Assembly (NCBI GenBank): GCA_023229365.1 | Contig: JALNZK010000002.1 | Location: forward strand, 62,343 to 126,342 | From: Pseudomonadota bacterium | GTDB taxonomy: Bacteria > Myxococcota_A > Polyangia > JAAYKL01 | Direction of reading: 5' to 3' | DNA length: 64,000 bases | Shown here: positions 1 to 64,000 of the stretch, one piece after another | Layout: the number at the start of each line of letters is the position of its first letter | Position numbering within the stretch: the first letter of the stretch is position 1 | Program-made: the position numbers and the translations under genes | Notes under the pieces: generated by a model | What the model saw: the letters and a program-made list of their open reading frames with translations, nothing else | What the model was told of the DNA's origin: nothing | Database searches by the model: none

Positions 1-73
1 TGAGCCTTGCTTGGGCACAAATAGAAGCCAGGGCGTCTCTAAATCCAATTGAATAATATATGTGTTGATCCAT

Positions 74-1480
74 CTAATCCTCCGAGGGGCTGTTATCGCC
101 ACACATTTTCACAATCTTCGGATTAAAGGTTGCAACAATTTCAACCAAATCCGATTGAGCCGCCATAACTGTATCAATATCTTTATAGACCCCAGGGCTT
201 TCGTCTGCCGTGGCGTCCAAGACAATGACACCTTGCCGATCCAAGTTACCTTGGACAGCTTTCCAAACATATTTTTCTTTGGCTTTTTTACGAGACATCA
301 ATCGCCCCGCCCCGTGAGAAGCAGAACAAAGACTCGCCGGATTACCTTTGCCCACCACAATATAAGCAGGCGTGCCCATCGAACCAGGAATTACACCCAG
401 CATACGATGGCTTGCAGGGGTTGCTCCCTTACGATGCACCACTACCTCGCCTTGATTCGGATCATGCGTTTCAAGGAAAGCGAAATTGTGATGATTCTCT
501 ACATTAAATAAAACTTTGGCTCCCAAATTCTGAGCCATAGCCTTGTGAATCAATTGATGATTGGCTTGAGCGAATCGACCCATCAATTGCATTGCGAGCC
601 AATATTCCTGCCCATCATTGGATGCCAAATCCAACCATGCCAGATTTTTCAAATCGTCATATTTCTTCGGCAACTTGGATTGAGCAACCCCGTGATACAT
701 TTGGCATACTGCTGCCCCCGGTCCCCGAGAACCTGAATGAGTCATAATTGCCACATACTCACCAGGGAGCAGCCCAGCAATATCTGCAAGCGATGGCGAA
801 TTTTGTATTTGCAGAATGCCGACATCAATAAAATGATTTCCGCTACCCGAAGTTCCTAGCTGCTTCCAGGCTTTGTCTTTTTGCTGTTTGGTGACTCTGG
901 TAATTCCCCAATCCTCATCCATAACCGGATGATTTTTGGGCTGATCGAAGACCGCATTTCCGCCGTCGCCAATACCAAAACGAGTGCTCTTGGCAATCGC
1001 TTCCCTGTACAAATTAAATTTCTTTTCCAAGGAATTGACTGGCATATCTAGGATTGACAAGCTCATACGGCAAGCAATATCGACGCCGACCGCATTCGGA
1101 CATACGGCTCCTTGCAAAGCCAAAACCCCACCAATGGGCAGTCCGTAACCAACATGACAATCTGGCATAACGGCGGCAGTAACCGCCATCGGCAATGAAC
1201 AAGCTTGCTGCATTTGTCCGTCACAACCCTCTTCCAACGACCCCCATACCTTGTAGGGGATAGCAGCAGATCGAACAAACTGTTGCTCTTGAATTAGAAG
1301 ATTGGCTAAATCTCCGAAGTGTTTATCTCCGACATATTCCTGAGGGTTGGTGAAGAAAGTCTTCATGATAGCCTTGATATTGCGATCATCGCCGCCCTCT
1401 CGGGCTACACGAATAGCATCGACCGCAAGACGGGCACAATCCTCAGGACATCCAAGTTTAACAAGCTGTTTGCCGTTCAT
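74..1480 (-). CDS. rtcB: RNA-splicing ligase RtcB (3-prime-phosphate/5-prime-OH RNA ligase)
   Basis: 468 aa with the RtcB hallmarks SGSGNHF (metal-binding His) and CSASHGAGR near the C-terminus. A GGAGG Shine-Dalgarno lies upstream and a consensus promoter sits at about 1510-1538. Confidence 0.8.
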   Translation of the reverse strand: MNGKQLVKLGCPEDCARLAVDAIRVAREGGDDRNIKAIMKTFFTNPQEYVGDKHFGDLANLLIQEQQFVRSAAIPYKVWGSLEEGCDGQMQQACSLPMAVTAAVMPDCHVGYGLPIGGVLALQGAVCPNAVGVDIACRMSLSILDMPVNSLEKKFNLYREAIAKSTRFGIGDGGNAVFDQPKNHPVMDEDWGITRVTKQQKDKAWKQLGTSGSGNHFIDVGILQIQNSPSLADIAGLLPGEYVAIMTHSGSRGPGAAVCQMYHGVAQSKLPKKYDDLKNLAWLDLASNDGQEYWLAMQLMGRFAQANHQLIHKAMAQNLGAKVLFNVENHHNFAFLETHDPNQGEVVVHRKGATPASHRMLGVIPGSMGTPAYIVVGKGNPASLCSASHGAGRLMSRKKAKEKYVWKAVQGNLDRQGVIVLDATADESPGVYKDIDTVMAAQSDLVEIVATFNPKIVKMCGDNSPSED

Positions 1481-1509
1481 GATTTTTCCTCCAATAGACT
1501 ATCTCCCTC

Positions 1510-1538
1510 ATTATACTCCAGAAATGCCAGAATGTAAC
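1510..1538 (-). promoter_or_regulatory. sigma70-like promoter (GTTACA-N17-TATAAT read on minus strand)
   Basis: Plus strand reads ATTATA-N17-TGTAAC, so the minus strand reads GTTACA-17nt-TATAAT. It lies about 30 nt upstream of the rtcB ATG and is one of seven near-identical motifs in the window. Confidence 0.6.
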
Positions 1539-1618
1539 CCCAAAAAACTGCAATTCTTGCTCTAATAAGGCATTAGATTGTTTTAAAATAAGGACAAGTC
1601 GCTGCATATCTATCAATC

Positions 1619-2275
1619 ATGCAATCATACCAAAACTGGAAAGCGAACGAACAGTTATTGACCGAAGCAGTCGAGCTTCTGGAGGCTGTTCGTGTCGATG
1701 TTGGCGAATTAGAAAAAATTCTCTCTAAGGCCCAGAGCGGCGATCCAGAAGCCAGTGAATATTGGCCAATTTTAGTAAAAGCTTTCTTGGAAGGCTATTT
1801 GAATAAATTTGGCTTCCAAGCTGGCTTAAACCATCAGGAAAAAGAAGAGGTTATGCAAAACGTCCTAATGCAACTCACTCGTAACCTTAGAGGCTCATTC
1901 GGCCAAGCAATGGAAATTGGAAGAAACACAAGAGGATGGTTGGTCACCATTTTGAAAAATGCCATTATAGATCGACAAAGAAAAACAATTAAAAACAAAA
2001 AAACCAAAAGTCTTACCTTAGACTTTGATGACGATCATCCAAAATCTTCGGAACCAAATCCACACGACGTTATGAGTCGCATGGAAACTGCGGAAAAAGT
2101 GCGAAGTGCCATCGCTTCTTTGGACCCAATCCATCAAGAGGTTTTGATAATGTTTTATCAAAATGGCATGAAGTATGATGATATAGCTCAGACGCTACAC
2201 ATTCCGCCAGGAACCGTCAAAAGTCGAATAGCTGCGGCTAAAGACAGATTGCGAAAAAAGATAGAAGAAATTTAA
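1619..2275 (+). CDS. RNA polymerase sigma factor, ECF/sigma-70 family
   Basis: The C-terminal sigma-70 region 4 helix-turn-helix is clear (EVLIMFYQNGMKYDDIAQTLHIPPGTVKSRIAAAKDRLRKK). A region-2-like segment lies in the middle. A GC hairpin sits downstream at about 2283-2310. Confidence 0.75.
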   Translation: MQSYQNWKANEQLLTEAVELLEAVRVDVGELEKILSKAQSGDPEASEYWPILVKAFLEGYLNKFGFQAGLNHQEKEEVMQNVLMQLTRNLRGSFGQAMEIGRNTRGWLVTILKNAIIDRQRKTIKNKKTKSLTLDFDDDHPKSSEPNPHDVMSRMETAEKVRSAIASLDPIHQEVLIMFYQNGMKYDDIAQTLHIPPGTVKSRIAAAKDRLRKKIEEI

Positions 2276-2521
2276 TGCAAGAGCCGCCCTTTTGGGACGG
2301 CTCTCGATCTGTCTCTACGCATGGCAGAGCAGGCTATTCGACTACAAGCAGCATTGCTTCGACAGAATCACCGAGAGGAATAAAAACAGCATCAAAACTC
2401 TCTGATGCCAGTGGTTCTGTCCATTTGTCGTCCTCAAAACCATTGCATTGAACGTCACGCATCACTTCTGCAAATTGATGAAGAGCGGCAGTAAATTCTT
2501 TGACTTTCATCTGGTAGTTTC

Positions 2522-3361
2522 CTAGTCCAAGAAAGCAACGTGTCGCATTGCTCTGGCTTTGGTTTCCTCATTCGGCAAAACTCGATACCAACCATCCAAG
2601 AGAACGGTTTTGTGGTCACTGTGGCGGATTTTGCCCCGCACATAAACCTCGGGGTCACGCACCATCGTTCTCCACAACACACCCTTGCGTTGATCCAGCG
2701 GCAGAGCAGCGTAAGCCTTTGCGGTAATTCCATTGGGGTGACTGCCATTGACATAAACGGTGGTGCCACCGATGCGATACAACTCCTCAGCCATGTGCGG
2801 CTTGCCACGTCCACGCTGCAAGGGTTCGTTTTTCAAAATGAGGCTTTTGTCTACCTTCAAGTTTTTGGCGGGCATAAAAAACCATTCACCTTGACGAATA
2901 TAAGCTTCGGTCTTGCGACGTTTCTTGTCCCTGGCCTTCATTTTCTTGGTCGATTGAGCCTGCAAAACCTGTGCGGGTTTCAGGGCCTCCATCGCTTGGG
3001 GGACACTCGACGCACCGGAGGTCTCGGGAATGGCAGCGGTGAACCAATCCCGCTCATCGTGACCACAGAGGAATTTGCTCTTCGTATCGTGGCCTTTGCC
3101 GTCGTCAATCTTCGTGAGCAGAAGCAGGTGGCGGTCCTTGGGACGAACATCCAGAACCTGCAATTCGACATCGTTCCCCACTTGGAGATCGAAGTAAGTA
3201 CCTTCTTTGTCCTTGCGAACATCGACTCTTACCGACTGATTGCGTGGCAATCCTGCGGTGAATCGCTGACCAGCCCGCAAGCGGGGGTCGTCGCCCAAAG
3301 TCGCAACCTTGACCCGTGCCCCCATCGCTTCAAATTTTTTGGATAATGCCGTAGTGTTCAT
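2522..3361 (-). CDS. hypothetical protein
   Basis: 279 aa ORF. Its ATG lies 6 nt downstream (in transcription sense) of the consensus -10 box at 3368-3373, so the transcript is probably leaderless. Confidence 0.5.
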   Translation of the reverse strand: MNTTALSKKFEAMGARVKVATLGDDPRLRAGQRFTAGLPRNQSVRVDVRKDKEGTYFDLQVGNDVELQVLDVRPKDRHLLLLTKIDDGKGHDTKSKFLCGHDERDWFTAAIPETSGASSVPQAMEALKPAQVLQAQSTKKMKARDKKRRKTEAYIRQGEWFFMPAKNLKVDKSLILKNEPLQRGRGKPHMAEELYRIGGTTVYVNGSHPNGITAKAYAALPLDQRKGVLWRTMVRDPEVYVRGKIRHSDHKTVLLDGWYRVLPNEETKARAMRHVAFLD

Positions 3362-3367
3362 GCCCTT

Positions 3368-3395
3368 ATTATACTCCAGATTCTTTGTTTGTAAA
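3368..3395 (-). promoter_or_regulatory. sigma70-like promoter (TTTACA-N16-TATAAT on minus strand)
   Basis: Plus strand reads ATTATACTCCAGATTCTTTGTTTGTAAA, immediately upstream of the 2522..3361 gene. Confidence 0.6.
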
Positions 3396-3398
3396 CCA

Positions 3399-3587
3399 TC
3401 ATTTCCAGAATTTCCAGACGGTTTTTAATTCCTCATCTGGGGATGCTTTCCACTCAGGAAGACTACATCCATGTTCTCGGCTAAAAGACAGATACAAACT
3501 CTCTTCCCTGCCGCAACGATGACACTGCTTTCTAGTAGGGCTCATCATAACCCAACTATGACCAATAAGTTTGCAAAATAATTTCAT
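3399..3587 (-). CDS. small zinc-finger protein (GHSW...CxRCG motif, DUF1660-like)
   Basis: 62 aa carrying LIGHSWV....CHRCGRE, which resembles the GHKW zinc-finger family found in prophages. Confidence 0.3.
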   Translation of the reverse strand: MKLFCKLIGHSWVMMSPTRKQCHRCGREESLYLSFSREHGCSLPEWKASPDEELKTVWKFWK

Positions 3588-3839
3588 TTAAGTAGGCGAA
3601 GCATAATCGTGAAATTTCTTCTGATCGGCTGGATTTATTCGAACCTCTTTGACCATCACTGTGTTTTTCAACAACATCGGCAAAGAACCATTTAATATCT
3701 CCAATGCCGTCAAAGCATCCAATTCTGTACCATACCAATTACCCTGCAATACCGTATCATCGTCATATGTGCTGGCATCTTGGCGGAACAATCCCCATTT
3801 AGTAGTACGATCAGCAACTGTAGGTGTTCGTTGTGTCAT
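3588..3839 (-). CDS. hypothetical protein
   Basis: 83 aa ORF co-directional with its neighbours. Confidence 0.3.
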   Translation of the reverse strand: MTQRTPTVADRTTKWGLFRQDASTYDDDTVLQGNWYGTELDALTALEILNGSLPMLLKNTVMVKEVRINPADQKKFHDYASPT

Positions 3840-4018
3840 ACATTATTTAGTTGTTGTAAAGCCAAAACTATTTTGTCAAAATCTAAAACAACAATATGCT
3901 TGGCTACTTTGCATTCCACACCTTCCTTAGTAATAGCTGTTACTACAGCCGGGTGTCCAGAAACCTCCAAAGTAGTACCAACACCAATCAACGGCGTTAC
4001 TGGCTCTTTGTCTTTCAT
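3836..4018 (-). CDS. hypothetical protein
   Basis: 60 aa ORF whose stop/start overlaps the neighbouring gene by 4 nt. Confidence 0.3.
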   Translation of the reverse strand: MKDKEPVTPLIGVGTTLEVSGHPAVVTAITKEGVECKVAKHIVVLDFDKIVLALQQLNNV

Positions 4019-4068
4019 GTTTTTAATATAGCAACTTTTATAAAAAAATGCAACTATGATAAAAAAGA

Positions 4069-5145
4069 ATGTACGATTATTTAATAGTGGGAAGTGGTTT
4101 GTTTGGAAGCACTTTTGCCAGAAAAGCCAAGGATGCAGGACAATCTGTGCTTGTAATCGAGAAAGAAAAACATGTTGGCGGGCATGTACGCACAGAAATT
4201 ATGGATGGAATCATAGTCTCACTATTCGGACCCCACATTTTTCACACCAAACACAAACATGTGTGGGATTTCGTCAACAAATTTAGTGAATTTAATCATT
4301 ATCGTCATCAAGTCAAAGCTAATTACAATGGAAAAATTATTTCTTTGCCATTTAATATGATGACATTCCACCAATTATGGGGGTGTATCACACCTGCTGA
4401 TGTTGAGGCTGAATTAGCAAAACGTCAAATTCCTATCGACAACCCACAAAATATGGAAGAATGGTGTTTAAGCCAATTGGGAGAGGAAATTTACCATACA
4501 TTAATATATCACTATACCAAAAAACAATGGAATCGTGATCCCAAGACACTTCCTGCCTCTATTATTAAAAGGCTGCCAATTCGTATGTCGTATGATGAAT
4601 CATACTTCGATGATCCCTATCAGGGCATGCCCATACATGGTTATACGCCACTAGTGGAAAAAATGTTAGATGGTATAGCCGTGCAGTTGGGAACTGATTT
4701 TAAAGAAATAAAAAATGATTGGAGGAAAATAGGAAAAAAACTTGTATACAGCGGAAAAATAGACGAATTCTTTGATTTTTGTTATGGAGAATTGGATTAT
4801 AGGACTATAGATTTCCAAACTACCGTTTTAGATGGCAATTTTCAAGGCGTAGCTCAAATGAATCACACTGGTGAATTACCAGTTTATACAAGAACCATAG
4901 AACACAAACATTTTTATTTTATAAATTCACCAAAAACAGTCATCACCTACGAGTTTTCGCAAGCCGCAACAAACACAAGTGCTCCAGATTATCCTGTGAT
5001 TGATGATAAAAATAAAAAAATATCTGGACTCTACAAGGCTATGCAAAGTCCAGATATTCTATTTGGAGGAAGATTGGGCACCCATAGTTATTTAAACATG
5101 GATGACTGCATTGATATGGCTTTAAGACTGTCCAGCTTCATATAA
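4069..5145 (+). CDS. glf: UDP-galactopyranose mutase
   Basis: The N-terminus MYDYLIVGSGLFGSTFARKAKDAGQSVLVIEKEKHVGGHVRTE is the typical Glf FAD-binding Rossmann start. The 358 aa length also fits Glf. Confidence 0.85.
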   Translation: MYDYLIVGSGLFGSTFARKAKDAGQSVLVIEKEKHVGGHVRTEIMDGIIVSLFGPHIFHTKHKHVWDFVNKFSEFNHYRHQVKANYNGKIISLPFNMMTFHQLWGCITPADVEAELAKRQIPIDNPQNMEEWCLSQLGEEIYHTLIYHYTKKQWNRDPKTLPASIIKRLPIRMSYDESYFDDPYQGMPIHGYTPLVEKMLDGIAVQLGTDFKEIKNDWRKIGKKLVYSGKIDEFFDFCYGELDYRTIDFQTTVLDGNFQGVAQMNHTGELPVYTRTIEHKHFYFINSPKTVITYEFSQAATNTSAPDYPVIDDKNKKISGLYKAMQSPDILFGGRLGTHSYLNMDDCIDMALRLSSFI

Positions 5146-5320
5146 ATAAATTATTTTTTCCAATTCCACAATATCACGACATCTCTGACAAGTGATATTA
5201 TATCGCCAACAAGCCGTTGGATTCGTGGCCAAACTATGTGAACACCCACAAGGCTGCCAAGCTAATTCCTGCCTCTTTTTCCAAGCACGCAAATATTGCA
5301 ATTCAGCTATTGATTCCATT

Positions 5321-5572
5321 TTAGCCTTGCGGTCCAGTCTGACCTGTAGCATTGCTTTCGGAAACAGAATTGGCGGGTCCAGAGCCCTCTATGACTATTG
5401 GTTTGCTCATACAACATTTGCCAAATTTCTTGCCCGAACCACACTTGCAGGGCTCAGTATACATTTTAGCATACCTTTCTTTTTGCAATTGCTCTGCCAG
5501 TTGTTTGGGCAAACAACATTTTTTGAACTTTATATTGCTTCCGCACGGACATGGACTGTTTCTAACACTCAT
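5321..5572 (-). CDS. SEC-C metal-binding motif protein
   Basis: Two copies of the SEC-C motif are present: CPCGSNIKFKKCC and CKCGSGKKFGKCC. Confidence 0.5.
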   Translation of the reverse strand: MSVRNSPCPCGSNIKFKKCCLPKQLAEQLQKERYAKMYTEPCKCGSGKKFGKCCMSKPIVIEGSGPANSVSESNATGQTGPQG

Positions 5573-5578
5573 AATTAT

Positions 5579-5893
5579 TTACCTATGAAAGTGATGTGGT
5601 TGATATGATGGACGATAATAATAGGATGGATATGGTTGATAATATCGATAATAATATGGCTGATACACTGGGCGAGACCAGAACATTGGTGGATAATTAT
5701 CAAAGGGCCTTGCATAACTTTGTCGAGCTAAGCCTGGATAATAATCATAAAGCGTCCTGGGCGTTCTCACAGCCCTATTTCTTTCCATATCTCCATATAC
5801 TTGATCGATCCTCATCTGTGGAGTTGGTGTAAAACCCATGCTCGGTGGCTGGGCGGATACAAGCACTACGCTTAATAATAAAGCTGAAATCAT
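5579..5893 (-). CDS. secreted Tyr/Pro-rich small protein
   Basis: An N-terminal hydrophobic signal-like segment (MISALLLSVVLVSAQP) is followed by a low-complexity Y/P/Q-rich tail (YQPYYYRYYQPYPSYYYRPSYQP). Confidence 0.4.
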   Translation of the reverse strand: MISALLLSVVLVSAQPPSMGFTPTPQMRIDQVYGDMERNRAVRTPRTLYDYYPGLARQSYARPFDNYPPMFWSRPVYQPYYYRYYQPYPSYYYRPSYQPHHFHR

Positions 5894-5962
5894 AATAATA
5901 CCTCATAAATGTTTATATTTTAAATATAGCGTAAAATAAATTAAATTGCAATATGAATCAAT

Positions 5963-5999
5963 AAAAAAAGGAGAGGCAATTTTGCCTCTCCTTTTTTTT
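5963..5999. terminator. bidirectional rho-independent terminator
   Basis: A perfect 9-bp stem (GGAGAGGCA / TGCCTCTCC) encloses a 4-nt loop. It is flanked by an A-run on one side and a T-run on the other. It lies just downstream of the minus-strand gene 6015..6344. Confidence 0.7.
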
Positions 6000-6014
6000 A
6001 TTCAGTTTGTTTAG

Positions 6015-6344
6015 TTATTCATCGTCATCGTCTTCCCAATCCTCTTCGTCGTCGTCATCATCGTCATCGTCTTCCCAATCCTCTTCGTCGTCATCATCGT
6101 CATCGTCGTCTTCCCACTCCTCTTCATCGTCATCGTCGTCTAAATCGTCATATTCGTCGTCGTCATCGTCATCGTCGTCATCGAAATCCTCATCCTCATC
6201 ATCGAAATCCTCATCGTCATCTGCCATAGAGCAATTTGCTTGATTGGATTGGACTCGTTCCCACGCACAAGCAGCCACCCGTCGAACTTCTCGCCGGGCT
6301 TCTTCCGACAAGCCACTGTCGAATACTTTCAATCGAATACTCAT
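6015..6344 (-). CDS. hyper-acidic Asp/Glu-repeat protein (possible DNA mimic)
   Basis: 109 aa with a normal N-terminal 40 aa followed by about 65 aa of EEDWEDDDDDDDD repeats. An AAGGAG Shine-Dalgarno lies upstream and the terminator lies downstream. The plus-strand poly-Ser ORF 6007..6243 is its antisense shadow. Confidence 0.55.
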   Translation of the reverse strand: MSIRLKVFDSGLSEEARREVRRVAACAWERVQSNQANCSMADDDEDFDDEDEDFDDDDDDDDDEYDDLDDDDDEEEWEDDDDDDDDEEDWEDDDDDDDDEEDWEDDDDE

Positions 6345-6385
6345 GGATAATCTCCTTTAAAAATAAATCCTTGGTATGTAGCAAC

Positions 6386-6688
6386 CTATGTTGGTTTTTT
6401 CTTTTGTTGTACCTTTTTTTTCAGCACTAATTCTGTAAACTCCAACAAATCAGACCGCATCAGAAGCATATCTCTGTGCATTTCCTCTAGTTTTTCTTCT
6501 GTGTTAAACTCTTGCACTTCTTCCCCAGCTTTTACAACAGATCGCTCGCCATTACACACCAACTCCAACCAATCACCCCACTCCTCATCAAAAAAAGCTA
6601 CGTGTCCCCGAATGTTTACTGCGTGTTCCTTACATAGGCGGTCAAGTTTCCGTAAGAATGACCCCACCCGTTGTTTGTCGGTTATCAT
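6386..6688 (-). CDS. hypothetical protein
   Basis: 100 aa ORF. Confidence 0.4.
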   Translation of the reverse strand: MITDKQRVGSFLRKLDRLCKEHAVNIRGHVAFFDEEWGDWLELVCNGERSVVKAGEEVQEFNTEEKLEEMHRDMLLMRSDLLEFTELVLKKKVQQKKKPT

Positions 6689-6714
6689 AACGCACCACTG
6701 TGTCCTTGGTTAAT

Positions 6715-6951
6715 TCAACAATGTTTCGGATTTCCAAGCCCAAACTCCACGGTGTACTTCCCCGGCAACAAACTGGTTTCCAAGAACCCTACCCCTTTCT
6801 GCACAAAATTTCCCTTATCATCCCCGATCCATATCTCTATGTCGGAAACCCCAGCATCAATCGTCAATTTGCAATAAGGATTACTCAAGGTTCTGAACAT
6901 CTGATTAGAAGATTCGCCCCACCCAACCGGCCCACAAATCACACCATTCAT
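6715..6951 (-). CDS. hypothetical protein
   Basis: 78 aa ORF. Confidence 0.3.
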   Translation of the reverse strand: MNGVICGPVGWGESSNQMFRTLSNPYCKLTIDAGVSDIEIWIGDDKGNFVQKGVGFLETSLLPGKYTVEFGLGNPKHC

Positions 6952-7241
6952 AGTTGATATCCACTATATTTGCCGTAAGCTGGCAACACGTCTGGTTTTT
7001 TCTTGGCACGGCGTCTTTCAGTGCGTACTTTGAGCTTCTTCAAAGCAGTTTTAACTTTTCCAGAATATCCATCAGCCTGTTCTGCCAGTCCCATGCTTTG
7101 TTACCTCTATCTTCCCGTTCTTTCGCCTCAATGTAGTGCAACGAAACTTTTTTGTCAAATCGTCGCCATTCTTTAAGGCTTCGTTGAATTCCTTCAACCC
7201 CTTGATGATCTTTTTGCCTACTTTACTCATTTGGTTTACCC

Positions 7242-7685
7242 TTACCCAGGCGAGAAACCACCAAAAAGCCCGCCGAAAAGCTGTCGCAACATGTCGTTGG
7301 GCTCTGCTGATTTATCAGAAGCAACAACCATGAAGCCTTTTCTAATCCCCACTCGGGCCTTGTTCACCGCTTCGGGATACTGCTTGTATATAGCCTGCCA
7401 AAGCATCCCATCCCAGAGATTCGCCATAGTTTTATAGTTTCCTGCTTTGTGGCACAAGCAAATTGCTTTCTCTTTATCTCTTTCGTATTTTGCCGACAAC
7501 ATCAATTCGTCAGCGTTGCGATGACAAAGGTCTCGCAAAGTATACATTTTCTTTGCCTCATCATTGGCAACTCCGATTTCTATGTCGCTAGGGTCCACTT
7601 CGGCAACGGGATCATTGAAATCTTCAGGGCCAATGCTGTCTAGCTCATGCTGCAACCACGACAAAAATGTTGTAGGATTATCCAT
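7242..7685 (-). CDS. hypothetical protein
   Basis: 147 aa ORF. Confidence 0.45.
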   Translation of the reverse strand: MDNPTTFLSWLQHELDSIGPEDFNDPVAEVDPSDIEIGVANDEAKKMYTLRDLCHRNADELMLSAKYERDKEKAICLCHKAGNYKTMANLWDGMLWQAIYKQYPEAVNKARVGIRKGFMVVASDKSAEPNDMLRQLFGGLFGGFSPG

Positions 7686-7696
7686 TTTATTGTCCT

Positions 7697-8017
7697 TTAT
7701 CGAAAATCATCAGGTCCACTTGCCACAACTTCACCAAAATCACACTTGCGTTCCTGTGTCGGCTGTGTCGGCTCTGTGCGAAAACGCAAATAGGTTGTCA
7801 TGCCCTTGGTTTCCCTCACATCAACAAACCACCCAGCTTTCTCAAACTTCCTCACCACCCTTGTAAGCAATTTAGCATCCTGCAAATTGCTTATAGCCCT
7901 GTTTTCAGAGCCCGAAATCTTGATGAGACACTTTTGCTGCCGCAATTCCTTGTTAATTGCTTTAACAGCCTCTTTGACACCAAGCTTATGCACTCTTTGG
8001 GGGGTAGTTGCTTTCAT
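7697..8017 (-). CDS. hypothetical protein
   Basis: 106 aa ORF with a GGAGAAAT Shine-Dalgarno and a consensus promoter just upstream. Confidence 0.45.
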   Translation of the reverse strand: MKATTPQRVHKLGVKEAVKAINKELRQQKCLIKISGSENRAISNLQDAKLLTRVVRKFEKAGWFVDVRETKGMTTYLRFRTEPTQPTQERKCDFGEVVASGPDDFR

Positions 8018-8028
8018 ATTTCTCCCTG

Positions 8029-8056
8029 GGCTGCTCCTATTATACTTCAGAAACAG
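8029..8056 (-). promoter_or_regulatory. sigma70-like promoter (TTTACA-N16-TATAAT on minus strand)
   Basis: Plus strand reads ATTATACTTCAGAAACAGAGGTTGTAAA. Confidence 0.6.
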
Positions 8057-8267
8057 AGGTTGTAAACTCTTTTCGTTTAAACCAATAAAAACCCCTGTGT
8101 TTTACCCAGCCGCCTACGGAAATGTAGAAGAAATACTTCCACAACATCGCAAGCCACCCAACCCCATAAATATAGGCAACCCACTCAGAATGGTTGCTGA
8201 ACATCAACAACAATGGCAGAATGATGAGAATAGTTAAAACAATCACAATCTGTAGCGTTGTTTTCAT
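8040..8267 (-). CDS. small membrane protein
   Basis: 75 aa with two hydrophobic helices. Its 3-prime end overlaps the promoter of the downstream gene. Confidence 0.35.
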   Translation of the reverse strand: MKTTLQIVIVLTILIILPLLLMFSNHSEWVAYIYGVGWLAMLWKYFFYISVGGWVKHRGFYWFKRKEFTTSVSEV

Positions 8268-8270
8268 AGG

Positions 8271-8341
8271 GTGGCCGACGAGAATCGAACTCGTATACCC
8301 GGATTCACAGTCCAGTTCCTAAGCCATTCGGACACGGCCAC
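8271..8341 (-). tRNA. tRNA-His (GTG)
   Basis: Cloverleaf readable on the minus strand: acceptor GTGGCCG/CGGCCAC, anticodon loop CTGTGAA, T-arm ACGAG-TTCGATT-CTCGT, discriminator C. The genome does not encode a G at position -1. Confidence 0.6.
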
Positions 8342-8343
8342 AG

Positions 8344-8416
8344 TGAGACCAGACGGACTTGAACCGTCACCTACTTCCTTAAGAGGGAAGAATGCTGCCG
8401 CTAACACCTTGGTCCC
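8344..8416 (-). tRNA. tRNA-Lys (CTT)
   Basis: Acceptor GGGACCA/TGGTCTC, anticodon stem CTTCC/GGAAG with loop CTCTTAA, T-arm GACGG-TTCAAGT-CCGTC. Confidence 0.6.
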
Positions 8417-8421
8417 AAAAA

Positions 8422-8703
8422 TCATTCAAAATCCACAATCTGACAACGACGATCAGAGTGATATTTTCCCAACACAACTTCCAACATTTCTTTATCAGAA
8501 AGAATTCCCTTGTCCGACAAAGTAGAAACTAAATTGCCGAGCACTTCGGCAAGTCTTTTGATCCTATCTTCGATTCCATTGTGCCTGTCGTAGAAGTCAT
8601 CCTTTCCTTCCATGACAAAATGCTCAACAAATTGTTCAACAGAAAATTCCTCAACAAATTCACCAGTGCTTGGGTGCGGAGTACCAAATCTTACTGTTTT
8701 CAC
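8422..8703 (-). CDS. hypothetical protein
   Basis: 93 aa ORF. Confidence 0.35.
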   Translation of the reverse strand: MKTVRFGTPHPSTGEFVEEFSVEQFVEHFVMEGKDDFYDRHNGIEDRIKRLAEVLGNLVSTLSDKGILSDKEMLEVVLGKYHSDRRCQIVDFE

Positions 8704-8918
8704 GATTCACCTCCTCCAAATAACGCTTCCAAATCTTCAGCGTCAATCACTCGCTGTCCATCGCTCAGTTGATAGACTTTCAGCTTCACGCCACCTAAAT
8801 CCAAAACGCCTCTGTGTGTGGCGAATGGAACTTCACCATCCAATTCTGGCGGTTCGGCAGGAAGAGACTCCCACTCCACCCCATCCAACAAAATTTGTAT
8901 TGGAGATTTGGATTCCAT
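8700..8918 (-). CDS. hypothetical protein
   Basis: 72 aa ORF with a consensus promoter 9 nt upstream. Confidence 0.4.
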   Translation of the reverse strand: MESKSPIQILLDGVEWESLPAEPPELDGEVPFATHRGVLDLGGVKLKVYQLSDGQRVIDAEDLEALFGGGES

Positions 8919-8927
8919 ATTGCCCTC

Positions 8928-8955
8928 ATTATACTTCAGAAATTGACGTTGTAAA
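8928..8955 (-). promoter_or_regulatory. sigma70-like promoter (TTTACA-N16-TATAAT on minus strand)
   Basis: Plus strand reads ATTATACTTCAGAAATTGACGTTGTAAA. Confidence 0.6.
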
Positions 8956-9207
8956 CCAATTCATTACCACGGCTTTCATTTGATCGCCAAACTCTTCAAT
9001 AGCTGCCTCAACCTCCCTGAAATCATCCCCTTCCTGCCACAAAACATCAGAACACTCCATCATCCCCTTCGGACTAAAATCAAACAAACGCTCAACAACT
9101 TCAAGTTTCTGCTCTCTTGTTAGTTGCATCTCATCCTCCACAACCACAAGGACTAAAATCCATATTTCGTTCTTTGGATAATTTATCAATACTTCCGTCT
9201 TCTGCAC
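8929..9207 (-). CDS. hypothetical protein
   Basis: 92 aa ORF. Confidence 0.3.
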   Translation of the reverse strand: MQKTEVLINYPKNEIWILVLVVVEDEMQLTREQKLEVVERLFDFSPKGMMECSDVLWQEGDDFREVEAAIEEFGDQMKAVVMNWFTTSISEV

Positions 9208-9400
9208 ATGTTTTACAAATTACCACATGTTCTTGACCATCGTGATATAATCGACAACCAACAAATATTCCGCACGACTCACAAGGAAATCCATCTCTGG
9301 CTTCGTTGGCTAAATTCCAATTACTCATTTTACATGTCCCCAATTTGCTATAGCAAGTGATTCTGTCCAGCGTCCAAACAGTGGATGCTCCCAAAACCAC
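9131..9400 (-). CDS. Cys-rich zinc-ribbon protein
   Basis: 89 aa with CESCG...CKTC...CGCGG cysteine pairs. Confidence 0.3.
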   Translation of the reverse strand: MVLGASTVWTLDRITCYSKLGTCKMSNWNLANEARDGFPCESCGIFVGCRLYHDGQEHVVICKTCAEDGSIDKLSKERNMDFSPCGCGG

Positions 9401-9525
9401 TCGTTATTCACCAATGGCGGATTTAATATCCTTTTCCATCCATTGGCCCTCAACTTTGCACGCCTTTGCCAACTATCTGTCAGCATTTCAGCAACTTCTG
9501 TCAGTGCTTTTTCACCAATAGTCAT
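9325..9525 (-). CDS. hypothetical protein
   Basis: 66 aa ORF. Confidence 0.3.
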   Translation of the reverse strand: MTIGEKALTEVAEMLTDSWQRRAKLRANGWKRILNPPLVNNEWFWEHPLFGRWTESLAIANWGHVK

Positions 9526-9539
9526 GATTATTCTCCAGG

Positions 9540-9611
9540 GTGACTAACGGGAGTCGAACCCGCTAAAACCTGATCCACAGTCAGGCCCCTAACCGTTCGG
9601 GATTAGCCACC
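9540..9611 (-). tRNA. tRNA-His (GTG)
   Basis: The extra 5-prime G(-1) is encoded and pairs with discriminator C. Acceptor GTGGCTA/TAGTCAC, anticodon stem CCTGA/TCAGG with loop CTGTGGA. Confidence 0.6.
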
Positions 9612-9866
9612 ATATTTCGTAATCCTAATCGACACCCACTCTGACTCTCCTCTTGGAAGAATACCAACCTGAAGCACGTTGTCCATTTTCCAATCAACAA
9701 CGGAATCATCGCAATATAACGAAAATTCCGATATAATGTCCTCAACATACAATCCTAAATCTTCCCAAAAAGCTGCTGATTGGAAAGCAATTCTCTGAAT
9801 TGACAAAAGCAATCGTCTTATTTGTACTCTGGTTATATTTTTTCCACATAACAATGCCAAGTCCAT
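9603..9866 (-). CDS. hypothetical protein
   Basis: 87 aa ORF. Its 3-prime end overlaps the tRNA by a few nucleotides. Confidence 0.3.
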   Translation of the reverse strand: MDLALLCGKNITRVQIRRLLLSIQRIAFQSAAFWEDLGLYVEDIISEFSLYCDDSVVDWKMDNVLQVGILPRGESEWVSIRITKYGG

Positions 9867-10018
9867 GTCACACCTCCATGATCTAAATCGATGTTATAGC
9901 CAGTTTTAGTGATTTTGATTATAACACCATCACCCGCCCGTTTGGGACACAACACCTTAACCCTATCGCCAATTTCAAGTAATTTTTTCATAAGCAGGAG
10001 TGCTAGGATTCGGACCAA
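9833..10018 (-). CDS. hypothetical protein
   Basis: 61 aa ORF. Its 3-prime end overlaps the tRNA-Trp 3-prime end, so the exact stop is uncertain. Confidence 0.25.
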   Translation of the reverse strand: MVRILALLLMKKLLEIGDRVKVLCPKRAGDGVIIKITKTGYNIDLDHGGVTWTWHCYVEKI

Positions 10019-10065
10019 GATCGACGGTTTTGGAGACCGTTATGCTACCATTGCACCACACTCCT
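9995..10065 (-). tRNA. tRNA-Trp (CCA)
   Basis: Acceptor AGGAGTG/CACTCCT is perfect. Anticodon stem ACGGT/ACCGT with loop CTCCAAA. T-arm TTCGAAT-like. Confidence 0.6.
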
Positions 10066-10071
10066 TCGCAG

Positions 10072-10146
10072 CAGCACCGCCAGGACTCGAACCCGGATCG
10101 CCTCGATTTGGAATCGAGTGCCCTAAGCCATTTGGACCACGGTGCT
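10072..10146 (-). tRNA. tRNA-Trp (CCA), second copy
   Basis: Acceptor AGCACCG/CGGTGCT, anticodon stem CTCGA/TCGAG with loop TTCCAAA, T-arm CCGGG-TTCGAGT-CCTGG. Confidence 0.55.
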
Positions 10147-10223
10147 GTATTTGAATGCTGTGGGTCGTGTGGGCGTGGCATTGCTAGGCAACGGCGTTTC
10201 CTCGGAACACCACAGCATTCAAG

Positions 10224-10302
10224 AGTCGGCAGGCGGAATCGAACCACTTAACATCTGATTTGCAATCAGACCCCCAGCCTTCGGAGATTAGTTTCTGCCG
10301 AC
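10224..10302 (-). tRNA. tRNA-Cys (GCA), atypical long D-region
   Basis: Perfect acceptor GTCGGCA/TGCCGAC. Anticodon stem TCTGA/TCAGA with loop TTGCAAA. T-loop TTCGATT. At 79 nt it carries about 6 extra nucleotides in the D-arm region. Confidence 0.45.
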
Positions 10303-10308
10303 AATTCA

Positions 10309-10386
10309 GTGGAGCTAGAGGGAGTCGCACCCTCAGTTACCAACGTACCCATTGTAGGTTTTACGTTAGACTCGCTTTGTAGCCCC
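10309..10386 (-). tRNA. tRNA-like element, anticodon undetermined
   Basis: Acceptor GGGGCTA/TAGCTCC (one G-U pair) and T-arm GAGGG-TGCGACT-CCCTC are clear. No canonical 5-bp/7-nt anticodon arm can be folded, so this may carry an insertion or intron or be a decoy. Confidence 0.35.
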
Positions 10387-10614
10387 TTATCTTTTTGGAC
10401 CTTGCCAATCATCCCTGTATTTATATGTAAATTCAGCATCAATTGGCGTGTTCAATCCTTCCTCTCGCAACATTTCCTCAAGAGCATCAGCCACTTCATC
10501 ATAAACATCACAACGCTCTTGTTCTACGGCCCAAGTCCATGTGCTGCCGGTAGGCGTATGACTTGCTTTTTCCCTTAATTGAGCAATATATGCTCTAATC
10601 TTTTCCGACTTCAT
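10387..10614 (-). CDS. hypothetical protein
   Basis: 75 aa ORF. Confidence 0.35.
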   Translation of the reverse strand: MKSEKIRAYIAQLREKASHTPTGSTWTWAVEQERCDVYDEVADALEEMLREEGLNTPIDAEFTYKYRDDWQGPKR

Positions 10615-10813
10615 CTTTCTTTCCCTTTTTCTTCTTTTCTTTTGGTGCTGATTTCAAACTTTCAATCAAAACTTTTACCTCAGCATTTTCCGCAAGTTTA
10701 GTTATCAACTCATTCAATCCATGAATCTCCAAACCTTGCCTTGTCGTTTGTTTCACAAGGTCTTGTATTACACCCTGTGGATCAGTTTGACAGCGTTCTT
10801 CAAAGGTTATCAT
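10595..10813 (-). CDS. hypothetical protein (Lys-rich C-terminus)
   Basis: 72 aa ORF. Confidence 0.35.
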   Translation of the reverse strand: MITFEERCQTDPQGVIQDLVKQTTRQGLEIHGLNELITKLAENAEVKVLIESLKSAPKEKKKKGKKDEVGKD

Positions 10814-10814
10814 T

Positions 10815-10997
10815 TTACCCTCTCACAACATCATGGATTTTTGACGGAGCTTGAACAACATCTATGATTTCAAAACCAGGAGGCATATATTTTTGTGCCT
10901 CATCCCAAGCTTCGCTCACACAAGCGGCGGCTACACTGATCTTTGGTGTCTTAACCTTTTCCTTGATGTTTTTCTTGAACTTTACAAGATATTGCAT
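10815..10997 (-). CDS. hypothetical protein
   Basis: 60 aa ORF. Confidence 0.3.
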   Translation of the reverse strand: MQYLVKFKKNIKEKVKTPKISVAAACVSEAWDEAQKYMPPGFEIIDVVQAPSKIHDVVRG

Positions 10998-11166
10998 GTT
11001 TCATCCTTTGCATCAAAATTTACACAATCACATTCCCAGCAGCAGCCTTCTTCGTCATGTGCTTCTGAAAGATGCCCACAGGAACATATCATTTTCTTAT
11101 ATCGACTGCAAGAGGGGTCGTGACCACCTCTCAAATCCCTTTCGCATTCGCTACATTCGATGCTCA
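10982..11166 (-). CDS. Cys-rich small protein
   Basis: The listed ORF's N-terminal extension runs through two tRNA genes. I shortened it to the internal Met MSIECSECERD..., which has an AAGGAG Shine-Dalgarno upstream. The protein is 61 aa with multiple CxxC pairs. Confidence 0.35.
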
Positions 11167-11182
11167 TATCATTCTCCTTTAG

Positions 11183-11253
11183 CTGCCCCGTAAGGAATCG
11201 AACCTTATCTTTCTCGTTCAGAGCGAGACGTGCGGCCACTACACCACGGGGCA
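11183..11253 (-). tRNA. tRNA-Gln (CTG)
   Basis: Acceptor TGCCCCG/CGGGGCA is perfect. Anticodon stem TCTCG/CGAGA with loop CTCTGAA. T-arm TAAGG-TTCGATT-CCTTA. Confidence 0.6.
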
Positions 11254-11259
11254 AAATAG

Positions 11260-11331
11260 CTGGGCTGGAAGGATTCGAACCTTCACGAACAGATTCAAAG
11301 TCTGTCAGGCTAACCGTTACCTCACAGCCCA
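11260..11331 (-). tRNA. tRNA-Gln (TTG)
   Basis: Acceptor TGGGCTG/CAGCCCA is perfect. Anticodon stem ACAGA/TCTGT with loop CTTTGAA. T-arm GAAGG-TTCGAAT-CCTTC. Confidence 0.6.
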
Positions 11332-11429
11332 AAAATTTGGTAAATATTTCGGTGTTCCACAGCTTAAACTGCCGAGGTTAGAGGCTGTCCATCCTCACCG
11401 AGGTTATCGGCCACCGTATCGCCAACTTG

Positions 11430-11510
11430 GGACATTTAGCAGGGGCAGAAGGAATTGAACCTCCGAGTGCTTTCGCATGCAGCTTCAAAGACTGCCGGGG
11501 TCTGCCAACA
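11430..11510 (-). tRNA. tRNA-like element, anticodon undetermined (possible degenerate or insert-containing tRNA)
   Basis: A T-arm (GGAGG-TTCAATT-CCTTC) and a G-rich acceptor are present. The putative anticodon region contains a GCATGC palindrome inside a 13-nt loop, so no canonical anticodon arm forms. Confidence 0.3.
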
Positions 11511-11529
11511 ACCCCAATACCCCCATGTT

Positions 11530-11612
11530 TGCAACCAACTGGAATCGAACCAATATTTCTCCGGTGTCGGGAACGTTTTGCCTTAGGCCGCTTTTTGCCA
11601 ACCCTTGTTCTA
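11530..11612 (-). tRNA. tRNA-like element or tRNA pseudogene
   Basis: A T-arm (ATTGG-TTCGATT-CCAGT) and a 3-prime acceptor strand TGGTTGC are present. No matching 5-prime acceptor strand or anticodon arm was found. Confidence 0.25.
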
Positions 11613-11654
11613 GAATTGAATTAGTTATTACGACCCCTTAAACTATAGTTGCAA

Positions 11655-11728
11655 GTGAGACCGTTGGGATTCGCACCCAAAACCTACGGCTTAAAAGGCC
11701 GTTGCTCTACTAATTGAGCTACGATCCC
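11655..11728 (-). tRNA. tRNA-Lys (TTT)
   Basis: Acceptor GGGATCG/CGGTCTC with G-U pairs. Anticodon stem ACGGC/GCCGT with loop CTTTTAA. T-arm TTGGG-TGCGAAT-CCCAA. Confidence 0.55.
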
Positions 11729-11818
11729 ATATAAGGAAAAGATTGCCAATCTTTATTACAGCAGCACAACCTTTGCAGGAAACCCTGGGAAAAGGATTTT
11801 ATGGCCACAAACCTTGAG

Positions 11819-11890
11819 TGGGTCCACTCGGAATCGAACCGAGGTCAAAACATTAAGAGTGTTCTATTCTAGCCGCTGAACTATGGACCC
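11819..11890 (-). tRNA. tRNA-Lys (CTT), second copy
   Basis: Acceptor GGGTCCA/TGGACCC, anticodon stem GAACA/TGTTT with loop CTCTTAA, T-arm CTCGG-TTCGATT-CCGAG. Confidence 0.55.
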
Positions 11891-11922
11891 AAAGGATAAA
11901 CCAAATTGTCAAAGATCACAAG

Positions 11923-11993
11923 TGGGTCCACGGGGAATCGAACCCCGATAAACTGGGTAAAAGCCAGTTATTCTGCCATTGAATTACGAACCC
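11923..11993 (-). tRNA. tRNA-Lys (TTT), second copy
   Basis: Acceptor GGGTTCG/TGGACCC, D-stem ATTC/GAAT, anticodon stem ACTGG/CCAGT with loop CTTTTAC, T-arm CGGGG-TTCGATT-CCCCG. Confidence 0.55.
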
Positions 11994-12643
11994 TACAACC
12001 ACTCTTCATTCACAAAACCACAATATTCTTGAATTGCTCCATAAATGTGTTGCACCATATGAGTGTCGCACACCCTTAAAGAACAAACTCCAAACTTATG
12101 CTTATTCTTTTTATACCCGCCACCTTCTCCCTCTTTGAAAACTCCCTTTCGCAAACTGCTATGGTCTAATTTCAAAATTCCAAGCCAATAATCTTCAATC
12201 TCTTTTTTTGATAGACCATTGTTTAAATAACAATTGATGCATATTGTATACTTTTGTTTTGGGAAGTAGGTATCCACAAATTTTTTAAATGCACAAATGA
12301 CATTCGCATCCGTATTCGCCAAGCTTGCCACATTTCTACTTTTTGTTCCTTCTGCCCAATACAGCGTACAACCCAACAAATGCTGCAACTCTCCCTTTTT
12401 CGCCTGCTCCCTCCCCTCTTGCTGATATTGTTTCCTAATTGCCAAATATTTTTTTCTTGTTCCTTCTTTGCCAGCAAACCCTATTCTTCCATCTAAATTC
12501 TTGCGTTTCGTTTGCGACATTTTTATGGGGCGTGTCCATACACTTGCTGTTGATTTAGACACACCCAACAAATTCACTATTTCACCAAGCGACTTACCTT
12601 CTTTCCTCAATTGTTTGGCTTTTTCTTTTAACTCTTTTTTCAT
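11993..12643 (-). CDS. HTH-domain protein, putative LAGLIDADG-like homing endonuclease
   Basis: An N-terminal helix-turn-helix (SLGEIVNLLGVSKSTASVW) is followed by an LLGCTLYWAEGTKS segment that resembles the LAGLIDADG/GEG dodecapeptide. The gene abuts the 5-prime end of tRNA-Lys inside the tRNA array. Confidence 0.4.
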   Translation of the reverse strand: MKKELKEKAKQLRKEGKSLGEIVNLLGVSKSTASVWTRPIKMSQTKRKNLDGRIGFAGKEGTRKKYLAIRKQYQQEGREQAKKGELQHLLGCTLYWAEGTKSRNVASLANTDANVICAFKKFVDTYFPKQKYTICINCYLNNGLSKKEIEDYWLGILKLDHSSLRKGVFKEGEGGGYKKNKHKFGVCSLRVCDTHMVQHIYGAIQEYCGFVNEEWL

Positions 12644-12698
12644 AATAGAACCTTGCCTTTCTACCTATATATAATAGCAAAGTTCTATTTTTTTCAAG

Positions 12699-12772
12699 TC
12701 GTGGCTTTGAGAGTCGAACTCAACACGGAATCCTTATCAGGGATTCCAGGGCAAACCGGCCCGTCAGCCACG
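12699..12772 (-). tRNA. tRNA-Ile (GAT)
   Basis: Acceptor CGTGGCT/AGCCACG is perfect. Anticodon stem (GG)AATCC/GGATT(CC) with loop CTGATAA. T-arm TTGAG-TTCGACT-CTCAA. Confidence 0.6.
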
Positions 12773-12777
12773 TATTT

Positions 12778-13488
12778 TCAATTCAAACTCGGATCGCACT
12801 TTGGAAACATATCAAAGAACGAACTTTTCCTTTCTTTCAATGGTTTTGATTCATACTTATACTTTTCATCAAGAGACCCCAGTCCCCTGGGATAACCCTC
12901 CAAAACTGTCAAACAACCTACAGCATCGCCCCAGGTCCAGTTGTTGGCAAGAGACTCTTTTGCAAACTCTGCCATGTAAGCTCTTGCTCTTGGAACCAAG
13001 CCATCATCCATCTTGTCGTTATACAAATCTTTTGCATAACTTAGAAGCCTGATAGCTTCCATAAGCACCAACAAATAACTTTTTTTTCCAAAATCCAATG
13101 GCACACCCAGAAGCATGTTACCTTCTGTTGCCACAACGCAAACAAAGGAAAAATCACCCAAAGCCACAGGAGTCACACCTGAAAGCATCAATTTTGAACT
13201 AAATTGTGACAATTCCTTCAAAGCATCGAGTGGTATAGTATTAAATTTATCAAACAAATGTTGAAGCAACTTCATTACCCTCCGTCCTTGCAAAGCAACA
13301 GGATCATCGGGTGGCAAATTATCAATCCTTGGAATTGTGTCCATCATAATGCTCCTAAAGCCAATAAAAAAAGCCCTGTCCAGTTTTTTACCTGAACGGG
13401 GCTTTTCAATACCAACCCGGCTCAGGCATTTGTCCTGAGCCACGGTGCAACTCAGAACAGATCGCCAGTAATGCAGCAATGCTGCCAC
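12778..13488 (-). CDS. hypothetical protein
   Basis: 236 aa ORF with a probable GTG start. Confidence 0.45.
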   Translation of the reverse strand: MAALLHYWRSVLSCTVAQDKCLSRVGIEKPRSGKKLDRAFFIGFRSIMMDTIPRIDNLPPDDPVALQGRRVMKLLQHLFDKFNTIPLDALKELSQFSSKLMLSGVTPVALGDFSFVCVVATEGNMLLGVPLDFGKKSYLLVLMEAIRLLSYAKDLYNDKMDDGLVPRARAYMAEFAKESLANNWTWGDAVGCLTVLEGYPRGLGSLDEKYKYESKPLKERKSSFFDMFPKCDPSLN

Positions 13489-13537
13489 TTTTGTTTCTGT
13501 TGTTTTTGTTGCTTCGACATTATTCTTTTTCCTTCAG

Positions 13538-13611
13538 TGGCGGGAGTAGGATTTGAACCTACGGCCTCAAGGTTATGAGCCTTGCGAGCTACCAGACTGC
13601 TCCACCCCGCA
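13538..13611 (-). tRNA. tRNA-Met (CAT), initiator-like (1:72 mismatch)
   Basis: A standard 73-nt cloverleaf. Acceptor TGCGGGG/TCCCGCC has an unpaired position 1:72. D-stem GAGC/GCTC. Anticodon stem CAAGG/CCTTG with loop CTCATAA. T-arm GTAGG-TTCAAAT-CCTAC. Confidence 0.55.
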
Positions 13612-13632
13612 TCATGTTTTCAAAAATTAAGT

Positions 13633-13703
13633 GGCAGGGGCGGGGGATGATCCCGCTTTCATTTGGTTATGAGCCAAATAAGATAACCGTACCTACCCCC
13701 TGC
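13633..13703 (-). tRNA. tRNA-Met or tRNA-Ile2 (CAT)
   Basis: Acceptor GCAGGGG/CCCCTGC is perfect. Anticodon stem TTTGG/CCAAA with loop CTCATAA. The T-loop is atypical (ATCATCC). Confidence 0.45.
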
Positions 13704-13996
13704 GTCATGTTCATATATATGAGTATAGCTTGAAATTTTTTTCTGTCAATCCCTATTTTTCGGATTTTTTTCGGCGTAAACCAAAAATGGCTCCGAGTCG
13801 CCTTGCCACTATTCCCGCTCCAATGGAGACATTAGCTTATCGGGGTTTGCTGTCGCCGTTTCTCGGAGGTTGCCAGCTTGCTCTTCCATTAAATTTGTCA
13901 ATCAACAACCCTTCTGATTCCGAAGAATCCGCACATGGTTAAGAGGCGTGCCGTGCGTAGCAAAACCCTCATATTGTTGATTGACAAATTGACAAA

Positions 13997-14629
13997 TTAT
14001 CCCAATGGTCCATCAATGTGCTTGACATCCTCAGCACGAATTCGTTTGCCAAAACAAGATTCCCGCCCAAAGCCATCCATCAACTCATGTGCCCGCTTTT
14101 CTCCATAGCACCACACCATTTCCTGTTCTCTGGAAATGTCCTCCACCTTCATCATACGCATCAACCAAATGAAGTGTTGCAGATAGCTGATCCACGGGTC
14201 GATTTGTTCTTGCAGTTGCTCTCTTGAATATCTTACCAACGTTGAGGGCAACATCGACTTTTCAAGTTTTGTCAACTCCCGATCTTTCGTAATACGCAAA
14301 ATCTCCAACTCTTGTTTTACTTTTGCGAAACCCTCAGCAAGATGATGCCAAATAAAATGAGCATCGTCCTTGTCCAGCTTCAACATCACAATCGTTTCTG
14401 CCAATGCGGCCTCGGCGGCTTCTTTTGTGCTAAACACACTCAGTCGCCAATCCTCCCTTTCCTCGTTCTCAAACCTCAAAGTTCCTTTTCTACATATGCC
14501 GTCAGGGCTGGGAAACAGCATTTCAACGGTTGCTTTTGCTGGCTGCTTATCTATGGCAGCACAGTCTCCACGTAAAACCCAAACGGTATCTCCACGACCA
14601 AATTCAACACCGTCAATTGTGGTTGGCAT
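13997..14629 (-). CDS. hypothetical protein
   Basis: 210 aa ORF. Confidence 0.45.
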   Translation of the reverse strand: MPTTIDGVEFGRGDTVWVLRGDCAAIDKQPAKATVEMLFPSPDGICRKGTLRFENEEREDWRLSVFSTKEAAEAALAETIVMLKLDKDDAHFIWHHLAEGFAKVKQELEILRITKDRELTKLEKSMLPSTLVRYSREQLQEQIDPWISYLQHFIWLMRMMKVEDISREQEMVWCYGEKRAHELMDGFGRESCFGKRIRAEDVKHIDGPLG

Positions 14630-15366
14630 TATTTCCCCAGGGCTTTTGTCAAAATGTCATTTGATTCAATGCTCTCAACCGGCGTCTTAGGTTGCCCACC
14701 CCTTTTATCAGCGATACTCGCTAATAATTCTTCCAATTCTTTGTCGGAAATCTCCGATGTATTGGTTTCCAACTGCTCTATCCCACGGTCTATTTCATCA
14801 AGCTTCGTGGAAATAATTTTTTTTGCTTTGTCAAGATTGTCCCGATCCTTTGTCATAGCGACCAAATCTTGAGCAAGCTGTCTGGTTTCGGTGTCTTTTA
14901 TATCTGCGGAGGATTTAATGCCCAAACTTTTTAGTTTTTGTGTTTTAGTTGCAATTTGGGTACTCATCGTCAACAACACCGTATCCAATTTCTCCAGTTT
15001 CCCCGCACACACTTTTCTTTTGATTTTTAATTGTTTTAATTCATCTATTGGCACCGGCTTTGTGCTGTTATCGTCCTTGATATAAACCCCCGAAAGATCA
15101 TTGTGGCCGATATTTGTTTTGGCTGTTAAAACAAATTTAGTGGAACTCGGCACTTCCACATAATAGACGACTTCTACTCCATCCACAGTAGCTTTCAAAG
15201 TCTGTTCTGGATGCGTGGTATAATGAATGCAATCCTTTCCATCAACCTGCAAAGTGGCATCGCTGGCAACTTCGATGGTATGCTTGTCGCTGACATAGAC
15301 CCCCTTGTGCAAGTCTGGGGCACAACCACAAAAGCACAGCAATGTCAAAATAATTGTCTTATTCAT
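14629..15366 (-). CDS. putative lipoprotein with coiled-coil C-terminal region
   Basis: The N-terminal signal peptide carries a lipobox-like LLCFCGC. The C-terminal half is charged and heptad-rich. A promoter lies about 100 nt upstream. Confidence 0.45.
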   Translation of the reverse strand: MNKTIILTLLCFCGCAPDLHKGVYVSDKHTIEVASDATLQVDGKDCIHYTTHPEQTLKATVDGVEVVYYVEVPSSTKFVLTAKTNIGHNDLSGVYIKDDNSTKPVPIDELKQLKIKRKVCAGKLEKLDTVLLTMSTQIATKTQKLKSLGIKSSADIKDTETRQLAQDLVAMTKDRDNLDKAKKIISTKLDEIDRGIEQLETNTSEISDKELEELLASIADKRGGQPKTPVESIESNDILTKALGK

Positions 15367-15463
15367 GGTCTACTCCTTTTAAGAGTGCAAAAGAACCACT
15401 GACCGTGCCCTCTTCTGCCTAGATGATGTTATTAAACCGCATCCGGTCAGTGGCTCCTGTTAC

Positions 15464-15491
15464 ATTATACTCCAGAAACTTGCCTTGTAAA
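15464..15491 (-). promoter_or_regulatory. sigma70-like promoter (TTTACA-N16-TATAAT on minus strand)
   Basis: Plus strand reads ATTATACTCCAGAAACTTGCCTTGTAAA. It sits directly downstream (in transcription sense) of the terminator hairpin at 15493-15528. Confidence 0.6.
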
Positions 15492-15492
15492 C

Positions 15493-15528
15493 CAAAAAAA
15501 AATGCCGGATTTTATGGATAATCCGGCA
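15493..15528 (-). terminator. rho-independent terminator
   Basis: Stem GCCGGATT/AATCCGGC with the following A9 run on the plus strand, which is a U-run on the minus transcript. It ends the long 3-prime UTR of gene 15843..16397. Confidence 0.6.
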
Positions 15529-15530
15529 AA

Positions 15531-15740
15531 AACCTCTGGTGGTTAGGACGACCAGATGCGTCCCAGTGTGTTGAGGAACAACTGACAAATCCCAGATGTT
15601 GTGGAGACACCTGACAAAACCTCTGGCTAGGTAGGCGAAACCAGTAATGCCCAGGTGTTGTGGTGACACCTGCTGAAACCTCTGATTTATAGGCAATCAG
15701 ATAAAAGCCTCGGGTTTATGTGGAGAAAACCAGATGAAAA
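15531..15740 (-). repeat. tandem array of about 7 degenerate 29-33 nt hairpin repeats in the 3-prime UTR
   Basis: Two interleaved unit types. Type A is AAACCTCTGG-hairpin-CCAG(A)TG. Type B is CCCAGNTGTTGNGGNNACANCTGNCAAA. Each unit forms a short stem-loop. The array is non-coding, and the listed ORF 15460..15696 across it is implausible. Confidence 0.55.
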
Positions 15741-15842
15741 CCCCCACTTTATAGTCGAGGGAAGACCGCCTTTTAAGTTAAAAAGACTAACCCCGCTTTA
15801 AGGGATAGCAGTAACCCCCTTTTAAGGAGAAAGGGAAACCTC

Positions 15843-16397
15843 CTATGCGGCTCCCACAGGAAGGAGCCGGTTCACACATGATTTGTTTCTGCAAATTAGG
15901 AAAATTGCACCAATGCCAAGCAGAACGATAGTAGATGGTTCGGGACAATCCGTGGCAACATCAATTCCAGTGACACCAGCCCACGAAAACGAGTTGGGGA
16001 ATTGAATAATCTCTGCACCCGACTGGGGTGTGATAATCCACTCCCAGACATAAGTATTAGCAAAATGAACAGAATCACTACCCGTAACAGTAAATCCTTG
16101 AGGCACCCACACAATAGGATCGACTACATTGGAATCACTCTGCCACTCTACTTGCAACCACAAATGCTTTACTCTGTCCAACTGTTCGTTATTCGGAATA
16201 AAAAGCCACTTATCTTGGTTGGAAGGAATTGTAAACCACTCGGGCATTCCATAACCAGGATCAGTAATTTTTGTCCACGTCCACATCGATCCATTCAATT
16301 CGCCATGATATTGATAATCAACGACAGCAGGAATGATATCAGCAGACGCACAATTGCAGATCGACATTGCCAGCAAAATCAATAATGTTCGTTTCAT
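15843..16397 (-). CDS. secreted protein with PEP-CTERM-like sorting tail
   Basis: Start reassigned to MKRTLLILLAMSICNCASA (signal peptide), because the residues upstream of it are translated from the promoter. The C-terminus DCPEPSTIVLLGIGAIFLICRNK is PEP motif, then transmembrane helix, then basic residues. Confidence 0.5.
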   Translation of the reverse strand: MKRTLLILLAMSICNCASADIIPAVVDYQYHGELNGSMWTWTKITDPGYGMPEWFTIPSNQDKWLFIPNNEQLDRVKHLWLQVEWQSDSNVVDPIVWVPQGFTVTGSDSVHFANTYVWEWIITPQSGAEIIQFPNSFSWAGVTGIDVATDCPEPSTIVLLGIGAIFLICRNKSCVNRLLPVGAA

Positions 16398-16403
16398 GTT
16401 CCC

Positions 16404-16432
16404 ATTATACTTCAGAATCAATCAAGTGTAAA
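16404..16432 (-). promoter_or_regulatory. sigma70-like promoter (TTTACA-N17-TATAAT), leaderless arrangement
   Basis: Plus strand reads ATTATACTTCAGAATCAATCAAGTGTAAA. The -10 box ends 6 nt from the ATG at 16397. Confidence 0.55.
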
Positions 16433-17102
16433 CCACCGTTTTCAGAATTTTAATCAGCTTTTCCATATCCACATCTGCGGGCAACGAACGATATTCCACC
16501 CGCCCATCGTGCTTGATCTCGTAGAAACCCGGTCGTCGCTTAGCTTCTTTGATTTCTTCGGCAAATGCAGCATCCAACTTCAAGAAAATTTGTGGCCAAT
16601 CAAAATTGACGTTGTAGATACGTTCTTTGCAATGTCCGCATGACTCACAAGCATCTTCTGTAAAACTGGTCTCTTGGGTGAAGCTGACATGTACGCCCGC
16701 TGTGCCTTCCAGCATTGCATTTTTGTGTGTTTCGTATCCATAAAAGTTTTGATACTTCACCAACGGCTTAGTGAAATATCTTGCGGATTGCAACCTTACG
16801 GTCTTAGGAACCTTCATGATTGGCACATCTGACAATCTGAATGGTAATCCAGCAAAGAAGGTTTCGGCGTTAATTTCTGCCAGCGTCTGCTCAATCTTGT
16901 AAATTTCTGCCTTTAAGCTAAACACGGCATCAACAGGGTTGCTAAAAGGTTCGCCCCTTGCTTCAACCAACCAGCCGCAATCATCGTGTGGTAAACGAAG
17001 TAAGGAATGCCCGCCAGTCCCGGTCGGATTTACAGCAGCCAGAGAAACAGGCTCGCCGTCTTTTGTTAAAAGAAAAAATTCTTTTTCTAAACCAATTCTC
17101 AT
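16422..17102 (-). CDS. hypothetical protein, possible carboxylate-amine ligase (GCS2-like)
   Basis: The N-terminus MRIGLEKEFFLL resembles the G(I/V)E.EF start of glutamate-cysteine-ligase family 2 and amidoligase enzymes. This is a weak call. Confidence 0.3.
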   Translation of the reverse strand: MRIGLEKEFFLLTKDGEPVSLAAVNPTGTGGHSLLRLPHDDCGWLVEARGEPFSNPVDAVFSLKAEIYKIEQTLAEINAETFFAGLPFRLSDVPIMKVPKTVRLQSARYFTKPLVKYQNFYGYETHKNAMLEGTAGVHVSFTQETSFTEDACESCGHCKERIYNVNFDWPQIFLKLDAAFAEEIKEAKRRPGFYEIKHDGRVEYRSLPADVDMEKLIKILKTVVYT

Positions 17103-17134
17103 ATTTGTTCCTCCATGACAAAACTATAACTAAA

Positions 17135-17839
17135 TCAGCCCTGCAATGCAATACCAAACTTCTCTCGCATCAACAGCTTTGCTTTTTGAAGCAATTGATG
17201 GATATACGGACTTGATACCCCCAATTGCTTGGCAATCTCTTTCAGTGTTTTTCTTTCAATATAATGTTCGTGAAGAATTTGTTTTGCTCTTGTTGTAAAA
17301 AATGTATCGCCAGAATGCATGGTGAACAATTCATCTACCAAGTCTGCGTTTGAAGACCGTGGATCAACAATTTGCATTTCAGTGAAGTCTACCAACTCTT
17401 CATGATATTTTATTTTTCTTTGTTTATATCCATCAAGAATGGCATTTCGCATACAGCGAATAGCATAACTAGACCATGTGCATTCATGTTGCTGGGCTAA
17501 GTCTGGTGTCCAGCTTTCCACGGCTCTCCACAAGCCCATCAAAGCATCGGAATATTCTTCGCTATTTTCTACATCTTCATTAGACTTGAGAAAAGTTAAA
17601 GCCGAAGAGCGAGCCAGCTTCAAATTGGCCTCGACGGTTGGCTTGACGAACCTTAGCTCTTGTGTGCTTTGGTCGTCTTGCAGTCCCGATGTAGAAATAG
17701 GGGACGGAAGAGTGAACGATTTTTTCTTCAAAGCAATTGTCATAAAGCCCTCGCAGACCAAAGTGTTTTTGCACTTCGGACCAACTTGCTTACACGACAA
17801 GCACTTCGGACCAACCTGCGTTGATGATTTAATAGACAT
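17135..17839 (-). CDS. sigma-70 family sigma factor (second copy)
   Basis: C-terminal region 4.2 helix-turn-helix (TLKEIAKQLGVSSPYIHQLLQKAKLLMREKF) and a region-2-like segment (ALMGLWRAVESW...YAIRCMRNAILDGYKQRK). Confidence 0.55.
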   Translation of the reverse strand: MSIKSSTQVGPKCLSCKQVGPKCKNTLVCEGFMTIALKKKSFTLPSPISTSGLQDDQSTQELRFVKPTVEANLKLARSSALTFLKSNEDVENSEEYSDALMGLWRAVESWTPDLAQQHECTWSSYAIRCMRNAILDGYKQRKIKYHEELVDFTEMQIVDPRSSNADLVDELFTMHSGDTFFTTRAKQILHEHYIERKTLKEIAKQLGVSSPYIHQLLQKAKLLMREKFGIALQG

Positions 17840-20037
17840 TACAACAAATTCTTCAAGGTGTCAACATCAATGATGGGAATTCCTAACGCCGTTGCCTCAG
17901 CCGACTTATCACCACTACCATCTCCAGCCACCAGATATTTTACTTTTTTGGATACACTTCCAGCACACTTGCCACCCAATTCTTCGATCTTTGCTTTCCA
18001 GAATGTTTTACCTTGCGGCAAACTACCACTGAGGCAGAAGGTCACGCCTGTTAGTTTTCCGATTTTGGGAAGTTGCAAGTCAAAATGTTGCAGCAGCCGG
18101 TTGATTTCTTGCGAATGCAATTGCAGGTAAGAATAAATGATTTCGGCTGTCTTTTTACCAACCCCATCCGTGCCCTCAAGTTCATTAACGCTAGCTGCCT
18201 GTATCTTGTCAATACCCCGAAAGTGAGAAATTAAAGATTTTCCCGAATCCTCCCCTGCTGTGGGAATACCCAGGGCAGCAAAGAACTTCCAGGCATCCAC
18301 CTTCTTGGGGGTTTTAATTGCTGCTGTTATTTGTGTCGCAAGCTCTTTATCATCAATATGTTCGGGATCGTGAATCATATGAATGGCAGCCACGGTCAAC
18401 AGTGATTCTCGCTCCGAAAGCCCTGCCGCCATGCAATCTGCGGCGGAAAGAGAATAAAAATCGGCTCTGGTGGTAATTTTACCACTGGACATGAGCATTT
18501 CAACAGTTGCCTCTCCCAATCCCAGGCAACCCAAGACCTTAAACCAATGACAATAATTGCTCAATTGCTTCGCTGGACAGTCGGAATTCTCACATCGAAG
18601 TTCCCACATTTCCTCCCTATTACCTTTGGCGGGGGTGTGAATACTGGCCGTAGGCTTGCCACACGATGGGCAAGTTTTGGGATAGGTTGGGTCACACGAA
18701 TTAGATTTGACACCCACCACCTTGGGGATAATGTTCCCGGCTTTTTGGACAAGTATTTCTGTGCCCAGGCCAATTTTCTTACGAATCATAAATCCGAGAT
18801 TATGGAGCGTGGCACGGGCTACATTCGTGTCGGCCAAGCGAATGGGAGCAAAAATAGCAACGGGTTTAATGACCCCAGTGCGACCCACATTCCACTCAAT
18901 GGCTTTAATGATTGCAGGCTCACGTTCCTCAGCGAATTTCCAAGCAATCTTGCCCCGTGGATTACCATCGGGTTTATCACCGTGGGTGCCCAAGTGACTC
19001 TGTTCATCCAAGCTTTCTACACCAATCACAATCCCGTCAACCCGATAATCCAGAGAGGGGACTTCTGCCTCCATCTTTGCCAAATCAAAGAAATTAAAGC
19101 TTCTGCTTTGCACAAATCGAATGCATGGCTCATTCGGATGTGCTGAATCGTAGCCCAGATTTTTATTGACCCAAATAGCCTTTTCGGTTTCGGTACTGTA
19201 AGGAATAGGGGAACTATCATTCCACGTAATCCCATGAGCAATGCAAGTTACCAAATGATATTTGGTTTTCTCGGGATCATTGAATTGTCGGATACCACCG
19301 ACTGCCGCTGATCGTTGGTTAGAAAATTCTTTTTCCCCCTGTTGTCGCTTCCAATCTTGAACCTTGGGGAAATCGGAAGTCAAAACAATCAATTCACCCC
19401 GAATGGCACATGTGATCGGAACTTTGAGCTTTGTGGGAATGCCCTTCACATATTTGGCTTGCTCTGTGACATCTTCCCCATATTCTCCATCCCGTGGACG
19501 CAAACCAGCCGAAACCAATTCCCCCTTCTCATAATAGAATTGAATAGAAACTCCATCCAATTTCCATTGCTGATAAAAATAGCCACGGGGATAAGTTACG
19601 TTGCTGCCCTTGTATTTCTCTCCATCCAGAACATAAAACTTGCCTTCCCGAACCGACTTGGGGGCTTTCTCTGTGCAATCTGAAATCCACTTCCAAAGTT
19701 GTGCTTTTTGGATTTCCAAATCCTCATGGCTTGCTTTGTCGATGGAGGTCAGCAATGGGACGTGTTTTACCTTCTTTGTGGAAATTACCCGCTTTGAAGC
19801 CGTAACAGTTTTGAAGATTTTGGAGTCAGAACGATTAGCCTGGAGGGTGCCCTTGAGCATATCGTATTTTGGGTCGGATACGGGGGTTGCAGCATCCAAC
19901 CCCAAGAGTTTCAACATATCATCCGATGTATCGGCGGGGATTAGGCAATCTTCGCCGTCATCAAATCGAGTATCCAACTCAGCAATAATGGCTTCCAACT
20001 CATCGCACTGACTGGCATTCAATTTCGGGTAATTCAT
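17839..20037 (-). CDS. ligA: NAD-dependent DNA ligase LigA
   Basis: 732 aa with the ATLHN OB-fold motif, a Cys4 zinc finger (CPSCG...CENSDCPAK), helix-hairpin-helix repeats and a C-terminal BRCT domain (FCLSGSLPQGKTFWKAKIEELGGK). Confidence 0.85.
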   Translation of the reverse strand: MNYPKLNASQCDELEAIIAELDTRFDDGEDCLIPADTSDDMLKLLGLDAATPVSDPKYDMLKGTLQANRSDSKIFKTVTASKRVISTKKVKHVPLLTSIDKASHEDLEIQKAQLWKWISDCTEKAPKSVREGKFYVLDGEKYKGSNVTYPRGYFYQQWKLDGVSIQFYYEKGELVSAGLRPRDGEYGEDVTEQAKYVKGIPTKLKVPITCAIRGELIVLTSDFPKVQDWKRQQGEKEFSNQRSAAVGGIRQFNDPEKTKYHLVTCIAHGITWNDSSPIPYSTETEKAIWVNKNLGYDSAHPNEPCIRFVQSRSFNFFDLAKMEAEVPSLDYRVDGIVIGVESLDEQSHLGTHGDKPDGNPRGKIAWKFAEEREPAIIKAIEWNVGRTGVIKPVAIFAPIRLADTNVARATLHNLGFMIRKKIGLGTEILVQKAGNIIPKVVGVKSNSCDPTYPKTCPSCGKPTASIHTPAKGNREEMWELRCENSDCPAKQLSNYCHWFKVLGCLGLGEATVEMLMSSGKITTRADFYSLSAADCMAAGLSERESLLTVAAIHMIHDPEHIDDKELATQITAAIKTPKKVDAWKFFAALGIPTAGEDSGKSLISHFRGIDKIQAASVNELEGTDGVGKKTAEIIYSYLQLHSQEINRLLQHFDLQLPKIGKLTGVTFCLSGSLPQGKTFWKAKIEELGGKCAGSVSKKVKYLVAGDGSGDKSAEATALGIPIIDVDTLKNLL

Positions 20038-20073
20038 GATTTTGTCCTTTCATCTTCCCAATGTACAGGAAAA

Positions 20074-20367
20074 CTATGTTCCCGGCTTTTTCTGGGCTTC
20101 TTCGATTTTCTCAAGAGCATTGTTCATCCTGTCTATTCTAATTTCGATGGCAGGCTTGATATTGAGACAAATCATGGAAAAATGTTGAGCAAGGGTATCG
20201 TTTCCGTAGCCATGTTGGGGGTCATTTTTTATTGCCCTAAGAAACTCACGGGCTTCGTGAATCTCTATAATTTCTCCGCAGAGAAACAAATCGGCTGACT
20301 GCATATAAAGCCAGTCAATAATTGCCCTCAACTGTTCGCACTGTGTTTTTTCTGTATCGTTCATCAT
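20074..20367 (-). CDS. hypothetical protein
   Basis: 97 aa ORF. Confidence 0.35.
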   Translation of the reverse strand: MMNDTEKTQCEQLRAIIDWLYMQSADLFLCGEIIEIHEAREFLRAIKNDPQHGYGNDTLAQHFSMICLNIKPAIEIRIDRMNNALEKIEEAQKKPGT

Positions 20368-20662
20368 GACCTTTGGAGTTTGATAACAGAAAGTTGCCCC
20401 AACAAATAAGCCTTATACAGAGCCTGAGTTGATCGGTCGCATCATCCTTGATTGGCTCAGGAAAAAAAAGACCAATATTTTTGGACAAGGATGTGTCTTT
20501 AAATTCATCCCATACCAACGCAAGTTGTGCCTCCAATGCAGCTTCTTCGCTGCCGCCCAGCACCAAACATTCGGTACGTTTTTTGGCAAACTCGACTGCC
20601 CTTGCCATAACCTCAGCGGCATTCTCTGGCTCTTTGGGCTCTTTTCTGGTTTCAATATTCAT
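20315..20662 (-). CDS. hypothetical protein
   Basis: 115 aa ORF. Confidence 0.35.
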   Translation of the reverse strand: MNIETRKEPKEPENAAEVMARAVEFAKKRTECLVLGGSEEAALEAQLALVWDEFKDTSLSKNIGLFFPEPIKDDATDQLRLCIRLICWGNFLLSNSKGHDERYRKNTVRTVEGNY

Positions 20663-21027
20663 TTTTCCACCTTTGTTATCTTCCCAAAAATGTTATCGGC
20701 ACCAATGGTGCCATTGGTGTGTTTTTTGTTATTGCCGATTTGATAAAGCACACAACCCATTTTTTGTTTAACAGCTTCTACCAAGTGAATATAATAATGC
20801 CCCTTCACCTTGCAGAATACTATATCACCTTTTTCAACAATTGCAATACGGTGGTCTTTTTCTTTGATTGGCTCGATAGTCACCAAATCACCGCTGCTGA
20901 TCTTTGGCTCCATTGAATTACCTTTGGGTCGAATCTGGACTCTTTTTCCAGCCTTCAGGTCATCAACGTGTTTTAACCAATCCATTATTCTACATCTTTC
21001 AGAAAAACTTTTCACTTTGATTCCCAC
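20659..21027 (-). CDS. S24 family peptidase (LexA/UmuD-like protease domain)
   Basis: RPKGNSMEPKISSGDLVTIE matches the GDSMxP/GD motif of S24 peptidases. No N-terminal helix-turn-helix is evident. Confidence 0.5.
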   Translation of the reverse strand: MGIKVKSFSERCRIMDWLKHVDDLKAGKRVQIRPKGNSMEPKISSGDLVTIEPIKEKDHRIAIVEKGDIVFCKVKGHYYIHLVEAVKQKMGCVLYQIGNNKKHTNGTIGADNIFGKITKVEK

Positions 21028-21395
21028 CCGTGGTGCCCAAACCCAGTCACATCCTCTCGGTGGTCGGGATCGGGCACCATTTTTGCCGTAAGATGTTCTC
21101 CCTCATGCACAATTCGCACTTCGCCTTCAAATGTATCGGCAACTACATCCATCATTTCAATGTATCCCAAACCTCGCATGTATGTGTGAAATTCATTGAG
21201 CAAATCGTCTTCGGAAATAAATTTACTTTCAAAAAATGCAGCAACATCCAGACGCCATTCCTGCACGGTCTGGCTGGGATGTATCCAATACTCCGTTTCC
21301 AATCCATAGCTGCTTTGTATCCGCACAGAAAAAATGCGAACACCTTGATCCGACAACAATTTGTGAATTTCTTTTGCGTTCATGCTGTTTGCCAT
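21012..21395 (-). CDS. hypothetical protein
   Basis: 127 aa ORF. Confidence 0.35.
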   Translation of the reverse strand: MANSMNAKEIHKLLSDQGVRIFSVRIQSSYGLETEYWIHPSQTVQEWRLDVAAFFESKFISEDDLLNEFHTYMRGLGYIEMMDVVADTFEGEVRIVHEGEHLTAKMVPDPDHREDVTGFGHHGWESK

Positions 21396-21568
21396 GTATC
21401 ATCGAGAATCACGCTCTCATCCACAACCAAACACTGTCCTTTTTCTGGCCCTTCGGAAAACACCAACACCCACCCTTGCGTTGGATCGTTTATCCATTCA
21501 ACAATCCCAATAATGGGATGTTGCAGTTTGCACGGCTCTTGGGTGGTGATAATTTCAAAAATCTTCAT
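21380..21568 (-). CDS. hypothetical protein
   Basis: 62 aa ORF. Confidence 0.25.
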   Translation of the reverse strand: MKIFEIITTQEPCKLQHPIIGIVEWINDPTQGWVLVFSEGPEKGQCLVVDESVILDDTWQTA

Positions 21569-21569
21569 T

Positions 21570-22010
21570 TTAGCCCACCTTTGTCAAGTATTCCCGCACT
21601 TTTTGTTTTCTATTCAACAACTCAACCTTGTCGTTCAAACGACGCATGACCACAAGCCAATTCTCTAATTTCTTTTTTCTTGCTGCTGCCACTTCCTGCA
21701 AATGCTTTAATTCCTCCGCTTGCCTTTTCACTTGGGCCTTCAGCTTTTCGTTTTCGGCCAACAGTGCTTTTTCGTCTTTTGATTTCTTTTCACCATAATA
21801 ATATCCCCAAAACCAATCTACGAATTTTGCCACATCCGAGAGACAGTTGACCAATGGCACAAATCTATCCAAGGCACGACAATTACGCTGGGATACATCC
21901 TGGGGTGATTGGCTGGCATTGGATTTTGCAATCAATTCTGCATCCACACGTAGGTGCTTGCGTTGCCCAGAAAGTATGTTGTCTAGCTCTTGTTTTAAGC
22001 TTTGCATCAC
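21570..22010 (-). CDS. hypothetical coiled-coil protein
   Basis: 146 aa with a charged heptad-rich C-terminus. Confidence 0.35.
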   Translation of the reverse strand: MMQSLKQELDNILSGQRKHLRVDAELIAKSNASQSPQDVSQRNCRALDRFVPLVNCLSDVAKFVDWFWGYYYGEKKSKDEKALLAENEKLKAQVKRQAEELKHLQEVAAARKKKLENWLVVMRRLNDKVELLNRKQKVREYLTKVG

Positions 22011-22018
22011 TACCTCCT

Positions 22019-22516
22019 CTATTGTTCGACAATTTCAACTATGTCTCTATACCAATCAAACCCAGGATATTTACTTTCAAACTTTTTTGCCTTTTGGCAA
22101 CAATCTTTGACTCTCTTGTTAAAATCCTTGAATAATTTTAATTGCCATATTGCATCCTCGACCGTACCGTTGTGCCCAACCATATCATCAAATGCTTGCT
22201 GCTGTTCCTGAAAAAACGTTTTTTCCAAAAATGTTGGATCAATGATGTTCACGCCCTCAATTTCAAAACTGGCGTAGTCGTCTTCTTCCCAATAAATGTG
22301 CAGATGCAATCTTAGTTTTAACGCAGGAAAATCAACCTTCTGTTGTATTCCTTTGCTTAAAAACTTGTACTCTTTTCTCATTGCCGACAATTCGACCACG
22401 GAAGGCATCAACGCACAACCTTTTAAAGCATTTGATACTTCCGGTGGTTCAGCAACACCTGCTGCTTTGCAACGTTTTCTAATGTCCAAAAATTCTTTAA
22501 TTTTAACGCTATTCAT
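22019..22516 (-). CDS. hypothetical protein
   Basis: 165 aa ORF. Confidence 0.35.
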   Translation of the reverse strand: MNSVKIKEFLDIRKRCKAAGVAEPPEVSNALKGCALMPSVVELSAMRKEYKFLSKGIQQKVDFPALKLRLHLHIYWEEDDYASFEIEGVNIIDPTFLEKTFFQEQQQAFDDMVGHNGTVEDAIWQLKLFKDFNKRVKDCCQKAKKFESKYPGFDWYRDIVEIVEQ

Positions 22517-22739
22517 TTGTCTGTTTCTTTTTGCGAAGTGCCAATAAAACCATCACACCAATGATGGAATAAAGAACTAAAATCGATGCTACAAACGCTG
22601 CTCCGAAAGCACAAAGCAAACACAAAAACGCATTATGTGGCTCAAATAACTTGACCAGACCTATATAAAGCAACAGTCCAATCGGCGTAGCCGGAATAAG
22701 CACTATTAAATACACCGTTATTTTAGCAATGCCACTCAT
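22509..22739 (-). CDS. small membrane protein
   Basis: 76 aa with two hydrophobic helices. Confidence 0.3.
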   Translation of the reverse strand: MSGIAKITVYLIVLIPATPIGLLLYIGLVKLFEPHNAFLCLLCAFGAAFVASILVLYSIIGVMVLLALRKKKQTNE

Positions 22740-23536
22740 TCGTCTGTCCCCGGCTCAATTGCTAAAGTAAGTCCCACAATCTCTTTTACGGACTCTTTCC
22801 ATTTAACAACCTTGCGATCCTGCAAGGCTTCATAAATTTCCCATATTTTATCATCGGTCTGTCCAGCCTCAATACGGGCGACCTGCCGCTCGTCTTCCTC
22901 TGTTTCAATGATTACTCTCTGTCTGACTTTGTTCATCTTCCCGATCCAAATGCTATCGGTGACAAACAACTCCAACGTGTTGAATAATTCAACCATATTG
23001 GGAGCATCCAACATGGGCTCACAACTTACGCTTGTTTTGAACCCAGCTACAAATGCGTATTTCAGGGCAGCCATACGCTCAAAGAAATTCGGGGCTCCTG
23101 GTTCCCAATATTTTAGGATTGCATCGTCAAATGCCCCAATAGTAAATCGGAAAAGAATGTGATCCTTATACTCTTCAAACTCATGGCAAAGTCGTTTAAT
23201 GCACTCCAAATGAGGCTTGGACACAATGAGAATATCGTTGCCAGCTTCCAGAAGTTTTCGCAACACAATGACGCAAGGCTCAATCATTTCTGGAACAATG
23301 TCATGCGTGGTGGGGAACATCACTGTTCCATCTTCTTTTTTTCGATTCTTTTTGACATCATGCTCTCGGACTTCCGGCTTAGTCCAATCCTCGGGAGTGT
23401 TGATTTGCTTGAACCGCATAGCTCGGGAGCGTGCGTAGCAATAGCGGCAATTGTGGCTACAGCCTTTGATGCAATTCACATTTGCCACTGCCCACTCCAA
23501 GGTGCCACTAATTTTTTTTGGCTTGCTTGACATCAT
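22736..23536 (-). CDS. radical SAM protein (SplB/DNA-photolyase-like Cx3CxYC type)
   Basis: CSHNCRYCYA matches the C-x3-C-x-Y-C cluster motif of spore-photoproduct-lyase-like radical SAM enzymes. Confidence 0.5.
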   Translation of the reverse strand: MMSSKPKKISGTLEWAVANVNCIKGCSHNCRYCYARSRAMRFKQINTPEDWTKPEVREHDVKKNRKKEDGTVMFPTTHDIVPEMIEPCVIVLRKLLEAGNDILIVSKPHLECIKRLCHEFEEYKDHILFRFTIGAFDDAILKYWEPGAPNFFERMAALKYAFVAGFKTSVSCEPMLDAPNMVELFNTLELFVTDSIWIGKMNKVRQRVIIETEEDERQVARIEAGQTDDKIWEIYEALQDRKVVKWKESVKEIVGLTLAIEPGTDE

Positions 23537-23729
23537 TTGCTTCCTTCATTGCTCTGCCATTTGGACAAATACAAAAAAACTCACCGCCCGCAGGAAAACC
23601 CGCTGGTGAGGTTACTTTTCCCACAGTATCGATACGACCTGTGTTGCCACACAATCCGCATAAATTATTTTGCCCTATAAATTCATCAAACCACAAATCC
23701 GTCAGAAACTTCTTCTGCTTGGGTGTCAT
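23508..23729 (-). CDS. zinc-ribbon protein
   Basis: 73 aa with CGLCGNTG...CICPNG. Confidence 0.3.
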   Translation of the reverse strand: MTPKQKKFLTDLWFDEFIGQNNLCGLCGNTGRIDTVGKVTSPAGFPAGGEFFCICPNGRAMKEANDVKQAKKN

Positions 23730-24081
23730 TTTGTTCCTCGTCTTCGGCCAACTTCTCCAACGCTATATCTTCTGCTGTGTGAATCTTATCAATAATTTTG
23801 ATAAATTCAAACTCACCATTGGCATGCTCTTCCCAAATATTCCAAACTATTTGGAATTTATTTTCATCTTCCAGATCATCCACAGCATCATTGAATGCTT
23901 TGATAAATTCTGGCATATAGGACCAATCCAAATCATCTTGATACCACTCTGCCATATAGGCTAGAGCTTGCTTTCGAGCCGTCGCCTTATCCTTGCACAA
24001 GATCAAATCAACATTGCTTTGCAGAGCAATAATACATGGACACTGACCTACTGGTGCAGTTTGCTCACCCACGTTCATCAT
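23686..24081 (-). CDS. hypothetical acidic protein
   Basis: 131 aa ORF. Confidence 0.35.
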   Translation of the reverse strand: MMNVGEQTAPVGQCPCIIALQSNVDLILCKDKATARKQALAYMAEWYQDDLDWSYMPEFIKAFNDAVDDLEDENKFQIVWNIWEEHANGEFEFIKIIDKIHTAEDIALEKLAEDEEQNDTQAEEVSDGFVV

Positions 24082-24760
24082 CTTCTCCTTTTCTCAACAA
24101 TCCAAACCCAGATCGGGTGGACATTATGGATTCAATTTCATCAAGGGAAAAAGGTCGATATTCACCCAGAAGTTTGAATGCATTGTCTATGCCCACATCC
24201 ATTGAAAATCGACCGGGCATAATGGAATCAAGCCAAGCCTCAGCACGGGCATGAGAATGTCCGTATAGGTTTCTTGCTCCGTGGTGGCGACGATCCCAAA
24301 TCGCATAAGCATAATGGGACGCTACATAATTTTTGTCCCCAATTCTCAAAGACAACATATCGGCATGCGTTCGAAAATACCCGGACGCATCAATTGCCTC
24401 TCTGCCCGCAGAAAATTGCTTAGGATCATGGTTTCCCCAAACCAAAACAACATTGCGACATTTAATCTGCTTTCTGTAATAGATGAAAGCACCAGCTATT
24501 CGGTGGGGGTCGCCACGCACCCAACAGAAGTCTCCCACATGAATAAGTCGATCCTTTTCCCCCACCACAGAGTTAATGTGGTCAAGCATTCCCCGATCCA
24601 TTCGGCTAATGCTTTCTTGGCTTATCCTCAACTGGGATATAGCTTTATGATCGCCGCTTGCCATAACAGCCCGTTCGGAATCTGTCATGAATTGCAGCCG
24701 GTGGCAATATTTCAGAATATTGCCGTGTCCAAAATGAGTATCTGCTGTGAAATAGTCCAT
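24065..24760 (-). CDS. calcineurin-like metallophosphoesterase
   Basis: Carries the DTHFGH, VGDFCW and WGNHD motifs (D-x-H, GD, GNHD). A consensus promoter lies 6 nt upstream of the ATG. Confidence 0.8.
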   Translation of the reverse strand: MDYFTADTHFGHGNILKYCHRLQFMTDSERAVMASGDHKAISQLRISQESISRMDRGMLDHINSVVGEKDRLIHVGDFCWVRGDPHRIAGAFIYYRKQIKCRNVVLVWGNHDPKQFSAGREAIDASGYFRTHADMLSLRIGDKNYVASHYAYAIWDRRHHGARNLYGHSHARAEAWLDSIMPGRFSMDVGIDNAFKLLGEYRPFSLDEIESIMSTRSGFGLLRKGEDDERG

Positions 24761-24765
24761 GCCCC

Positions 24766-24793
24766 TATTATACTTCAGAAGGGATTTTTGTAA
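24766..24793 (-). promoter_or_regulatory. sigma70-like promoter (TTTACA-N16-TATAAT), leaderless arrangement
   Basis: Plus strand reads ATTATACTTCAGAAGGGATTTTTGTAAA. Coordinates are within about 2 nt. Confidence 0.55.
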
Positions 24794-24890
24794 ACCTAAG
24801 AAAGGTAGTATTCTACCGTCTTTTGTAGCCCCTCTTCAAGATTAAATTGAGGCTTCCATCCGAGCGACATAATTTTGCTGATAGTATTGT

Positions 24891-25478
24891 TTATCTCCAA
24901 AGGCTGCCTTGGCCTACTACAGAAGGTTCGCTGACCTTCTTTGAAACCAACGCCCTTCTGACTTCTTCTGTTGATTTATTCACAAAAGTAGCCCACCATC
25001 CTGTGCTCCAATCGGGGCCAGCACTTGGAAATTCTGTAAAACCGAAAAGAAACCGCATAACAGCCGGTTTGCTGTCTTTAAGGTATTTGTTGGAATACAA
25101 GGCTTCCTCATAATTATCAGTTTTTGGATCATAGGCAGTTCCAGCCCGCAGCAACAAAGTAAGCAAAGACCGTCGAATAAAATTATCTTTCCAGAATAAA
25201 GATGGAGCAATCCAAGTAATATAATCTCGATTAGTGGGGGCAAACTCAGAATATGAAACACCCAATATTACTTCCGTTTTATACATAAAAGCAGAAACTT
25301 TTACAGCATCGCCAGCCAAATGAGACACGTAAAAACCTTCTGTATCTTCTGTGAAATAACACGTATTAAAACGATCTCTGCATGCTATCCAAACCAATGC
25401 GTGGTTGGCTTGTGGTTCAATGGCAAATTGACCAGGATTTGGGCGTTTTAAAGATTCTTTAATTATACGAGTTAGCAT
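24891..25478 (-). CDS. hypothetical protein
   Basis: 195 aa ORF. Confidence 0.4.
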   Translation of the reverse strand: MLTRIIKESLKRPNPGQFAIEPQANHALVWIACRDRFNTCYFTEDTEGFYVSHLAGDAVKVSAFMYKTEVILGVSYSEFAPTNRDYITWIAPSLFWKDNFIRRSLLTLLLRAGTAYDPKTDNYEEALYSNKYLKDSKPAVMRFLFGFTEFPSAGPDWSTGWWATFVNKSTEEVRRALVSKKVSEPSVVGQGSLWR

Positions 25479-26439
25479 GGGCAGAGCAACGAGCGTTCCT
25501 TTCGTGTGAATTGCAAACTATTATTCGATTATCTACAGTTTTAATAATTTTGTTTTCGCCAACATATTCTACAGTTTCACAATCTTCAAATTCACCACCT
25601 ATTTCTTCTAGTATAACATTTTTACAATATGGAACAACTGTATTTTGAACAGATGGAATAGATAGTCCTTTGTTTTTTGTGTCTTTTCTTCGCAATTTGA
25701 GATTTAAATTAATTTGCCCTTCATTTTCTACTCCTTCGCAATAAATCCTTCCAGCATTATAGGCACCAGCGGGCCAATTAGCACCAGCAAGAAAATTTCT
25801 ATACCAAGAATGCATTGCACATCCTGTTACCTTAGGCATCACTCGCACCGGCTCTTGATCGCTGCCAATGTTGACCGTATAGATTCCCTCTGCCTCTTTA
25901 GTGCCATTGCATTTCATGCACTCTTCATTTATTTCCATTGAGGCACAAGCAACTTTATGATAAAAACACTGCGAGCTTGAGAGTCCAGTTGCACAATAAT
26001 GACAAGTTCCCTTATTGCCCGATAAAACTATTTCTAAAATTTGTTTTGGACGTAATGTGAGGGTGATATTGTCTGGGTCGATAATTGTAAGTATATCATT
26101 GACCTTGGGTGTAGATTGTTCTAAAACAACCACCATGTTAGATTGTCCGTGCTGTCGCACAACACATATTTCGCCCAACACGACCGAAGAATATTTCGCC
26201 CAATCATCCATGATATCTGGATATAATTGACGAAAACGCATATCAACTGGTCCATCGGGACGATCTTTGTTTAAATTTTCCTCACACTCCAAATATTCAC
26301 TATTCCAAGTAAAATCCAGAATCTGCTCTGCTGGATTATTGCCAAATATGGAGGAAAAATGGAGGAAAAATTCCTGATGCGGCTTTATTTTAATGTAGGA
26401 AAAGCTCGACTTAGGATTGCGAATTTTTAGTATTTCCAT
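25459..26439 (-). CDS. hypothetical Cys-rich protein
   Basis: 326 aa with several CxxC pairs. Confidence 0.4.
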   Translation of the reverse strand: MEILKIRNPKSSFSYIKIKPHQEFFLHFSSIFGNNPAEQILDFTWNSEYLECEENLNKDRPDGPVDMRFRQLYPDIMDDWAKYSSVVLGEICVVRQHGQSNMVVVLEQSTPKVNDILTIIDPDNITLTLRPKQILEIVLSGNKGTCHYCATGLSSSQCFYHKVACASMEINEECMKCNGTKEAEGIYTVNIGSDQEPVRVMPKVTGCAMHSWYRNFLAGANWPAGAYNAGRIYCEGVENEGQINLNLKLRRKDTKNKGLSIPSVQNTVVPYCKNVILEEIGGEFEDCETVEYVGENKIIKTVDNRIIVCNSHERNARCSAHANSYN

Positions 26440-26986
26440 GTACTAACTCCGCTAACCAATTGGCATATTCCTTTGAATATCTTCTCATATCCATGTTTAA
26501 CGCCTCTACAAACAACGGCAACTTATTTTGAAAATATATCAAAATTTTATCTAAAGATTCTAGTCGGGATTCAACAGACAAACTCGGGTCTATAGTGGAA
26601 AGAAAGTCCTGTTTTGACACATAACTTGCCAACAAACCATCATAACAATAGAGGCAAATTTCCCATGTAATTAATCGTAATTCTTTTTGCCAAGGCAGTC
26701 TTACAACATTTTTTCTCCATTCGAGAAAAAAATCTTCATATTCATCCAAAAACAATTTATTTTCAGTTAATTGTTCAAACAAAACACCATCTCTGTATCC
26801 GTTATGTATTGGCTCGTAAGTTTTTATATAATATACCCCCGGACGCCATGTTGGCTCTTGCCAATTAATGGTCAATAAATACCAATTGTTGTCGGCGGGC
26901 TTGAAAAAAGCACATCCTGATCGGATGTGTTTAACATAAGGTATATCGATACCGTGCCGTTTAAGATATTCTTCGCAGAGATACAT
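26411..26986 (-). CDS. hypothetical protein
   Basis: 191 aa ORF. Confidence 0.4.
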   Translation of the reverse strand: MYLCEEYLKRHGIDIPYVKHIRSGCAFFKPADNNWYLLTINWQEPTWRPGVYYIKTYEPIHNGYRDGVLFEQLTENKLFLDEYEDFFLEWRKNVVRLPWQKELRLITWEICLYCYDGLLASYVSKQDFLSTIDPSLSVESRLESLDKILIYFQNKLPLFVEALNMDMRRYSKEYANWLAELVHGNTKNSQS

Positions 26987-27219
26987 TACTTTTCTACAAT
27001 TTTTTTCAATTCATTTAATCGAATAGGATCAGCCACAGCCCAGCAACGAGTTTGTTCGTCCCAAGCCACAGGGTATTTTTTAGGAAAACTTTCTAAAATT
27101 TCAAAAAGCTCTCCTGTGTCTTTGGCATGCTCCACTGATCTCAAAAAAATCAAAGGATGCAAATCAACATATCTTTCTCTTAGCTTATCAATCACTTCCT
27201 GATTCATTTGCCATTCCAA
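26986..27219 (-). CDS. hypothetical protein
   Basis: 77 aa ORF. Confidence 0.3.
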   Translation of the reverse strand: MEWQMNQEVIDKLRERYVDLHPLIFLRSVEHAKDTGELFEILESFPKKYPVAWDEQTRCWAVADPIRLNELKKIVEK

Positions 27220-27482
27220 AAACTAACACCAGCTTGTTGCGTGTTCCACCATCGCCATATCCACAGGGCAACAATGCCGCCAACGATGCCAAGAATGATG
27301 CCAGAAGTTTGTCCAAATTCACCTCTACCAATCAGGAAATTAATAAGCCCTCCAACATAAGAGCCAACAACACCAACCACAATTGTTGATAATAGCCCTA
27401 CAGGGGCAGCCGCAGGCATGATAGCTTTCGCAATCAATCCCACAATTATAGCATAAAATAAAAATCCAATCAACCAAAGCAT
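27204..27482 (-). CDS. GlsB/YeaQ/YmgE family membrane protein (transglycosylase-associated)
   Basis: 92 aa with the characteristic Gly-rich double transmembrane segment (LIGFLFYAIIVGLIAKAIMP...VVGVVGSYVGGLINFLIG...ILGIVGGIVALWIWRWW). Confidence 0.6.
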   Translation of the reverse strand: MLWLIGFLFYAIIVGLIAKAIMPAAAPVGLLSTIVVGVVGSYVGGLINFLIGRGEFGQTSGIILGIVGGIVALWIWRWWNTQQAGVSFWNGK

Positions 27483-27536
27483 AACTCACCTCCCTTTTTA
27501 ATTATATATGATTCACAAGTGGCAAACCTCTTGTGT

Positions 27537-28583
27537 TCATAGCTCCATAAATTTCAACTTCTTTTGTGCTTCTTTTTTGTGCTTCAAATTACCCCATTGA
27601 ACCATACGATTCAATATCCACTTTTTTAATTCAAATAACTCATCCGACAATAAATAAACACCTTTATCTTTTTCTAGTCCCAAATACCTCAAAAATTCCT
27701 CCAAAGTAGGTACTTGGGAAAAATCAGTCGGCATAATTTTGTTTTTTGAAAAATCCACAAACCACAAATATAAATATGTCCAATTAATAATTTCCGAACT
27801 GGTTAATGTGCCCTCTGGCATCCGTAATTCTACTGTTTTACGACTCGTATCATATCCCCCATGCCCTGCTTCACCCCTTATGGCAGCCGCATAGTTCACC
27901 AAATTTATTGCCAATTTTTTTTGAGGATTCTCATGTACATTGAGATTTGAAGGCTTAATATAACGCCAATAATCTTCTGGAGTTTCAAATACTCCTTCAT
28001 ACTTAAAATGTTTTCCCAATAATTTGCAATATTTATTTGTGCGGCGATGTGGTGGAAGCATTTGGCATATCCACGGCTCTATTTTAATCCATCGAGCAAC
28101 AAGAACGGCAACTTGCTCTGGGGCAAAATCTTTAACTTCTGCGTGAATATGAAGCCCACAATTATTGTTGACTTCTACACCAGCTTTTCGCAAAGCATCT
28201 GCCACATTACCTATGTGCAAAAGATCACGCTGGCCCTGGGCGATAAACGAAGCAACTTCCCATCCACCATTGTCTTTTTTCTTGCCGAGCGGACCACAGG
28301 TGCTGTCATACTTGACATGCCAATAATCATTTTGGCTGGTTTGTGCCCATCCTGGGCAATCGTCACCAAAAATACCATCTGTTACCACAATGTGCCGAGA
28401 AGATTTTTTGGCAATAATATCTCTAATGTATTGTTTGCTAATACATGGATGACGATAGCCAAACTGATCGGTCCACACTGATTCTTTGGAAGAACCACGG
28501 ATAACTTGATTTTTTACGCTGCTGACTTCTAATTCAATACCAAAACGACGCTTGCTATTAAATTTTTTGTATTCTATGAGCAT
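27537..28583 (-). CDS. hypothetical protein, possible amidoligase-family enzyme
   Basis: The N-terminus RRFGIELEV resembles the G.E.E start of the putative amidoligase family. This is a weak call. Confidence 0.3.
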   Translation of the reverse strand: MLIEYKKFNSKRRFGIELEVSSVKNQVIRGSSKESVWTDQFGYRHPCISKQYIRDIIAKKSSRHIVVTDGIFGDDCPGWAQTSQNDYWHVKYDSTCGPLGKKKDNGGWEVASFIAQGQRDLLHIGNVADALRKAGVEVNNNCGLHIHAEVKDFAPEQVAVLVARWIKIEPWICQMLPPHRRTNKYCKLLGKHFKYEGVFETPEDYWRYIKPSNLNVHENPQKKLAINLVNYAAAIRGEAGHGGYDTSRKTVELRMPEGTLTSSEIINWTYLYLWFVDFSKNKIMPTDFSQVPTLEEFLRYLGLEKDKGVYLLSDELFELKKWILNRMVQWGNLKHKKEAQKKLKFMEL

Positions 28584-28615
28584 GATTATAGGATAGCATA
28601 AAACTCAGACAAAAG

Positions 28616-28831
28616 TCAAGATTGATCCCTGTTTTCATCGCCCACGCCACCAACCCAATTCATCAATCGACTAACGTTCGATCTTTGGGCTTGCACAACT
28701 TCCCACAATTCGCCCAATTCGTTAGAGAGCTTGACCAACAAAAAGCATGCCGCAACTAAAAGAGCCAATGTTATCAACACCAAAACAAGAATAACAACCA
28801 ATAAAATAACCATATGTGCCTCCGAATACAT
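28616..28831 (-). CDS. small membrane protein
   Basis: 71 aa with one long hydrophobic helix. Confidence 0.3.
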   Translation of the reverse strand: MYSEAHMVILLVVILVLVLITLALLVAACFLLVKLSNELGELWEVVQAQRSNVSRLMNWVGGVGDENRDQS

Positions 28832-28839
28832 TATAGCAT

Positions 28840-31800
28840 TTAAGCCGTAAAAATAGAAACTGGAATTGACGGAATCGATAGATTGACTATTTGGCTACCA
28901 ATATAAATCCTAAGGGCGGTATTACCCTCCCAAGCAGAAGCATCAAACAAGCCTATATTATCTACTAGTTGTGCGTCTACTGCTGCTTCTCCGGTAATAG
29001 GATTGATGGCTGTTCCACCACCATAATAGAAGAATTCAAACTTTATTCCAAATTGTAATGTTTTGTTGCAATACGGATTGATCGCAAAATTTACTCTCAA
29101 TTTCGCTGATGTGTTCTTGGTTGTACCAAGCAAATTCTGCAACCTGTGTGCTGTTAGCACATATTGCCAAGTCCAATCAGCTATGCTGACATCTCCTATG
29201 ACACTTGTGCAATTCCACTCATATTGCAATGTCCATTTTTCAGTGGTGTGTTCTTCCAATCCTACGCCAGCAAAATGACTTGTTCCCCGCCAATAGGGAT
29301 CAAAATTCCCACCATACAATAAATTGACAACATTAGGAAACACTAAATTATTTTTAAGCAAGAAAAACTTTAATTTAGACAATCTATTAAAATCGTGCTG
29401 CATATACAAAATCTGTGGAATTGGCTGGCACTCACAAGAAGTGGATACATTCTCTTGCGGCAACCAAATAATTGGCTGTGAATTGTACAAATCTGAATCA
29501 GGGTACTTTGGAGCTTCTACAATTGCAACGTCTGCACCGCCGAAAGTATCAAACTCACCCTTGTAGCTACAATCTGTTTCGGACAAACCTTCAACATCTA
29601 TCTCCCCCAAAGCATGCCATGTATATGCTGAACTTATCACAAGGGATGTTCCACCTATTGTTATGCCACCTTCTGCCCTAATATCCAATAATGAATTTCC
29701 GCCAATCACTAAACTTCCAGCAGACACATGAGTAAATGTACCAAAATATCCCCCCTCTAATGTTATTGTTCCACTTGCAGTAGCTGCCCAAGCAGAAGAA
29801 ACTACTATAGCACTCCCGCCCAAGGAGAAAGGTGTTGGAACAACCACATACGGCACAGGATAAGCAAGAGAAGTGCCTTTTATTTCCAACTCGCCAGAAG
29901 ATGTGTATAAATAATCCATTGTGACAATGTTGGAATTTGCAGAGCCAATTAAAGCGACCACTCCTTCAGCAAGATGAATATATGTTGCTTTTTCAGAAGA
30001 TACGCCACTTAGCCCTAAACCACCTGAGGCTTCCCACTCCCACACGGGTGACACTACACTCGACATTCCTGTAATCAAAACCGTTCCATTGGCCACTGCT
30101 TCCCATGCACTACACGCCAACAGAGATAAGCCATCTATGCTTAAAGACCCAGAAGCCACACAATCATAGTGGCTGCTAATCACAGGTGAAGTCCCAGTAA
30201 TTAAAATACCACCAATTAGCTCACATACGCCACTGCTGTCAAATTCTAAACTGAATGCATTTGAAAAAGCCCCAGGAGGCAAACACCACTGTGCAGGTGA
30301 AGTGCCGCCTATTTCAATTTTGACAACACTCTCAACAATATCGACAGTTAAGAAAAATGTTTTTATACCACCGCTAACATTAGGAGCAACAGCTATTGAA
30401 GTAGTAGTAATTGATGCTGGGGGTATTGTGTAACCAACAGGTCGATGAAAAATAGGTGCAACAGCAGTATCGACACTTGTAGTGGTGGTTACTGTTCCTG
30501 CCCCTAATCCGGTAGAAAGTGTGAACTCTAAACATTCGGGCACTGTTTGCCATCCGACTTGATCTTCGCAAACTATCCAGGGTCCAGTTTGCCCCAATAT
30601 TACATCATTTTTTGAATCCAGCGGCTTTAAATATTTTTTAATAGATTTAACACGCCAATACAACAATGGACGATCTGCCTGTATTTTCTTTAATTTGGTG
30701 CATACATCCTGAATGTTTGCGGCGGTCAAATACCTAATATAATACATGCCACAAGTGCCAGTACAAACTGGTCCCCACACTGTCCCTGGAAAACCACCAC
30801 CACCACCACCACCTGAACTTGACGTTGAGCTACTTGAACTTGATTTTGAGCTACTTGAACTTGATTGTAAAAAGTTCAAGCTCAAGTAGTTCGAACTTGA
30901 ACTTGAATTTTTTGAACTTGAACTACTTGAACTGCTACTTGAACTTAACTTTGAACTACTTGAACTTGGAATTGGTGGATAATCCGCCACTATCGTAGGA
31001 AGTGGATTTCCTATAGTCCCTGGCATAGGGTCATAATAATTCCCAAAGGGTATCCACGGAAAATAGGGTGGTTGTGTGGAATCACAAATTCCAATGCCAT
31101 AACCTGGGTCACGCCACTCTGGATTTGCATGTATACCAACTTGTGTGCTAAGATTCCATTTACAAATTTCGGGATCATACCAAAATACAAACGCCCCATC
31201 ATCTCGTGTGTATGTCAGTCCCTTGCCATACTTACCAGAACAATAATAATCACCCATGCAATTTGGCTGAGGGCTTACATGTCCACTGGCTCCCAATACT
31301 CTAATATGCTCGTAAGGATTTAAACCACTACACTCTTGTCCATCTGGTCCGTAAAGGAATGATCTAAGAGCCTCTGGTGGTATCAATCCTAAATTCACAA
31401 CCTCACCATCAGTTGTTTCTTTAGAAATATTTGAATCTACGAAAGATACATCCACATCAAGAGGCAACTCTTCGGCAAATAATAAATGTGGGCTTTCTAC
31501 CCCTCCTAAAATAACAATAAAACCATTAAATCTATAGTCAGGAGGAGCAAGAGGAATCTTAATCCTTATGGTGTCAGAATCAATATGCTCAACACTTTGA
31601 ACATCCACTAATGTTGCTGGCGAAGTAGTTTCATCCCAAATCTCGACAACAACCCCATTAGAGTGAAGATTGTGAACAAATGTAATTTCATACATGCCCC
31701 CACTCGAAACCCAATCAGATATGGAAAATGCATGTCTATAATAATATAGATTTACATAAGACTGTGATGAACTTGAAGAGCTACTACTGCTACGGCTTGA

Positions 31801-32313
31801 AGAAGAGCCCGAAGTAGAGCTAGAATGTCCTCCAGAGCTTGTGGATGGCACTGTGCCGTCACAACATGTGACAGATGGGCCACAATTATCTATATAAACA
31901 GTTTCTAAATTCTCAACTACTTCGCTTTCTACTCGCCACCAAAAAAGCACTGGATCATTGTTGTGAACATTCTTTCCATAACCATCCCAATAAAAGTCTA
32001 TGGATCGAGATGCAATACCGGGCACATCCCAATAAACCTGCAAAGTTGGAAAATACACAGCCTCTAATCCTGTTGGATCAAAGGGGTTTGTTTTAATGTA
32101 TATTGCACCTGTTGCCACATAGGAATAATCTGATGTTTCGGAGCTTGAGCTTGAGCTTGAGCTTGAGCTTGAGCTTGAGCTTGAGCTTGAGCTTGAGCTT
32201 GTAAACATCATTTTGCTTAAAACTGAATCGAACATTAACTCTCCAATTTGGCCAACATCGCTGATACTAATGGATGCCTCACAATAGAGTCCTCTTTGAA
32301 TCGCACGACACAA
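28840..32313 (-). CDS. giant Ser/Gly-rich repeat protein, probable tail fibre/adhesin
   Basis: About 1130-1157 aa. The listed N-terminus overlaps phoH by 79 nt, so the true start is probably an internal Met near 32235. It has poly-Ser linkers and repeated I(G/T)GTS-x-VISS beta-strand motifs. Confidence 0.55.
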   Translation of the reverse strand: MCRAIQRGLYCEASISISDVGQIGELMFDSVLSKMMFTSSSSSSSSSSSSSSSSSSSSETSDYSYVATGAIYIKTNPFDPTGLEAVYFPTLQVYWDVPGIASRSIDFYWDGYGKNVHNNDPVLFWWRVESEVVENLETVYIDNCGPSVTCCDGTVPSTSSGGHSSSTSGSSSSRSSSSSSSSSQSYVNLYYYRHAFSISDWVSSGGMYEITFVHNLHSNGVVVEIWDETTSPATLVDVQSVEHIDSDTIRIKIPLAPPDYRFNGFIVILGGVESPHLLFAEELPLDVDVSFVDSNISKETTDGEVVNLGLIPPEALRSFLYGPDGQECSGLNPYEHIRVLGASGHVSPQPNCMGDYYCSGKYGKGLTYTRDDGAFVFWYDPEICKWNLSTQVGIHANPEWRDPGYGIGICDSTQPPYFPWIPFGNYYDPMPGTIGNPLPTIVADYPPIPSSSSSKLSSSSSSSSSSSKNSSSSSNYLSLNFLQSSSSSSKSSSSSSTSSSGGGGGGGFPGTVWGPVCTGTCGMYYIRYLTAANIQDVCTKLKKIQADRPLLYWRVKSIKKYLKPLDSKNDVILGQTGPWIVCEDQVGWQTVPECLEFTLSTGLGAGTVTTTTSVDTAVAPIFHRPVGYTIPPASITTTSIAVAPNVSGGIKTFFLTVDIVESVVKIEIGGTSPAQWCLPPGAFSNAFSLEFDSSGVCELIGGILITGTSPVISSHYDCVASGSLSIDGLSLLACSAWEAVANGTVLITGMSSVVSPVWEWEASGGLGLSGVSSEKATYIHLAEGVVALIGSANSNIVTMDYLYTSSGELEIKGTSLAYPVPYVVVPTPFSLGGSAIVVSSAWAATASGTITLEGGYFGTFTHVSAGSLVIGGNSLLDIRAEGGITIGGTSLVISSAYTWHALGEIDVEGLSETDCSYKGEFDTFGGADVAIVEAPKYPDSDLYNSQPIIWLPQENVSTSCECQPIPQILYMQHDFNRLSKLKFFLLKNNLVFPNVVNLLYGGNFDPYWRGTSHFAGVGLEEHTTEKWTLQYEWNCTSVIGDVSIADWTWQYVLTAHRLQNLLGTTKNTSAKLRVNFAINPYCNKTLQFGIKFEFFYYGGGTAINPITGEAAVDAQLVDNIGLFDASAWEGNTALRIYIGSQIVNLSIPSIPVSIFTA
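32141..32210. repeat. (GAGCTT)x11 perfect hexanucleotide tandem repeat
   Basis: It lies inside the giant gene and encodes a poly-Ser run. Confidence 0.8.
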
Positions 32314-32879
32314 ATACCAGGAACTACATCTAAACGACTTACAACATCCATCAATCCCGAGCTTTCTCCGATATCGCTTTGACTGGGGTCACCTGTAATG
32401 ATAATTTTGCTATTTTCTCCCAGACGAGTTAAAAACAATTTTAATTGCATACGACTGGCATTTTGGGCTTCATCAAAAATAGCAATAGCGTTATCAAATG
32501 TGCGACCTCTGAGATATGCTAGGGGAGCAACCTCAATAGCAGCAGCTACTGTATCGTGTTGGAGAGGATTTGGAGCAAGCTTCTTCATGGAGTCAACCAA
32601 AGGAAGCATATAAGGCCCAGTTTTTTCATGCAAATCTCCAGGCAAATAGCCCAAAGATTCACCAGCTTCTACAATAGGTCTGGTGAGAATTATTTTTTTA
32701 TGACTGCCTTGTAGCAGTTCATGAATGGCAAAAGCCATCGCAAGATATGTTTTGCCAGTACCTGCTGGACCTATCATAAACATTACATCATGTTGTTGAA
32801 ATCCAGCCCATGCCAGTTTTTGTGCGGCATTGAGAAATTCAATATGGAATTTCCCCACATTTTTCTTAATTTTACTCAT
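32235..32879 (-). CDS. phoH: PhoH-like ATPase
   Basis: Walker A motif MIGPAGTGKTYLAMAFAI, the FDEAQN motif and the IITGDPSQSD motif. Confidence 0.85.
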   Translation of the reverse strand: MSKIKKNVGKFHIEFLNAAQKLAWAGFQQHDVMFMIGPAGTGKTYLAMAFAIHELLQGSHKKIILTRPIVEAGESLGYLPGDLHEKTGPYMLPLVDSMKKLAPNPLQHDTVAAAIEVAPLAYLRGRTFDNAIAIFDEAQNASRMQLKLFLTRLGENSKIIITGDPSQSDIGESSGLMDVVSRLDVVPGICVVRFKEDSIVRHPLVSAMLAKLES

Positions 32880-33168
32880 AATGATATTTATACTCCGTCT
32901 GCAAATAAAGAAAGCCCTGTCAAAGAAGAAATCCTCAACAGGGCCAAAATGCAGGACACACTCTCGAAATTATGGCTTGTTTGCAGTTCGCTACCCCCAC
33001 GCATCGGGAAGAACTGGGAACCTATGCTTACACAAGTGATTTTTACCCCAGATAATTCCAAAGTTTAGTGTGAATTATGAACACAAGCTTGAATTTTAGC
33101 AAAAATATACAATTGTGAAACCAGTATTACACCATGCATGGATTTAGTGCCCACACCGGATAGGGAAC

Positions 33169-33690
33169 TTGTGCCACAGGTCTAGAATTGTAACATTTAC
33201 GCATATATTCAATGTCTTGCATACAAATATTATAGATAGAAAACATAGATATTACAACATGGAATTCAGGCAATTTGTAGAAAATTACGAAAAAGACATC
33301 AAAGAAACATTAGGCAAATTGCCTAAAAAATATCAAAAATTGATACATGGCTATAAATTCAAGTTCCAATCTGGAAATACTCTTAGCGGCGATAACGATC
33401 ACATCGGTGTTATGGATGAAAAGAAGAAAACAATTACTATAGCAGCACCCTGGAATTATGGAAGAGAATTCACTTTCCTGCATGAATTGGGGCATCGATT
33501 ATGGGAAACATTGCCTTCAGAGTTGAAAAACGAGTGGGCGAAAATGGTAAAACAAACCAAGATGACACACAAAGATCGTCAGAACCCCGAGGAATTATTT
33601 TGCCACGGATTTGCCAACCAATATGCTAAACACAAGCATGTAATGTTTACTCATCCCGAATGGGAAAAATTTATCAAGAAGCTTTCTTAG
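33169..33690 (+). CDS. hypothetical protein with HExxH zinc-metallopeptidase motif
   Basis: FLHELGHRLWE. The start may be the internal Met at about 33250 (MEFRQFVE...). Confidence 0.35.
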   Translation: MCHRSRIVTFTHIFNVLHTNIIDRKHRYYNMEFRQFVENYEKDIKETLGKLPKKYQKLIHGYKFKFQSGNTLSGDNDHIGVMDEKKKTITIAAPWNYGREFTFLHELGHRLWETLPSELKNEWAKMVKQTKMTHKDRQNPEELFCHGFANQYAKHKHVMFTHPEWEKFIKKLS

Positions 33691-34540
33691 CCAAATTCTC
33701 GTGAATCAATTCAACAAGGTTCAAAAACTCATTTTCAAACATATCTATTTTCATAAAATTCACTTGATTATATACCCATTGCAAATTGGAAACATCTTCA
33801 GAACCGCCCCGAGATTTTGGAACAATATGATCCAATGAAGCATCCACTCCTAATGTTAGTTTTTTGCCAGTATACGGACATATGCCATTTTGTTTCAAAA
33901 ACAGATTATACAAATCATTTGCTTTGCTGATGTTTTTAAAATGCGATTGAGATGTTATTTGTAAATAATGTTTTAAACAAGTTTGACCATTTATTCTTTT
34001 GTTTTCACAATAAGCACATCGCCCCTCCGACAGTCTTTTTTGTTTTTTTGCATTAACATTTACAAGATACGCCTGATGGCACTCGTCGCATTTTTGTGTT
34101 GTAGTTGCCTTGTTGCTTCCGCATGTCACACACAATCCTTGTTGTTTTCTTCTTGTATATGTGTCTTTTTTTTCTTGTTTGCATTTTTTGCAATATATTC
34201 CTTTTTCCTCCTGCATAGAGCCGAAACAAGTTTTGCACTTTCTCTCTTGCTTCATTTTTTTATATCGTTCATTCGATCTTTCCCTTGCCTTGGCTAAACA
34301 TTTCAAACAACTCTTATTGCCAAAAGCGGCACCATTAGAACATGTATTACACCTCATAAATTTTCTCCTTGAAGAACTATTTCTATTATTATATATAATA
34401 GTTCTTCCAAAAATAACAAAAAAAAATGGATACGCCCATTTTTGCTTAACAGGCGTATCCTTTACCCCATAGTTTACTAATACTGATTCGCACCAAAGGC
34501 TTATTTGATTTCCGCCAAGAAATACAACTTCACCCCTCAC
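33674..34540 (-). CDS. HNH endonuclease with N-terminal zinc ribbons
   Basis: C-terminal DHIVPKSRGGSEDVSNLQWVYNQVNFMK is the HNH motif. The N-terminus has multiple CxxC pairs. Confidence 0.7.
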   Translation of the reverse strand: MRGEVVFLGGNQISLWCESVLVNYGVKDTPVKQKWAYPFFFVIFGRTIIYNNRNSSSRRKFMRCNTCSNGAAFGNKSCLKCLAKARERSNERYKKMKQERKCKTCFGSMQEEKGIYCKKCKQEKKDTYTRRKQQGLCVTCGSNKATTTQKCDECHQAYLVNVNAKKQKRLSEGRCAYCENKRINGQTCLKHYLQITSQSHFKNISKANDLYNLFLKQNGICPYTGKKLTLGVDASLDHIVPKSRGGSEDVSNLQWVYNQVNFMKIDMFENEFLNLVELIHENLAKKAS

Positions 34541-34638
34541 GAACTCCTTTTTTCGCTATAAGGCTGATGTGTACACATCATCCCTTATATATCCAACCCG
34601 GAACTTGAAATGCTTTGTGGAAGTCAAAAAATAACCCA

Positions 34639-34830
34639 TCAATATCTTTTCCCGCTTAGAATATCATCAACTAAATCACGCAACTGAATCAACAAATCCT
34701 GAGAATCTGCAACTTCTTTTGGTTCTAAACCAGTCAATAAGTTATACATCTGGGCAATACTGGTGCGGGGATCACTCGGACCAACAAAAACAGACATATT
34801 TTCCCGCATGAAATCTTTAAATGTTCTCAT
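34639..34830 (-). CDS. hypothetical protein
   Basis: 63 aa ORF. Confidence 0.3.
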   Translation of the reverse strand: MRTFKDFMRENMSVFVGPSDPRTSIAQMYNLLTGLEPKEVADSQDLLIQLRDLVDDILSGKRY

Positions 34831-34849
34831 GCCTTATTTATACAAGACA

Positions 34850-35095
34850 TTAGTGATTTTTGGCACTACTTGAGCTATATTGTTTTTTGATAAAATTCTG
34901 ATGTTCTGCAATATCGACATGAGACATTCCACTACCACCAGAACCAATCGAGCCAGATGAGCCACCAACAACTGGGCATTCTGCGACTAAGCCGCAACGA
35001 TTGCAAAATATGCCATAGTGTCCATCGCTCCCATTCCAATTTACAGGAATCGGGTTGGAACACTGGCATTTTTCTAATGAACTAGAGCTTTTCAT
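34850..35095 (-). CDS. hypothetical Cys-rich small protein
   Basis: 81 aa ORF. Confidence 0.3.
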   Translation of the reverse strand: MKSSSSLEKCQCSNPIPVNWNGSDGHYGIFCNRCGLVAECPVVGGSSGSIGSGGSGMSHVDIAEHQNFIKKQYSSSSAKNH

Positions 35096-35829
35096 TTTCC
35101 TAAACTTTCGCTTTGAAGACCACGAAGTATTTTGGGAATATTACCACTAGCCCCTTCCAACATTTTTTCCCACACGCTCACGTCCTCCAAAGAGAAGATA
35201 TGATAATGGTGAACAATTGGATTTTTCATTATTTGAGGTGAATACCCCAATCGGTTGGCATTAAAACTATAAATAAAAGAATGCCCAATCATAGGCAACT
35301 CATCGGGAAAACCACCACATGCTTTCCAGCAATCTCGGGTGGTAAGCATGCACCATTCAGGCACAAAATCCATTTTCTGCCCCTGTAGGTAATAAGATGC
35401 TTGGTCAATACCAACCAATCCTGAATTACGAGCCTGTGAAACACTCACCAATAAATCTATCCAACCAGGATTGAGAACAACAGTATCACAATGCAAGAAA
35501 ATTAAATATTTAGATGCTTTACTGGCCGCCTCGGCACCTCTATTCGCCGCCGATGACCAGTATAAATTTTTGTCATTTTTGACCAAGGTGACCTCATCCT
35601 TGATTTCTTCCAAAAAGTCCTGACTCTCCTTGCCAGAAGCATTGTCTACAACTACAATTTCATAATTATTGTTATTGCTGCAAATAGAAATAGACTGCAA
35701 ACAAATGTTTAAATGGGCTGGGCGGTCCTTATGAACAATTATGATGGATATTTGCTCGTCTGTGCCATCGTGCAGGTCCAGGGTGAGATCAGCGGGTGGT
35801 CCTTCTAAAGGATTGTGTGGAGAATTCAT
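35092..35829 (-). CDS. glycosyltransferase family 2
   Basis: ISIIIVHKDRPAHLNICLQSI...YEIVVVDNASG is the typical GT2 N-terminal fold. Confidence 0.55.
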   Translation of the reverse strand: MNSPHNPLEGPPADLTLDLHDGTDEQISIIIVHKDRPAHLNICLQSISICSNNNNYEIVVVDNASGKESQDFLEEIKDEVTLVKNDKNLYWSSAANRGAEAASKASKYLIFLHCDTVVLNPGWIDLLVSVSQARNSGLVGIDQASYYLQGQKMDFVPEWCMLTTRDCWKACGGFPDELPMIGHSFIYSFNANRLGYSPQIMKNPIVHHYHIFSLEDVSVWEKMLEGASGNIPKILRGLQSESLGK

Positions 35830-35879
35830 ATTTTTTCCTCTGTTAACTACTATAAGATAGTATTTAGAAGGAAAAAAAT

Positions 35880-36110
35880 ATGATAGTTTATGCAGTCATC
35901 ACAGTAGCCCGACAAATTGAGGGAGAAGTGACCTTTATCAAAACAGAAAAAGCTTTTAAACAAGCCAGCAAAGCTGATGAACTTGTAAAAAAGCTAAATT
36001 CTGATTTTAGAATAGGCGATAAATATAAACCAATGAAATTCAGCAGTGAATTTGGTGATGTAGAATGCTTCTGCACAGCGGGTGGGTTTGAAATCGAGGT
36101 GGAAGAATGA
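35880..36110 (+). CDS. hypothetical protein
   Basis: 76 aa ORF on the plus strand. Confidence 0.3.
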   Translation: MIVYAVITVARQIEGEVTFIKTEKAFKQASKADELVKKLNSDFRIGDKYKPMKFSSEFGDVECFCTAGGFEIEVEE

Positions 36111-36298
36111 AGACATATCAAGAGTGGCAAGACAAAGATTGTTGCCCTGTATGCAGCGAAAGGGCCAATGAACGTTGTCGTTGCATTGGCCCTCATACTG
36201 TAGAAGATTTAGAACGAGGCCACGGATTAAAATGCCCAAATGGACACCGTTGGTCTTATAGCACAGAAGATAAAAAACTCATTATATTAGCCGACTAG
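36107..36298 (+). CDS. zinc-finger small protein
   Basis: 63 aa with CCPVCSE...CRC...H and CPNGH. Confidence 0.3.
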   Translation: MKTYQEWQDKDCCPVCSERANERCRCIGPHTVEDLERGHGLKCPNGHRWSYSTEDKKLIILAD

Positions 36299-36972
36299 GC
36301 TCCGGTGCTACCAAAGCCACCACTTCCTCGTGCGGTTTCTTCCAAAGCGTCAACTACCAGCCAGTCAAAGAGATAAACAGGCTCTATTTCCATTTGAGCA
36401 ATTCGATCACCATGTTTCAAGGTAATTGGGTTGACATTACCTACATTTGTTACAATAACTTGTATACGACCCCTATAATCAGCATCTATACACCCCGGCG
36501 AATTAGTAACAATCAAGCCCTGCGTTGCCAAACCGCTTCTTGCTCTCACATTGGCCTTCCACCCTGGTTTTAGCTCCATAGAGAAGCCACAATCAATTTT
36601 AATGGTGTTTCGATGATTAAGTCTAATTTCACCCGCTGGGATATTGGCAACCAAATCAACGCAAGCTGCACCCTCTGTTTTGTATTGTGGAATGAACATA
36701 GGATCATCTACCACAATTTTAGTCACCACCTTATGCAATGGTGGCTCATAGAAATCTTTAGCTGGGCAGGGGACCGGCAAGGGGCTCGCCATCACCCGTT
36801 TCTTTTCCTTCGGGATATGGCAAGGGTTGGTATTGAACTCCTTCGCTTCCTGCATTACCAATTTCTGGCACTGGTCCTTCATCGATACATTCGACTCCTG
36901 GCAACTCGGCTGCAACTGATCCTTCGTTGGATTCTTGCATTGGCACTGACATTGACATTCTTTCTCGTTCAT
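36295..36972 (-). CDS. dut: dUTP diphosphatase (dUTPase) with N-terminal Cys/Gln-rich extension
   Basis: The C-terminal 150 aa carries the dUTPase motifs AACVDL, RSGLA, GLIVTNSPGCIDADYRG and QMEIEPV. The listed N-terminal 60-80 aa (CQCQCQC...) overlaps the upstream gene, so the true start may be MASPL at about 36792. Confidence 0.8.
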   Translation of the reverse strand: MNEKECQCQCQCKNPTKDQLQPSCQESNVSMKDQCQKLVMQEAKEFNTNPCHIPKEKKRVMASPLPVPCPAKDFYEPPLHKVVTKIVVDDPMFIPQYKTEGAACVDLVANIPAGEIRLNHRNTIKIDCGFSMELKPGWKANVRARSGLATQGLIVTNSPGCIDADYRGRIQVIVTNVGNVNPITLKHGDRIAQMEIEPVYLFDWLVVDALEETARGSGGFGSTGA

Positions 36973-37270
36973 CTTTTTCCTTTCTTAGTTTTTCTCTTTC
37001 CTCTCGAACTTTAATAACTTGCTGATTGATATTGTCAGCAAAATACTTCATAGCATTGTAAGGATATGCCGACGCCTTTTTTATCAATTCTCTCTTTGTG
37101 TATTCGTCGTAATTTTGCTCATTTATCCAATCAGTCAACATCTTGAAAGTAATTCTTTTTTCAAAACGTGGTCTAACTCGGCCCTTATTGTCTTTTCCAC
37201 TCCCTATGGCACCCACCTGAGCATTAAAAGCTTCTGGCATAATTATAGTTCCTTTTCTAAAACAAATCAA
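36758..37270 (-). CDS. hypothetical charged protein
   Basis: 170 aa ORF. It overlaps the annotated dut extension in another frame. Confidence 0.35.
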   Translation of the reverse strand: MICFRKGTIIMPEAFNAQVGAIGSGKDNKGRVRPRFEKRITFKMLTDWINEQNYDEYTKRELIKKASAYPYNAMKYFADNINQQVIKVREEREKLRKEKDERERMSMSVPMQESNEGSVAAELPGVECIDEGPVPEIGNAGSEGVQYQPLPYPEGKETGDGEPLAGPLPS

Positions 37271-37282
37271 TATATAATAGTG

Positions 37283-37756
37283 ATGAAAATATCATTTAGA
37301 CAATTTGTAGAACAGAACGTGCCGGGAACACATAACGACGGTCCTGGTGGGGCATTTAATCTAGGCACAGGTGGGGCATTTATTACAAGCGACCAATCAG
37401 GGAGCGAAACACAAAGCAATTTAACTCCCGTCCTGCCAGCCTATGAGTTAACCACTCAAGTAGTTCCCCACACTAAATTCACTGGTAAAATAGCACAAAT
37501 AAAAGAATACCAAGACCCATATAAAACCCAAGTTCAAATACGAGTGGAACAAAAAATTCAAAGAAAAACTGCTGATGGCAAACTGGTGAATGTTGTCAAA
37601 TCAGAAACTATTTTAATCAACACAGACCAATACCGCACAATGCAAATAATGAATGGTGGCAAAAAACCCAAAGAAGGTGATGTTGCTATAATCACATTAC
37701 TAAGATTGCCCAACGATCAAAAAAGCCAAGCTACTGTGATGGGAATGCGATATTGA
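37283..37756 (+). CDS. hypothetical protein
   Basis: Start reassigned to MKISFRQFVEQN, which is preceded by a TATATAAT box. It shares an N-terminal FRQFVE motif with ORF 33169..33690. Confidence 0.35.
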   Translation: MKISFRQFVEQNVPGTHNDGPGGAFNLGTGGAFITSDQSGSETQSNLTPVLPAYELTTQVVPHTKFTGKIAQIKEYQDPYKTQVQIRVEQKIQRKTADGKLVNVVKSETILINTDQYRTMQIMNGGKKPKEGDVAIITLLRLPNDQKSQATVMGMRY

Positions 37757-38732
37757 TATGTGCTTTTTCCCAACTAGCTAATTTTTGCACTATTTCATCA
37801 TATTCTTTGTCAGTTTGATCTGGGAATTTTGGTTCTAAAACTGCGTACATATCACCATGTTGTCTGGCTATTCCCATTCCACGTAGACGAAGCTTCTTGT
37901 TTGCCACAGTCCTGGGAGGGATCGTCATCTTGACTTCACCAGTAAGTGTAGGGACCACTATATCAGCACCCAAAACCAATTGAGTATATGTTACAGGCAC
38001 ATGGCAAAAAATATGGGGTCCGTGCCGAGTATAAAACGGATGTGATTGCACCGTGACTTTAATGTGCAAATCACCTTTTCTGCCATTTGAATCAACTTCT
38101 CCTGCATGTGGTACTTGCAACACACTTCTGTCTTCAATCCCCGAAGGAATATCAACAGATACGATATTCTCCTCTGTGCCTTTGTATCCGCTTCCTGAGC
38201 AAGCGTCACATTTTGTTTGGGCAACTTTGCCTTGCCCGCCACAAGCGGTGCATGTTGTATGTATAACAAATGGCCCTTGATGTGATGTTTGTCCACCAGA
38301 ACCATGACAAACATCACAGGTTTTCCACTCTTTGACGCCATCAGTACATTCTTTGCACTTAGCACGAACTTTTACAGGAATATCTTTTCTACAACCTAAT
38401 ATAGATTCCTGAAAAGTAAGAACTACCTCGACAACTATAGGATGTTGTCGGGAGCGACCCATTGGCCCTCGAAACATGTTGCCGAAAATGTCGCCACCAA
38501 AGTTGAAACCAAAGGGCGTCCCAATACCCGATCTTTGACGATCATATTGAGCCCTTTTTTGAGGATCGCCCAAGGTTTCAAAAGCTTTGGCAACTTCTTT
38601 AAATTGCTCAACCAATTCTGGCTTATTTGGGTTGATATCTGGGTGTGAAGCTACTGCTTTCTCTCGAAAGGCTTTGTTAATCTCTTCTTCGCTAGCATCT
38701 TTATTGACACCAAGAACATCATAATAATCCAT
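37731..38732 (-). CDS. dnaJ: chaperone DnaJ
   Basis: J-domain with HPD (MDYYDVLGV...ASHPDINP), four CxxCxGxG zinc-finger repeats and a C-terminal domain. Confidence 0.85.
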   Translation of the reverse strand: MDYYDVLGVNKDASEEEINKAFREKAVASHPDINPNKPELVEQFKEVAKAFETLGDPQKRAQYDRQRSGIGTPFGFNFGGDIFGNMFRGPMGRSRQHPIVVEVVLTFQESILGCRKDIPVKVRAKCKECTDGVKEWKTCDVCHGSGGQTSHQGPFVIHTTCTACGGQGKVAQTKCDACSGSGYKGTEENIVSVDIPSGIEDRSVLQVPHAGEVDSNGRKGDLHIKVTVQSHPFYTRHGPHIFCHVPVTYTQLVLGADIVVPTLTGEVKMTIPPRTVANKKLRLRGMGIARQHGDMYAVLEPKFPDQTDKEYDEIVQKLASWEKAHINIAFPSQ

Positions 38733-38740
38733 ACAATCGA

Positions 38741-39061
38741 TTATTCCTCTTCGGGAGCTTGTAACAATACAGCCCTGACGTTATGGGGTTCAATAATACC
38801 CATTTCTCGCACTTGGTCATCACTAACCTTTGGAACAGGATTATAGCTTCCCACCACCATTACACGATCACCCTTGTCATAACCCCATGTTTTGGGATCA
38901 AATGACGGCCCATAATCTAATACTATGGATTGTTGCACTTCATGCCCAGATGTTTTGCCACCGGGCAAAATCATGGTGGTGCCCAACATTTCATTGTCGG
39001 TAAGATGCTCTACAAGAACTTGCGAACCCACAGGTCTACAACCAATAATTTTCGGAACCAT
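38741..39061 (-). CDS. GroES/Gp31-like co-chaperonin
   Basis: 106 aa with a GroES-like pattern (RPVGSQVLVE...MILPGG...GDRVMV). It is adjacent to dnaJ. Confidence 0.5.
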   Translation of the reverse strand: MVPKIIGCRPVGSQVLVEHLTDNEMLGTTMILPGGKTSGHEVQQSIVLDYGPSFDPKTWGYDKGDRVMVVGSYNPVPKVSDDQVREMGIIEPHNVRAVLLQAPEEE

Positions 39062-39074
39062 TTGTTTTTCCTTT

Positions 39075-39437
39075 TTAGTTTGAGTCTTCTGGTGGTGGTG
39101 GTATATTTATGTCATTTGCCGTCCACATATCGAATGTAGACCAATTACTTGTACCAACCCACCCTTGTCCATTAACAAATAAAGAAGGCGATGTATAAGC
39201 CAATGGTTCTTTTTTTTCTTTGTATTTTGACAACAATTCTTGCACCACGGCTTCTTTCAAGTCACAATAACCCATCCATCCCCTGTCAAAAGCTGTTTCT
39301 AAAAGCTCTTTCAATTCTTCTGTTGTGATCTGGACCATAACTTTACCTATAATAGTATAAATTTCAAAATATCGAAATAAAATAACATTTTCCATCTCTT
39401 TCGCCCAATAAAACTGGGCAAATAGATTTGTCAGCAA
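39075..39437 (-). CDS. hypothetical protein
   Basis: 120 aa ORF. Confidence 0.35.
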   Translation of the reverse strand: MLTNLFAQFYWAKEMENVILFRYFEIYTIIGKVMVQITTEELKELLETAFDRGWMGYCDLKEAVVQELLSKYKEKKEPLAYTSPSLFVNGQGWVGTSNWSTFDMWTANDINIPPPPEDSN

Positions 39438-40302
39438 TGGATTCCGATAATTTTCCCGGCGTATCTATCTTAGGAGAGACGACAATATAATAATCAAAAA
39501 TAGGATTACCGGCTGCCTCTGGGAAGTTTTCTGTTATGCCAATAGCATTTTTGATTCTATCTGGTAAGTCTAAAAGATGGGCGGGATAAGCAGCAGGCAC
39601 ATAATTTGAAGATATAGAACACCCGTGCATTTTCCCCAAAATTAAAGCAATAAGCGTCATGGTAATTCTGCGAAATCCATAGTGTGTGTCACCAAAGGAT
39701 TCCTGAAAAACATCCAATGATTTTTTAATCTCTGCACACATGGACTCACAGCCCAAACGCTTGAAATGCTCGGCCTGTTTCTCAAATTTTTCTATTTCTG
39801 CCTTGTAAGCCATGTTGTGCCTCACATATAGGTCAAAATTAAGAGGGATATTATCGCTCCATTTCCTATAGGCATTAGTCAAATCAATGGCTTGCGTGCT
39901 TTTCACCAGTCGTGCAGCTTCTTTTTCTCCTCTTTGCAAAAGCCGGGCACACATCTTCATCAGTCTTATTTTGTCCTCTATATCCTTGATTTCCGGCTTG
40001 AGAACCCTAAAAAGCTCTTGATGCAAAAGAACATAGCCCCTTTTCCTAGCAAAGGTGGCTGCCTCTATTGCTTGTGTAATTTTGGCGACATGACAATAGC
40101 CAAGCACATCTTGAAGATCAGGATGTAACAGATTCAAGACGGGGCACAAGCCGTGTAAAAAAGAGCCAAGGTCACGCCCCAAAACTGCTTTTACATCTTC
40201 TACGTCTGTATCGCCAATAAATCTAAAGAATTCAGAATAAATTTTGCGAACTTCGCCCGTCTGAGCGAGAGCAGCATCTATTTCTTCTCGAATATCATTC
40301 AT
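39364..40302 (-). CDS. hypothetical protein
   Basis: 312 aa ORF. Confidence 0.4.
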   Translation of the reverse strand: MNDIREEIDAALAQTGEVRKIYSEFFRFIGDTDVEDVKAVLGRDLGSFLHGLCPVLNLLHPDLQDVLGYCHVAKITQAIEAATFARKRGYVLLHQELFRVLKPEIKDIEDKIRLMKMCARLLQRGEKEAARLVKSTQAIDLTNAYRKWSDNIPLNFDLYVRHNMAYKAEIEKFEKQAEHFKRLGCESMCAEIKKSLDVFQESFGDTHYGFRRITMTLIALILGKMHGCSISSNYVPAAYPAHLLDLPDRIKNAIGITENFPEAAGNPIFDYYIVVSPKIDTPGKLSESIADKSICPVLLGERDGKCYFISIF

Positions 40303-40303
40303 T

Positions 40304-40825
40304 TTATTTCTTCATGGGTTCAATAATACAACTCACCCCTTTTCCCTCTAATCGGGGAGTGCTCAGGGGTTTCCCACAAGAAACCAAAGAATCAATCATT
40401 TTCTGCATAAGGCTAAAACCCAGGTCTTTGTGAGCATTTTCTGCACCTTTGAATCTTACCATAAGTTGAACCCTATTTCCAGCCTCAAGGAATCTTTGTG
40501 CAGAATTTATCTTCACATCAAGATCATGAGTGGCTATAGAAGGCCGCAAACGTATTTCTTTAAGTTGCTGAGCCTTTGTTTGCGACTTACTCTTCTTTTC
40601 TTTAATGCTTTGCTCATAGCGAAATTTGCCATAATCCATTATTTTGCAAACTGGTGGTCGAGCATTTGGAGCCACTTCTACAAGGTCCAAACCTTCTCTC
40701 ACCGCAATTTCTAATGCCTGAGAAGTAGGCATTGTGCCCAATTTTTCTTCGCCTAAGATAACCATTACTGGCGAGAATCTGATTTGTCGATTAACACGAC
40801 AGAACTTTTGCTGATCTTTTTGCAT
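40304..40825 (-). CDS. infC: translation initiation factor IF-3
   Basis: Readily alignable with bacterial IF3: VMVILGEEKLG / LDLVEVAPNARPPVCKIMDYGKFRYE / KEIRLRPSIATHDLDVK / MVRFKGAENAH. Confidence 0.85.
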   Translation of the reverse strand: MQKDQQKFCRVNRQIRFSPVMVILGEEKLGTMPTSQALEIAVREGLDLVEVAPNARPPVCKIMDYGKFRYEQSIKEKKSKSQTKAQQLKEIRLRPSIATHDLDVKINSAQRFLEAGNRVQLMVRFKGAENAHKDLGFSLMQKMIDSLVSCGKPLSTPRLEGKGVSCIIEPMKK

Positions 40826-40828
40826 AAA

Positions 40829-42433
40829 CTATTTGCTTGTCTTTATACCCTTTCTCATTCTTTGTAAAACAGGCGACACATCATCACTATCAATTTTTAC
40901 ATTGATAACACACACAGACTCATTCACAAGGGCTGCACTCATAACAGAGTGTAGCGTTTGTTCATCTTCTACTAAAGCTCCCATACCTCCAGAAATTACA
41001 TCCACCATTTTTTCATAGTCCCATTCATGAATATCATAAAAAGGACCAGTAATTGAATTGCTTGCATAACCACCATTGTTTAACACACATACTATGGGGT
41101 TCAAACGACGAGCAACAATTGTGCTTAGTTCACTACAAGACATTTGAAAAGCCGCATCTCCCAAAATAACTATTGGACGCATCTTGGGAACGGCGGTTTG
41201 TAATCCTAGAGCGGCTGGTAGAGCGAAACCCATGCTTGGATAATATGCTGTTGCAAAGAATCCATGTTGATGGGTAATTAAATCACTTGCACCGAATAAT
41301 GAATCCCCCACATCGGATACAATAATAGAATTGGCATTCAAAATACTATTTATTTTTTCAAAAAACCTCGCCACAGTAATTTTAACACCACTGCGTGGTC
41401 GGAACTCTTTGTTGATTGGGGCTGCAATGACTGTGGCTAAGCCCTCCCGGCGAATTGAGGCTTTAAATAAAGCCCGGATAAAATCTTCAAAACCAACCTT
41501 ATCTGCATAGAAATGATTTTTAATACACAGTTCTGAAGAACACGTAACTGTGTGTTTATTAGCGGGCAAATTCTGGCAAGAAGATACGCCTAAAACCAAC
41601 AAACAATCAGATGTATCAATTGTTTCCTGAACTTTTGGATTGCTTCCTGCTCCTGCATAAACCCCAATCGCCAAGGGATGACTTTCATCAATTAGAGATT
41701 TGCTTAAAAGCGTGGTAACTACCGGAATGTTATATTTCTCGGCAAACTTCAAAAGAAGGGCACCCAAGCCATGACGATCTAATTGAATTCCGCCCAAAAT
41801 AACGGGCTTTTTAGCTTCATTCAACCAGTCTACCACTTCTGCCAACGCTTCTTCTAAAATCTCTTTATTACTTTCGGGAGCAGAGGGTGTGCCCTGTTTG
41901 TAAACATCATATACCAAAGTCTTATCAGCAATATCTTCTGCCAATTCAATGAATACTGGTTGTTTGTGATATTTTAATTTTTCCAACACAGAATCTATTT
42001 GATAGCCAGCAGTGCTAACATTATTCAATGTGGTGGAGGCACAGGTCAAATATTGAAACACTTTATTGTGATAGCTCTCCTGGCATTGGCCCTGTGATTT
42101 AGCCCCAGAAATAACAATAACAGGAGAATGCTCTGCTTTTGCACAAGCTATGGCATTTGCTATTTTCAAAGCTGACATTTGTGATACACAAACACATCCA
42201 ACACCACGAATACGAGCATAAGCATCGGCGGCAAACGCCGCATTTATTTCTTGTGTAGTATGAACTACTTCAACGTCTGATTTGGACAATTTTTTGAAAA
42301 AATTAGTAATATGGTCTCCAGGCAAGCCAAACACATGTTTTACGCCCGCATTTTCCATTCTTTCTACTAAAAAGTCTGACACACTCGACATGAAATATTC
42401 CTTACAACAAGATTTCTGAAGTTGGACTATCAA
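40829..42433 (-). CDS. thiamine-pyrophosphate-dependent enzyme (acetolactate synthase / pyruvate decarboxylase family)
   Basis: N-terminal TPP-pyrimidine-binding domain (GVKHVFGLPGDHITNFF) and the C-terminal GDAAFQM TPP-binding motif. Confidence 0.65.
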   Translation of the reverse strand: MIVQLQKSCCKEYFMSSVSDFLVERMENAGVKHVFGLPGDHITNFFKKLSKSDVEVVHTTQEINAAFAADAYARIRGVGCVCVSQMSALKIANAIACAKAEHSPVIVISGAKSQGQCQESYHNKVFQYLTCASTTLNNVSTAGYQIDSVLEKLKYHKQPVFIELAEDIADKTLVYDVYKQGTPSAPESNKEILEEALAEVVDWLNEAKKPVILGGIQLDRHGLGALLLKFAEKYNIPVVTTLLSKSLIDESHPLAIGVYAGAGSNPKVQETIDTSDCLLVLGVSSCQNLPANKHTVTCSSELCIKNHFYADKVGFEDFIRALFKASIRREGLATVIAAPINKEFRPRSGVKITVARFFEKINSILNANSIIVSDVGDSLFGASDLITHQHGFFATAYYPSMGFALPAALGLQTAVPKMRPIVILGDAAFQMSCSELSTIVARRLNPIVCVLNNGGYASNSITGPFYDIHEWDYEKMVDVISGGMGALVEDEQTLHSVMSAALVNESVCVINVKIDSDDVSPVLQRMRKGIKTSK

Positions 42434-43190
42434 TAATGCCTATCACAAAGCCTTCCGAAGATGTTGGAAATCGTCTTTCCCACTCTATCCCCTCGCCAGC
42501 AACACAACCAAAATCTGTTGGTGTATAGGTGCTTGGAGTAAAACTGGGTATTATCTCTGGTGCAAAAGTCAACTGAACTGAAGGTTCCGGCTCGGCCATT
42601 TTCAATAATCTGAATTCTAACAAAAAACACCCAGGAACACAAGTGTCGAGTGCGGAGAAATTATAAACCAAGTAAGAATCTATAAGTTGATCTGTGCTTG
42701 TGCTACCATCTACATTAAGAATGTCATCGTAAACTAATTCTATTTCACCGGGTGAATTCAAAATACGAAACGCTTTTAAAGTTTGTCCTTTTTTATACGA
42801 TGCTGGCAAAGTACCATGATAACCTCTCTGCACACGTATTAATTTGTTGGCTTCATCAAATCCCGTTACCAGCATTTGTTCGGGCAATCTTGTGCGATCT
42901 ACCACTATGATATCATTCTGCATAATTTGTTGAAAACCAACATCGTCAGCCAGCCTAAAATACTCATCTGTTTCGCTAATGCTGGTCTTTAATTTAACAT
43001 TACTCCACATGCTGGCTTCTACCACCAGTAACTCACTGGTAAGGTCCATAGGACCATCACAGTCAGAAACCGAGACTTTGAAGGCAGGTCGAGTATCATG
43101 ACGCTTGATGCAGAAATCAGAACTGCAAGTAGTGCCGCAATTGTTTTGGCTGTAGCCAGGAACGCCGAGTTGTGTGTTGCAAACTGTCAT
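42402..43190 (-). CDS. hypothetical protein
   Basis: 262 aa ORF. Confidence 0.4.
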   Translation of the reverse strand: MTVCNTQLGVPGYSQNNCGTTCSSDFCIKRHDTRPAFKVSVSDCDGPMDLTSELLVVEASMWSNVKLKTSISETDEYFRLADDVGFQQIMQNDIIVVDRTRLPEQMLVTGFDEANKLIRVQRGYHGTLPASYKKGQTLKAFRILNSPGEIELVYDDILNVDGSTSTDQLIDSYLVYNFSALDTCVPGCFLLEFRLLKMAEPEPSVQLTFAPEIIPSFTPSTYTPTDFGCVAGEGIEWERRFPTSSEGFVIGIIDSPTSEILL

Positions 43191-43215
43191 ATCCTATATA
43201 TGTTCACAAAAAACA

Positions 43216-43734
43216 TTAAAAAATTCCTATTCTATCCATGTCTGCAACCGCATCTTTCACACAGTTTAAGTTTCCAGAAAATTCTGTAAGCTGAATCCCG
43301 GCTTTCTTGGCAATTTCCTCTATTTTAGCTAATGCTTCAGCATTAACAGAAGAACCAGCATCTGCCCTGAAATTGAAATATATTATTTTGTCAATTCCAG
43401 CCGCTATAATTTCCAGCATACATCTGGGACAGGGAGGGGCCGTAATATAAATAGTTGCTTCTTTTAATGAACCAAAAGAGTGGTTAATAGCATTGATTTC
43501 CGAATGCACAATCATGTCGTATTTTTCTGGGCGGCTCCAATCCACTTCGTCATCTGCAATGCTTTGTGGTGGACCATTGTATCCCCAGCCCTTAGGACGA
43601 TTTTCATCACCCACAATTACTGATGCTACTTGTGTGTGTGGGTCTTTAGAAAACAATTGAGCAATACAAAATGCCAGCCCCATATAACGCTCGTCTCGGG
43701 TAGGTACTTCTCGTGGTGGTGTTCTTTTTTTCAT
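43216..43734 (-). CDS. dCMP deaminase (cytidine/deoxycytidylate deaminase zinc-binding)
   Basis: HSEINAIN (H-x-E) and PCPRC (PCxxC) zinc ligands. Confidence 0.75.
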   Translation of the reverse strand: MKKRTPPREVPTRDERYMGLAFCIAQLFSKDPHTQVASVIVGDENRPKGWGYNGPPQSIADDEVDWSRPEKYDMIVHSEINAINHSFGSLKEATIYITAPPCPRCMLEIIAAGIDKIIYFNFRADAGSSVNAEALAKIEEIAKKAGIQLTEFSGNLNCVKDAVADMDRIGIF

Positions 43735-44207
43735 TCTATTAATTGCACATATTGAAAAATGTGATCTTTGTAAACAGCTTTAAAAGCTTTTAATTTGTTG
43801 CTGGCATCTGGGCTTAAATTGCGTATCAACAATGCTTCCGGCAAAGGAACATACATTTGCCAAAAGTTATTATCTTTCATTCTCAACAAACAAGCGAGCG
43901 GCACATAAGACAGTGATAGAAAATCAACACATCTGACATAATAGCAATCATTTACATTATCGTAAACATACCCGCCCAAAGGGGAGCCACATTCGCATCT
44001 TATTTTTTGCAAAGCATTTCTTCCCAATTCCTTATGCAAAGCCAACACGATTACAAAAGTACGATCTTTAGTACGAGTAAGTTGCAGATTTGTCTTGATG
44101 GCTCTTGTGTCTTTTTCCGACAATAAAGCAGGAACATTTGTCATATTGTCTAGTGATTGTTCATGTGCAATATCTGATAAATCACTGTAGTTCATAATTT
44201 TCTCCAC
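43731..44207 (-). CDS. hypothetical protein
   Basis: 158 aa ORF. Confidence 0.35.
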   Translation of the reverse strand: MEKIMNYSDLSDIAHEQSLDNMTNVPALLSEKDTRAIKTNLQLTRTKDRTFVIVLALHKELGRNALQKIRCECGSPLGGYVYDNVNDCYYVRCVDFLSLSYVPLACLLRMKDNNFWQMYVPLPEALLIRNLSPDASNKLKAFKAVYKDHIFQYVQLIE

Positions 44208-44500
44208 TTATATTTGCCATTTTCTATATCAGCTAATGCATCTAAATCAAAATTTTTCTTGGCCACAGCGTGAGCGGCTTCAATTTTTTCCATTTTAACA
44301 CGCATTGCAAACATCCACCGCACACTGCACTTATGCCCTGTGTGCTCAGTAAAACGAAAATAATCGCCATAGAGAAGATAATATGATAAAAAACACTGCT
44401 GAACGGAGGTTCTGAAATACTTGAGCAAATAAAGTTTTTCTTTTGGAATAGCCACTTCTTTGTTGGCAATAAATTTTAGCTCAGCATCTGAATCTAACAT
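44192..44500 (-). CDS. hypothetical protein
   Basis: 102 aa ORF. Confidence 0.3.
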   Translation of the reverse strand: MLDSDAELKFIANKEVAIPKEKLYLLKYFRTSVQQCFLSYYLLYGDYFRFTEHTGHKCSVRWMFAMRVKMEKIEAAHAVAKKNFDLDALADIENGKYKWRKL

Positions 44501-44925
44501 ATTTGTATTCTATCAGAAGAGATATCATCTCTGCAAATAAATGTTTTTTGTTTTCCATTTGGATAAAATTTTGGGTGCAAATAAACAGTATTCCAATCAT
44601 ATTCTGGCTCTATATCCAACCCCGAACAATTTACCTTCAACAAAATACAATGCGAATGCACATGTATATCCATTGTGTCAACTATGTATTGCGGATCATC
44701 AGTTAAAAAAATGGGCTGCATTCCATAACGCTCTATATAATACCTTACATTTCCTAGTCCTTTGTGTCCTGTATTTATTCGTAATCCCTGCACAAGAATT
44801 GATGTCAGGTGTATTTTTTCAGCAAAGTGATATAAAATCATTATATCACTACCCCATAACACAGTTCCAGGTTTACCAATAAAATACCAGCCCTGAAACA
44901 TTTGGGAATGCCTAACTGACTGCAT
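44494..44925 (-). CDS. hypothetical protein
   Basis: 143 aa ORF. Confidence 0.35.
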   Translation of the reverse strand: MQSVRHSQMFQGWYFIGKPGTVLWGSDIMILYHFAEKIHLTSILVQGLRINTGHKGLGNVRYYIERYGMQPIFLTDDPQYIVDTMDIHVHSHCILLKVNCSGLDIEPEYDWNTVYLHPKFYPNGKQKTFICRDDISSDRIQIC

Positions 44926-45218
44926 CTATTCAACACACCCAACACCAGTTGAACACCTCCTTTTATGCCTTCCCTTTCAATCAATTCATAGGCTAAAGGC
45001 ACGCCTTCTTCAATAGAGGTGTTTAATGCTCGATCAATACAGGCAGCGGATTTGAAAATATTGGGACTAATTCTGCCGCCACAATGAAGTTGCTTATTGG
45101 CAAAAAAATCTTGCAAGTATCCTACTGCCAATTCCTCCACATTTTCCAAAAAATAATCATCAACGAACTCGACCCCTTGCTCTTCTGTTTCTTCGTAAAA
45201 AAGAGTAGACACAGACAT
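44841..45218 (-). CDS. hypothetical protein
   Basis: 125 aa ORF. Confidence 0.35.
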   Translation of the reverse strand: MSVSTLFYEETEEQGVEFVDDYFLENVEELAVGYLQDFFANKQLHCGGRISPNIFKSAACIDRALNTSIEEGVPLAYELIEREGIKGGVQLVLGVLNRCSQLGIPKCFRAGILLVNLELCYGVVI

Positions 45219-45283
45219 TTTATGCTCCTGTAAAGGGTACTGGTCTATTATTTAAATAATTATGACATCATAAAAAAAATGTG

Positions 45284-45601
45284 TCAAGGGGATTTGTCGT
45301 ACCCTTGCTCTATATTCTTGAATATCGGATAGCCAGGGCAATTATCCCCCAAAGCTACTCCCTGAACATGGGGGTCAATACCTGTTATTTTGCAGTTTTC
45401 TAAAAATTCGTTTACCGTCTCATCCATGCGTTTTTTTGCGACTTTTTTGTGTTTTATGCAATACCACTGCCATGCCAATGGGTCTTCTTGTAAATATCGG
45501 CATTGTCGATGATCTCCCACAAACATTAAACAAATATCTTGCAACTGTTTTTGACTCAACATAATGTTTTCCTTACATCCAAATGTGTTGTTCTTCTCCA
45601 A
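45284..45601 (-). CDS. hypothetical protein
   Basis: 105 aa ORF. Confidence 0.35.
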   Translation of the reverse strand: MEKNNTFGCKENIMLSQKQLQDICLMFVGDHRQCRYLQEDPLAWQWYCIKHKKVAKKRMDETVNEFLENCKITGIDPHVQGVALGDNCPGYPIFKNIEQGYDKSP

Positions 45602-46106
45602 TGTCAGATATCAGCACTCCCTCACCGTGTGAAATTTCATGCTGATGGGCGACACACAAAATACCATCCTCTTCAGCAGACAATACCATATCTACCGCAT
45701 CTATTCTGATTTTTCCGTCCACATACAGTTGTTGGCCTTCCACTCGGATTTTTTTAAACCGATCTACCTTAAACCAACGAGACGATCCATCAGGATTTGT
45801 GAGAGATAAGCACCCCTCAAAAGATGATACCTTTTCATCTTCTATGGGCGTATATTTGCAGTTTAAATAGTAGCCAAATGGCATCTCTGCCGATTTTCTG
45901 ACAACGTACATATTCCAAGGCAACCCCACCTGTACCGCATGAAGACCAATTCCTTTGCGTAATTTGCACAAAATTTCTAATGCAGCAAATATCTTATACA
46001 ATTCCACGGGGGATTTATCAGCAGAGCCAGCTTTGGGAATTTGGTCAACTGGAATTATTTTTGGGATAGTTTGGTCGTTATCGCATCGCTCTTTTGATAC
46101 AGCCAT
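45573..46106 (-). CDS. def: peptide deformylase
   Basis: GIGLHAVQVG (motif 1), EGCLS (motif 2) and QHEISHGEG (HExxH, motif 3). Confidence 0.8.
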   Translation of the reverse strand: MAVSKERCDNDQTIPKIIPVDQIPKAGSADKSPVELYKIFAALEILCKLRKGIGLHAVQVGLPWNMYVVRKSAEMPFGYYLNCKYTPIEDEKVSSFEGCLSLTNPDGSSRWFKVDRFKKIRVEGQQLYVDGKIRIDAVDMVLSAEEDGILCVAHQHEISHGEGVLISDIGEEQHIWM

Positions 46107-46315
46107 TTACGTAATACCTCGGGTTGTCCCCTAAGTTCGTTAGGAATTTTCAGGATTACAGGAATTTCTTCTCCATCCACTACCACAAGGTCCAATCCCT
46201 TGGTAATCAGTTTTCTGAGCAATTCAGATTTGTTCCATCCCATTTTTTTCGCAGATACATCTAGTAATTCTTGCATCTCTAATGGAAGCGATATACTCAT
46301 TACATTCTGTGCCAT
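46055..46315 (-). CDS. hypothetical protein
   Basis: 86 aa ORF. Confidence 0.3.
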   Translation of the reverse strand: MAQNVMSISLPLEMQELLDVSAKKMGWNKSELLRKLITKGLDLVVVDGEEIPVILKIPNELRGQPEVLRKWLYQKSDAITTKLSQK

Positions 46316-46325
46316 ATTTTACACC

Positions 46326-46550
46326 TTATACTGTTTTTGGTCTATTTGCTTTTATGCGTTTCATTTGGGCCGCTTTTTCTTTTCGCCTACGGCGTTCTCC
46401 CTTGCTTTCAAAATACTGTTTTGATTTCCACAAGGTCATCACACCAGAATCCGTTGTTTTTTTTCTAAACTTACCCAACAAATTCCTAAAGTTTTCTTCG
46501 GGCGACTTTCCATGTTCCACCCGCAAAATCGCTCTACAATTCACTGCCAT
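46326..46550 (-). CDS. rpsU: 30S ribosomal protein S21
   Basis: 74 aa basic protein with the S21-like pattern (FRNLLGKFRKK...YFESKGERRRRKEKAAQMKR). A GAGGAG Shine-Dalgarno lies upstream. Confidence 0.65.
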   Translation of the reverse strand: MAVNCRAILRVEHGKSPEENFRNLLGKFRKKTTDSGVMTLWKSKQYFESKGERRRRKEKAAQMKRIKANRPKTV

Positions 46551-47704
46551 GTTGTACTCCTCAAGTCTCTATTTACTTTTAAAAATTTTGCACCCATTTT
46601 ATTGGTTCGCATTTGTCGTACATTATCATAGAGTACGATCTCTTCTCTTTCTACTGGCGATGGCCACTTTTCTCGATCTAATTCCTTCAAAAATGACCCC
46701 ACAGTAGATAGTATAACATCAAAAAAGTTATTTTTCCATACATCTACGCTATTTTCTGGTACAATATTAGGAAAAGAAAATATATATCGCCTTGGAAGTG
46801 TTTTATCCGCCAATAAATCATCTATCTCATACTCTTTTTGCCCATTATACCTTAAACGCTCATCTAATGCCACAAACGGGGCTCTTGCTGCCATAGACCA
46901 ACGAGAAATACCAGAAAACACATCTAACACACATCCTACTGTTCTCATGACACCCATTAATTTTACCACATCCTTCTCAGTTGTATACATGCAACTGGGT
47001 AGTTCTGTGGAAAGATCATGAGTTGTAAAATTTTGATAAATAATGGGAGTAATACCACTGTCAACCAAGCTTTCTGCTAATTTTACCCAAAAACTCTTCG
47101 GACTCTTTATGTAAGTCAAAGACCCCTGCCGCCAGGACCGTATCTGTTCTACAGGATATAATAAAACTTTTGCACCACTTGCAATCAATTGCCTATTAAA
47201 TTCGGCCCCTAAAATACCAGATGAAGGAACGCTCATCAAATATCTGCGAACATGTTTGAACTTATCCCAAAATTCCTTCTTGATTCCATTGTCATAAACT
47301 GACAAAAATACTTCTGGCCCGGCGACATCTTCCAACCAATAATTCAATTCCCTTCTAAAATGCACACTTAACTCAGATTCGTTGTCAAAACCATTGGCAG
47401 ACAAAGCAAACTTTTTCAAAACACTTTCTTCACGTATCGTCCACACTTCATTCACATAAGGAAAAAGATGCTCATAACCGGGCCAAGTGCAGACAATGAA
47501 ATATTTAGAAGTTTTTACTTGTTCACGATAACGCTTTAACAACATAGAAGAAAGTATAAAACTGGATCGTATGTCCCCAAAAAATAAAACAGTACAAATA
47601 TTGGACAAATTGCCAGGGATGTCCTTCTCCACCCATCGGGTGCGAGTAAAACCACATTTATCTGCGGCTCGGGTTAGTATGGATGGGACATCAACATCTA
47701 TCAT
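46541..47704 (-). CDS. hypothetical protein
   Basis: 387 aa ORF. Confidence 0.4.
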   Translation of the reverse strand: MIDVDVPSILTRAADKCGFTRTRWVEKDIPGNLSNICTVLFFGDIRSSFILSSMLLKRYREQVKTSKYFIVCTWPGYEHLFPYVNEVWTIREESVLKKFALSANGFDNESELSVHFRRELNYWLEDVAGPEVFLSVYDNGIKKEFWDKFKHVRRYLMSVPSSGILGAEFNRQLIASGAKVLLYPVEQIRSWRQGSLTYIKSPKSFWVKLAESLVDSGITPIIYQNFTTHDLSTELPSCMYTTEKDVVKLMGVMRTVGCVLDVFSGISRWSMAARAPFVALDERLRYNGQKEYEIDDLLADKTLPRRYIFSFPNIVPENSVDVWKNNFFDVILSTVGSFLKELDREKWPSPVEREEIVLYDNVRQMRTNKMGAKFLKVNRDLRSTTWQ

Positions 47705-48846
47705 GTGTAAGCTCCAATTCTTTTATCATTCTCTTTTTTCCATTGTTGTGCCACATGTTCCGTCTCTAGTAATCCAAAAATATCTTCATAGTTTCCAATA
47801 TTCATTTCTAAAATAGCCCTCTTAGTCAAATCGATAAATGCCTCATTGTCATTATACGCATTCCAGAAATGAGAAACTATAAGTTTTCTTGGTCCGAAAT
47901 CACATAAATTTCTTCTATAACCTTCTTGTCCTATTCCCCAAATTTGATCTGGACTTTCTGCTAAAATATAAGGCACTCCCATCATTCCAGCCAAACGTGT
48001 AGAAGCTGTCCAAAACTGCACTGTGAATTCGCATTGTTTCACAATCGCAAATGTTAGTTCTAAATCTCTGGCTTCTATCTTGCGAGACATGTCTATGATT
48101 CCATCAACAGGACAGGCTTGTGTACTCTGTTTTTCGCCCAACCAAATTGGATTATAACCCATGTCACGCAATAATTTAACCAATTTAACGTAAAATTCAG
48201 GCTGTAAATTCCTGCCATAGGTGGCTCTGCCTCTAGCGAAAACAGCCACACTTTTTGGCTTTAAATATTTTTTTGCTTCCTCCATCTTATCAGGCGAAGG
48301 AGGTGGCAAAGGAATTGCCAATCGTTTCCAAAAATGTATATCATTAAATAAAGATTTGACAAAAGTTGCGTTTTTACAATTAGGACATTCTTCGGTGTCT
48401 TCACGCCAATAATGATTGCATTTTTTACAAGAATTGACTATCGCACAAGCCGCCAAATGCTCAGGTGGGCAAAAATTACCCAATTTTGCCACTTCTTTAT
48501 GCAAAAGGGCAATGTTTTTTGAGGAATTGCTAAATGCATTAGAGTAATCTCTAAGCCACTGATGTTCCTCTTTTAGTTCCCAAAACTCATCTGCCAAGTG
48601 TCGATACAAATAAGAACGACCGTACCATCCTAAGACAATTACATACAAACCGCCATAATTCTGTAATACTTTTGGGATGCTATAAAGCACAGATAATGTT
48701 TCACACCCAAACTCAAAAAGCGTAGAAATAATTAGAATTTTGCGAATATCTTTGGGCTTAGGCCGAGCATTAAATTTATGGACATTAAAACTAATATCCT
48801 CCATTGTTTCTTCTTTGGCTTTGGGGGGCGACTTGATTAACCTCAT
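47701..48846 (-). CDS. hypothetical protein
   Basis: 381 aa ORF. Confidence 0.4.
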   Translation of the reverse strand: MRLIKSPPKAKEETMEDISFNVHKFNARPKPKDIRKILIISTLFEFGCETLSVLYSIPKVLQNYGGLYVIVLGWYGRSYLYRHLADEFWELKEEHQWLRDYSNAFSNSSKNIALLHKEVAKLGNFCPPEHLAACAIVNSCKKCNHYWREDTEECPNCKNATFVKSLFNDIHFWKRLAIPLPPPSPDKMEEAKKYLKPKSVAVFARGRATYGRNLQPEFYVKLVKLLRDMGYNPIWLGEKQSTQACPVDGIIDMSRKIEARDLELTFAIVKQCEFTVQFWTASTRLAGMMGVPYILAESPDQIWGIGQEGYRRNLCDFGPRKLIVSHFWNAYNDNEAFIDLTKRAILEMNIGNYEDIFGLLETEHVAQQWKKENDKRIGAYT

Positions 48847-49028
48847 GTATTTCCCCGAATTCTAATAAGCTTGACTTGCGTGTTGCATTTAGGGCATTTG
48901 AAAACTCTTGGACCGCCACAATTAGCACACTTTTTTACTTCGGCAAGATGAGCCAAATCAGCAGATATGCCAGTAGATAGCTCTGTCCACTTGCAATGAC
49001 GACAGTGCATTTTGAAGCATTTTTCCAT
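48843..49028 (-). CDS. zinc-ribbon small protein
   Basis: 61 aa with CRHCKW...CANCGG...CPKC. Confidence 0.3.
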   Translation of the reverse strand: MEKCFKMHCRHCKWTELSTGISADLAHLAEVKKCANCGGPRVFKCPKCNTQVKLIRIRGNT

Positions 49029-49082
49029 GCTTTAGCAGAGTAAGCTGTAAAAAAATTGCATTCCTAAAACGAAAACAAATCT

Positions 49083-50396
49083 CTAACCCCCGCCACCAGC
49101 TACCGCACCATAGTTGGGGAAAGAATAACTGGCGACTGCGGTTTGATCTAATCTATTTGCACCAATTTGAATAGTATTAGCCACCTCCAGCACATCCATT
49201 GATGTAGAAACATTACAAACACTCAATTCTGAATTTCTGATTATTGCTCTGGCAAATAGAGCAGATATGCTGGTGCCTGCGGTGTTAATGAACGGTCGAT
49301 AAAACCCAGTTAATACAACATTACTTACATTTACATTGCCCGATGTTGAATTATCATCAATGATAATGGGTCGATTGTTTGGTGTTGCGTCAAAATCAGT
49401 AGATGCTGATAATTTGCCAACTCTAATATTTCTATCTAAATTATATACTCGACCAGTATTATAATACCTGCCTGTGTAGGCTTCCGCAATTTGAATGTCA
49501 GTATTTGCACTATTTGAACTATTAGCGACCAATGAGACAATTGTAGCTGGTCCCAATCCTGCGTCGGCAAAACTATCGTAAATATTTTGTGAATATGTCC
49601 CGTTCTTATGAATTAACAACTCCTGCCCATTGGCCCATGTTGTTGTCACATCTCCCACTACTGTAAATGTCAATCCTAATGATGGTTGCCACCCATTGAT
49701 ACAAGTGCCCACTCCAGTAGAATTGCCGCCAGGGTTGAACGTAGAATTCAATATGGCACTGGCTGAAAGCCATCGATATGGCAAAATACCTCCTACTTCA
49801 GCCGACAATCTCCAACGACTCACATCTGCATCGTACCAAATAAAATATTGAGCCCCGCCAACAAGGCCATCTCTTTGATAAACTGTATGATCGTTCCATC
49901 CAGATGGATAATCAGAGGTTGGGTAGTAATATCCAGTCACATCGGGGCTTAATGTGCCAGTCACGGTACAAAAATCCGCTATACTTGTGCATAAAATATT
50001 GCTATACAATAACGGATCGCCATATAAGGTCAATTTTCCACCATCGGCAATTGTTATACCGTTCGCTCCATCCGTAGTTGTATCCCACAATATTTCGGCT
50101 GTATATGCTTTATCTAACACAGAACCTACCGTACCAATTCGCAATTCCCCAGTGGCACCAATCGCAATAGTATAATTACCCATTGTAAGCTTGGTTGATG
50201 CAGTCGTAGAAAAACTTAAAATCCCATTAACTACAATGCCTTTACTTGGTGTTGTGCTGTTGAGATCACAAGTCACAGTATCAGTAGACGCTATAACAAC
50301 ATCATCTGTGCCTATGGTTGGTGCAACACCACCCGACCATGTTGCACCAACCGACCATGTTCCACCACCAGTGCCATTGGATGTTTTTGTTGCCAT
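49083..50396 (-). CDS. Gly/Thr/Ser-rich repeat protein, probable fibre/structural protein
   Basis: 437 aa of low-complexity beta-rich sequence (GTGGGTWSVGATWSGGVAPTIGTDDVVIASTD...). Confidence 0.4.
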   Translation of the reverse strand: MATKTSNGTGGGTWSVGATWSGGVAPTIGTDDVVIASTDTVTCDLNSTTPSKGIVVNGILSFSTTASTKLTMGNYTIAIGATGELRIGTVGSVLDKAYTAEILWDTTTDGANGITIADGGKLTLYGDPLLYSNILCTSIADFCTVTGTLSPDVTGYYYPTSDYPSGWNDHTVYQRDGLVGGAQYFIWYDADVSRWRLSAEVGGILPYRWLSASAILNSTFNPGGNSTGVGTCINGWQPSLGLTFTVVGDVTTTWANGQELLIHKNGTYSQNIYDSFADAGLGPATIVSLVANSSNSANTDIQIAEAYTGRYYNTGRVYNLDRNIRVGKLSASTDFDATPNNRPIIIDDNSTSGNVNVSNVVLTGFYRPFINTAGTSISALFARAIIRNSELSVCNVSTSMDVLEVANTIQIGANRLDQTAVASYSFPNYGAVAGGGG

Positions 50397-50398
50397 AA

Positions 50399-51025
50399 TT
50401 AATCTCCCTGTGGGCTAATAGAATAGGGGAAACTTTGCGTCATAGCTGTGCTTAAAGCATCTATTTTACCTTTAAGAACTTGAATTTGTTTCTCAAATTT
50501 AGAAGCATTTTCCCCTCGACTCTCAAAAGCATTTAATTTGCACTCCATTTCGTGCAATTGAATTTTTAATGCATCCAAATTCTTGATATCTTCTTCGGAG
50601 AAAGTCAGCCCCAAAGAACCGGGCTCCAAAGACTGATCCATACCCACAGTATTTTGTCTTATGGGATTTGGTGTTTGAGCAATACTTTTCGCCACATTAG
50701 CAACATCTTCGGTGCTTTCTACAATGTCCTTTGTAGAAAGCCCAACCATACGACGCCATTCTTTGACTAATTTGGGGTCTATTGCCTCATTCAAAACAGA
50801 AGGATTTTCTGCCTTTTTGGTTACTTGATTCCAATATTTAACATCCTGCTCGGCTGGCTTATCGGTGGGGTGCGTATTTTGCAGCCCAAAGAAGCTTTCC
50901 TCGGAGGTTTTGGGAGAAGGAGTTACATTTGCTGCATTCTTAAACTTACCATCTGCTGTTGCTTTTTCTATAATTTGAGCCCATTTTTCTAGCTCTTCTC
51001 TATCTTGATAATACATATTTGCCAT
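50399..51025 (-). CDS. hypothetical protein
   Basis: 208 aa ORF. Confidence 0.4.
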   Translation of the reverse strand: MANMYYQDREELEKWAQIIEKATADGKFKNAANVTPSPKTSEESFFGLQNTHPTDKPAEQDVKYWNQVTKKAENPSVLNEAIDPKLVKEWRRMVGLSTKDIVESTEDVANVAKSIAQTPNPIRQNTVGMDQSLEPGSLGLTFSEEDIKNLDALKIQLHEMECKLNAFESRGENASKFEKQIQVLKGKIDALSTAMTQSFPYSISPQGD

Positions 51026-51066
51026 ATTTTTGACCTCTCGAATAATTAGTCACAGATATATATGTT

Positions 51067-51471
51067 CTAATTATTTATTTTCGGCCTTATTAATTCTATT
51101 ACCTCCCATTGTGGATCATCAGGCGGCACACATTCCCTATCTGTGTAGTAATAGAACTCGGCAACAAACTCATAAGGCTTCTGAGCCACTTCGTCTTCTG
51201 ACATGCCATCTAATAGGTCTTGGGCTATCTCAGCAGGGGTATGCCAAGAACTCTCCTTATTAGCATAAAATAGTTTAGACATTATGTTGGCAGCGGATTG
51301 AGCCGAATTGGGACGCTGCAATGTCTGAATGAGGAATTTCTTTTCTTCGCCATTTATTAGCTCACAAACGGCGTGAAAACAAGCCATTACCTGCCCTGGT
51401 TTGGGCTGGTGCTCCCGAATGTTGAAAAAATATTCGTTGAAATTAGATTGATCGATATCTTGATAGGTCAT
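51067..51471 (-). CDS. hypothetical protein
   Basis: 134 aa ORF. Confidence 0.35.
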   Translation of the reverse strand: MTYQDIDQSNFNEYFFNIREHQPKPGQVMACFHAVCELINGEEKKFLIQTLQRPNSAQSAANIMSKLFYANKESSWHTPAEIAQDLLDGMSEDEVAQKPYEFVAEFYYYTDRECVPPDDPQWEVIELIRPKINN

Positions 51472-51520
51472 GAAAAACCCTTTCTTGTTCTATATAAGAA
51501 AGTTAGCAAATTAAAAAATT

Positions 51521-52624
51521 ATGATATTTGCTCCATTATCTCCGCAATATATTCGCAATTATGAACATTTGACACATTACCAAACAGTGGCTCTCCGTTA
51601 CCTAAAAAAAAAGGCCGGAACATCAACAAACAATGTTGTTTTACATACCTCTGGCACAACCACTGGTTGTGCAAAAATGTACAAATATTCTGTGCCTGAA
51701 TTTGTAAATATTGAAAAATATCATTTTAATAAAATTTGTTACCTAAACAACCTAAATCCCAGGCTACGCATTGCATGGATGGTGTCAACAGCCAATTCAC
51801 AGTCTTTAAGCATTGATGGTCCATCCACTATTGCATCTCTAAACAACAATGTTTATACAATTTCAATCCCTTACAATGCCAATAAACAACAGTGGGAAGA
51901 AGCGTATGACATAACTGCCCAAATATGTCCAGATTTGGTCTATACGACACCATCTACTTTTATGGCGTCTTATTTTGCCACAGAAAACAAAACACCACTT
52001 AACTGTGTGGTTATGTTTAGCTGTGAGACCTTGTTTGACGACACTCGTGATAAATCACTCAAAATATACACATCTGTTATAGATAAAATGAGAGCGTGGG
52101 ATACGGGGCTAAGCTTTATAGAATGCAGGTACGGAACAAAACATATTGATGACGAATTATGTCTTGTTGAACAAAATAACTACAACGAAATTACAAGCAC
52201 AGATTTTTTCAATTACAGCCAACCATACGCCTCTTGTAAAACCGATGATCTGGGCGTAATACAAACAAAGAGTTGCCAATGCGGCATTTATGGCAGGGTC
52301 TTTACAGAATTTACAGGAAAGTCTATACAATGTCTTTGGGATAATAACAAAACGCCTTGTGACCCACATACAATTACATCATTTATATCTTCATTTCTTA
52401 AATCAAAAAATCAAACACCTGTGCCGTATATGATTCGACAAAACAAAAAAGGAATAATCACCTTATTTATAGATCAGCAAAATGAGACATCTGTATTGAT
52501 AACAAAAGATGTGTTAAAAGGATTATTGCATCAACCAGTGCAAATAGAACAATATGAGAATGCTCCAAGAAACAGCGACAATAAATTACTCTTTATCTCC
52601 TCCGAGTTCTCCTCTGTGCAATAA
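51521..52624 (+). CDS. adenylate-forming enzyme (PaaK / F390-synthetase-like)
   Basis: VVLHTSGTTTGCAKM matches the AMP-binding SGTTGxPK motif. The 367 aa size fits the PaaK/CapK family. It is convergent with the radical-SAM maturase. Confidence 0.4.
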   Translation: MIFAPLSPQYIRNYEHLTHYQTVALRYLKKKAGTSTNNVVLHTSGTTTGCAKMYKYSVPEFVNIEKYHFNKICYLNNLNPRLRIAWMVSTANSQSLSIDGPSTIASLNNNVYTISIPYNANKQQWEEAYDITAQICPDLVYTTPSTFMASYFATENKTPLNCVVMFSCETLFDDTRDKSLKIYTSVIDKMRAWDTGLSFIECRYGTKHIDDELCLVEQNNYNEITSTDFFNYSQPYASCKTDDLGVIQTKSCQCGIYGRVFTEFTGKSIQCLWDNNKTPCDPHTITSFISSFLKSKNQTPVPYMIRQNKKGIITLFIDQQNETSVLITKDVLKGLLHQPVQIEQYENAPRNSDNKLLFISSEFSSVQ

Positions 52625-53917
52625 GAAATAATACAATCCTACAATTGCATTATTGATAGTCCATCGAATTGTTTGACAACCACCATAATGGCATTTTTCA
52701 CAATTGTATTTCTTGTGTCGTTCTACACAACCTCCACCACAACTAGGTAATATGGGGCAATGAACACACTCCGTATCTTCACAGGGACTAATTGCTATAG
52801 CACTGTCTTCCTCTGCCAGTTTCATGTCATATATGGTTCCAATGGCGTCTTCGTCGCTTATTCCACCAATACATTTGGTCACATTACCGTTTGGAGCTAT
52901 TGTGTAATAAAATCTCATATTCTTCATGCACCCCGGTAAGGTAGGAGCAAGAAACCTATATACTTCTGTCTTTCCTTTCAATGCTTGAATAGTATCATTG
53001 GTCACAATGGCAAAATCTTCTTGCTTCATGCCCAATTGATTTGGAAATCGAGTCATCGCTGGCGATGGATTAACAATACCACCGGCAGAATTTCTCTGAT
53101 TGAGACCTTTGTTTAATATATCATCTAAAAATTGCTTGTATTGTTCAGAGTTTGAGTAATCAAGATTACTTCGCACATCTATTTCCAATCCCTTAGAATA
53201 TCCAGCAATTAAGTTCTCCATAATAATGTCATAAGAAGATGGGTTGGCACCAATTAAAGGTCTTCTTGCGTCATGTATTTCACGCATCCCATCAATAGTA
53301 ATTTGAACACTACGACAATTGATTGACAGCAATCGATCTATCATTTCGTTGTCTAATAATGTGCCGTTAGTAATAATATTGTTTGAGAATTTCACCCCTC
53401 TATTTTTGCAAACATCTTTAATTTTTTTGGCAAGATCACATACTATATTTGGGCACAACAACGGCTCGCCGCCATACCAAGTTATAGAAAAATTTATTGT
53501 AGGGGTGGAAGAAATACAATGGTCAATAAATCGCACAAGCTGATCTTGTACATCGGATGACATGTCGGTAGCCATGCAATATTCTTTGCACTCTTTTTCA
53601 TAACAATAAAAACAAGCTGCATTGCAGCGACTAGTCACAACAATGACAAATTTCTTCTCTTGATTGTTGTTAAGATGATCTACATCAGTTTGTCGAAAAG
53701 TTGCAAACTCATCCTCATCAACAGGCACTAAAAATTTGTGTTTGCGAAGCTTTCTTTTGAACTTACTTAAACATAATGTGCTGTCGGCTATTTTTTGAAA
53801 ATCCTTTAATCGATCATTCAATTTTATCAATGTGCCAGACACTTGGTTGTACAATAACCAAACATCTTCATGCTGCACCAATATGTTGTATTTAGAAAGT
53901 TTATACCTTTTAAACAT
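52586..53917 (-). CDS. radical SAM/SPASM peptide-maturase-like enzyme
   Basis: CNAACFYC (Cx3Cx2C) follows a roughly 95 aa N-terminal extension that looks like an RRE. The C-terminal SPASM region carries extra cluster cysteines (CEDTECVHCPILPSCGGGC...CEKCHYGGC). Confidence 0.75.
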   Translation of the reverse strand: MFKRYKLSKYNILVQHEDVWLLYNQVSGTLIKLNDRLKDFQKIADSTLCLSKFKRKLRKHKFLVPVDEDEFATFRQTDVDHLNNNQEKKFVIVVTSRCNAACFYCYEKECKEYCMATDMSSDVQDQLVRFIDHCISSTPTINFSITWYGGEPLLCPNIVCDLAKKIKDVCKNRGVKFSNNIITNGTLLDNEMIDRLLSINCRSVQITIDGMREIHDARRPLIGANPSSYDIIMENLIAGYSKGLEIDVRSNLDYSNSEQYKQFLDDILNKGLNQRNSAGGIVNPSPAMTRFPNQLGMKQEDFAIVTNDTIQALKGKTEVYRFLAPTLPGCMKNMRFYYTIAPNGNVTKCIGGISDEDAIGTIYDMKLAEEDSAIAISPCEDTECVHCPILPSCGGGCVERHKKYNCEKCHYGGCQTIRWTINNAIVGLYYFLLHRGELGGDKE

Positions 53918-53929
53918 CTTATCCCTTTA

Positions 53930-54133
53930 TCAAGCTACCATATTGCTACAACAACCACTACAACCACAAACGCTACTAAAATCTGCTAATACAGTCTGAC
54001 AAGCGTGGGGAGCATCTGTTCGAACAAATACTTCACACTCATCAAAGGAAAACAATCCATTAAACAAAATACGAAACAACTTGGGATACCATTTTCGTTG
54101 TTGAGTGCAGGATTTTTCACTTGTTGCTAACAT
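53930..54133 (-). CDS. Cys-rich small peptide, candidate RiPP precursor
   Basis: 67 aa with a strong AAGGAGG Shine-Dalgarno. Its stop lies 13 nt upstream of the radical SAM gene. The C-terminus is cysteine-dense (SSVCGCSGCCSNMVA). Confidence 0.45.
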   Translation of the reverse strand: MLATSEKSCTQQRKWYPKLFRILFNGLFSFDECEVFVRTDAPHACQTVLADFSSVCGCSGCCSNMVA

Positions 54134-54162
54134 TGTACCTCCTTTAGGACAAGCATATATAG

Positions 54163-56781
54163 CTAGTCTATAATAGTAAAATCTTCCTTGATTTTATCTA
54201 TTACATCTTGTTTGACTATGGCACTTTCCGGCCAACGCAAAACATTCAAACGACCATCTTGGCTTTTTTCCTTAGGCACCATTTCTTTCCTAAGCTCTCT
54301 GGGGAAACTTTCAAATGTGTAATCTTTCCAATCCCCCATAGGCTTTTTAAGCCTCATTTGTAATAAATTGCCCCACTCGCATGTCGGCTCCCACCAAGCA
54401 ATTTCTTCCTCAAATCTTTCAAAATCATCTTTCCAAATAGTAACAGTTTCTGCTCTTCCATTGCCGTCCACAACTTTGACCTTGTATCCTTTCTTAGACT
54501 TCATAATTCGAGGCTTCTCTATTATCTGCACCTCCACCGGCTTAATGGCATGATCGCCCTGTGCAATTGCTATATCGAACTCCTCAAAGGTTCTTCCTTT
54601 ATAATCAGGAGATTGCGTCAACACATAATCCCAAGGAAAACCATAATATTTGTTTTCGGCAATAGACAAGTGATGTGATAATAAAACCTGCATTTCGTGA
54701 TCTATTTTTCCCGATGGATTCCAATTATCCATTGTGATAACGGTATCGAGTGCTACCTTTTTCTCATTGTTGGCTTTAGATTTGTTATATTGATTGATGG
54801 CTGTAAAAACATCTTCGGCCATGCCGTCCAAACACATAGCACTATGCTTTTCAATAAATTCCTTTTTCTTCAGGTCTTTAAACTGAGCACACCAATCGCC
54901 ATCTATTATTTTCTCATATTCTGATTGTACTAAGGATATAATTTCATCTAGACGATCTTGTTGAGAAGTAATATATCTCTTATCTCGATCTTTGCGTGAT
55001 TTGCTTTTGCAACGATAGAATTCAGCAAATTCATACAAAACCATCGGTTCATCAGAAAAAACCCGTAAAGCAATCAGTGGCTTCAAAACATCAGCATAAG
55101 TGCCAAATCGTTCCATAAAATCTACAAAAGAACTATAGGGCTGTCCTGCCACGATTTTTTCAGCAACCTCATCACCAACACCCTTAATGTCCGCAAACCC
55201 TAAATATATTTCATTGTCTATAATTTCAAAATGAACCTTCGACTTATTGATATCAATACGATTGATCGGCACCCCAAATCTTTGGGCTTCTAATCTGTAT
55301 TCTTTAATCTTGTCAGCATTTTTTTCACAACTCAAAATAGCTGCAAAGAACTCTAAAGGATAATGAGCTTTCAAATACAACAGCATTGCAGAAACAAACG
55401 AATATGAAGTAGCATGACTTAAATTGAAAGCATATCCCGAAAACTTTGCTATACTCTCAAAAAATTCATTAGCTTCTTGCTCAGAATAATCCAATCTTTG
55501 TTGGCATTGTTCCAAAAATTGAACTTTGGCTTTTTGGAAAACCTCGCCTTTTTTCTTGGAAATAGCCTTCACAATTTTATAACATTGAGGCAATGGAAAA
55601 CCCCCAATAACATTGAAGATTTTCATGATCTGTTCTTGGTAACACATCACCCCATATGTTTTTTCCAAAATAGGCTTTAACAATGGATGCAACTCGTATG
55701 GCTCGCCCTTTTTTCGCTTACAATAGGTGGTGTGGAGTTGAGAGCCCATAGGACCAGGACGATATAAACTAGTGAATGCCACTAGATCATCAAATGAAGT
55801 CACACCACCCTTTTTTGCCAAATCCCTAATGCCGGGAGAATCAAATTGGAAAATGCACTTTAATTTTGCTTCGTTTGCCAAAGCAATAGCATCAGGATCA
55901 TTTTGGTACTTCTCTGTGTCCGACCAATCATCCTGTGCCTCTAAATTACACATCCTGTCGATACCGTATCGCTCACGAATCAATTTCAAGCACTTAGCTA
56001 TTTGCACTAAGTTTGTAATAACCAATACATCGACTTTCACCAATCCTACAGGGGCCAAGTCTTGAGCATGCAGTCCTTCAGTCCATGCTGAAAGCGGATT
56101 GCCTTGCTTGTCCACAACCAATGGAACAAAATCAGCCAAGGGCATGCTAGAAATAATCAAACCACCAGCATGTTTGCCCATTCCCCTTACCCTGCCATAC
56201 AATCGCTTGGCAGCATCATATACCTCTGGATATTGCTCGCAATAAGCAGCCAATTCCTTGTTTAGCTCCAAAGCTTTTTCCCACGTAATGGGTTTATTTT
56301 CATCATCTTTATCTTCAATCTGGGTGGTAACCGTGTTGACTTCATCATGACTCAAGCCATAAACTCTGGCCATATCCTGTAAAGCAGATTTGATGCCATA
56401 AGTGGCATAATTACCAATATTACAAACATATTCCGCCCCAAAGGTTTGGGGAGCCCAGACATTTTTTAACCACTGTTGAATTTCAGGCAAGAAATCTGAA
56501 TCTATGTCGGGGAACTCGGCAATAAACGTAAACTTTGGCGGTTGGCTGATATCAAATTCATCGGCTAGTCCTAAAAGATGGACCACCAACATATTGTTTT
56601 CATTTTTGGCAAACTTACATTTTCTTTCGTACAAATCCACTAAATAATAGTGCTCATCTTGCCAGTCGATATGTCTAAACTCCAATTTCAGACGATCTGC
56701 ATATTGAGCGTTTGAACATAGTCCTAAGCTCTCTATTTTTTGCTGGCACAACAACTGTAGCTCTTTTTTATAATCTCTCAT
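54163..56781 (-). CDS. dnaE: DNA polymerase III alpha subunit, lacking N-terminal PHP domain
   Basis: Pol III alpha palm and fingers signatures (GMGKHAGGLIISSMPLADFVPL, GLVKVDVLVI, FDSPGIRDL, LYRPGPM). At 872 aa it has no PHP-type N-terminal region. Confidence 0.8.
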   Translation of the reverse strand: MRDYKKELQLLCQQKIESLGLCSNAQYADRLKLEFRHIDWQDEHYYLVDLYERKCKFAKNENNMLVVHLLGLADEFDISQPPKFTFIAEFPDIDSDFLPEIQQWLKNVWAPQTFGAEYVCNIGNYATYGIKSALQDMARVYGLSHDEVNTVTTQIEDKDDENKPITWEKALELNKELAAYCEQYPEVYDAAKRLYGRVRGMGKHAGGLIISSMPLADFVPLVVDKQGNPLSAWTEGLHAQDLAPVGLVKVDVLVITNLVQIAKCLKLIRERYGIDRMCNLEAQDDWSDTEKYQNDPDAIALANEAKLKCIFQFDSPGIRDLAKKGGVTSFDDLVAFTSLYRPGPMGSQLHTTYCKRKKGEPYELHPLLKPILEKTYGVMCYQEQIMKIFNVIGGFPLPQCYKIVKAISKKKGEVFQKAKVQFLEQCQQRLDYSEQEANEFFESIAKFSGYAFNLSHATSYSFVSAMLLYLKAHYPLEFFAAILSCEKNADKIKEYRLEAQRFGVPINRIDINKSKVHFEIIDNEIYLGFADIKGVGDEVAEKIVAGQPYSSFVDFMERFGTYADVLKPLIALRVFSDEPMVLYEFAEFYRCKSKSRKDRDKRYITSQQDRLDEIISLVQSEYEKIIDGDWCAQFKDLKKKEFIEKHSAMCLDGMAEDVFTAINQYNKSKANNEKKVALDTVITMDNWNPSGKIDHEMQVLLSHHLSIAENKYYGFPWDYVLTQSPDYKGRTFEEFDIAIAQGDHAIKPVEVQIIEKPRIMKSKKGYKVKVVDGNGRAETVTIWKDDFERFEEEIAWWEPTCEWGNLLQMRLKKPMGDWKDYTFESFPRELRKEMVPKEKSQDGRLNVLRWPESAIVKQDVIDKIKEDFTIID

Positions 56782-56844
56782 AATTCTACTATCACTATAT
56801 CAGTTTGCTTGCATCAAATCAACAGATAATCACTAATTTAAATT

Positions 56845-57987
56845 ATGAAAAACCTATCTTTTTATGTCTGCCAAACTGTCAATGAGAGTGGGGAAAAAGT
56901 CTATTTTAACACCCTCACAAGGCAACAACTGCCCATTTCTGCGACCTTTGACGAGTTGGAGTCCAATTTGTTTTTATCGGGACAAGAAAGAGAGTCCTTG
57001 TTGAAATTGTTGATAATTCATGACCCCCCAAAGTTTCTAAACTTTAACATAGCACCAACATTGGAATGTAACTTACGATGCACACACTGCAACTTCTCGC
57101 ATCTTTTAGAAGCAAAGCAACAAAAACCATTAAATGTTGATAAAATTTGTGATTTTATAATACGATCTAATGTCAAAGATATCTGCATATTTTTTTATGG
57201 TGGAGAAAACCTACTGGAAGAAGAAAAATGCCATGAAGTTATAGACAAGATCAAATCTCATGCAAACATTTTACACATAGGCATGGTCTCTAATCTAACG
57301 ATTGATCTAAATGAAAGAAGATTATCTTTAATTGAAAAATTAAGCCAACTAAGCATTAGTTTAGATGGTGGTAATGATTTGTTGAACGATGCACAAAGAA
57401 TACCACTCACAGGTAATTGGAGTCCATTTGAAAAAACAACCAATAATTTGAAAATATTAATAACCAAAGGACTGAGGCACAAAATCAATTTGAAAGCTTC
57501 TTTTGGCGATGCATCCAATACACCAGAACTACGAAAAGAATATTATCTCTTTGCTCTTCAGTTTGGATTTAAACCTGAACAAATAAACATAGGGCTTATC
57601 GGACCACATTCCGAGTGCAGGAAAACCACCAAATCTTTTGCTGATATATTGTTAAAACCTATATTCACGCCTACATGGTGTTGTAAATACAGACATGAAG
57701 TATTATTAACCGACTATACAGAAAATATATTTAGCGATTATTATACATATACAAAGATAGGAAATTTATCAGATAGTTTGAGTACAATCATAGAGAGAAG
57801 AAATGACCTAATTTTAAAAACCATGCCCTTGCTAAATGACACAAAATGCATGAAGTGTCAAGCAGCAGGGTATTGCTGGGGAAGCTGTGCGATGTTGGAT
57901 TTTGTTGGGGGAAAAAGCAATTTTTGCGATCCAGTAGCTCTTCAACACCAAATACAAAAAATGGCCAATGACAACAAACTATGCTAA
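56845..57987 (+). CDS. radical SAM/SPASM peptide-maturase-like enzyme (second copy)
   Basis: CNLRCTHC (Cx3Cx2C) follows a roughly 70 aa N-terminal extension. The C-terminal SPASM motif is CMKCQAAGYCWGSC. Confidence 0.7.
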   Translation: MKNLSFYVCQTVNESGEKVYFNTLTRQQLPISATFDELESNLFLSGQERESLLKLLIIHDPPKFLNFNIAPTLECNLRCTHCNFSHLLEAKQQKPLNVDKICDFIIRSNVKDICIFFYGGENLLEEEKCHEVIDKIKSHANILHIGMVSNLTIDLNERRLSLIEKLSQLSISLDGGNDLLNDAQRIPLTGNWSPFEKTTNNLKILITKGLRHKINLKASFGDASNTPELRKEYYLFALQFGFKPEQINIGLIGPHSECRKTTKSFADILLKPIFTPTWCCKYRHEVLLTDYTENIFSDYYTYTKIGNLSDSLSTIIERRNDLILKTMPLLNDTKCMKCQAAGYCWGSCAMLDFVGGKSNFCDPVALQHQIQKMANDNKLC

Positions 57988-57996
57988 GGAAAAAAA

Positions 57997-58170
57997 ATGA
58001 TGACAACACTAACAGATGCAGAAAAAATCACTTTTGAGTGTCCAGATGCAGAAAAACTACAACAATTGCTGGACGAGTGCTTGTGTATGGAAATTAATGC
58101 GGGCACCAATTCAAATTCTACTGCTGGCTATGTTTGTGCTTGCCCCGTATATACAATTTCAATAACCTAA
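57997..58170 (+). CDS. Cys-rich small peptide (57 aa), candidate RiPP precursor; absent from the supplied ORF track
   Basis: An AAGGA Shine-Dalgarno precedes ATGATG, 9 nt after the radical SAM stop. The peptide is MMTTLTDAEKITFECPDAEKLQQLLDECLCMEINAGTNSNSTAGYVCACPVYTISIT. Its stop overlaps the ATG of the next gene (TAATG). Confidence 0.4.
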   Translation: MMTTLTDAEKITFECPDAEKLQQLLDECLCMEINAGTNSNSTAGYVCACPVYTISIT

Positions 58171-59258
58171 TGAATCTTTTGCAATGTTATAATCAATATT
58201 ACAAAAACCCAACCCTTGAAAGTGCCAAACTTTTATGGCAAGAAATTCAGTCCTATAACTTTTGCGATTATGTCGATTTTGCTTCAGATGTAAAAGCTGC
58301 CCGTGAGGATTGTAAAAATTTTAGTTCAATTTCTCTAAGGACAAATGGCTCCACAAATATACCTCGGGAATATAAATTTGGTCCGTTTTTCGATTTTTGG
58401 ATCAATAGCATGGAGTCTGCAATCAAGCCAAGCATAGGGAAAACAATATACATTCAATCAATGTTTCCTTGCGGAGATAAAAAAAATGCTATTATGCGTG
58501 TTAAAGATAATTCTCTTATGGATTATGCTGGCATTTTTTATTGGGACCAAAACAATGCCCTATCTTTTTTGATAAATTTCCTTCATAGCGTAAAAGAGCC
58601 AATCACTATCAGCACCGTCTCTAATACACTACTTTTTCTATTAGAACAAAAAAGTTTCTTAGAGTTCTTAAAACAAGACAAAATACTTGCTATCCGTACT
58701 TTAGATTGGGAGCCTTTTTTCAAATCCAGCAAAATACCATCCTCGATCCACCTTAATAACAACATGGTTGATTGGTCAATCACATCTAACTTTTACACCT
58801 GCCCATTTCGCACATTGCATTTTTTTCCAACTTTTTCTGGAAACACAAGCTTAATCAATCTTGCAAATAATCAAATTGAATCTGATGATTTATTTGAAAT
58901 CAATCCGCAAGTCAGAGTGTGTAATTGTGGAAAGTCATATTTAAACTTCAAATTTATACCGCATGTCAACAATGCAATAAAAATAAACAATAAAATAATA
59001 TACGAACCAAGTTTTATAGAAAAATTAGATTCTTGCTATTTAAACCTTCAGTTTGTTCAAACAGGGCAAGAAACTATTGATATATTATATATTGGAAATA
59101 TATCACAACATGACAAAGATGCCATCAACACATTGTTTGAAGGTAGAACTAATTTTGTAAGAAACAAATATCTCGTAATTGGAAGAAAACTAATTTGCTT
59201 TTACCGCAATTCCAATAACATTCCTTACCAATCATATTCTGGCATCACAATTTTATAA
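58170..59258 (+). CDS. hypothetical protein (possible second PaaK-like enzyme, weak)
   Basis: Start reassigned to MNLLQCYN, which is translationally coupled to the peptide ORF. The listed upstream part overlaps the peptide in another frame. Confidence 0.4.
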   Translation: MNLLQCYNQYYKNPTLESAKLLWQEIQSYNFCDYVDFASDVKAAREDCKNFSSISLRTNGSTNIPREYKFGPFFDFWINSMESAIKPSIGKTIYIQSMFPCGDKKNAIMRVKDNSLMDYAGIFYWDQNNALSFLINFLHSVKEPITISTVSNTLLFLLEQKSFLEFLKQDKILAIRTLDWEPFFKSSKIPSSIHLNNNMVDWSITSNFYTCPFRTLHFFPTFSGNTSLINLANNQIESDDLFEINPQVRVCNCGKSYLNFKFIPHVNNAIKINNKIIYEPSFIEKLDSCYLNLQFVQTGQETIDILYIGNISQHDKDAINTLFEGRTNFVRNKYLVIGRKLICFYRNSNNIPYQSYSGITIL

Positions 59259-59892
59259 TCAACTTCTTTAATGATCCTATTTCCGTCTTCGACAAAGGCT
59301 TGGATTTCCTGCCCTCCCAATTGGTTGTTCTCACACCATGCTCAATATGCTGTATCACCAACTTTTGTAATGTTTTTTTAGAATCCCAGTAATCTGCAAA
59401 CACATCATCATACCATCCAGCAGTGTCCCAATCTTCTGGATAGTATTTTAGCCTCGTAGCATGAAACAACTGAAAAAACCCAAGTATACGCATGTTGTCA
59501 CCATCAATATACATTTGTTTGCCAGAAATATTGTCAATTTCATACCTTACCGCCCCATATAAAAACTCTTTATCTAAAGTCAATCCTTCGATTATTTCCC
59601 TAAAGTTATCTGGAAGAATGATATCTGCGTCTAAAGCAAGCATCCAATCTTTTTTATCCAAATAACTTATGGCATCATTTAGTCCCTTACCTTTGTTAAA
59701 TGCTGCACCGCCTTCATAAAATCGACTTGATTCAACACATTCTATTTGATGCTTTTTACACACACTCTTGGTTGCCACATCTTCTGTCGAAGTAATGATT
59801 ACCCATCTGTCAAAATGCTTTTTGTTTGAATATAAACACACATCCAAAAAATCACTATAACCCACGCAAGATGTAAAAACTTCTAAATACAT
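59245..59892 (-). CDS. DxD-motif nucleotide-sugar transferase-like protein (paralog A)
   Basis: LALDADIILP DxD motif. It is about 60% identical in amino-acid sequence to the adjacent gene. Confidence 0.4.
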   Translation of the reverse strand: MYLEVFTSCVGYSDFLDVCLYSNKKHFDRWVIITSTEDVATKSVCKKHQIECVESSRFYEGGAAFNKGKGLNDAISYLDKKDWMLALDADIILPDNFREIIEGLTLDKEFLYGAVRYEIDNISGKQMYIDGDNMRILGFFQLFHATRLKYYPEDWDTAGWYDDVFADYWDSKKTLQKLVIQHIEHGVRTTNWEGRKSKPLSKTEIGSLKKLIIKL

Positions 59893-59894
59893 AA

Positions 59895-60563
59895 TTAGGC
59901 GAATTTAATTACCGATTTGCTGAAAGTGCTAACATCGTTTTTGGATAATATTTTTGATCTTCTGCCACACCAATTTGTTGCAACAATCCCATGTGGCATA
60001 TGTTCGACTACTACATCTTCCAACATTCTATGTCTTCCGTTCCAATAAGACACAAATTCCAAATCATAATTTCCAGCATGGGGATAAGATTCTGGATAGA
60101 CCTTGGCCCTTTGCATAACATCAGAATGTCCATTAAACAATTGAAAATAACCCCAGGGCGAAATTACAGGAGTCACATCAGTCCAACATTGGCATGTATC
60201 CAAACTTTTCCTTGGAACTCCATATAAAAAATCATTATTCAGTTTTTTAGCACCAATCATTTCCCTAAAATCAGCAGGAAGAATAATATCAGCATCTAAG
60301 GCAAGAACCCAATCTTTCTTAAACAAATGATTTATAACATCGTTTAGTGCTTTTCCTTTATTAAATTTATCTCCATTATTATAAAATCTTCGAGACTCCA
60401 CACACTCAACACCACTTTTCTTGCATATGTTTTTTGTGTTTTCATCTTCTGAGCTTGTGACAACAACCCATCTGTCAAAGTGCTTTTTATTTGCACTTAT
60501 GCAAATGTTTAAGAAATCACCATAATTCACACATACTGTAAAAACTTCCAAATAATTAATCAT
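59895..60563 (-). CDS. DxD-motif nucleotide-sugar transferase-like protein (paralog B)
   Basis: It is a tandem duplicate of 59245..59892 (YLEVFT.CV.Y.DFL..C...NKKHFDRWV). Confidence 0.4.
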   Translation of the reverse strand: MINYLEVFTVCVNYGDFLNICISANKKHFDRWVVVTSSEDENTKNICKKSGVECVESRRFYNNGDKFNKGKALNDVINHLFKKDWVLALDADIILPADFREMIGAKKLNNDFLYGVPRKSLDTCQCWTDVTPVISPWGYFQLFNGHSDVMQRAKVYPESYPHAGNYDLEFVSYWNGRHRMLEDVVVEHMPHGIVATNWCGRRSKILSKNDVSTFSKSVIKFA

Positions 60564-61623
60564 ATGCCCTTAGTGTGAAATCAATAAAACTACTGTTAAT
60601 GTTTTCTATTCTATCGCCTTTTATTTTATATCCTATTTGATTGGTTCCCTCATAATGAGTCATATCTTCATTTAATTTTAATTCGTCCCGCCAAATACCT
60701 TTGTCTGTTGGCCATCTAAGACTGAGATTTAAACCATCAATGGACCAAGTTTCTGGACCTTGTGGAGTGTTTAATGTTCCATTTGGATAAGCCACAAATC
60801 GTCTGTGTTTTCGACCATTAACATAGTGTTCCCAAACTCCATCAAAAGAAAACTTGGGCATTCGCTCTTTAACCACGCCTTTTTTAAAAAATGGCTCCAA
60901 AACATCTTGCACAACATCTTCCACAACTATCGATAAATTTGCCTGTTTAAACCAATCTCTATAAGTCACTAGTGGCTGATTTGTTTTCTGAAAATTTCCT
61001 TCGAAACCATATCCCATTTCTTGCAACTCATCTTCTGTAAAGACTAAATGCACATAAGCCTTATTGATATGTTTGTATAAGTGTCCACCATGTCTTGATA
61101 AAAACGGATGACAACGAACAAAAATATCTGTATTTTTATTTGCTACCTCTCTTACTTTGGTTAGGATGCCTACAGGATCAGTTGAATGATCTAGAACATC
61201 ATAAAGCATGATAAAATCAAATGGCGACATTGCTTTAATTTTATCAAAATTAGTGGTCAATAAATACTTACCCTCTTTTTCCCACTCAAAAGAAGAACTC
61301 TCCACAATGTCGTACCCTGCTGCTTGTGATCCCAACTGAGAAGCCACAACAGCAACATGTCCTAAGCCACAACCAAAATCTAAGAACTTTTTGCCATCAA
61401 CCTCCCAATTAGAGAAATTAATGATTGAATCGGCACGTTCAAATAAATCATCTTCAGATTCCATGCATATTAGTTCTTGGGGCACCGCAACAGGCCAACT
61501 TTCACTATGTAACAAATCTTTTAATTGTAGAATTTTAAACTGGGCATCCCAAACTTTACATTTTGTCAAAAATGTTCTGATTTCATCCAAAGATTGCAGC
61601 ACTTGCTCTACTGTTTCTATCAT
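60556..61623 (-). CDS. class I SAM-dependent methyltransferase
   Basis: LDFGCGLGHVAVVASQLG is SAM-binding motif I, and an acidic motif II (YDIVE) follows. Confidence 0.65.
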   Translation of the reverse strand: MIETVEQVLQSLDEIRTFLTKCKVWDAQFKILQLKDLLHSESWPVAVPQELICMESEDDLFERADSIINFSNWEVDGKKFLDFGCGLGHVAVVASQLGSQAAGYDIVESSSFEWEKEGKYLLTTNFDKIKAMSPFDFIMLYDVLDHSTDPVGILTKVREVANKNTDIFVRCHPFLSRHGGHLYKHINKAYVHLVFTEDELQEMGYGFEGNFQKTNQPLVTYRDWFKQANLSIVVEDVVQDVLEPFFKKGVVKERMPKFSFDGVWEHYVNGRKHRRFVAYPNGTLNTPQGPETWSIDGLNLSLRWPTDKGIWRDELKLNEDMTHYEGTNQIGYKIKGDRIENINSSFIDFTLRAYD

Positions 61624-61633
61624 AATTACACCA

Positions 61634-62428
61634 TTAAAAAAGCGGCTTATTATATCTACTAATTCTGTTACTTTTTATCAAATTGTAATAATTCCACCCT
61701 CTGTGAAATTGATTACGATTAGATTCTACAAAATGATATCCATCAAAATTATTCATGTTAAAATTTTTGTAACTACAACACACCTTACTATCTAAGTGTA
61801 TTTCATTGGGATGTAGCTCAAGAATTTTGTCTTTCGATATGGTAATTTGATCCTTATGCAAAAAAACCAATGCTAATAATCCTTGCTCGTCCGCAGAGTT
61901 TAAATTTTCAAGCTCGCCATACTTACGCCACACTCTACATATATCTTTTTGAAAATCATGACCAGGAACCAATCCAATCAAACCAGAGTTGTATTTTTTT
62001 GTCTTTGGTAGATAACAACTATATCGTCCAAAATATCGAGTTGGCTCATCCAAACACAAACACCTTTTGCCGCCAAGAAAATCGTCTATTTCTGGCAAAT
62101 GTTTGCAAATTACAACATCATTATCCATTATAATTTCATATGACTCTATCCTTATTCTAGCTGGGCAAAGTTTCCATAGCGTTCCGAGATTTTCCTGTGA
62201 GAGAGGGCAATCACAAATCTTCTGCTCATATAATGTGAGTAAATGAATTTTGGCAACTTCTCTAAGCCTATCAAGCTGTGCTTCAGTCAAATTATTGTAA
62301 CACACAAACCAATCAAAATTATCTCTGCCCAATGCGTTTATTGTTTGAATGACCGATTCCTCAAAAATATGAAACCCAACCCTTGAGGGCCTTCCAATTG
62401 TCCATCGAAATATCGGCTTTAAAATCAT
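61634..62428 (-). CDS. hypothetical protein, possible glycosyltransferase
   Basis: The N-terminus KPIFRWTIG resembles the DXD sugar-transferase family start. This is a weak call. Confidence 0.3.
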   Translation of the reverse strand: MILKPIFRWTIGRPSRVGFHIFEESVIQTINALGRDNFDWFVCYNNLTEAQLDRLREVAKIHLLTLYEQKICDCPLSQENLGTLWKLCPARIRIESYEIIMDNDVVICKHLPEIDDFLGGKRCLCLDEPTRYFGRYSCYLPKTKKYNSGLIGLVPGHDFQKDICRVWRKYGELENLNSADEQGLLALVFLHKDQITISKDKILELHPNEIHLDSKVCCSYKNFNMNNFDGYHFVESNRNQFHRGWNYYNLIKSNRISRYNKPLF

Positions 62429-62429
62429 A

Positions 62430-63242
62430 TCAGTTAAATTTCACTTCATTTTTATCTACCACATTAGATAAAAAATCATCCAATGTTTTGTGTTTTTCAG
62501 GGTGTAAATGACCGGCATATACCCTGATTTTTGGATCAATGGGCAGTTTCCACTTGCTACAATAATAATAGTAACTCCACACATTGCTTAAGTCATAAAG
62601 TCTTTGGTCGGAAAGATTGTGTTTTTGATGCAACTCCACACAATCAATAGGTAAAAATCTTCCGCCACAAACAATAGCTTTTCTCCAAAAATCATAGTCC
62701 TTATACCCCCATGCCTCAAAATCAGCACTAAATCCCCCATATTCCCAATAAGTTTTTTTTGCAAACAATACGCATCCAGCAAACGGGTTTTTATGCCCCA
62801 CAATATCTACATTTTCTACCCTATGATCCGGCACCAATAAAGACTCATGCTTATATGGATTATCTCTCACCATTCGTATAGAAGAAATATCTACATCTTC
62901 TTTAAAAGAAAACAGATATTTGGGAAAGATAAACAATCCATCTTCTATCAATGATGCATTGTTTAAAAAGTTTGTAGGAAGAATTCTATCGCTGTCCAAG
63001 TACCATATGTGATTGCCACTACTGGCCTCAATGGCTGCATTAAGGGCTTCGCCAAGCCGATAAAACTTTCCTCTTCTCTCTATCTCTAAAACTCTCCACC
63101 CCTCTGGATGTATGTCTGTTTGTCCATCCACACATAAAATTTTTTCACATGTGGCAACATAATCCATATCATTCAGACAATCAATCGTATTAATAAGCTG
63201 TCTGTGACGATCTGTAGAGTATAAAACAACAATACTGAGCAT
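62430..63242 (-). CDS. hypothetical protein, possible glycosyltransferase
   Basis: The N-terminus LSIVVLYSTDR is a GT2-like start. This is a weak call. Confidence 0.3.
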   Translation of the reverse strand: MLSIVVLYSTDRHRQLINTIDCLNDMDYVATCEKILCVDGQTDIHPEGWRVLEIERRGKFYRLGEALNAAIEASSGNHIWYLDSDRILPTNFLNNASLIEDGLFIFPKYLFSFKEDVDISSIRMVRDNPYKHESLLVPDHRVENVDIVGHKNPFAGCVLFAKKTYWEYGGFSADFEAWGYKDYDFWRKAIVCGGRFLPIDCVELHQKHNLSDQRLYDLSNVWSYYYYCSKWKLPIDPKIRVYAGHLHPEKHKTLDDFLSNVVDKNEVKFN

Positions 63243-63245
63243 ACT

Positions 63246-63938
63246 TTATTTAGCAAGAAATTCATCAGGTTTTGTTATTTTGTCGCCAGGACATGGACAA
63301 ACCTCTTCTGTTCCGAATTTTCTTGCATAATTCTTGTTTAATCCGTCACAAATTAAAGACAATCTACAATCCATGCACTTGGGGGAATATGTGTAGCTTT
63401 CTCCCGTAAAAACTTTGGCCAAATGTTCATACGCACCTGAGTCTTCCATGAAATTATACAAACCTCTTGACACCTTTGGTGCAGGTGCGGAAGAGTTTAC
63501 ATCCGACCAAGATTTATAATCCCACTCGTAGTTGTCATATGGTAATTGTCGATAATTATAACATTTGTTTTCATGCCCATATAGAAAACAAAATGGCATA
63601 TACCTTACGGCAGTATGCATGCTGTGTATATCGCAATAATTTAATGCCTCATGTAAACAATCTTTCATTTCAGAAAAACGAGCTATTAAATCAAATGTTT
63701 CATCATGATCTCTGAATAAATTACAGGAAATATAATTGATTGTGCGACACCCCTTTGTGTATACAAATTCTGCTATGTTTTTTAAAGCTTTAAAATTAGT
63801 TTTATTGATAGTGACATTTGTGCGAAATGGTATGCTCAAATGAACCAAATTATCTAACGCCTTCTCAACCCTGGAAAAACTGCCATTCACACCAACGACA
63901 TCATCATAAGCAACCCCCAAATTATGAACAGAACACAA
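63246..63938 (-). CDS. SPASM/twitch-like C-terminal domain protein (possible split radical SAM)
   Basis: It has a TTG start, CMDCRLSLIC (Cx2Cx5C) and CPCPG. An upstream minus-strand gene ends at 63948 and runs off the window edge. Confidence 0.3.
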   Translation of the reverse strand: MCSVHNLGVAYDDVVGVNGSFSRVEKALDNLVHLSIPFRTNVTINKTNFKALKNIAEFVYTKGCRTINYISCNLFRDHDETFDLIARFSEMKDCLHEALNYCDIHSMHTAVRYMPFCFLYGHENKCYNYRQLPYDNYEWDYKSWSDVNSSAPAPKVSRGLYNFMEDSGAYEHLAKVFTGESYTYSPKCMDCRLSLICDGLNKNYARKFGTEEVCPCPGDKITKPDEFLAK

Positions 63939-64000
63939 AAAATCCTCTATTCCAGCATCCTTAAATTGTTTGGCAACATCCAGATCGGCAAGAGCTTGCA

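What the first reader, a model, noticed from the sequence alone, without database searches (positions are those of the whole stretch)
8270..13705. Large tRNA island with heavy isoacceptor redundancy, plus RtcB RNA ligase at the window start
At least 13 readable tRNAs lie in the island (His x2, Lys-CTT x2, Lys-TTT x2, Trp x2, Cys, Gln-CTG, Gln-TTG, Ile-GAT, Met-CAT x2) with several tRNA-like extras. Lys, Gln and Ile match an AT-rich codon bias. RtcB at 74..1480 repairs tRNAs cleaved by anticodon nucleases. The combination is a recognised phage counter-defence and translation-takeover signature, here at unusual density.
Basis: partly seen in the sequence, partly recalled or inferred. Interest (0 to 1): 0.55.

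Follow-up and report, generated by a model that had tools for sequence, protein, structure and literature searches.

The report
Phage tRNA array gated by leader-peptide attenuator
The tRNA island is real, and just after its first two tRNA genes lies a 22-codon mini-gene made almost only of codons for the amino acids whose tRNAs follow, plus a switchable terminator, which suggests the phage makes these tRNAs only when they run short.

Summary
ARAGORN finds 15 tRNA genes on the minus strand at 8269-13703. Rfam's tRNA model confirms 13 and adds a 16th with a 58-nt insertion. RtcB at 74-1480 is intact.

The tRNAs mostly serve the rarest amino acids in the window's genes. Density and redundancy are ordinary for huge-phage arrays. 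RtcB is not linked to the array.

Codons 3-17 are only Lys, Gln, Trp, His, Cys and Ile, which are exactly the tRNAs downstream. This is the only 15/15 window among about 128,000 in the 64 kb.

The leader is followed by four mutually exclusive helices ending in a hairpin plus U7 terminator, like the his-operon attenuator.

The unit is conserved in a relative (L007). Analogous leader-terminator-tRNA units occur nine times in three 635-642 kb phages, and seven of the ten units (nine plus the window's) rank first among all short ORFs on their strand.

I found no published precedent. Most likely this is ribosome-mediated attenuation that switches on phage tRNA synthesis on demand. This is inferred from sequence only.

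The parts
13722..13749 (-). Sigma-70-type promoter-like site, TTGACA-16 nt-TATACT, ending about 18 nt upstream of the first tRNA
   Evidence: Best-scoring site of the scan, 11 of 12 consensus positions. The same TTGACA...TATACTCATATATA architecture is present in relative L007. The total number of promoter-like sites in the region is not above the shuffle expectation.
13633..13704 (-). tRNA with CAU anticodon, non-canonical: 7/4 acceptor/T stems and T-loop AUCAUCC. Identity (Met or Ile2) is undetermined.
   Evidence: ARAGORN. Rfam tRNA 31.9 bits, just above the gathering score. Absent from relative L007.
13537..13611 (-). Initiator-like tRNA-Met(CAU), with a 1:72 mismatch and A11:U24
   Evidence: ARAGORN. 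Rfam 59.2 bits. Features read from the sequence; that they mark initiator tRNAs is from my own knowledge.
13452..13520 (-). Leader ORF MSKQQKQQKQKWQHCCITGDLF*, preceded by Shine-Dalgarno AAGGA at 13530-13534. Codons 3-17 (13470-13514) are only Lys, Gln, Trp, His, Cys and Ile codons, with both AAA/AAG and CAA/CAG used.
   Evidence: Sequence. It is the only 15/15 window among about 128,000 15-codon windows in six frames, with the next independent best at 13/15 and a background of 0.258. It ranks 1 of 465 short ORFs on that strand. A homologous leader, MSVKFGQKHKCKWQHCCITDTLS*, is present in L007.
13366..13512 (-). Attenuator RNA. Segments: S0 13496-13512, S1 13447-13459 (contains the stop codon UGA at 13452-13454), S2 13431-13443, S3 13415-13428, S4 13391-13406, S5 13373-13383, and a U7 tract at 13366-13372. 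Alternative helices: S0:S1, S1:S2, S2:S3, S3:S4 (antiterminator) and S4:S5 (intrinsic terminator).
   Evidence: ViennaRNA energies: S1:S2 -16.1, S2:S3 -19.5, S3:S4 -21.0, S4:S5 -21.8 kcal/mol. S1-S4 alone folds as S1:S2 + S3:S4 (-37.1). The untranslated full leader folds as S0:S1 + S2:S3 + terminator. Folding z-score -5.0, with 0 of 200 shuffles as stable. The same topology is found in L007. No Rfam family matches it.
12778..13347 (-). ORF of 189 aa, the first gene after the terminator. Function unknown, and an ORFan.
   Evidence: ORF list and gene call. No Pfam or PHROG hit. No homologue beyond the same phage among 5.8 billion proteins.
12698..12772 (-). Putative tRNA-Ile(GAU), with G8 instead of U8 and a 3-bp D stem
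   Evidence: ARAGORN only. No Rfam tRNA match. Cloverleaf MFE with z = -3.9. A tRNA-Ile(GAU) lies at the same position, just before the HTH-protein homologue, in L013; in L015 a tRNA-Ile(GAU) abuts the homologue's other end on the opposite strand.
11993..12643 (-). ORF of 216 aa: an N-terminal helix-turn-helix plus a C-terminal single LAGLIDADG-like domain. Probably a homing-endonuclease-type mobile gene of tRNA arrays.
11655..11993 (-). Three tRNA-Lys genes: UUU 11922-11993, CUU 11818-11890, UUU 11655-11728
   Evidence: ARAGORN. Rfam 64.1, 66.3 and 69.4 bits.
11530..11652 (-). tRNA-like gene with intact acceptor and T arms but a 58-nt insertion in the D-arm region and an irregular anticodon loop. 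Either a disrupted tRNA or an insert-bearing one.
   Evidence: Rfam tRNA 33.5 bits, seen only with lax filters. Not called by ARAGORN.
11182..11524 (-). Three tRNA-Gln genes: UUG 11439-11524 (86 nt, with a 14-nt extra arm, class-II-like), UUG 11259-11331, CUG 11182-11253. All have a weak 1:72 pair and G73.
   Evidence: ARAGORN. Rfam 30.2, 64.3 and 57.6 bits.
10309..10386 (-). tRNA-like element: good acceptor and T arms, a truncated D region and a 13-nt 'anticodon' loop
   Evidence: Rfam tRNA 17.8 bits, below threshold. Folding z = -3.0.
10223..10302 (-). tRNA-Cys(GCA) with an 8-bp acceptor stem, 4-bp T stem, 6-bp anticodon stem, U73 and a short variable region
   Evidence: ARAGORN structure. 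Best Rfam match is tRNA-Sec at 27.3 bits. The MFE is the 8/4 fold, z = -3.4. Compare Mukai et al., PMC5389517.
9994..10146 (-). Two tRNA-Trp(CCA) genes, 66% identical
   Evidence: ARAGORN. Rfam 60.3 and 51.3 bits. Identity.
9538..9611 (-). tRNA-His(GUG) with an encoded G-1 opposite C73
   Evidence: ARAGORN. Rfam 45.8 bits. G at 9611 read from the sequence.
8269..8416 (-). tRNA-Lys(CUU) 8343-8416 and tRNA-His(GUG) 8269-8341. This His copy has T at position -1, so no G-1.
   Evidence: ARAGORN. Rfam 48.5 and 56.3 bits. Sequence. A promoter-like repeat at 8928-8955 lies upstream.
74..1480 (-). RtcB RNA ligase (468 aa). It is in the same genome but not in the array's operon.
   Evidence: Pfam PF01139 E=9.5e-89. 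PHROG 1075. Aligns to P. horikoshii RtcB with the catalytic motifs conserved.

Best explanation
The region is a polycistronic tRNA array of a roughly 340-kb, probably huge-phage genome. Its expression is gated by a ribosome-mediated (leader-peptide) transcription attenuator.

Transcription starts at the promoter at 13749-13722. It first yields two CAU-anticodon tRNAs, one of them initiator-like. RNA polymerase then transcribes a 22-codon leader ORF whose codons 3-17 are only Lys, Gln, Trp, His, Cys and Ile codons. Those are exactly the amino acids served by the tRNA genes further downstream.

Proposed switch (inferred):
- If those aminoacyl-tRNAs are plentiful, the ribosome runs to the stop codon and covers segment S1. 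S2:S3 then forms, the S4:S5 hairpin plus U7 terminator forms, and transcription ends at about 13366.
- If any of those tRNAs is scarce, whether through infection-induced decay, cleavage by a host nuclease or simple demand, the ribosome stalls on S0. S1 is then free to pair with S2, S3 pairs with S4 (the antiterminator), and the polymerase reads through. Read-through covers ORF189, tRNA-Ile, the HTH/LAGLIDADG-like gene, 3 Lys tRNAs, 3 Gln tRNAs, Cys, 2 Trp, His, and Lys plus His.

The array would thus be a demand-driven supply with negative feedback.

Shown here: the tRNAs, the ORF and its composition, the alternative helices and terminator, their conservation in one relative, and analogous units in another phage lineage.

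Inferred: that the ORF is translated, the direction of the switch, how far read-through extends, and what depletes the tRNAs.
For: 1. Composition. 13470-13514(-) is the only 15/15 window among about 128,000 15-codon windows in the 64 kb. The background fraction is 0.258, giving about 2e-4 expected for the whole window. The whole leader ranks 1 of 465 short ORFs on its strand. All six downstream amino-acid identities occur in it, and both synonymous codons are used for Lys and Gln, matching the paired anticodons.

2. Placement. The leader is on the tRNA strand, 16 nt after a tRNA, with AAGGA 9 nt before the ATG, and it lies upstream of every tRNA it 'names'.

3. RNA. There are four consecutive, mutually exclusive helices of similar stability, -16 to -22 kcal/mol, the last being a hairpin plus U7. 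The S1-S4 stretch folds into the antiterminated form, while the full untranslated leader folds into the terminated form. The folding z-score is -5.0.

4. No other minus-strand terminator-like site lies between 13378 and 8552.

5. Conservation. L007 (LigA 66% identical, syntenic) has the same promoter, a CAU tRNA, a leader with the core KWQHCCIT, the same helix topology, and a terminator maintained through changes that include one double compensatory pair.

6. Independent lineage. In LR745206, LR756502 and LR756504 (635-642 kb phages), nine leader ORF plus terminator units each precede the matching tRNAs: H/F/W, K, S/R, D, Y/Q and K. With the window's unit that makes ten, and seven of the ten rank first among all short ORFs on their strand; the others rank 2, 3 and 16. 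One of them (L017, 20594-20726) shows a classical 1:2 / 2:3 / 3:4 arrangement.
Against: - There are no expression, ribosome-profiling or termination data; everything is sequence-based.
- Only one relative carries the window-type leader, and its contig ends before its downstream tRNAs, so covariation rests on two sequences.
- On the full transcript, the thermodynamic MFE always keeps the terminator. The switch therefore depends on co-transcriptional kinetics, which were not modelled.
- The first gene after the terminator is an ORFan protein, not a tRNA. The attenuator might primarily control that gene.
- Promoter-like sites at 8955-8928 and 8066-8039, and possibly others, could drive some downstream tRNAs independently.
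- In one analogous unit (L021, 5822-5950) the geometry would seem to give the opposite logic.
- The design is absent from three other phage arrays sampled.
Confidence: 0.7

Rival explanations
1. One reading: a constitutively expressed counter-defence and translation-takeover island. Redundant, divergent tRNAs replace host tRNAs cut by anticodon nucleases, and RtcB re-ligates the cut ones. The short ORF and hairpins are incidental.
For: - An apparently active RtcB is present in the same genome.
- Same-anticodon copies are only 58-69% identical, so they are not recent duplicates.
- Several copies have unusual structures that could change how they are recognised.
- From my own knowledge, Lys, Gln, His, Trp, Cys and fMet tRNAs are all known targets of one or another tRNase. 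This was not tested here.
Against: - RtcB is 6.8 kb away, behind plus-strand genes. Its 60%-identical relative has no tRNAs nearby.
- The host and its nucleases are unknown.
- This view does not explain the unique 15/15 leader, the four alternative helices, or their conservation.
- It is compatible with the attenuator model as the reason for tRNA shortage, so it is more an addition than an alternative.
Confidence: 0.15
2. Codon-usage compensation: the array simply supplies tRNAs for codons that the phage uses much more than its host does.
For: AAA and CAA are each 69% of the Lys and Gln codons. Cys, at 2.4% of codons, looks high for a bacterial-type genome (the comparison is from my own knowledge).
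Against: - The array covers the five least-used amino acids, and it omits the most AT-biased and abundant codons (GAT, AAT, TAT, TTT, GAA, TTG/TTA).
- It includes tRNAs for the minority codons AAG and CAG. The Ile tRNA does not read ATA, which is 30% of Ile codons.
- Host codon usage is unknown.
Confidence: 0.08
3. The short ORF is a chance or unrelated small peptide. The hairpins are just the terminator of a two-tRNA (Met) operon, and the downstream tRNAs are expressed from their own promoters.
For: - The terminator is strong.
- Additional promoter-like sites exist downstream.
- Overall promoter-like counts are at chance level.
Against: - About 2e-4 such 15/15 windows are expected by chance in the whole window. 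On top of that, it sits exactly in the array, on the right strand, with an SD and an ATG.
- The antiterminator is as stable as the terminator and is chained to the ORF's stop codon.
- The ORF, its core and the helix topology are kept in L007.
- The same logic recurs in another lineage.
Confidence: 0.05
4. The redundancy is a by-product of selfish DNA: homing-endonuclease-type genes that live in tRNA arrays copy or import tRNA genes, and several copies are decaying pseudogenes with no selected function.
For: - The HTH plus LAGLIDADG-like family is next to tRNA genes in 5 of 5 contexts.
- Two or three tRNA-like elements look disrupted.
- The Ile and second Met calls score poorly.
Against: - Eleven of the genes score 45-69 bits and have intact identity features.
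- The array is identical or nearly so in three samples.
- This view explains the origin of the copies, not the leader/attenuator.
Confidence: 0.1

Closest known systems
Leader-peptide transcription attenuators of amino-acid operons (E. coli/Salmonella hisL, trpL, thrL, ilvL; pheM of pheST)
   Same: A short translated ORF carries a run of 'sensor' codons. Overlapping alternative helices end in an intrinsic terminator. Ribosome position is thought to decide between antiterminator and terminator. The three-tier chain of helices resembles the his leader, and sensing several amino acids at once resembles ilv and thr (architecture of those leaders from my own knowledge; helices here).
   Different: The regulated products are tRNA genes, not biosynthetic enzymes or a synthetase. 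Six amino acids are sensed at once, and the set equals the tRNA set downstream. It is phage-encoded and lies inside a tRNA array, directly after an initiator-like tRNA. No Rfam leader family matches it.
T-box riboswitches
   Same: Both gate transcription through a terminator/antiterminator choice that reports the supply of a particular charged tRNA.
   Different: A T-box binds the uncharged tRNA directly, without a ribosome, and controls synthetase and amino-acid genes. Here there is a translated ORF, no specifier-loop or T-box sequence, and no Rfam T-box match.
Phage tRNA gene clusters (T4, T5, huge phages of Al-Shayeb et al. 2020, PMC7162821)
   Same: tRNA genes on one strand are interspersed with small ORFs and homing-endonuclease-type genes, in a large phage genome, with redundant isoacceptors.
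   Different: No attenuator or leader is mentioned in PMC7162821 or in any paper found by my searches. The array here covers only seven amino acids.
tRNAs with 8/4 acceptor/T-stem structure (Mukai et al. 2017, PMC5389517)
   Same: The Cys tRNA has an 8-bp acceptor stem, a 4-bp T stem, a long anticodon stem, U73 and GCA, and it resembles tRNA-Sec. That paper reports 8/4 tRNAs in phage tRNA clusters and 8/4 tRNA-Cys in bacteria.
   Different: The phage 8/4 species reported there are Ser and His. The bacterial selC* tRNA-Cys has a long variable arm, and in some cases a bulge. This one has a short variable region.
Phage tRNA repair against anticodon nucleases (T4 Pnkp + Rnl1 versus PrrC); RtcB healing and sealing
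   Same: The same genome carries an RNA ligase able to join 2',3'-cyclic-phosphate and 5'-OH ends alongside Lys tRNAs (mechanism from my own knowledge).
   Different: The ligase family differs. No nuclease target is known, there is no genetic linkage to the array, and nothing here was tested.

Membership tests
Ribosome-mediated (leader-peptide) transcription attenuator | Short ORF with a ribosome-binding site and start codon in the 5' part of the transcription unit | tested here: met
   AAGGA lies 9 nt before the ATG at 13520. The ORF has 22 codons and ends at 13452. The L007 homologue has GGGAG 7 nt before its ATG.
Ribosome-mediated (leader-peptide) transcription attenuator | Run of codons for the sensed amino acid(s), far above background | tested here: met
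   15 of 15 consecutive codons, unique among about 128,000 windows. Rank 1 of 465 short ORFs.
Ribosome-mediated (leader-peptide) transcription attenuator | Intrinsic terminator between the leader and the regulated genes | tested here: met
   GCCCCGUUCAGG / CUGGACAGGGC plus U7, at 13402-13366, -21.8 kcal/mol.
Ribosome-mediated (leader-peptide) transcription attenuator | Antiterminator that shares a strand with the terminator and is coupled, through further overlapping helices, to the part of the leader a ribosome occupies | tested here: met
   Computational only. S3:S4 is -21.0 kcal/mol. S1, which contains the stop codon, pairs with S0 or S2, and S2 pairs with S1 or S3. The same topology is found in L007.
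Ribosome-mediated (leader-peptide) transcription attenuator | Regulated genes make the sensed amino acid or its synthetase (classical members) | tested here: not met
   Downstream are an ORFan, an HTH/LAGLIDADG-like gene and tRNA genes. This is why I call it a new variant rather than a member of a described leader family.
Ribosome-mediated (leader-peptide) transcription attenuator | Read-through increases when the cognate charged tRNA is limiting | not testable with these tools
   Needs reporter, Term-seq or in vitro coupled transcription-translation experiments.
Phage tRNA gene array | Several genes recognised as tRNA by independent methods, on one strand | tested here: met
   15 by ARAGORN and 13 (+1) by Rfam, all on the minus strand.
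Phage tRNA gene array | Location in a phage genome | tested here: inconclusive
   For phage: PHROG hits to DNA polymerase, sigma factors, amidoligase and RtcB; dense small ORFs, 71 of 99 on one strand; a 340-kb contig; and the RtcB relative on a 527-kb IMG/VR contig. Against certainty: there is no capsid or terminase gene in the window, and NCBI labels the record a 'Proteobacteria bacterium' MAG.
RtcB RNA ligase (PF01139) | Full-length match to the family profile with the catalytic Cys/His/Asp and GMP-histidine motifs | tested here: met
   299 bits against a cut-off of 27. DIAC, GSGNH, HSGSRG, HHN and SHGAGR align to the P. horikoshii motifs (residue roles from my own knowledge).
8/4 tRNA (Mukai et al. 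2017) | 8-bp acceptor stem plus 4-bp T stem (a 12-bp acceptor branch) | tested here: met
   GUCGGCAG/CUGCCGAC and GUGG/CCGC in both the ARAGORN and MFE structures. A 7/5 reading would leave G8 in place of U8 and an A-C mismatch.
selC*-type tRNA-Cys (Mukai et al. 2017) | Long variable arm and tRNA-Sec-like D arm, together with U73 and a GCA/UCA anticodon | tested here: not met
   U73 and GCA are present, but the variable region is about 5 nt and the D arm is irregular. The tRNA-Sec model gives 27.3 bits against a gathering score of 47.
LAGLIDADG homing endonuclease (for ORF216) | alpha-beta-beta-alpha-beta-beta-alpha core with a conserved acidic residue at the end of the first helix | tested here: inconclusive

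The most novel reading that the evidence does not exclude
Huge phages of at least two unrelated lineages carry a class of 'translation-capacity sensors'. These are leader peptides whose codon content is matched to the tRNA genes behind them, so each block of phage tRNA genes is transcribed only when the matching host tRNAs fail, for example after cleavage by an anticodon-nuclease defence or after infection-induced tRNA decay. That would make phage tRNA arrays inducible, self-limiting replacement systems rather than constitutive codon-usage aids. The leader sequences would then spell out which host tRNAs each phage expects to lose.
Probability: 0.35. Interest if true: 0.9.

Novelty: new variant of a known kind. 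Interest (0 to 1): 0.8.

Why it matters
Why phages carry tRNA genes is a long-standing question. The proposed answers are codon usage, host tRNA decay and evasion of tRNA-cleaving defences.

A leader peptide that lists the very amino acids whose tRNAs follow it, wired to a terminator switch, would show that the phage itself monitors those tRNA pools and responds to a shortage. That makes the question directly testable:
- Swap the leader codons and see whether the inducing signal changes.
- Deplete single tRNAs, or express an anticodon nuclease, and measure read-through.

It would also extend classical attenuation, known for amino-acid operons, to tRNA genes and to viruses. It gives a simple sequence signature (leader composition equals the downstream anticodon set) that can be searched across viral metagenomes. 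Finally, it offers compact, programmable 'tRNA-shortage' sensors for synthetic biology.

Tried and rejected
- Close relatives in public phage collections. Megablast of the island against INPHARED found nothing. Protein-seeded scans of IMG/VR with ORF189, the 210-aa neighbour and LigA found nothing. The RtcB scan gave one non-syntenic 527-kb contig without tRNAs.
- Identical-protein look-ups returned only 99.7-100% identical copies of the same phage, which are useless for covariation.
- A pattern search for the conserved leader core gave one chance hit inside a long ORF in IMG/VR. It gave nothing in the metagenome or GTDB genome collections, not even the phage itself.
- ORF189 is an ORFan.
- A suppressor tRNA or recoded stop codon was considered. 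No CUA, UCA or UUA anticodon is present, all three stops are used, and ORFs are long in code 11. Rejected.
- Recent tandem duplication as the source of the redundancy is rejected, because the pairs are 58-69% identical.
- A second sensor-like window at 8625-8669(+), scoring 13/15, is antisense to a minus-strand ORF that contains an EQFVE repeat. There are no plus-strand tRNAs. Judged incidental.
- Masking ribosome footprints in an equilibrium fold never removed the terminator. The equilibrium MFE cannot demonstrate the switch, so I relied on the segment-wise alternative helices instead.
- Generality of the design: not seen in Erwinia phage pEa_SNUABM_47, Caulobacter phage CcrColossus or Prevotella phage Lak-B1.
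- Four literature searches for attenuators or leader peptides in front of phage tRNA genes, plus a term search inside PMC7162821, found nothing relevant.

Full report
**1. The observation**

ARAGORN finds 15 tRNA genes in the window. All are on the minus strand between 8269 and 13703: His-GTG x2, Lys-CTT x2, Lys-TTT x2, Trp-CCA x2, Cys-GCA, Gln-CTG, Gln-TTG x2, Ile-GAT and Met-CAT x2. Rfam's tRNA covariance model confirms 13 of them at its curated threshold, at 30-69 bits. With laxer filters it adds a 16th at 11530-11652 (33.5 bits), which has full acceptor and T arms but a 58-nt insertion in the D-arm region.

Two ARAGORN calls are not supported by the general tRNA model:
- The Cys gene scores best against tRNA-Sec, at 27.3 bits, below that family's threshold.
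- The Ile gene gets no match at all, although both genes fold as clean cloverleaves.

A further tRNA-like element at 10310-10386 reaches only 17.8 bits. RtcB at 74-1480 is confirmed, with its catalytic motifs aligned to P. horikoshii RtcB.

**2. Context**

The window is 34-47% G+C with a steady negative GC skew. It is densely packed with mostly minus-strand ORFs. It encodes the following:
- an NAD-dependent DNA ligase;
- two sigma-70-family proteins;
- a PHROG-405 DNA polymerase;
- a radical-SAM protein;
- an amidoligase;
- UDP-galactopyranose mutase (all).

Identical proteins occur on a 100-kb ENA contig, on two Logan contigs, and on a 340,072-bp NCBI contig labelled as a 'Proteobacteria bacterium' MAG. 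I read it as a huge phage, but no capsid or terminase gene is in the window, so that remains an inference. The other copies are 99.7-100% identical. No close relative is in INPHARED or IMG/VR.

**3.

- *Codon usage.* Across 14,077 codons of the long ORFs, the array serves Lys (7.4%) and part of Ile, but otherwise the five least-used amino acids (Gln, Cys, His, Met, Trp). It lacks tRNAs for the abundant AT-rich codons GAT, AAT, TAT, TTT and GAA, and it includes tRNAs for the minority codons AAG and CAG. Simple codon matching is not supported.
- *Density and redundancy.* Density is about 2.8 tRNAs per kb. The array of the 635-kb phage LR745206 has about 9 per kb, with His x2, Phe x2, Lys x4 and several Ser. 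An Erwinia phage has Pro-TGG x3. Neither density nor redundancy is unusual for this kind of genome.
- *Origin of the duplicates.* Same-anticodon copies here are 58-69% identical, so they are old or independently acquired.
- *RtcB.* It lies 6.8 kb past the last tRNA, behind plus-strand genes. Its 60%-identical relative on a 527-kb viral contig has no tRNA within 10 kb and no other synteny. The RtcB-tRNA link is therefore plausible biology, but it is not shown here.

**4.

The best promoter-like site of the region, TTGACA-16-TATACT at 13749-13722, sits just upstream of the first tRNA. Two CAU tRNAs follow. One is non-canonical. The other is initiator-like, with a 1:72 mismatch and A11:U24, read.

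Sixteen nucleotides after the second tRNA, behind AAGGA, starts a 22-codon ORF at 13520-13452: ATG TCG AAG CAA CAA AAA CAA CAG AAA CAA AAG TGG CAG CAT TGC TGC ATT ACT GGC GAT CTG TTC TGA, which translates to MSKQQKQQKQKWQHCCITGDLF*. Codons 3-17 are only Lys, Gln, Trp, His, Cys and Ile codons. That is exactly the set of tRNAs encoded downstream, and both AAA/AAG and CAA/CAG are used, matching the UUU/CUU and UUG/CUG anticodon pairs.

In a six-frame scan of all roughly 128,000 15-codon windows in the 64 kb, this is the only one with 15 of 15 codons readable by the array. The next independent window has 13, and the background fraction is 0.258. Among all 465 short ORFs (6-45 codons) on that strand, the leader ranks first.

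**5. The RNA behind the ORF**

ViennaRNA gives a chain of mutually exclusive helices:
- S0 (13496-13512, codons 3-9) pairs with S1 (13447-13459, which contains the stop codon).
- S1 can instead pair with S2 (13431-13443), at -16.1 kcal/mol.
- S2 can instead pair with S3 (13415-13428), at -19.5.
- S3 can instead pair with S4 (13391-13406), at -21.0.
- S4 pairs with S5 (13373-13383), at -21.8, followed by seven U. This last helix is an intrinsic terminator.

The untranslated leader folds as S0:S1 + S2:S3 + terminator. The stretch S1-S4 alone folds as S1:S2 + S3:S4, which is the antiterminated form (-37.1). The region folds far better than shuffled controls (z = -5.0, 0 of 200). From my own knowledge, this is the logic of the Salmonella his leader (A:B, C:D, E:F against B:C, D:E).

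My inference is as follows. A ribosome stalled on the sensor codons frees S1, which leads to S1:S2, then S3:S4, and so to read-through. A ribosome that reaches the stop codon covers S1, which leads to S2:S3 and so to termination.

One caveat applies. Equilibrium folds of the complete transcript always keep the terminator, so the decision must be kinetic, as in the classical systems.

No other minus-strand terminator-like site lies between 13378 and 8552, which fits one long read-through transcript. However, promoter-like repeats at 8955-8928 and 8066-8039 might add independent expression for the last two tRNAs.

**6. Conservation**

LigA homologues led to contig L007, which has LigA at 66% identity and LigA-sigma synteny. 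At its 3' end it carries the same module:
- TTGACA-17-TATACT;
- one CAU tRNA;
- GGGAG plus the leader MSVKFGQKHKCKWQHCCITDTLS*;
- the GGCUCAGG/CCUGAG hairpin;
- a terminator, AAAGCCUUGCUCAGG-gaaa-CUUGAACAAGGCUUU plus a U-rich tract.

The N-terminal half of the peptide differs from the window's leader, but its run from Gln7 to Ile18 is again only K, Q, H, C, W and I; positions 3, 5 and 6 are V, F and G. The four-helix topology is retained: S1:S2 -15.3, S2:S3 -10.6, S3:S4 -13.6, terminator -20.2, and z = -5.2. The terminator stem differs at several pairs, including one double compensatory change (C-G to U-A). The contig ends about 400 nt later, so its downstream tRNAs cannot be seen.

A 22-nt core (TGGCAGCATTGCTGCATTACTG) is identical in both, including at synonymous positions. 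It forms a small hairpin, possibly a pause element; that is speculation.

**7. An independent lineage**

tRNA similarity led to LR745206.1 (634,780 bp; locus L017) and its relatives LR756502.1 (L020) and LR756504.1 (L021). Their arrays are built from repeated units of short ORF, terminator, then tRNAs, with matching content.

| Locus | Leader peptide | tRNAs that follow |
|---|---|---|
| L017 | MTTNSTHKNFSKSHKWFSNQSFGTESVLSLN* | His, Phe, His, Phe, Trp |
| L017 | MKTKLKYKR* | Lys x4 |
| L017 | MKTINNTSKSSSRSSSMSEIRLYS* | Arg-ACG, Ser-UGA x2, Ser-GCU, Ser-GGA |
| L020 | orthologues of the three L017 units | same types |
| L021 | a Q/D/Y-rich leader | Asp |
| L021 | MKTKKQQYKQYQPQYKTVMGVYSLFGT* | Tyr, Tyr, Gln |
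| L021 | MRTILIIKKKKRDAIPIKIE* | Lys x3 |

In the L017 Ser/Arg unit, the leader uses TCG, TCA, TCT, AGT, CGC and CGA, all of which the tRNAs that follow can read.

An objective screen (terminator within 200 nt upstream of a tRNA, ORF ending within 130 nt upstream of the U-tract) recovers seven of these nine units; it misses the two Lys mini-leaders MKTKLKYKR* and MKTKRKYKR*, whose hairpins lack a strong U-tract. Counting the window's unit, there are ten units. In seven of them the leader ranks first among all short ORFs on its strand for enrichment in the codons read by the following tRNAs; the others rank 2, 3 and 16. Cross-pairings within a genome are not enriched, except between the two paralogous Q/Y leaders.

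The L017 Ser/Arg unit shows a classical 1:2 / 2:3 / 3:4 arrangement. The leader segment GAGAUUCGAUUG pairs either with the upstream CAUCGAA or with the terminator's 5' arm CUCGAAUC. One unit (L021, Lys) has a geometry that I cannot reconcile with the same direction of control.

The design is not universal. I did not see it in Erwinia phage pEa_SNUABM_47, CcrColossus or Lak-B1.

**8. Literature**

Four full-text searches for leader peptides or attenuation in front of phage tRNA genes returned nothing relevant. The huge-phage paper PMC7162821 contains no occurrence of 'attenuat', 'leader' or 'RtcB'. Rfam has no family that matches the element. Absence from these libraries is not proof of novelty.

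**9. Other features of the array**

- *Cys tRNA.* It has an 8-bp acceptor stem, a 4-bp T stem, a 6-bp anticodon stem, U73 and a short variable region. Mukai et al. (PMC5389517) describe 8/4 Ser and His tRNAs in phages, and 8/4 selC* tRNA-Cys with long variable arms in bacteria. This one is a variant of that theme.
- *Gln-UUG (11439-11524).* It keeps Gln-type acceptor features but has a 14-nt extra arm. Three Lys tRNAs of L017 have similar extra arms.
- *His tRNAs.* One encodes G-1 opposite C73; the other has T at position -1.

**10. Verdict**

The island and RtcB are real but, taken alone, ordinary for a huge phage. The notable feature is the leader-peptide attenuator, whose codon content mirrors the tRNA genes it precedes.

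The best-supported mechanism is demand-driven, self-limiting transcription of the phage's tRNA genes (confidence about 0.7 for the attenuator; lower for the direction and the physiological trigger). Mechanistically it works like a his- or trp-type attenuator. It is not a member of any described leader family, because the regulated genes are tRNAs. I therefore class it as a new variant of a known kind, of high interest, and directly testable.

Noticed in passing
window 10223-10302 (-): The tRNA-Cys(GCA) has an 8-bp acceptor stem, 4-bp T stem, 6-bp anticodon stem, U73 and a short variable region. Its best Rfam match is tRNA-Sec (27.3 bits). It looks like a phage 8/4 tRNA-Cys, a combination not listed in Mukai et al. 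2017.
   Followed up: partly
window 11439-11524 (-); L017 20257-20520 (+): The window's Gln-UUG tRNA has a 14-nt extra (class-II-like) variable arm but Gln-type acceptor features. Three Lys tRNAs in phage LR745206 have similar extra arms. The purpose is unknown.
   Followed up: partly
window 11530-11652 (-) and 10309-10386 (-): Two tRNA-like elements have good acceptor and T arms but aberrant middles. One has a 58-nt insertion in the D-arm region. The other has a truncated D arm and a 13-nt 'anticodon' loop. They could be pseudogenes, insert-bearing tRNAs that need processing (RtcB?), or non-tRNA RNAs.
   Followed up: partly
L013 442-538 (+): In a related array (ERZ27247363), a tRNA-Lys-like gene carries a roughly 21-nt hairpin insertion inside the anticodon loop. 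That is far too short for a group I intron. ARAGORN reports it with an undetermined 4-nt anticodon.
   Followed up: no
window 8269-8341 and 9538-9611 (-): The two His tRNAs differ at the key identity position. The copy at 9538-9611 encodes G-1 opposite C73, while the copy at 8269-8341 has T at -1.
   Followed up: no
window 11993-12643 (-); L013 777-1442; L014, L015, L016: The HTH plus LAGLIDADG-like protein family is always adjacent to tRNA genes (5 of 5 contexts). In the window and in L013 its start codon is preceded by a long hairpin (window about 12646-12690; L013 729-775) that could mask the ribosome-binding site.
   Followed up: partly
L011 17000-18700 (+): A more distant relative (JGI 3300018080, LigA 51% identical) has a run of tRNA-like units. 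Each is preceded by GTCCCCTAC...GCTTACAAAC and followed by GACTTGGACGG. Rfam recognises only two full-length tRNAs plus one partial tRNA match. This is unexplained; it may be insertion or processing elements.
   Followed up: partly
window 8032-8067 and 8921-8956: A 36-nt direct repeat, 83% identical, contains TTTACA-16-TATAAT on the minus strand. It is probably a recurring phage promoter, and one copy lies upstream of the last two tRNAs.
   Followed up: no
window 13892-13908 / 13974-13990: A perfect 17-nt inverted repeat (AATTTGTCAATCAACAA) with arms 65 nt apart lies in the intergenic region upstream of the array promoter. A related copy is at 9679-9700. It may be an operator.
   Followed up: no
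window 10982-11167 (-) and 9131-9328 (-): Two small ORFs inside the array are very Cys-rich (about 9 of 61 and 8 of 65 residues, in CxxC pairs), like zinc ribbons. Cys is 2.4% of the window's codons.
   Followed up: no
L004 11574-19168 and L005 5976-15975 (beyond window position 1): Just outside the window, past RtcB, lie MpsC-like, metallophosphoesterase, thioredoxin, cytidylyltransferase-like (CTP_transf_like) and NAD synthase/CN-hydrolase genes. This may be an NAD-salvage set.
   Followed up: no
window 17839-20037 (-): The nearest cellular homologues of the phage's NAD-dependent ligase (47-50% identity) are mostly from Planctomycetota MAGs. That is a weak hint about the host, at odds with the 'Proteobacteria bacterium' label on the NCBI record.
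   Followed up: no
window 4069-5145 (+): A UDP-galactopyranose mutase gene sits on the opposite strand in a locally low-GC stretch (0.37, against about 0.45 on either side). It may be a separately acquired cassette.
   Followed up: no

What the first reader, a model, noticed from the sequence alone, without database searches (positions are those of the whole stretch)
10309..11612. Non-canonical tRNA-like elements: acceptor and T-arm intact, anticodon arm missing or expanded
Three elements have convincing acceptor and T-arm pairing but cannot form a 5-bp/7-nt anticodon arm. They are at 10309-10386, 11430-11510 (with a GCATGC palindrome in a 13-nt loop) and 11530-11612. Region 11337-11425 also has tRNA-like inverted repeats but no T-loop. 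They may be intron-containing tRNAs, frameshift or suppressor tRNAs with enlarged loops, decoys for anticodon nucleases, or pseudogenes. RtcB is encoded nearby, so intron-containing or cleaved tRNAs could be repaired.
Basis: seen in the sequence. Interest (0 to 1): 0.5.

Follow-up and report, generated by a model that had tools for sequence, protein, structure and literature searches.

The report
Irregular tRNAs in a phage array
This stretch of a large phage-like tRNA gene cluster holds one working glutamine tRNA with an extra arm, one conserved alanine-tRNA look-alike that cannot read codons, and two probable tRNA remnants; none is the intron-bearing or suppressor tRNA first suspected.

Summary
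All elements lie on the minus strand inside a 15-gene tRNA array (8.3-13.7 kb) of a huge-phage-like contig that also encodes RtcB, IF3 and peptide deformylase.

- **A (10309-10386):** confirmed. It has a 7-bp acceptor and a T arm but no D arm and no standard anticodon arm. Its outer shell matches tRNA-Ala (G3·U70, A73). It is 98.7% conserved in a relative whose neighbouring DNA is 80-90% identical.
- **B (really 11439-11524):** It is a tRNA-Gln(UUG) with a normal 5-bp/7-nt anticodon arm plus a 3-bp/GAAA extra arm. It belongs to a covarying family of 22 distinct sequences, from 24 IMG/VR viral contigs plus the window and a relative. In most loci a canonical tRNA-Gln lies nearby.
- **C (really 11530-11652):** a tRNA-like gene with a ~55-nt insert in the D loop and a defective anticodon loop.
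- **D (11337-11430):** no T loop, and its fold is no better than chance.
- **C and D** are both absent from the one relative that covers their position, so they are probably decayed or spacer sequence.

I found no intron, no CUA/UCA/UUA anticodon and no tmRNA. The functions of A and of B's extra arm are inferred, not shown.

The parts
10309..10386 (-). Element A: tRNA-Ala-derived tRNA-like RNA. It has a 7-bp acceptor with G3·U70 and A73, a 7-nt linker, one long bulged hairpin (3+7+3 bp, loop UACAAUG) and a T arm with loop UGCGACU. No CCA is encoded.
   Evidence: Rfam tRNA aligns only acceptor and T arm, 17.8 bits. ARAGORN makes no call. Fold z = -3.0. It is 77/78 identical in relative L010, and the one change turns U·G into C-G. 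The 3' 24 nt are 96% identical to the annotated tRNA-Ala of phage C48C1.
11439..11524 (-). Element B: tRNA-Gln(UUG) with a standard cloverleaf plus a 14-nt variable region that forms the hairpin UGC-GAAA-GCA.
   Evidence: ARAGORN. Rfam 30.2 bits. Fold. Two compensatory double changes against L053. Family of 22 distinct sequences whose extra-arm stem is paired in 22/22, 22/22 and 21/22 with 3-4 pair types per position. Scores 63.8 bits with family model R1.
11530..11652 (-). Element C: 123-nt tRNA-like gene. It has a perfect 7-bp acceptor, U8-A9, D stem GUUU/AAAC around a ~62-nt loop, a 4-bp anticodon stem with loop CGACACC, and T arm AUUGG-UUCGAUU-CCAGU. The ~55-nt insert is flanked by the direct repeat UAAGG.
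   Evidence: Rfam tRNA 33.5 bits with a 58-nt insertion in the D loop. Acceptor/T-arm scan. Absent from relative L053. No convincing intron model. The insert has no significant similarity to the window's tRNAs.
11337..11430 (-). Element D: structured spacer between B and the canonical tRNA-Gln(UUG). It has three hairpins inside an imperfect long stem. The third hairpin, GCAGU-UUAA-GCUGU, repeats B's anticodon stem with a 4-nt loop. There is no T loop.
   Evidence: Fold z = -1.4 to -1.5. Local similarity to B reached by 43/500 shuffles. Absent from relative L053. No Rfam match.
11259..11331 (-). Canonical tRNA-Gln(UUG), the standard twin of B.
   Evidence: ARAGORN. Rfam 64.3 bits. Only 63% identical to B after the extra arm is removed.
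11182..11253 (-). Canonical tRNA-Gln(CUG).
   Evidence: ARAGORN. Rfam 57.6 bits.
11655..11728 (-). tRNA-Lys(UUU), lying 3 nt upstream of C. It marks C's 5' boundary.
   Evidence: ARAGORN. Rfam 69.4 bits.
10223..10302 (-). Irregular tRNA-Cys(GCA), 6 nt downstream of A. It has an 8-nt connector before the D arm, a 6-bp anticodon stem, a possible 8/4 acceptor/T split, and U73.
   Evidence: ARAGORN. Best Rfam match is tRNA-Sec at 27.3 bits, below threshold. Fold z = -3.4. It is 79/80 identical in L010, with G·U changed to A-U.
74..1480 (-). RtcB RNA ligase gene (context only).
   Evidence: Pfam PF01139, E = 9.5e-89.
13722..13749 (-). Promoter-like site (TTGACA-16-TATACT) just upstream of the first tRNA of the array. 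It is a possible start of a polycistronic transcript.
   Evidence: Consensus scan, 11 of 12 matches. The number of sites in the region is no higher than in shuffles, so this is weak evidence.

Best explanation
The finding covers four unlike members of one co-oriented tRNA array. The array is probably transcribed as a polycistron and belongs to a huge-phage-like element.

(1) B is a working tRNA-Gln(UUG). It decodes CAA/CAG like its canonical neighbour and carries an added 3-bp/GAAA-capped variable arm. The design recurs in many large viral tRNA arrays, usually beside a canonical tRNA-Gln. I infer that the arm changes how tRNA-binding proteices other than the ribosome see the molecule. The most likely effect is protection from, or self-marking against, a tRNA-targeting nuclease. 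This step is not shown.

(2) A is a conserved derivative of tRNA-Ala. It keeps the half of the molecule read by RNase P, the CCA-adding enzyme, AlaRS and EF-Tu: the acceptor/T-arm helix with G3·U70 and A73. It has lost the D arm and the decoding anticodon loop. I infer that it is excised, CCA-tailed and alanylated but does not decode. It would then act off the ribosome as an alanyl donor or as a mimic for enzymes that act on the acceptor end. This step is also not shown.

(3) C and D are specific to this lineage. C is a tRNA-like gene disrupted by a ~55-nt insert, with a non-functional anticodon loop. D is a spacer holding a copy of B's anticodon stem with the loop shortened to UUAA. Both are most likely decayed products of duplication or insertion within the array. 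At most, C serves as an RNase P/Z processing site.
For: Context:
- 15 tRNAs lie on one strand with many duplicate isoacceptors.
- The window also encodes RtcB, IF3, peptide deformylase, DnaJ and PhoH, as reported for huge phages (PMC7162821).
- A promoter-like site lies upstream of the array, and no terminator-like site was called on the array's strand between it and A.

B:
- ARAGORN and Rfam both call it.
- Relative L053 differs by two compensatory double changes, G4-C69 to A-U and G27-C43 to A-U, and keeps the arm.
- 24 IMG/VR loci carry the same design.
- In 22 distinct sequences the three extra-arm pairs are formed in 22/22, 22/22 and 21/22, with 3-4 pair types each. The search pattern did not require pairing.
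- 19 of 26 loci have a canonical tRNA-Gln(UUG) within about 450 nt.
- Long and canonical twins are only 52-69% identical, so they are not recent duplicates.
- His, Thr, Arg, Asn, Pro, Glu and Val tRNAs in such arrays also carry extra arms.

A:
- Its acceptor and T-arm 3' strand are identical to those of an annotated phage tRNA-Ala.
- It is 98.7% conserved against 82.9% (tRNA-Trp), 89.5% (hairpin), and 80-90% (ORFs) in L010.
- The single change improves a predicted pair.

C and D:
- In L053, B directly abuts tRNA-Lys and tRNA-Gln, with neither C nor D present.
- Both have defective loops.
- D's fold is at chance level.
Against: - There are no expression, processing or charging data for any element.
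- A is known from only two near-identical sequences. There is no real covariation, and recent exchange between the two phages could mimic purifying selection.
- No homologue of A was found in IMG/VR or GTDB genomes.
- The absence of C and D rests on one 998-bp relative.
- Other viral arrays hold conserved irregular tRNA-like genes with big D-region inserts or shortened anticodon loops, so C and D could be functional oddities rather than junk.
- The protective role of B's arm is analogy only (PMC10264068, PMC11464382, PMC11555353).
- 'Phage' is inferred: no structural gene lies in the window.
Confidence: 0.6

Rival explanations
1. A is simply a decaying tRNA-Ala pseudogene. Its near-identity in L010 would then reflect recent recombination between the two phages, not selection.
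For: Only two sequences are known and no covariation is possible. The adjacent irregular tRNA-Cys is equally conserved (98.8%), which fits a shared recently exchanged block. tRNA arrays do contain pseudogenes: 3 of 26 genes in the Anabaena array (PMC8421152).
Against: In L010 a 78-aa ORF is inserted between A and tRNA-Cys. The DNA immediately upstream of A is only about 80% identical, so a single recent block is unlikely. The one substitution converts U·G to C-G in the predicted stem. The fold is stable, with z = -3.0. By my arithmetic, at 10% background divergence the chance of at most 1 change in 78 nt is about 0.003.
Confidence: 0.15
2. A is a genuine decoding tRNA of D-arm-less architecture, as in some mitochondrial tRNAs. 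Its long hairpin would replace the D and anticodon stems, and the 7-nt loop UACAAUG would present an anticodon.
For: Total length is 77 nt. The 13-bp bulged hairpin is about as long as the D and anticodon stems stacked together. A 7-nt terminal loop is possible. D-arm-less-looking tRNA-like genes with canonical anticodon loops occur in other viral arrays.
Against: The loop has A33 and U37 instead of U33 and a purine at 37. ARAGORN's mitochondrial mode does not call it. Alanine identity combined with a CAA or ACA anticodon would mistranslate Leu or Cys codons.
Confidence: 0.1
3. The elements are intron-containing, frameshift or nonsense-suppressor tRNAs that are cut and rejoined with the help of the phage RtcB.
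For: RtcB is encoded in the window. C has a large insert. With relaxed settings ARAGORN proposes a 28-nt intron in C.
Against: Default ARAGORN with -i and -m calls nothing at A, C or D. The relaxed model has mismatched D and anticodon stems. No CUA, UCA or UUA anticodon is present. No splicing endonuclease or group I intron signal was found. ORFs read normally in code 11. B's loop is a standard 7 nt.
Confidence: 0.05
4. B's extra arm switches its identity. It would then be charged by SerRS, as allo-tRNAs are thought to be, and insert Ser at Gln codons as a phage-driven recoding or toxic tRNA.
For: B has a long variable arm, G73 and G2-C71, all of which SerRS uses (established identity rules; PMC5389517).
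Against: The arm stem is only 3-4 bp. The acceptor/T split is the standard 7/5, not 8/4 or 9/3. Eleven of the 22 distinct family members keep U1-A72, and the window's B has G1·U72; this weak first pair is typical of bacterial tRNA-Gln. The discriminator varies between G, A and U. The same arm appears on tRNAs for eight different amino acids, each beside a canonical twin, which fits a shared accessory role better than eight identity switches.
Confidence: 0.08
5. C and D are functional non-coding RNAs, for example expanded-D-arm tRNA mimics or protein sponges, rather than debris.
For: They fill the gaps between neighbouring tRNAs exactly. A related contig (L009) has two 122-128-nt tRNA-like genes sharing a conserved ~55-nt insert. 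A UUAA-capped 'anticodon' stem also occurs in L056. tRNA-like genes lie between the long and canonical tRNA-Gln in L067 and L071, the same position as D.
Against: Both are absent from L053. C's insert is not homologous to the L009 module. D's fold is at chance level. No homologues were found in 50,697 phage records.
Confidence: 0.15

Closest known systems
Long tRNA gene arrays of phages and bacteria (huge-phage tRNA clusters; 'L-arrays' with linked RtcB and homing endonucleases; PMC7162821, PMC8421152)
   Same: There are many co-oriented tRNA genes with duplicate isoacceptors and small ORFs between them. An HTH/endonuclease-like ORF sits inside the array and RtcB is nearby. Some members are likely pseudogenes.
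   Different: An unusually high share of structurally irregular members lies in 4 kb: A, B, C, D, the Cys-like tRNA and the Ile tRNA.
Class II tRNAs (Leu/Ser/Tyr) and allo-tRNAs / selC* tRNA-Cys (PMC5389517)
   Same: B has a base-paired extra arm in the variable region. The neighbouring Cys-like tRNA may have an 8/4 acceptor/T split and a 6-bp anticodon stem.
   Different: B keeps the 7/5 split, has a short 3-bp GAAA-capped arm and a Gln anticodon, and sits beside a canonical twin. The allo-tRNA features (8/4 or 9/3 split, tRNA-Sec-like D arm) are absent.
tRNA-Ala acceptor minihelix and the tRNA-like domain of tmRNA
   Same: A has GGGGCUA/UAGCUCC with G3·U70 and A73. Its T loop UGCGACU is the one seen in permuted tmRNAs. 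Its layout is acceptor, single-stranded linker, long helix, T arm.
   Different: A has no tag reading frame or pseudoknots and is only 77 nt. Neither ARAGORN nor Rfam finds a tmRNA here. No SmpB gene is in the window.
Phage tRNAs that escape host tRNA-targeting nucleases (PMC10264068, PMC11464382, PMC11555353)
   Same: The phage encodes extra copies of Lys, Gln, His, Trp, Cys and Met tRNAs together with an RNA repair ligase. B is a structurally altered twin of a canonical tRNA.
   Different: The known cases change the anticodon loop or simply replace the cleaved species. Here the change is an added arm, and any resistance is untested.
D-arm-lacking mitochondrial tRNAs
   Same: A has no D arm and has a lengthened central helix.
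   Different: A's terminal loop lacks U33 and a purine at 37. It occurs in a bacterial-virus setting, and ARAGORN's mitochondrial mode does not call it.
Polycistrons of irregular tRNAs from soil and peat metatranscriptomes (PMC5389517, section on toxin-antitoxin-associated allo-tRNAs)
   Same: Both are clusters of tRNA-like genes with extra loops or non-standard arms, some chargeable but not used in translation.
   Different: Those were attributed to Acidobacteria and linked to toxin-antitoxin loci. Sequence relatedness to A-D was not tested.

Membership tests
Canonical tRNA (Rfam RF00005 / ARAGORN cloverleaf) | 7-bp acceptor stem plus 5-bp T stem with a T-loop consensus | tested here: met
   Met by A, B and C. 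Not met by D, which has no T loop.
Canonical tRNA (Rfam RF00005 / ARAGORN cloverleaf) | 5-bp anticodon stem with a 7-nt loop carrying U33 and a purine at 37 | tested here: not met
   Not met by A (long hairpin, loop UACAAUG), C (4 bp, CGACACC) or D (UUAA tetraloop). B does meet it, with GCAGU-CUUUGAA-GCUGC.
Canonical tRNA (Rfam RF00005 / ARAGORN cloverleaf) | Score at or above the Rfam gathering threshold of 29 bits | tested here: inconclusive
   B 30.2 and C 33.5 pass. A 17.8 fails. D has no match. C passes on acceptor, D stem and T arm alone.
Viral extra-arm tRNA-Gln(UUG) family (defined here, model R1) | Gln anticodon loop CUUUGAA, a 3-4-bp variable-arm stem capped by GAAA, and a standard 7/5 acceptor/T helix | tested here: met
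   B scores 63.8 bits and L053 scores 59.3 bits with R1. B and L053 were in the alignment R1 was built from, so these scores match partly by construction. The independent support is the arm-stem covariation in 22 distinct sequences.
Intron-containing tRNA (bacterial group I intron or bulge-helix-bulge intron) | A recognisable intron whose removal restores a standard cloverleaf | tested here: not met
   ARAGORN -i at default thresholds calls nothing at A, C or D. The relaxed run gives a mismatched model. No Rfam intron match. The 55-58-nt insert is far below group I size (established knowledge).
Nonsense-suppressor tRNA | Anticodon CUA, UCA or UUA | tested here: not met
   No such anticodon appears in any parse of A-D.
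tmRNA | tRNA-Ala-like acceptor with G3·U70 | tested here: met
   A has GGGGCUA/UAGCUCC with A73. Its T loop is identical to that of the permuted tmRNAs in L080-L119.
tmRNA | Tag-peptide reading frame and pseudoknots between the two halves of the tRNA-like domain | tested here: not met
   Only 38 nt of hairpin lie between the halves. ARAGORN -m and the Rfam tmRNA models give no match at A.
Allo-tRNA / selC* tRNA (PMC5389517) | 8/4 or 9/3 acceptor/T configuration with a long variable arm | tested here: not met
   B is 7/5. A and C are 7/5 without a paired variable arm.
AlaRS substrate (alanine identity) | G3·U70 wobble pair with A73 in an accessible acceptor helix | tested here: met
   The sequence shows it directly. 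The acceptor is identical to an annotated phage tRNA-Ala. Actual charging cannot be tested with these tools.
Y RNA-like YrlA (tRNA mimic linked to Ro and RtcB) | Rfam YrlA match, and a Ro (TROVE) protein gene nearby | tested here: not met
   No YrlA match in the Rfam scans. No TROVE domain among the 50 window proteins scanned.
Phage/L-array tRNA cluster | Many co-oriented tRNA genes with duplicate isoacceptors on a mobile or viral element, with RNA repair genes linked | tested here: met
   15 tRNAs in 5.4 kb on one strand. RtcB is present. PHROG matches and translation genes are present. Viral identity is inferred; no structural gene lies in the window.

The most novel reading that the evidence does not exclude
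Large phages may systematically pair canonical tRNAs with structurally 'armoured' twins. These are class-I tRNAs for Gln, Pro, Thr, Arg, His, Asn, Glu and Val carrying an added, often GAAA-capped, arm. Alongside them the phages would keep non-decoding aminoacyl-acceptor mimics such as the tRNA-Ala-derived element A. Together these would form a tRNA-level counter-defence or self/non-self marking system that I could not find described in the searchable literature.
Probability: 0.3. Interest if true: 0.8.

Novelty: new variant of a known kind. Interest (0 to 1): 0.5.

Why it matters
Phage tRNAs are now understood partly as countermeasures to host nucleases that cut tRNAs. If the extra arm on B and its many counterparts protects or marks viral tRNAs, it would be a second route of escape beside anticodon-loop changes, a structural one. 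It would also explain why arrays keep two versions of the same isoacceptor.

A would be a natural example of a tRNA reduced to its aminoacylation half, which is of interest for non-ribosomal uses of charged tRNA.

There is also a practical point. Standard tRNA finders miss or mislabel such genes, so viral tRNA inventories are incomplete.

Tried and rejected
- **Close relatives through LigA in IMG/VR:** none found.
- **Exact-protein look-ups:** these gave only 100% identical copies of the window.
- **LigA homologues at 51-66% identity (L005-L009):** their contigs end before the array or are not syntenic with it.
- **42 JGI loci found through the 61-aa CxxC ORF:** no sequence homologue of A-D.
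- **DNA patterns for A in IMG/VR and GTDB genomes:** the hits were tmRNAs or random coding matches.
- **BLAST of C+B+D against 50,697 phage records:** no match.
- **L106 357-427 as a second A-like element:** not supported by Rfam or folding.
- **Origin of D from B and of C's insert from tRNA-Lys:** not significant in shuffle tests (43/500 and 133/500).
- **A target for A's loop elsewhere in the window:** chance level.
- **tmRNA, Y RNA, intron and suppressor readings:** rejected; see the membership tests.
- **PHROG and Pfam scans of neighbouring ORFs:** no tRNA-dependent transferase, SmpB, aminoacyl-tRNA synthetase or CCA-adding enzyme in the window.
Full report
**Setting**

The window is part of a 340,072-bp contig that NCBI lists as a Proteobacteria MAG. 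Identical copies of the region occur in one ENA and two Logan assemblies.

ARAGORN finds 15 tRNA genes, all on the minus strand between 8269 and 13703. Isoacceptors are duplicated: Lys x4, Gln x3, His x2, Trp x2 and Met x2. Small ORFs lie between them.

The window also encodes:
- RtcB (74-1480), NAD-dependent ligase and two sigma factors
- a DnaE-type polymerase
- IF3, peptide deformylase, DnaJ, PhoH, dUTPase, dCMP deaminase and an amidoligase
- some PHROG-matching proteins

[quoted passage not shown] No virion gene lies in the window, so 'phage' is an inference. A promoter-like site (TTGACA-16-TATACT) sits just upstream of the first tRNA, and no terminator-like site was called on the array's strand before element A. 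That fits a polycistronic transcript, although the evidence is weak.

**Element A (10309-10386, minus strand)**

- The sequence is GGGGCUA-CAAAGCG-[AGU CUAACGU AAA ACC UACAAUG GGU ACGUUGG UA ACU]-GAGGG UGCGACU CCCUC-UAGCUCC-A.
- It has a perfect 7-bp acceptor and a 5-bp T arm. Everything between them is one bulged hairpin (-27.9 kcal/mol, z = -3.0).
- ARAGORN does not call it in any mode, including intron, tmRNA and mitochondrial modes.
- Rfam's tRNA model aligns only the acceptor and T arm, at 17.8 bits.

The acceptor carries G3·U70 and A73, the alanine identity set (established knowledge). The acceptor and the 3' half of the T arm are identical to the annotated tRNA-Ala of cyanophage C48C1. 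The T loop UGCGACU and the AGCUCCA end also match the acceptor piece of permuted tmRNAs found in IMG/VR. A has no room for a tag frame, and no tmRNA model matches it.

One relative was found, L010, a 1157-bp ENA contig. Identity between L010 and the window is:

| Segment | Identity |
|---|---|
| A | 77/78 (98.7%) |
| Upstream ORF (75 aa, 5' part) | 80% |
| 72-aa ORF | 90% |
| Downstream hairpin | 89.5% |
| tRNA-Trp | 82.9% |

The single change in A turns a predicted U·G pair into C-G. A 78-aa ORF separates A from tRNA-Cys in L010, so the two are not one rigid block. This points to purifying selection, but two sequences cannot give covariation. No further homologue turned up in IMG/VR, GTDB genomes or 50,697 phage records.

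**Element B (11439-11524)**

The gene is GGGGGUA UU GGGG UUGUUGGCAGA CCCC G GCAGU CUUUGAA GCUGC A UGC GAAA GCA CUC GGAGG UUCAAUU CCUUC UGCCCCU G. This is a full cloverleaf with a standard anticodon arm (anticodon UUG) plus a 3-bp GAAA-capped extra arm. The 'GCATGC palindrome' is the junction of the anticodon stem and that arm.

Evidence that B is a real, conserved tRNA:
- A relative (L053, Logan) has the same gene with two compensatory double changes in the acceptor and anticodon stems and an unchanged arm.
- A pattern requiring only CUUUGAA, GAAA and the T loop, with no requirement for stem pairing, retrieved 24 IMG/VR loci on contigs up to 476 kb. ARAGORN calls an 81-86-nt tRNA-Gln(UUG) in each.
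- In 22 distinct sequences the three arm pairs next to GAAA are formed in 22/22, 22/22 and 21/22 cases, with 4, 4 and 3 pair types. The other stems covary too.
- In 19 of 26 loci a canonical 72-76-nt tRNA-Gln(UUG) lies within about 450 nt.
- The two forms are only 52-69% identical once the arm is removed, so they are separate lineages kept side by side.

The same arrays hold over-long His, Thr, Arg, Asn, Pro, Glu and Val tRNAs with paired extra arms, several of them GAAA-capped.

I found no description of this design in the searchable literature. The nearest is the allo-tRNA / irregular-tRNA work (PMC5389517), whose defining 8/4 or 9/3 helix B lacks.

**Element C (11530-11652)**

The matching 5' strand, GCAACUA, lies 3 nt after tRNA-Lys, which gives a 123-nt unit.

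- Rfam aligns U8-A9, a D stem GUUU/AAAC and a 58-nt insertion in the D loop, for 33.5 bits.
- The anticodon arm is 4 bp with loop CGACACC. G33 and C37 are both non-standard.
- A 5-nt direct repeat, UAAGG, flanks a ~55-nt insert. Removing the insert leaves a 68-nt tRNA-like core, still with the defective loop. This is read directly from the sequence, and a 5-nt repeat could be chance.
- Relaxed ARAGORN runs give either a 69-nt 'Cys(ACA)' among obvious false positives or a poorly paired 'Leu(CAG) + 28-nt intron'.

**Element D (11337-11430)**

D has three hairpins inside an imperfect stem and no T loop. Its fold energy is within the shuffle range. Its third hairpin, GCAGU-UUAA-GCUGU, repeats B's anticodon stem with the loop cut to four bases, but the similarity is not significant (43/500 shuffles).

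**C and D together**

In L053, B directly abuts tRNA-Lys on one side and the canonical tRNA-Gln on the other, so C and D are both missing there. I read them as lineage-specific products of insertion or duplication that are decaying.

The caveat is that other viral arrays contain conserved oddities of similar kinds:
- two 122-128-nt tRNA-like genes with a shared ~55-nt insert in L009
- a UUAA-capped stem in L056
- a tRNA-like gene between the long and canonical tRNA-Gln in L067 and L071

**How it most likely works**

What is shown: the anatomy, the family-level covariation for B, and the conservation of A.

What is inferred:
- The array is transcribed as a unit and cut by RNase P and RNase Z.
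- B is charged as tRNA-Gln and decodes CAA/CAG. Its arm lies away from the decoding and acceptor ends. It most plausibly alters recognition by a tRNA-targeting nuclease or another tRNA-binding factor. The analogy is to phage tRNAs that escape host nucleases (PMC10264068, PMC11464382, PMC11555353).
- A is excised, CCA-tailed and alanylated, because AlaRS needs only the acceptor helix, but it cannot decode. It would then act as an off-ribosome alanyl carrier or as a mimic for acceptor-end-directed enzymes. tRNA-dependent viral enzymes are known (PMC13219725), but none was found in this window.
- RtcB fits a general tRNA-repair role, not splicing of these genes.

**Verdict**

The most interesting outcomes are the widespread extra-arm twin tRNAs, of which B is one member, and the conserved alanine-type mimic A.

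Noticed in passing
window 10223-10302 (-): The 'tRNA-Cys(GCA)' next to A is itself irregular. It has an 8-nt connector before the D arm, a 6-bp anticodon stem, a possible 8-bp acceptor with 4-bp T stem, and U73. Its best Rfam match is tRNA-Sec at 27.3 bits, below threshold. It is 79/80 conserved in L010, with G·U changed to A-U, yet ARAGORN did not call it in L010.
   Followed up: partly
window 10147-10222 (-): A 76-nt hairpin with a 13-bp closing stem fills the gap between tRNA-Cys and tRNA-Trp. Its z-score is -5.6. It is conserved in L010 with a matching 2-bp deletion on both strands of the stem. No Rfam match.
   Followed up: partly
window 12698-12772 (-): tRNA-Ile(GAU) is called by ARAGORN but not matched by Rfam at E <= 10. 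It folds with a 7-8-bp anticodon stem and a 2-nt variable region.
   Followed up: no
window 11655-11728 (-): tRNA-Lys(UUU) has T loop UGCGAAU (G55 instead of U55), and its D loop lacks the usual GG. A shares the G55 variant.
   Followed up: no
window 10982-11167 (-); loci L011-L055: A 61-aa Cys-rich ORF has an N-terminal 23 residues (MSIECSECERDLRGGHDPSCSRY) that are nearly invariant in 42 JGI loci, with unrelated C-termini. Some copies lie in tRNA arrays (L012, L014, L040, L053) and others next to RlaP and metallophosphatase genes (L054, L055).
   Followed up: partly
window 11993-12643 (-): A 216-aa ORF with an N-terminal HTH (weak transposase-like PHROG hit) sits inside the tRNA array. Homing endonucleases sit in this position in the T4 and Anabaena arrays.
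   Followed up: no
L014 925-1004; L040 5840-5920; L068 11096-11174 and 11181-11259: These are roughly 80-nt tRNA-like genes missed by ARAGORN. They have no D stem, a canonical anticodon arm (UCU or GAU) placed early, and a conserved variable region (approximately CCGUAAUCGGAACUGCAAAU) before the T arm. They may be a separate irregular tRNA class in viral arrays.
   Followed up: partly
L009 17700-17821 and 18268-18395: Two 122-128-nt tRNA-like genes in a contig related by LigA (51% identity) share a conserved ~55-nt module inserted after the 5' acceptor strand. One has a canonical ACG anticodon loop. The module is not homologous to C's insert.
   Followed up: partly
L067 11151-11238; L071 6440-6527; L056 5957-6046 and 3778-3862; L072 7225-7295: ARAGORN labels these 'tRNA-???'. 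Their anticodon loops are 4 or 6 nt (UUAA, GUUGGA, GUUGAG, AUUCAA). The L067 and L071 pair is conserved, encodes CCA, and lies between the long and canonical tRNA-Gln, the position D occupies here.
   Followed up: partly
L057 584-668; L058 737-821: A tRNA-Gln(CUG) also exists in an extra-arm form, with arm CUC-GUAA-GGG, next to the extra-arm UUG form.
   Followed up: no
window 40304-40825 (-), 45573-46106 (-), 27537-28583 (-): The window encodes IF3, peptide deformylase and an amidoligase, together with several radical-SAM enzymes and glycosyltransferases. This points to translation takeover and possibly nucleic-acid or surface modification functions.
   Followed up: no
L106 357-427: A 71-nt stretch in an IMG/VR contig has an Ala-type acceptor end, T loop UGCGACU and an encoded CCA, but no standard core. 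Neither ARAGORN nor Rfam recognises it, and its fold is not significant.
   Followed up: partly
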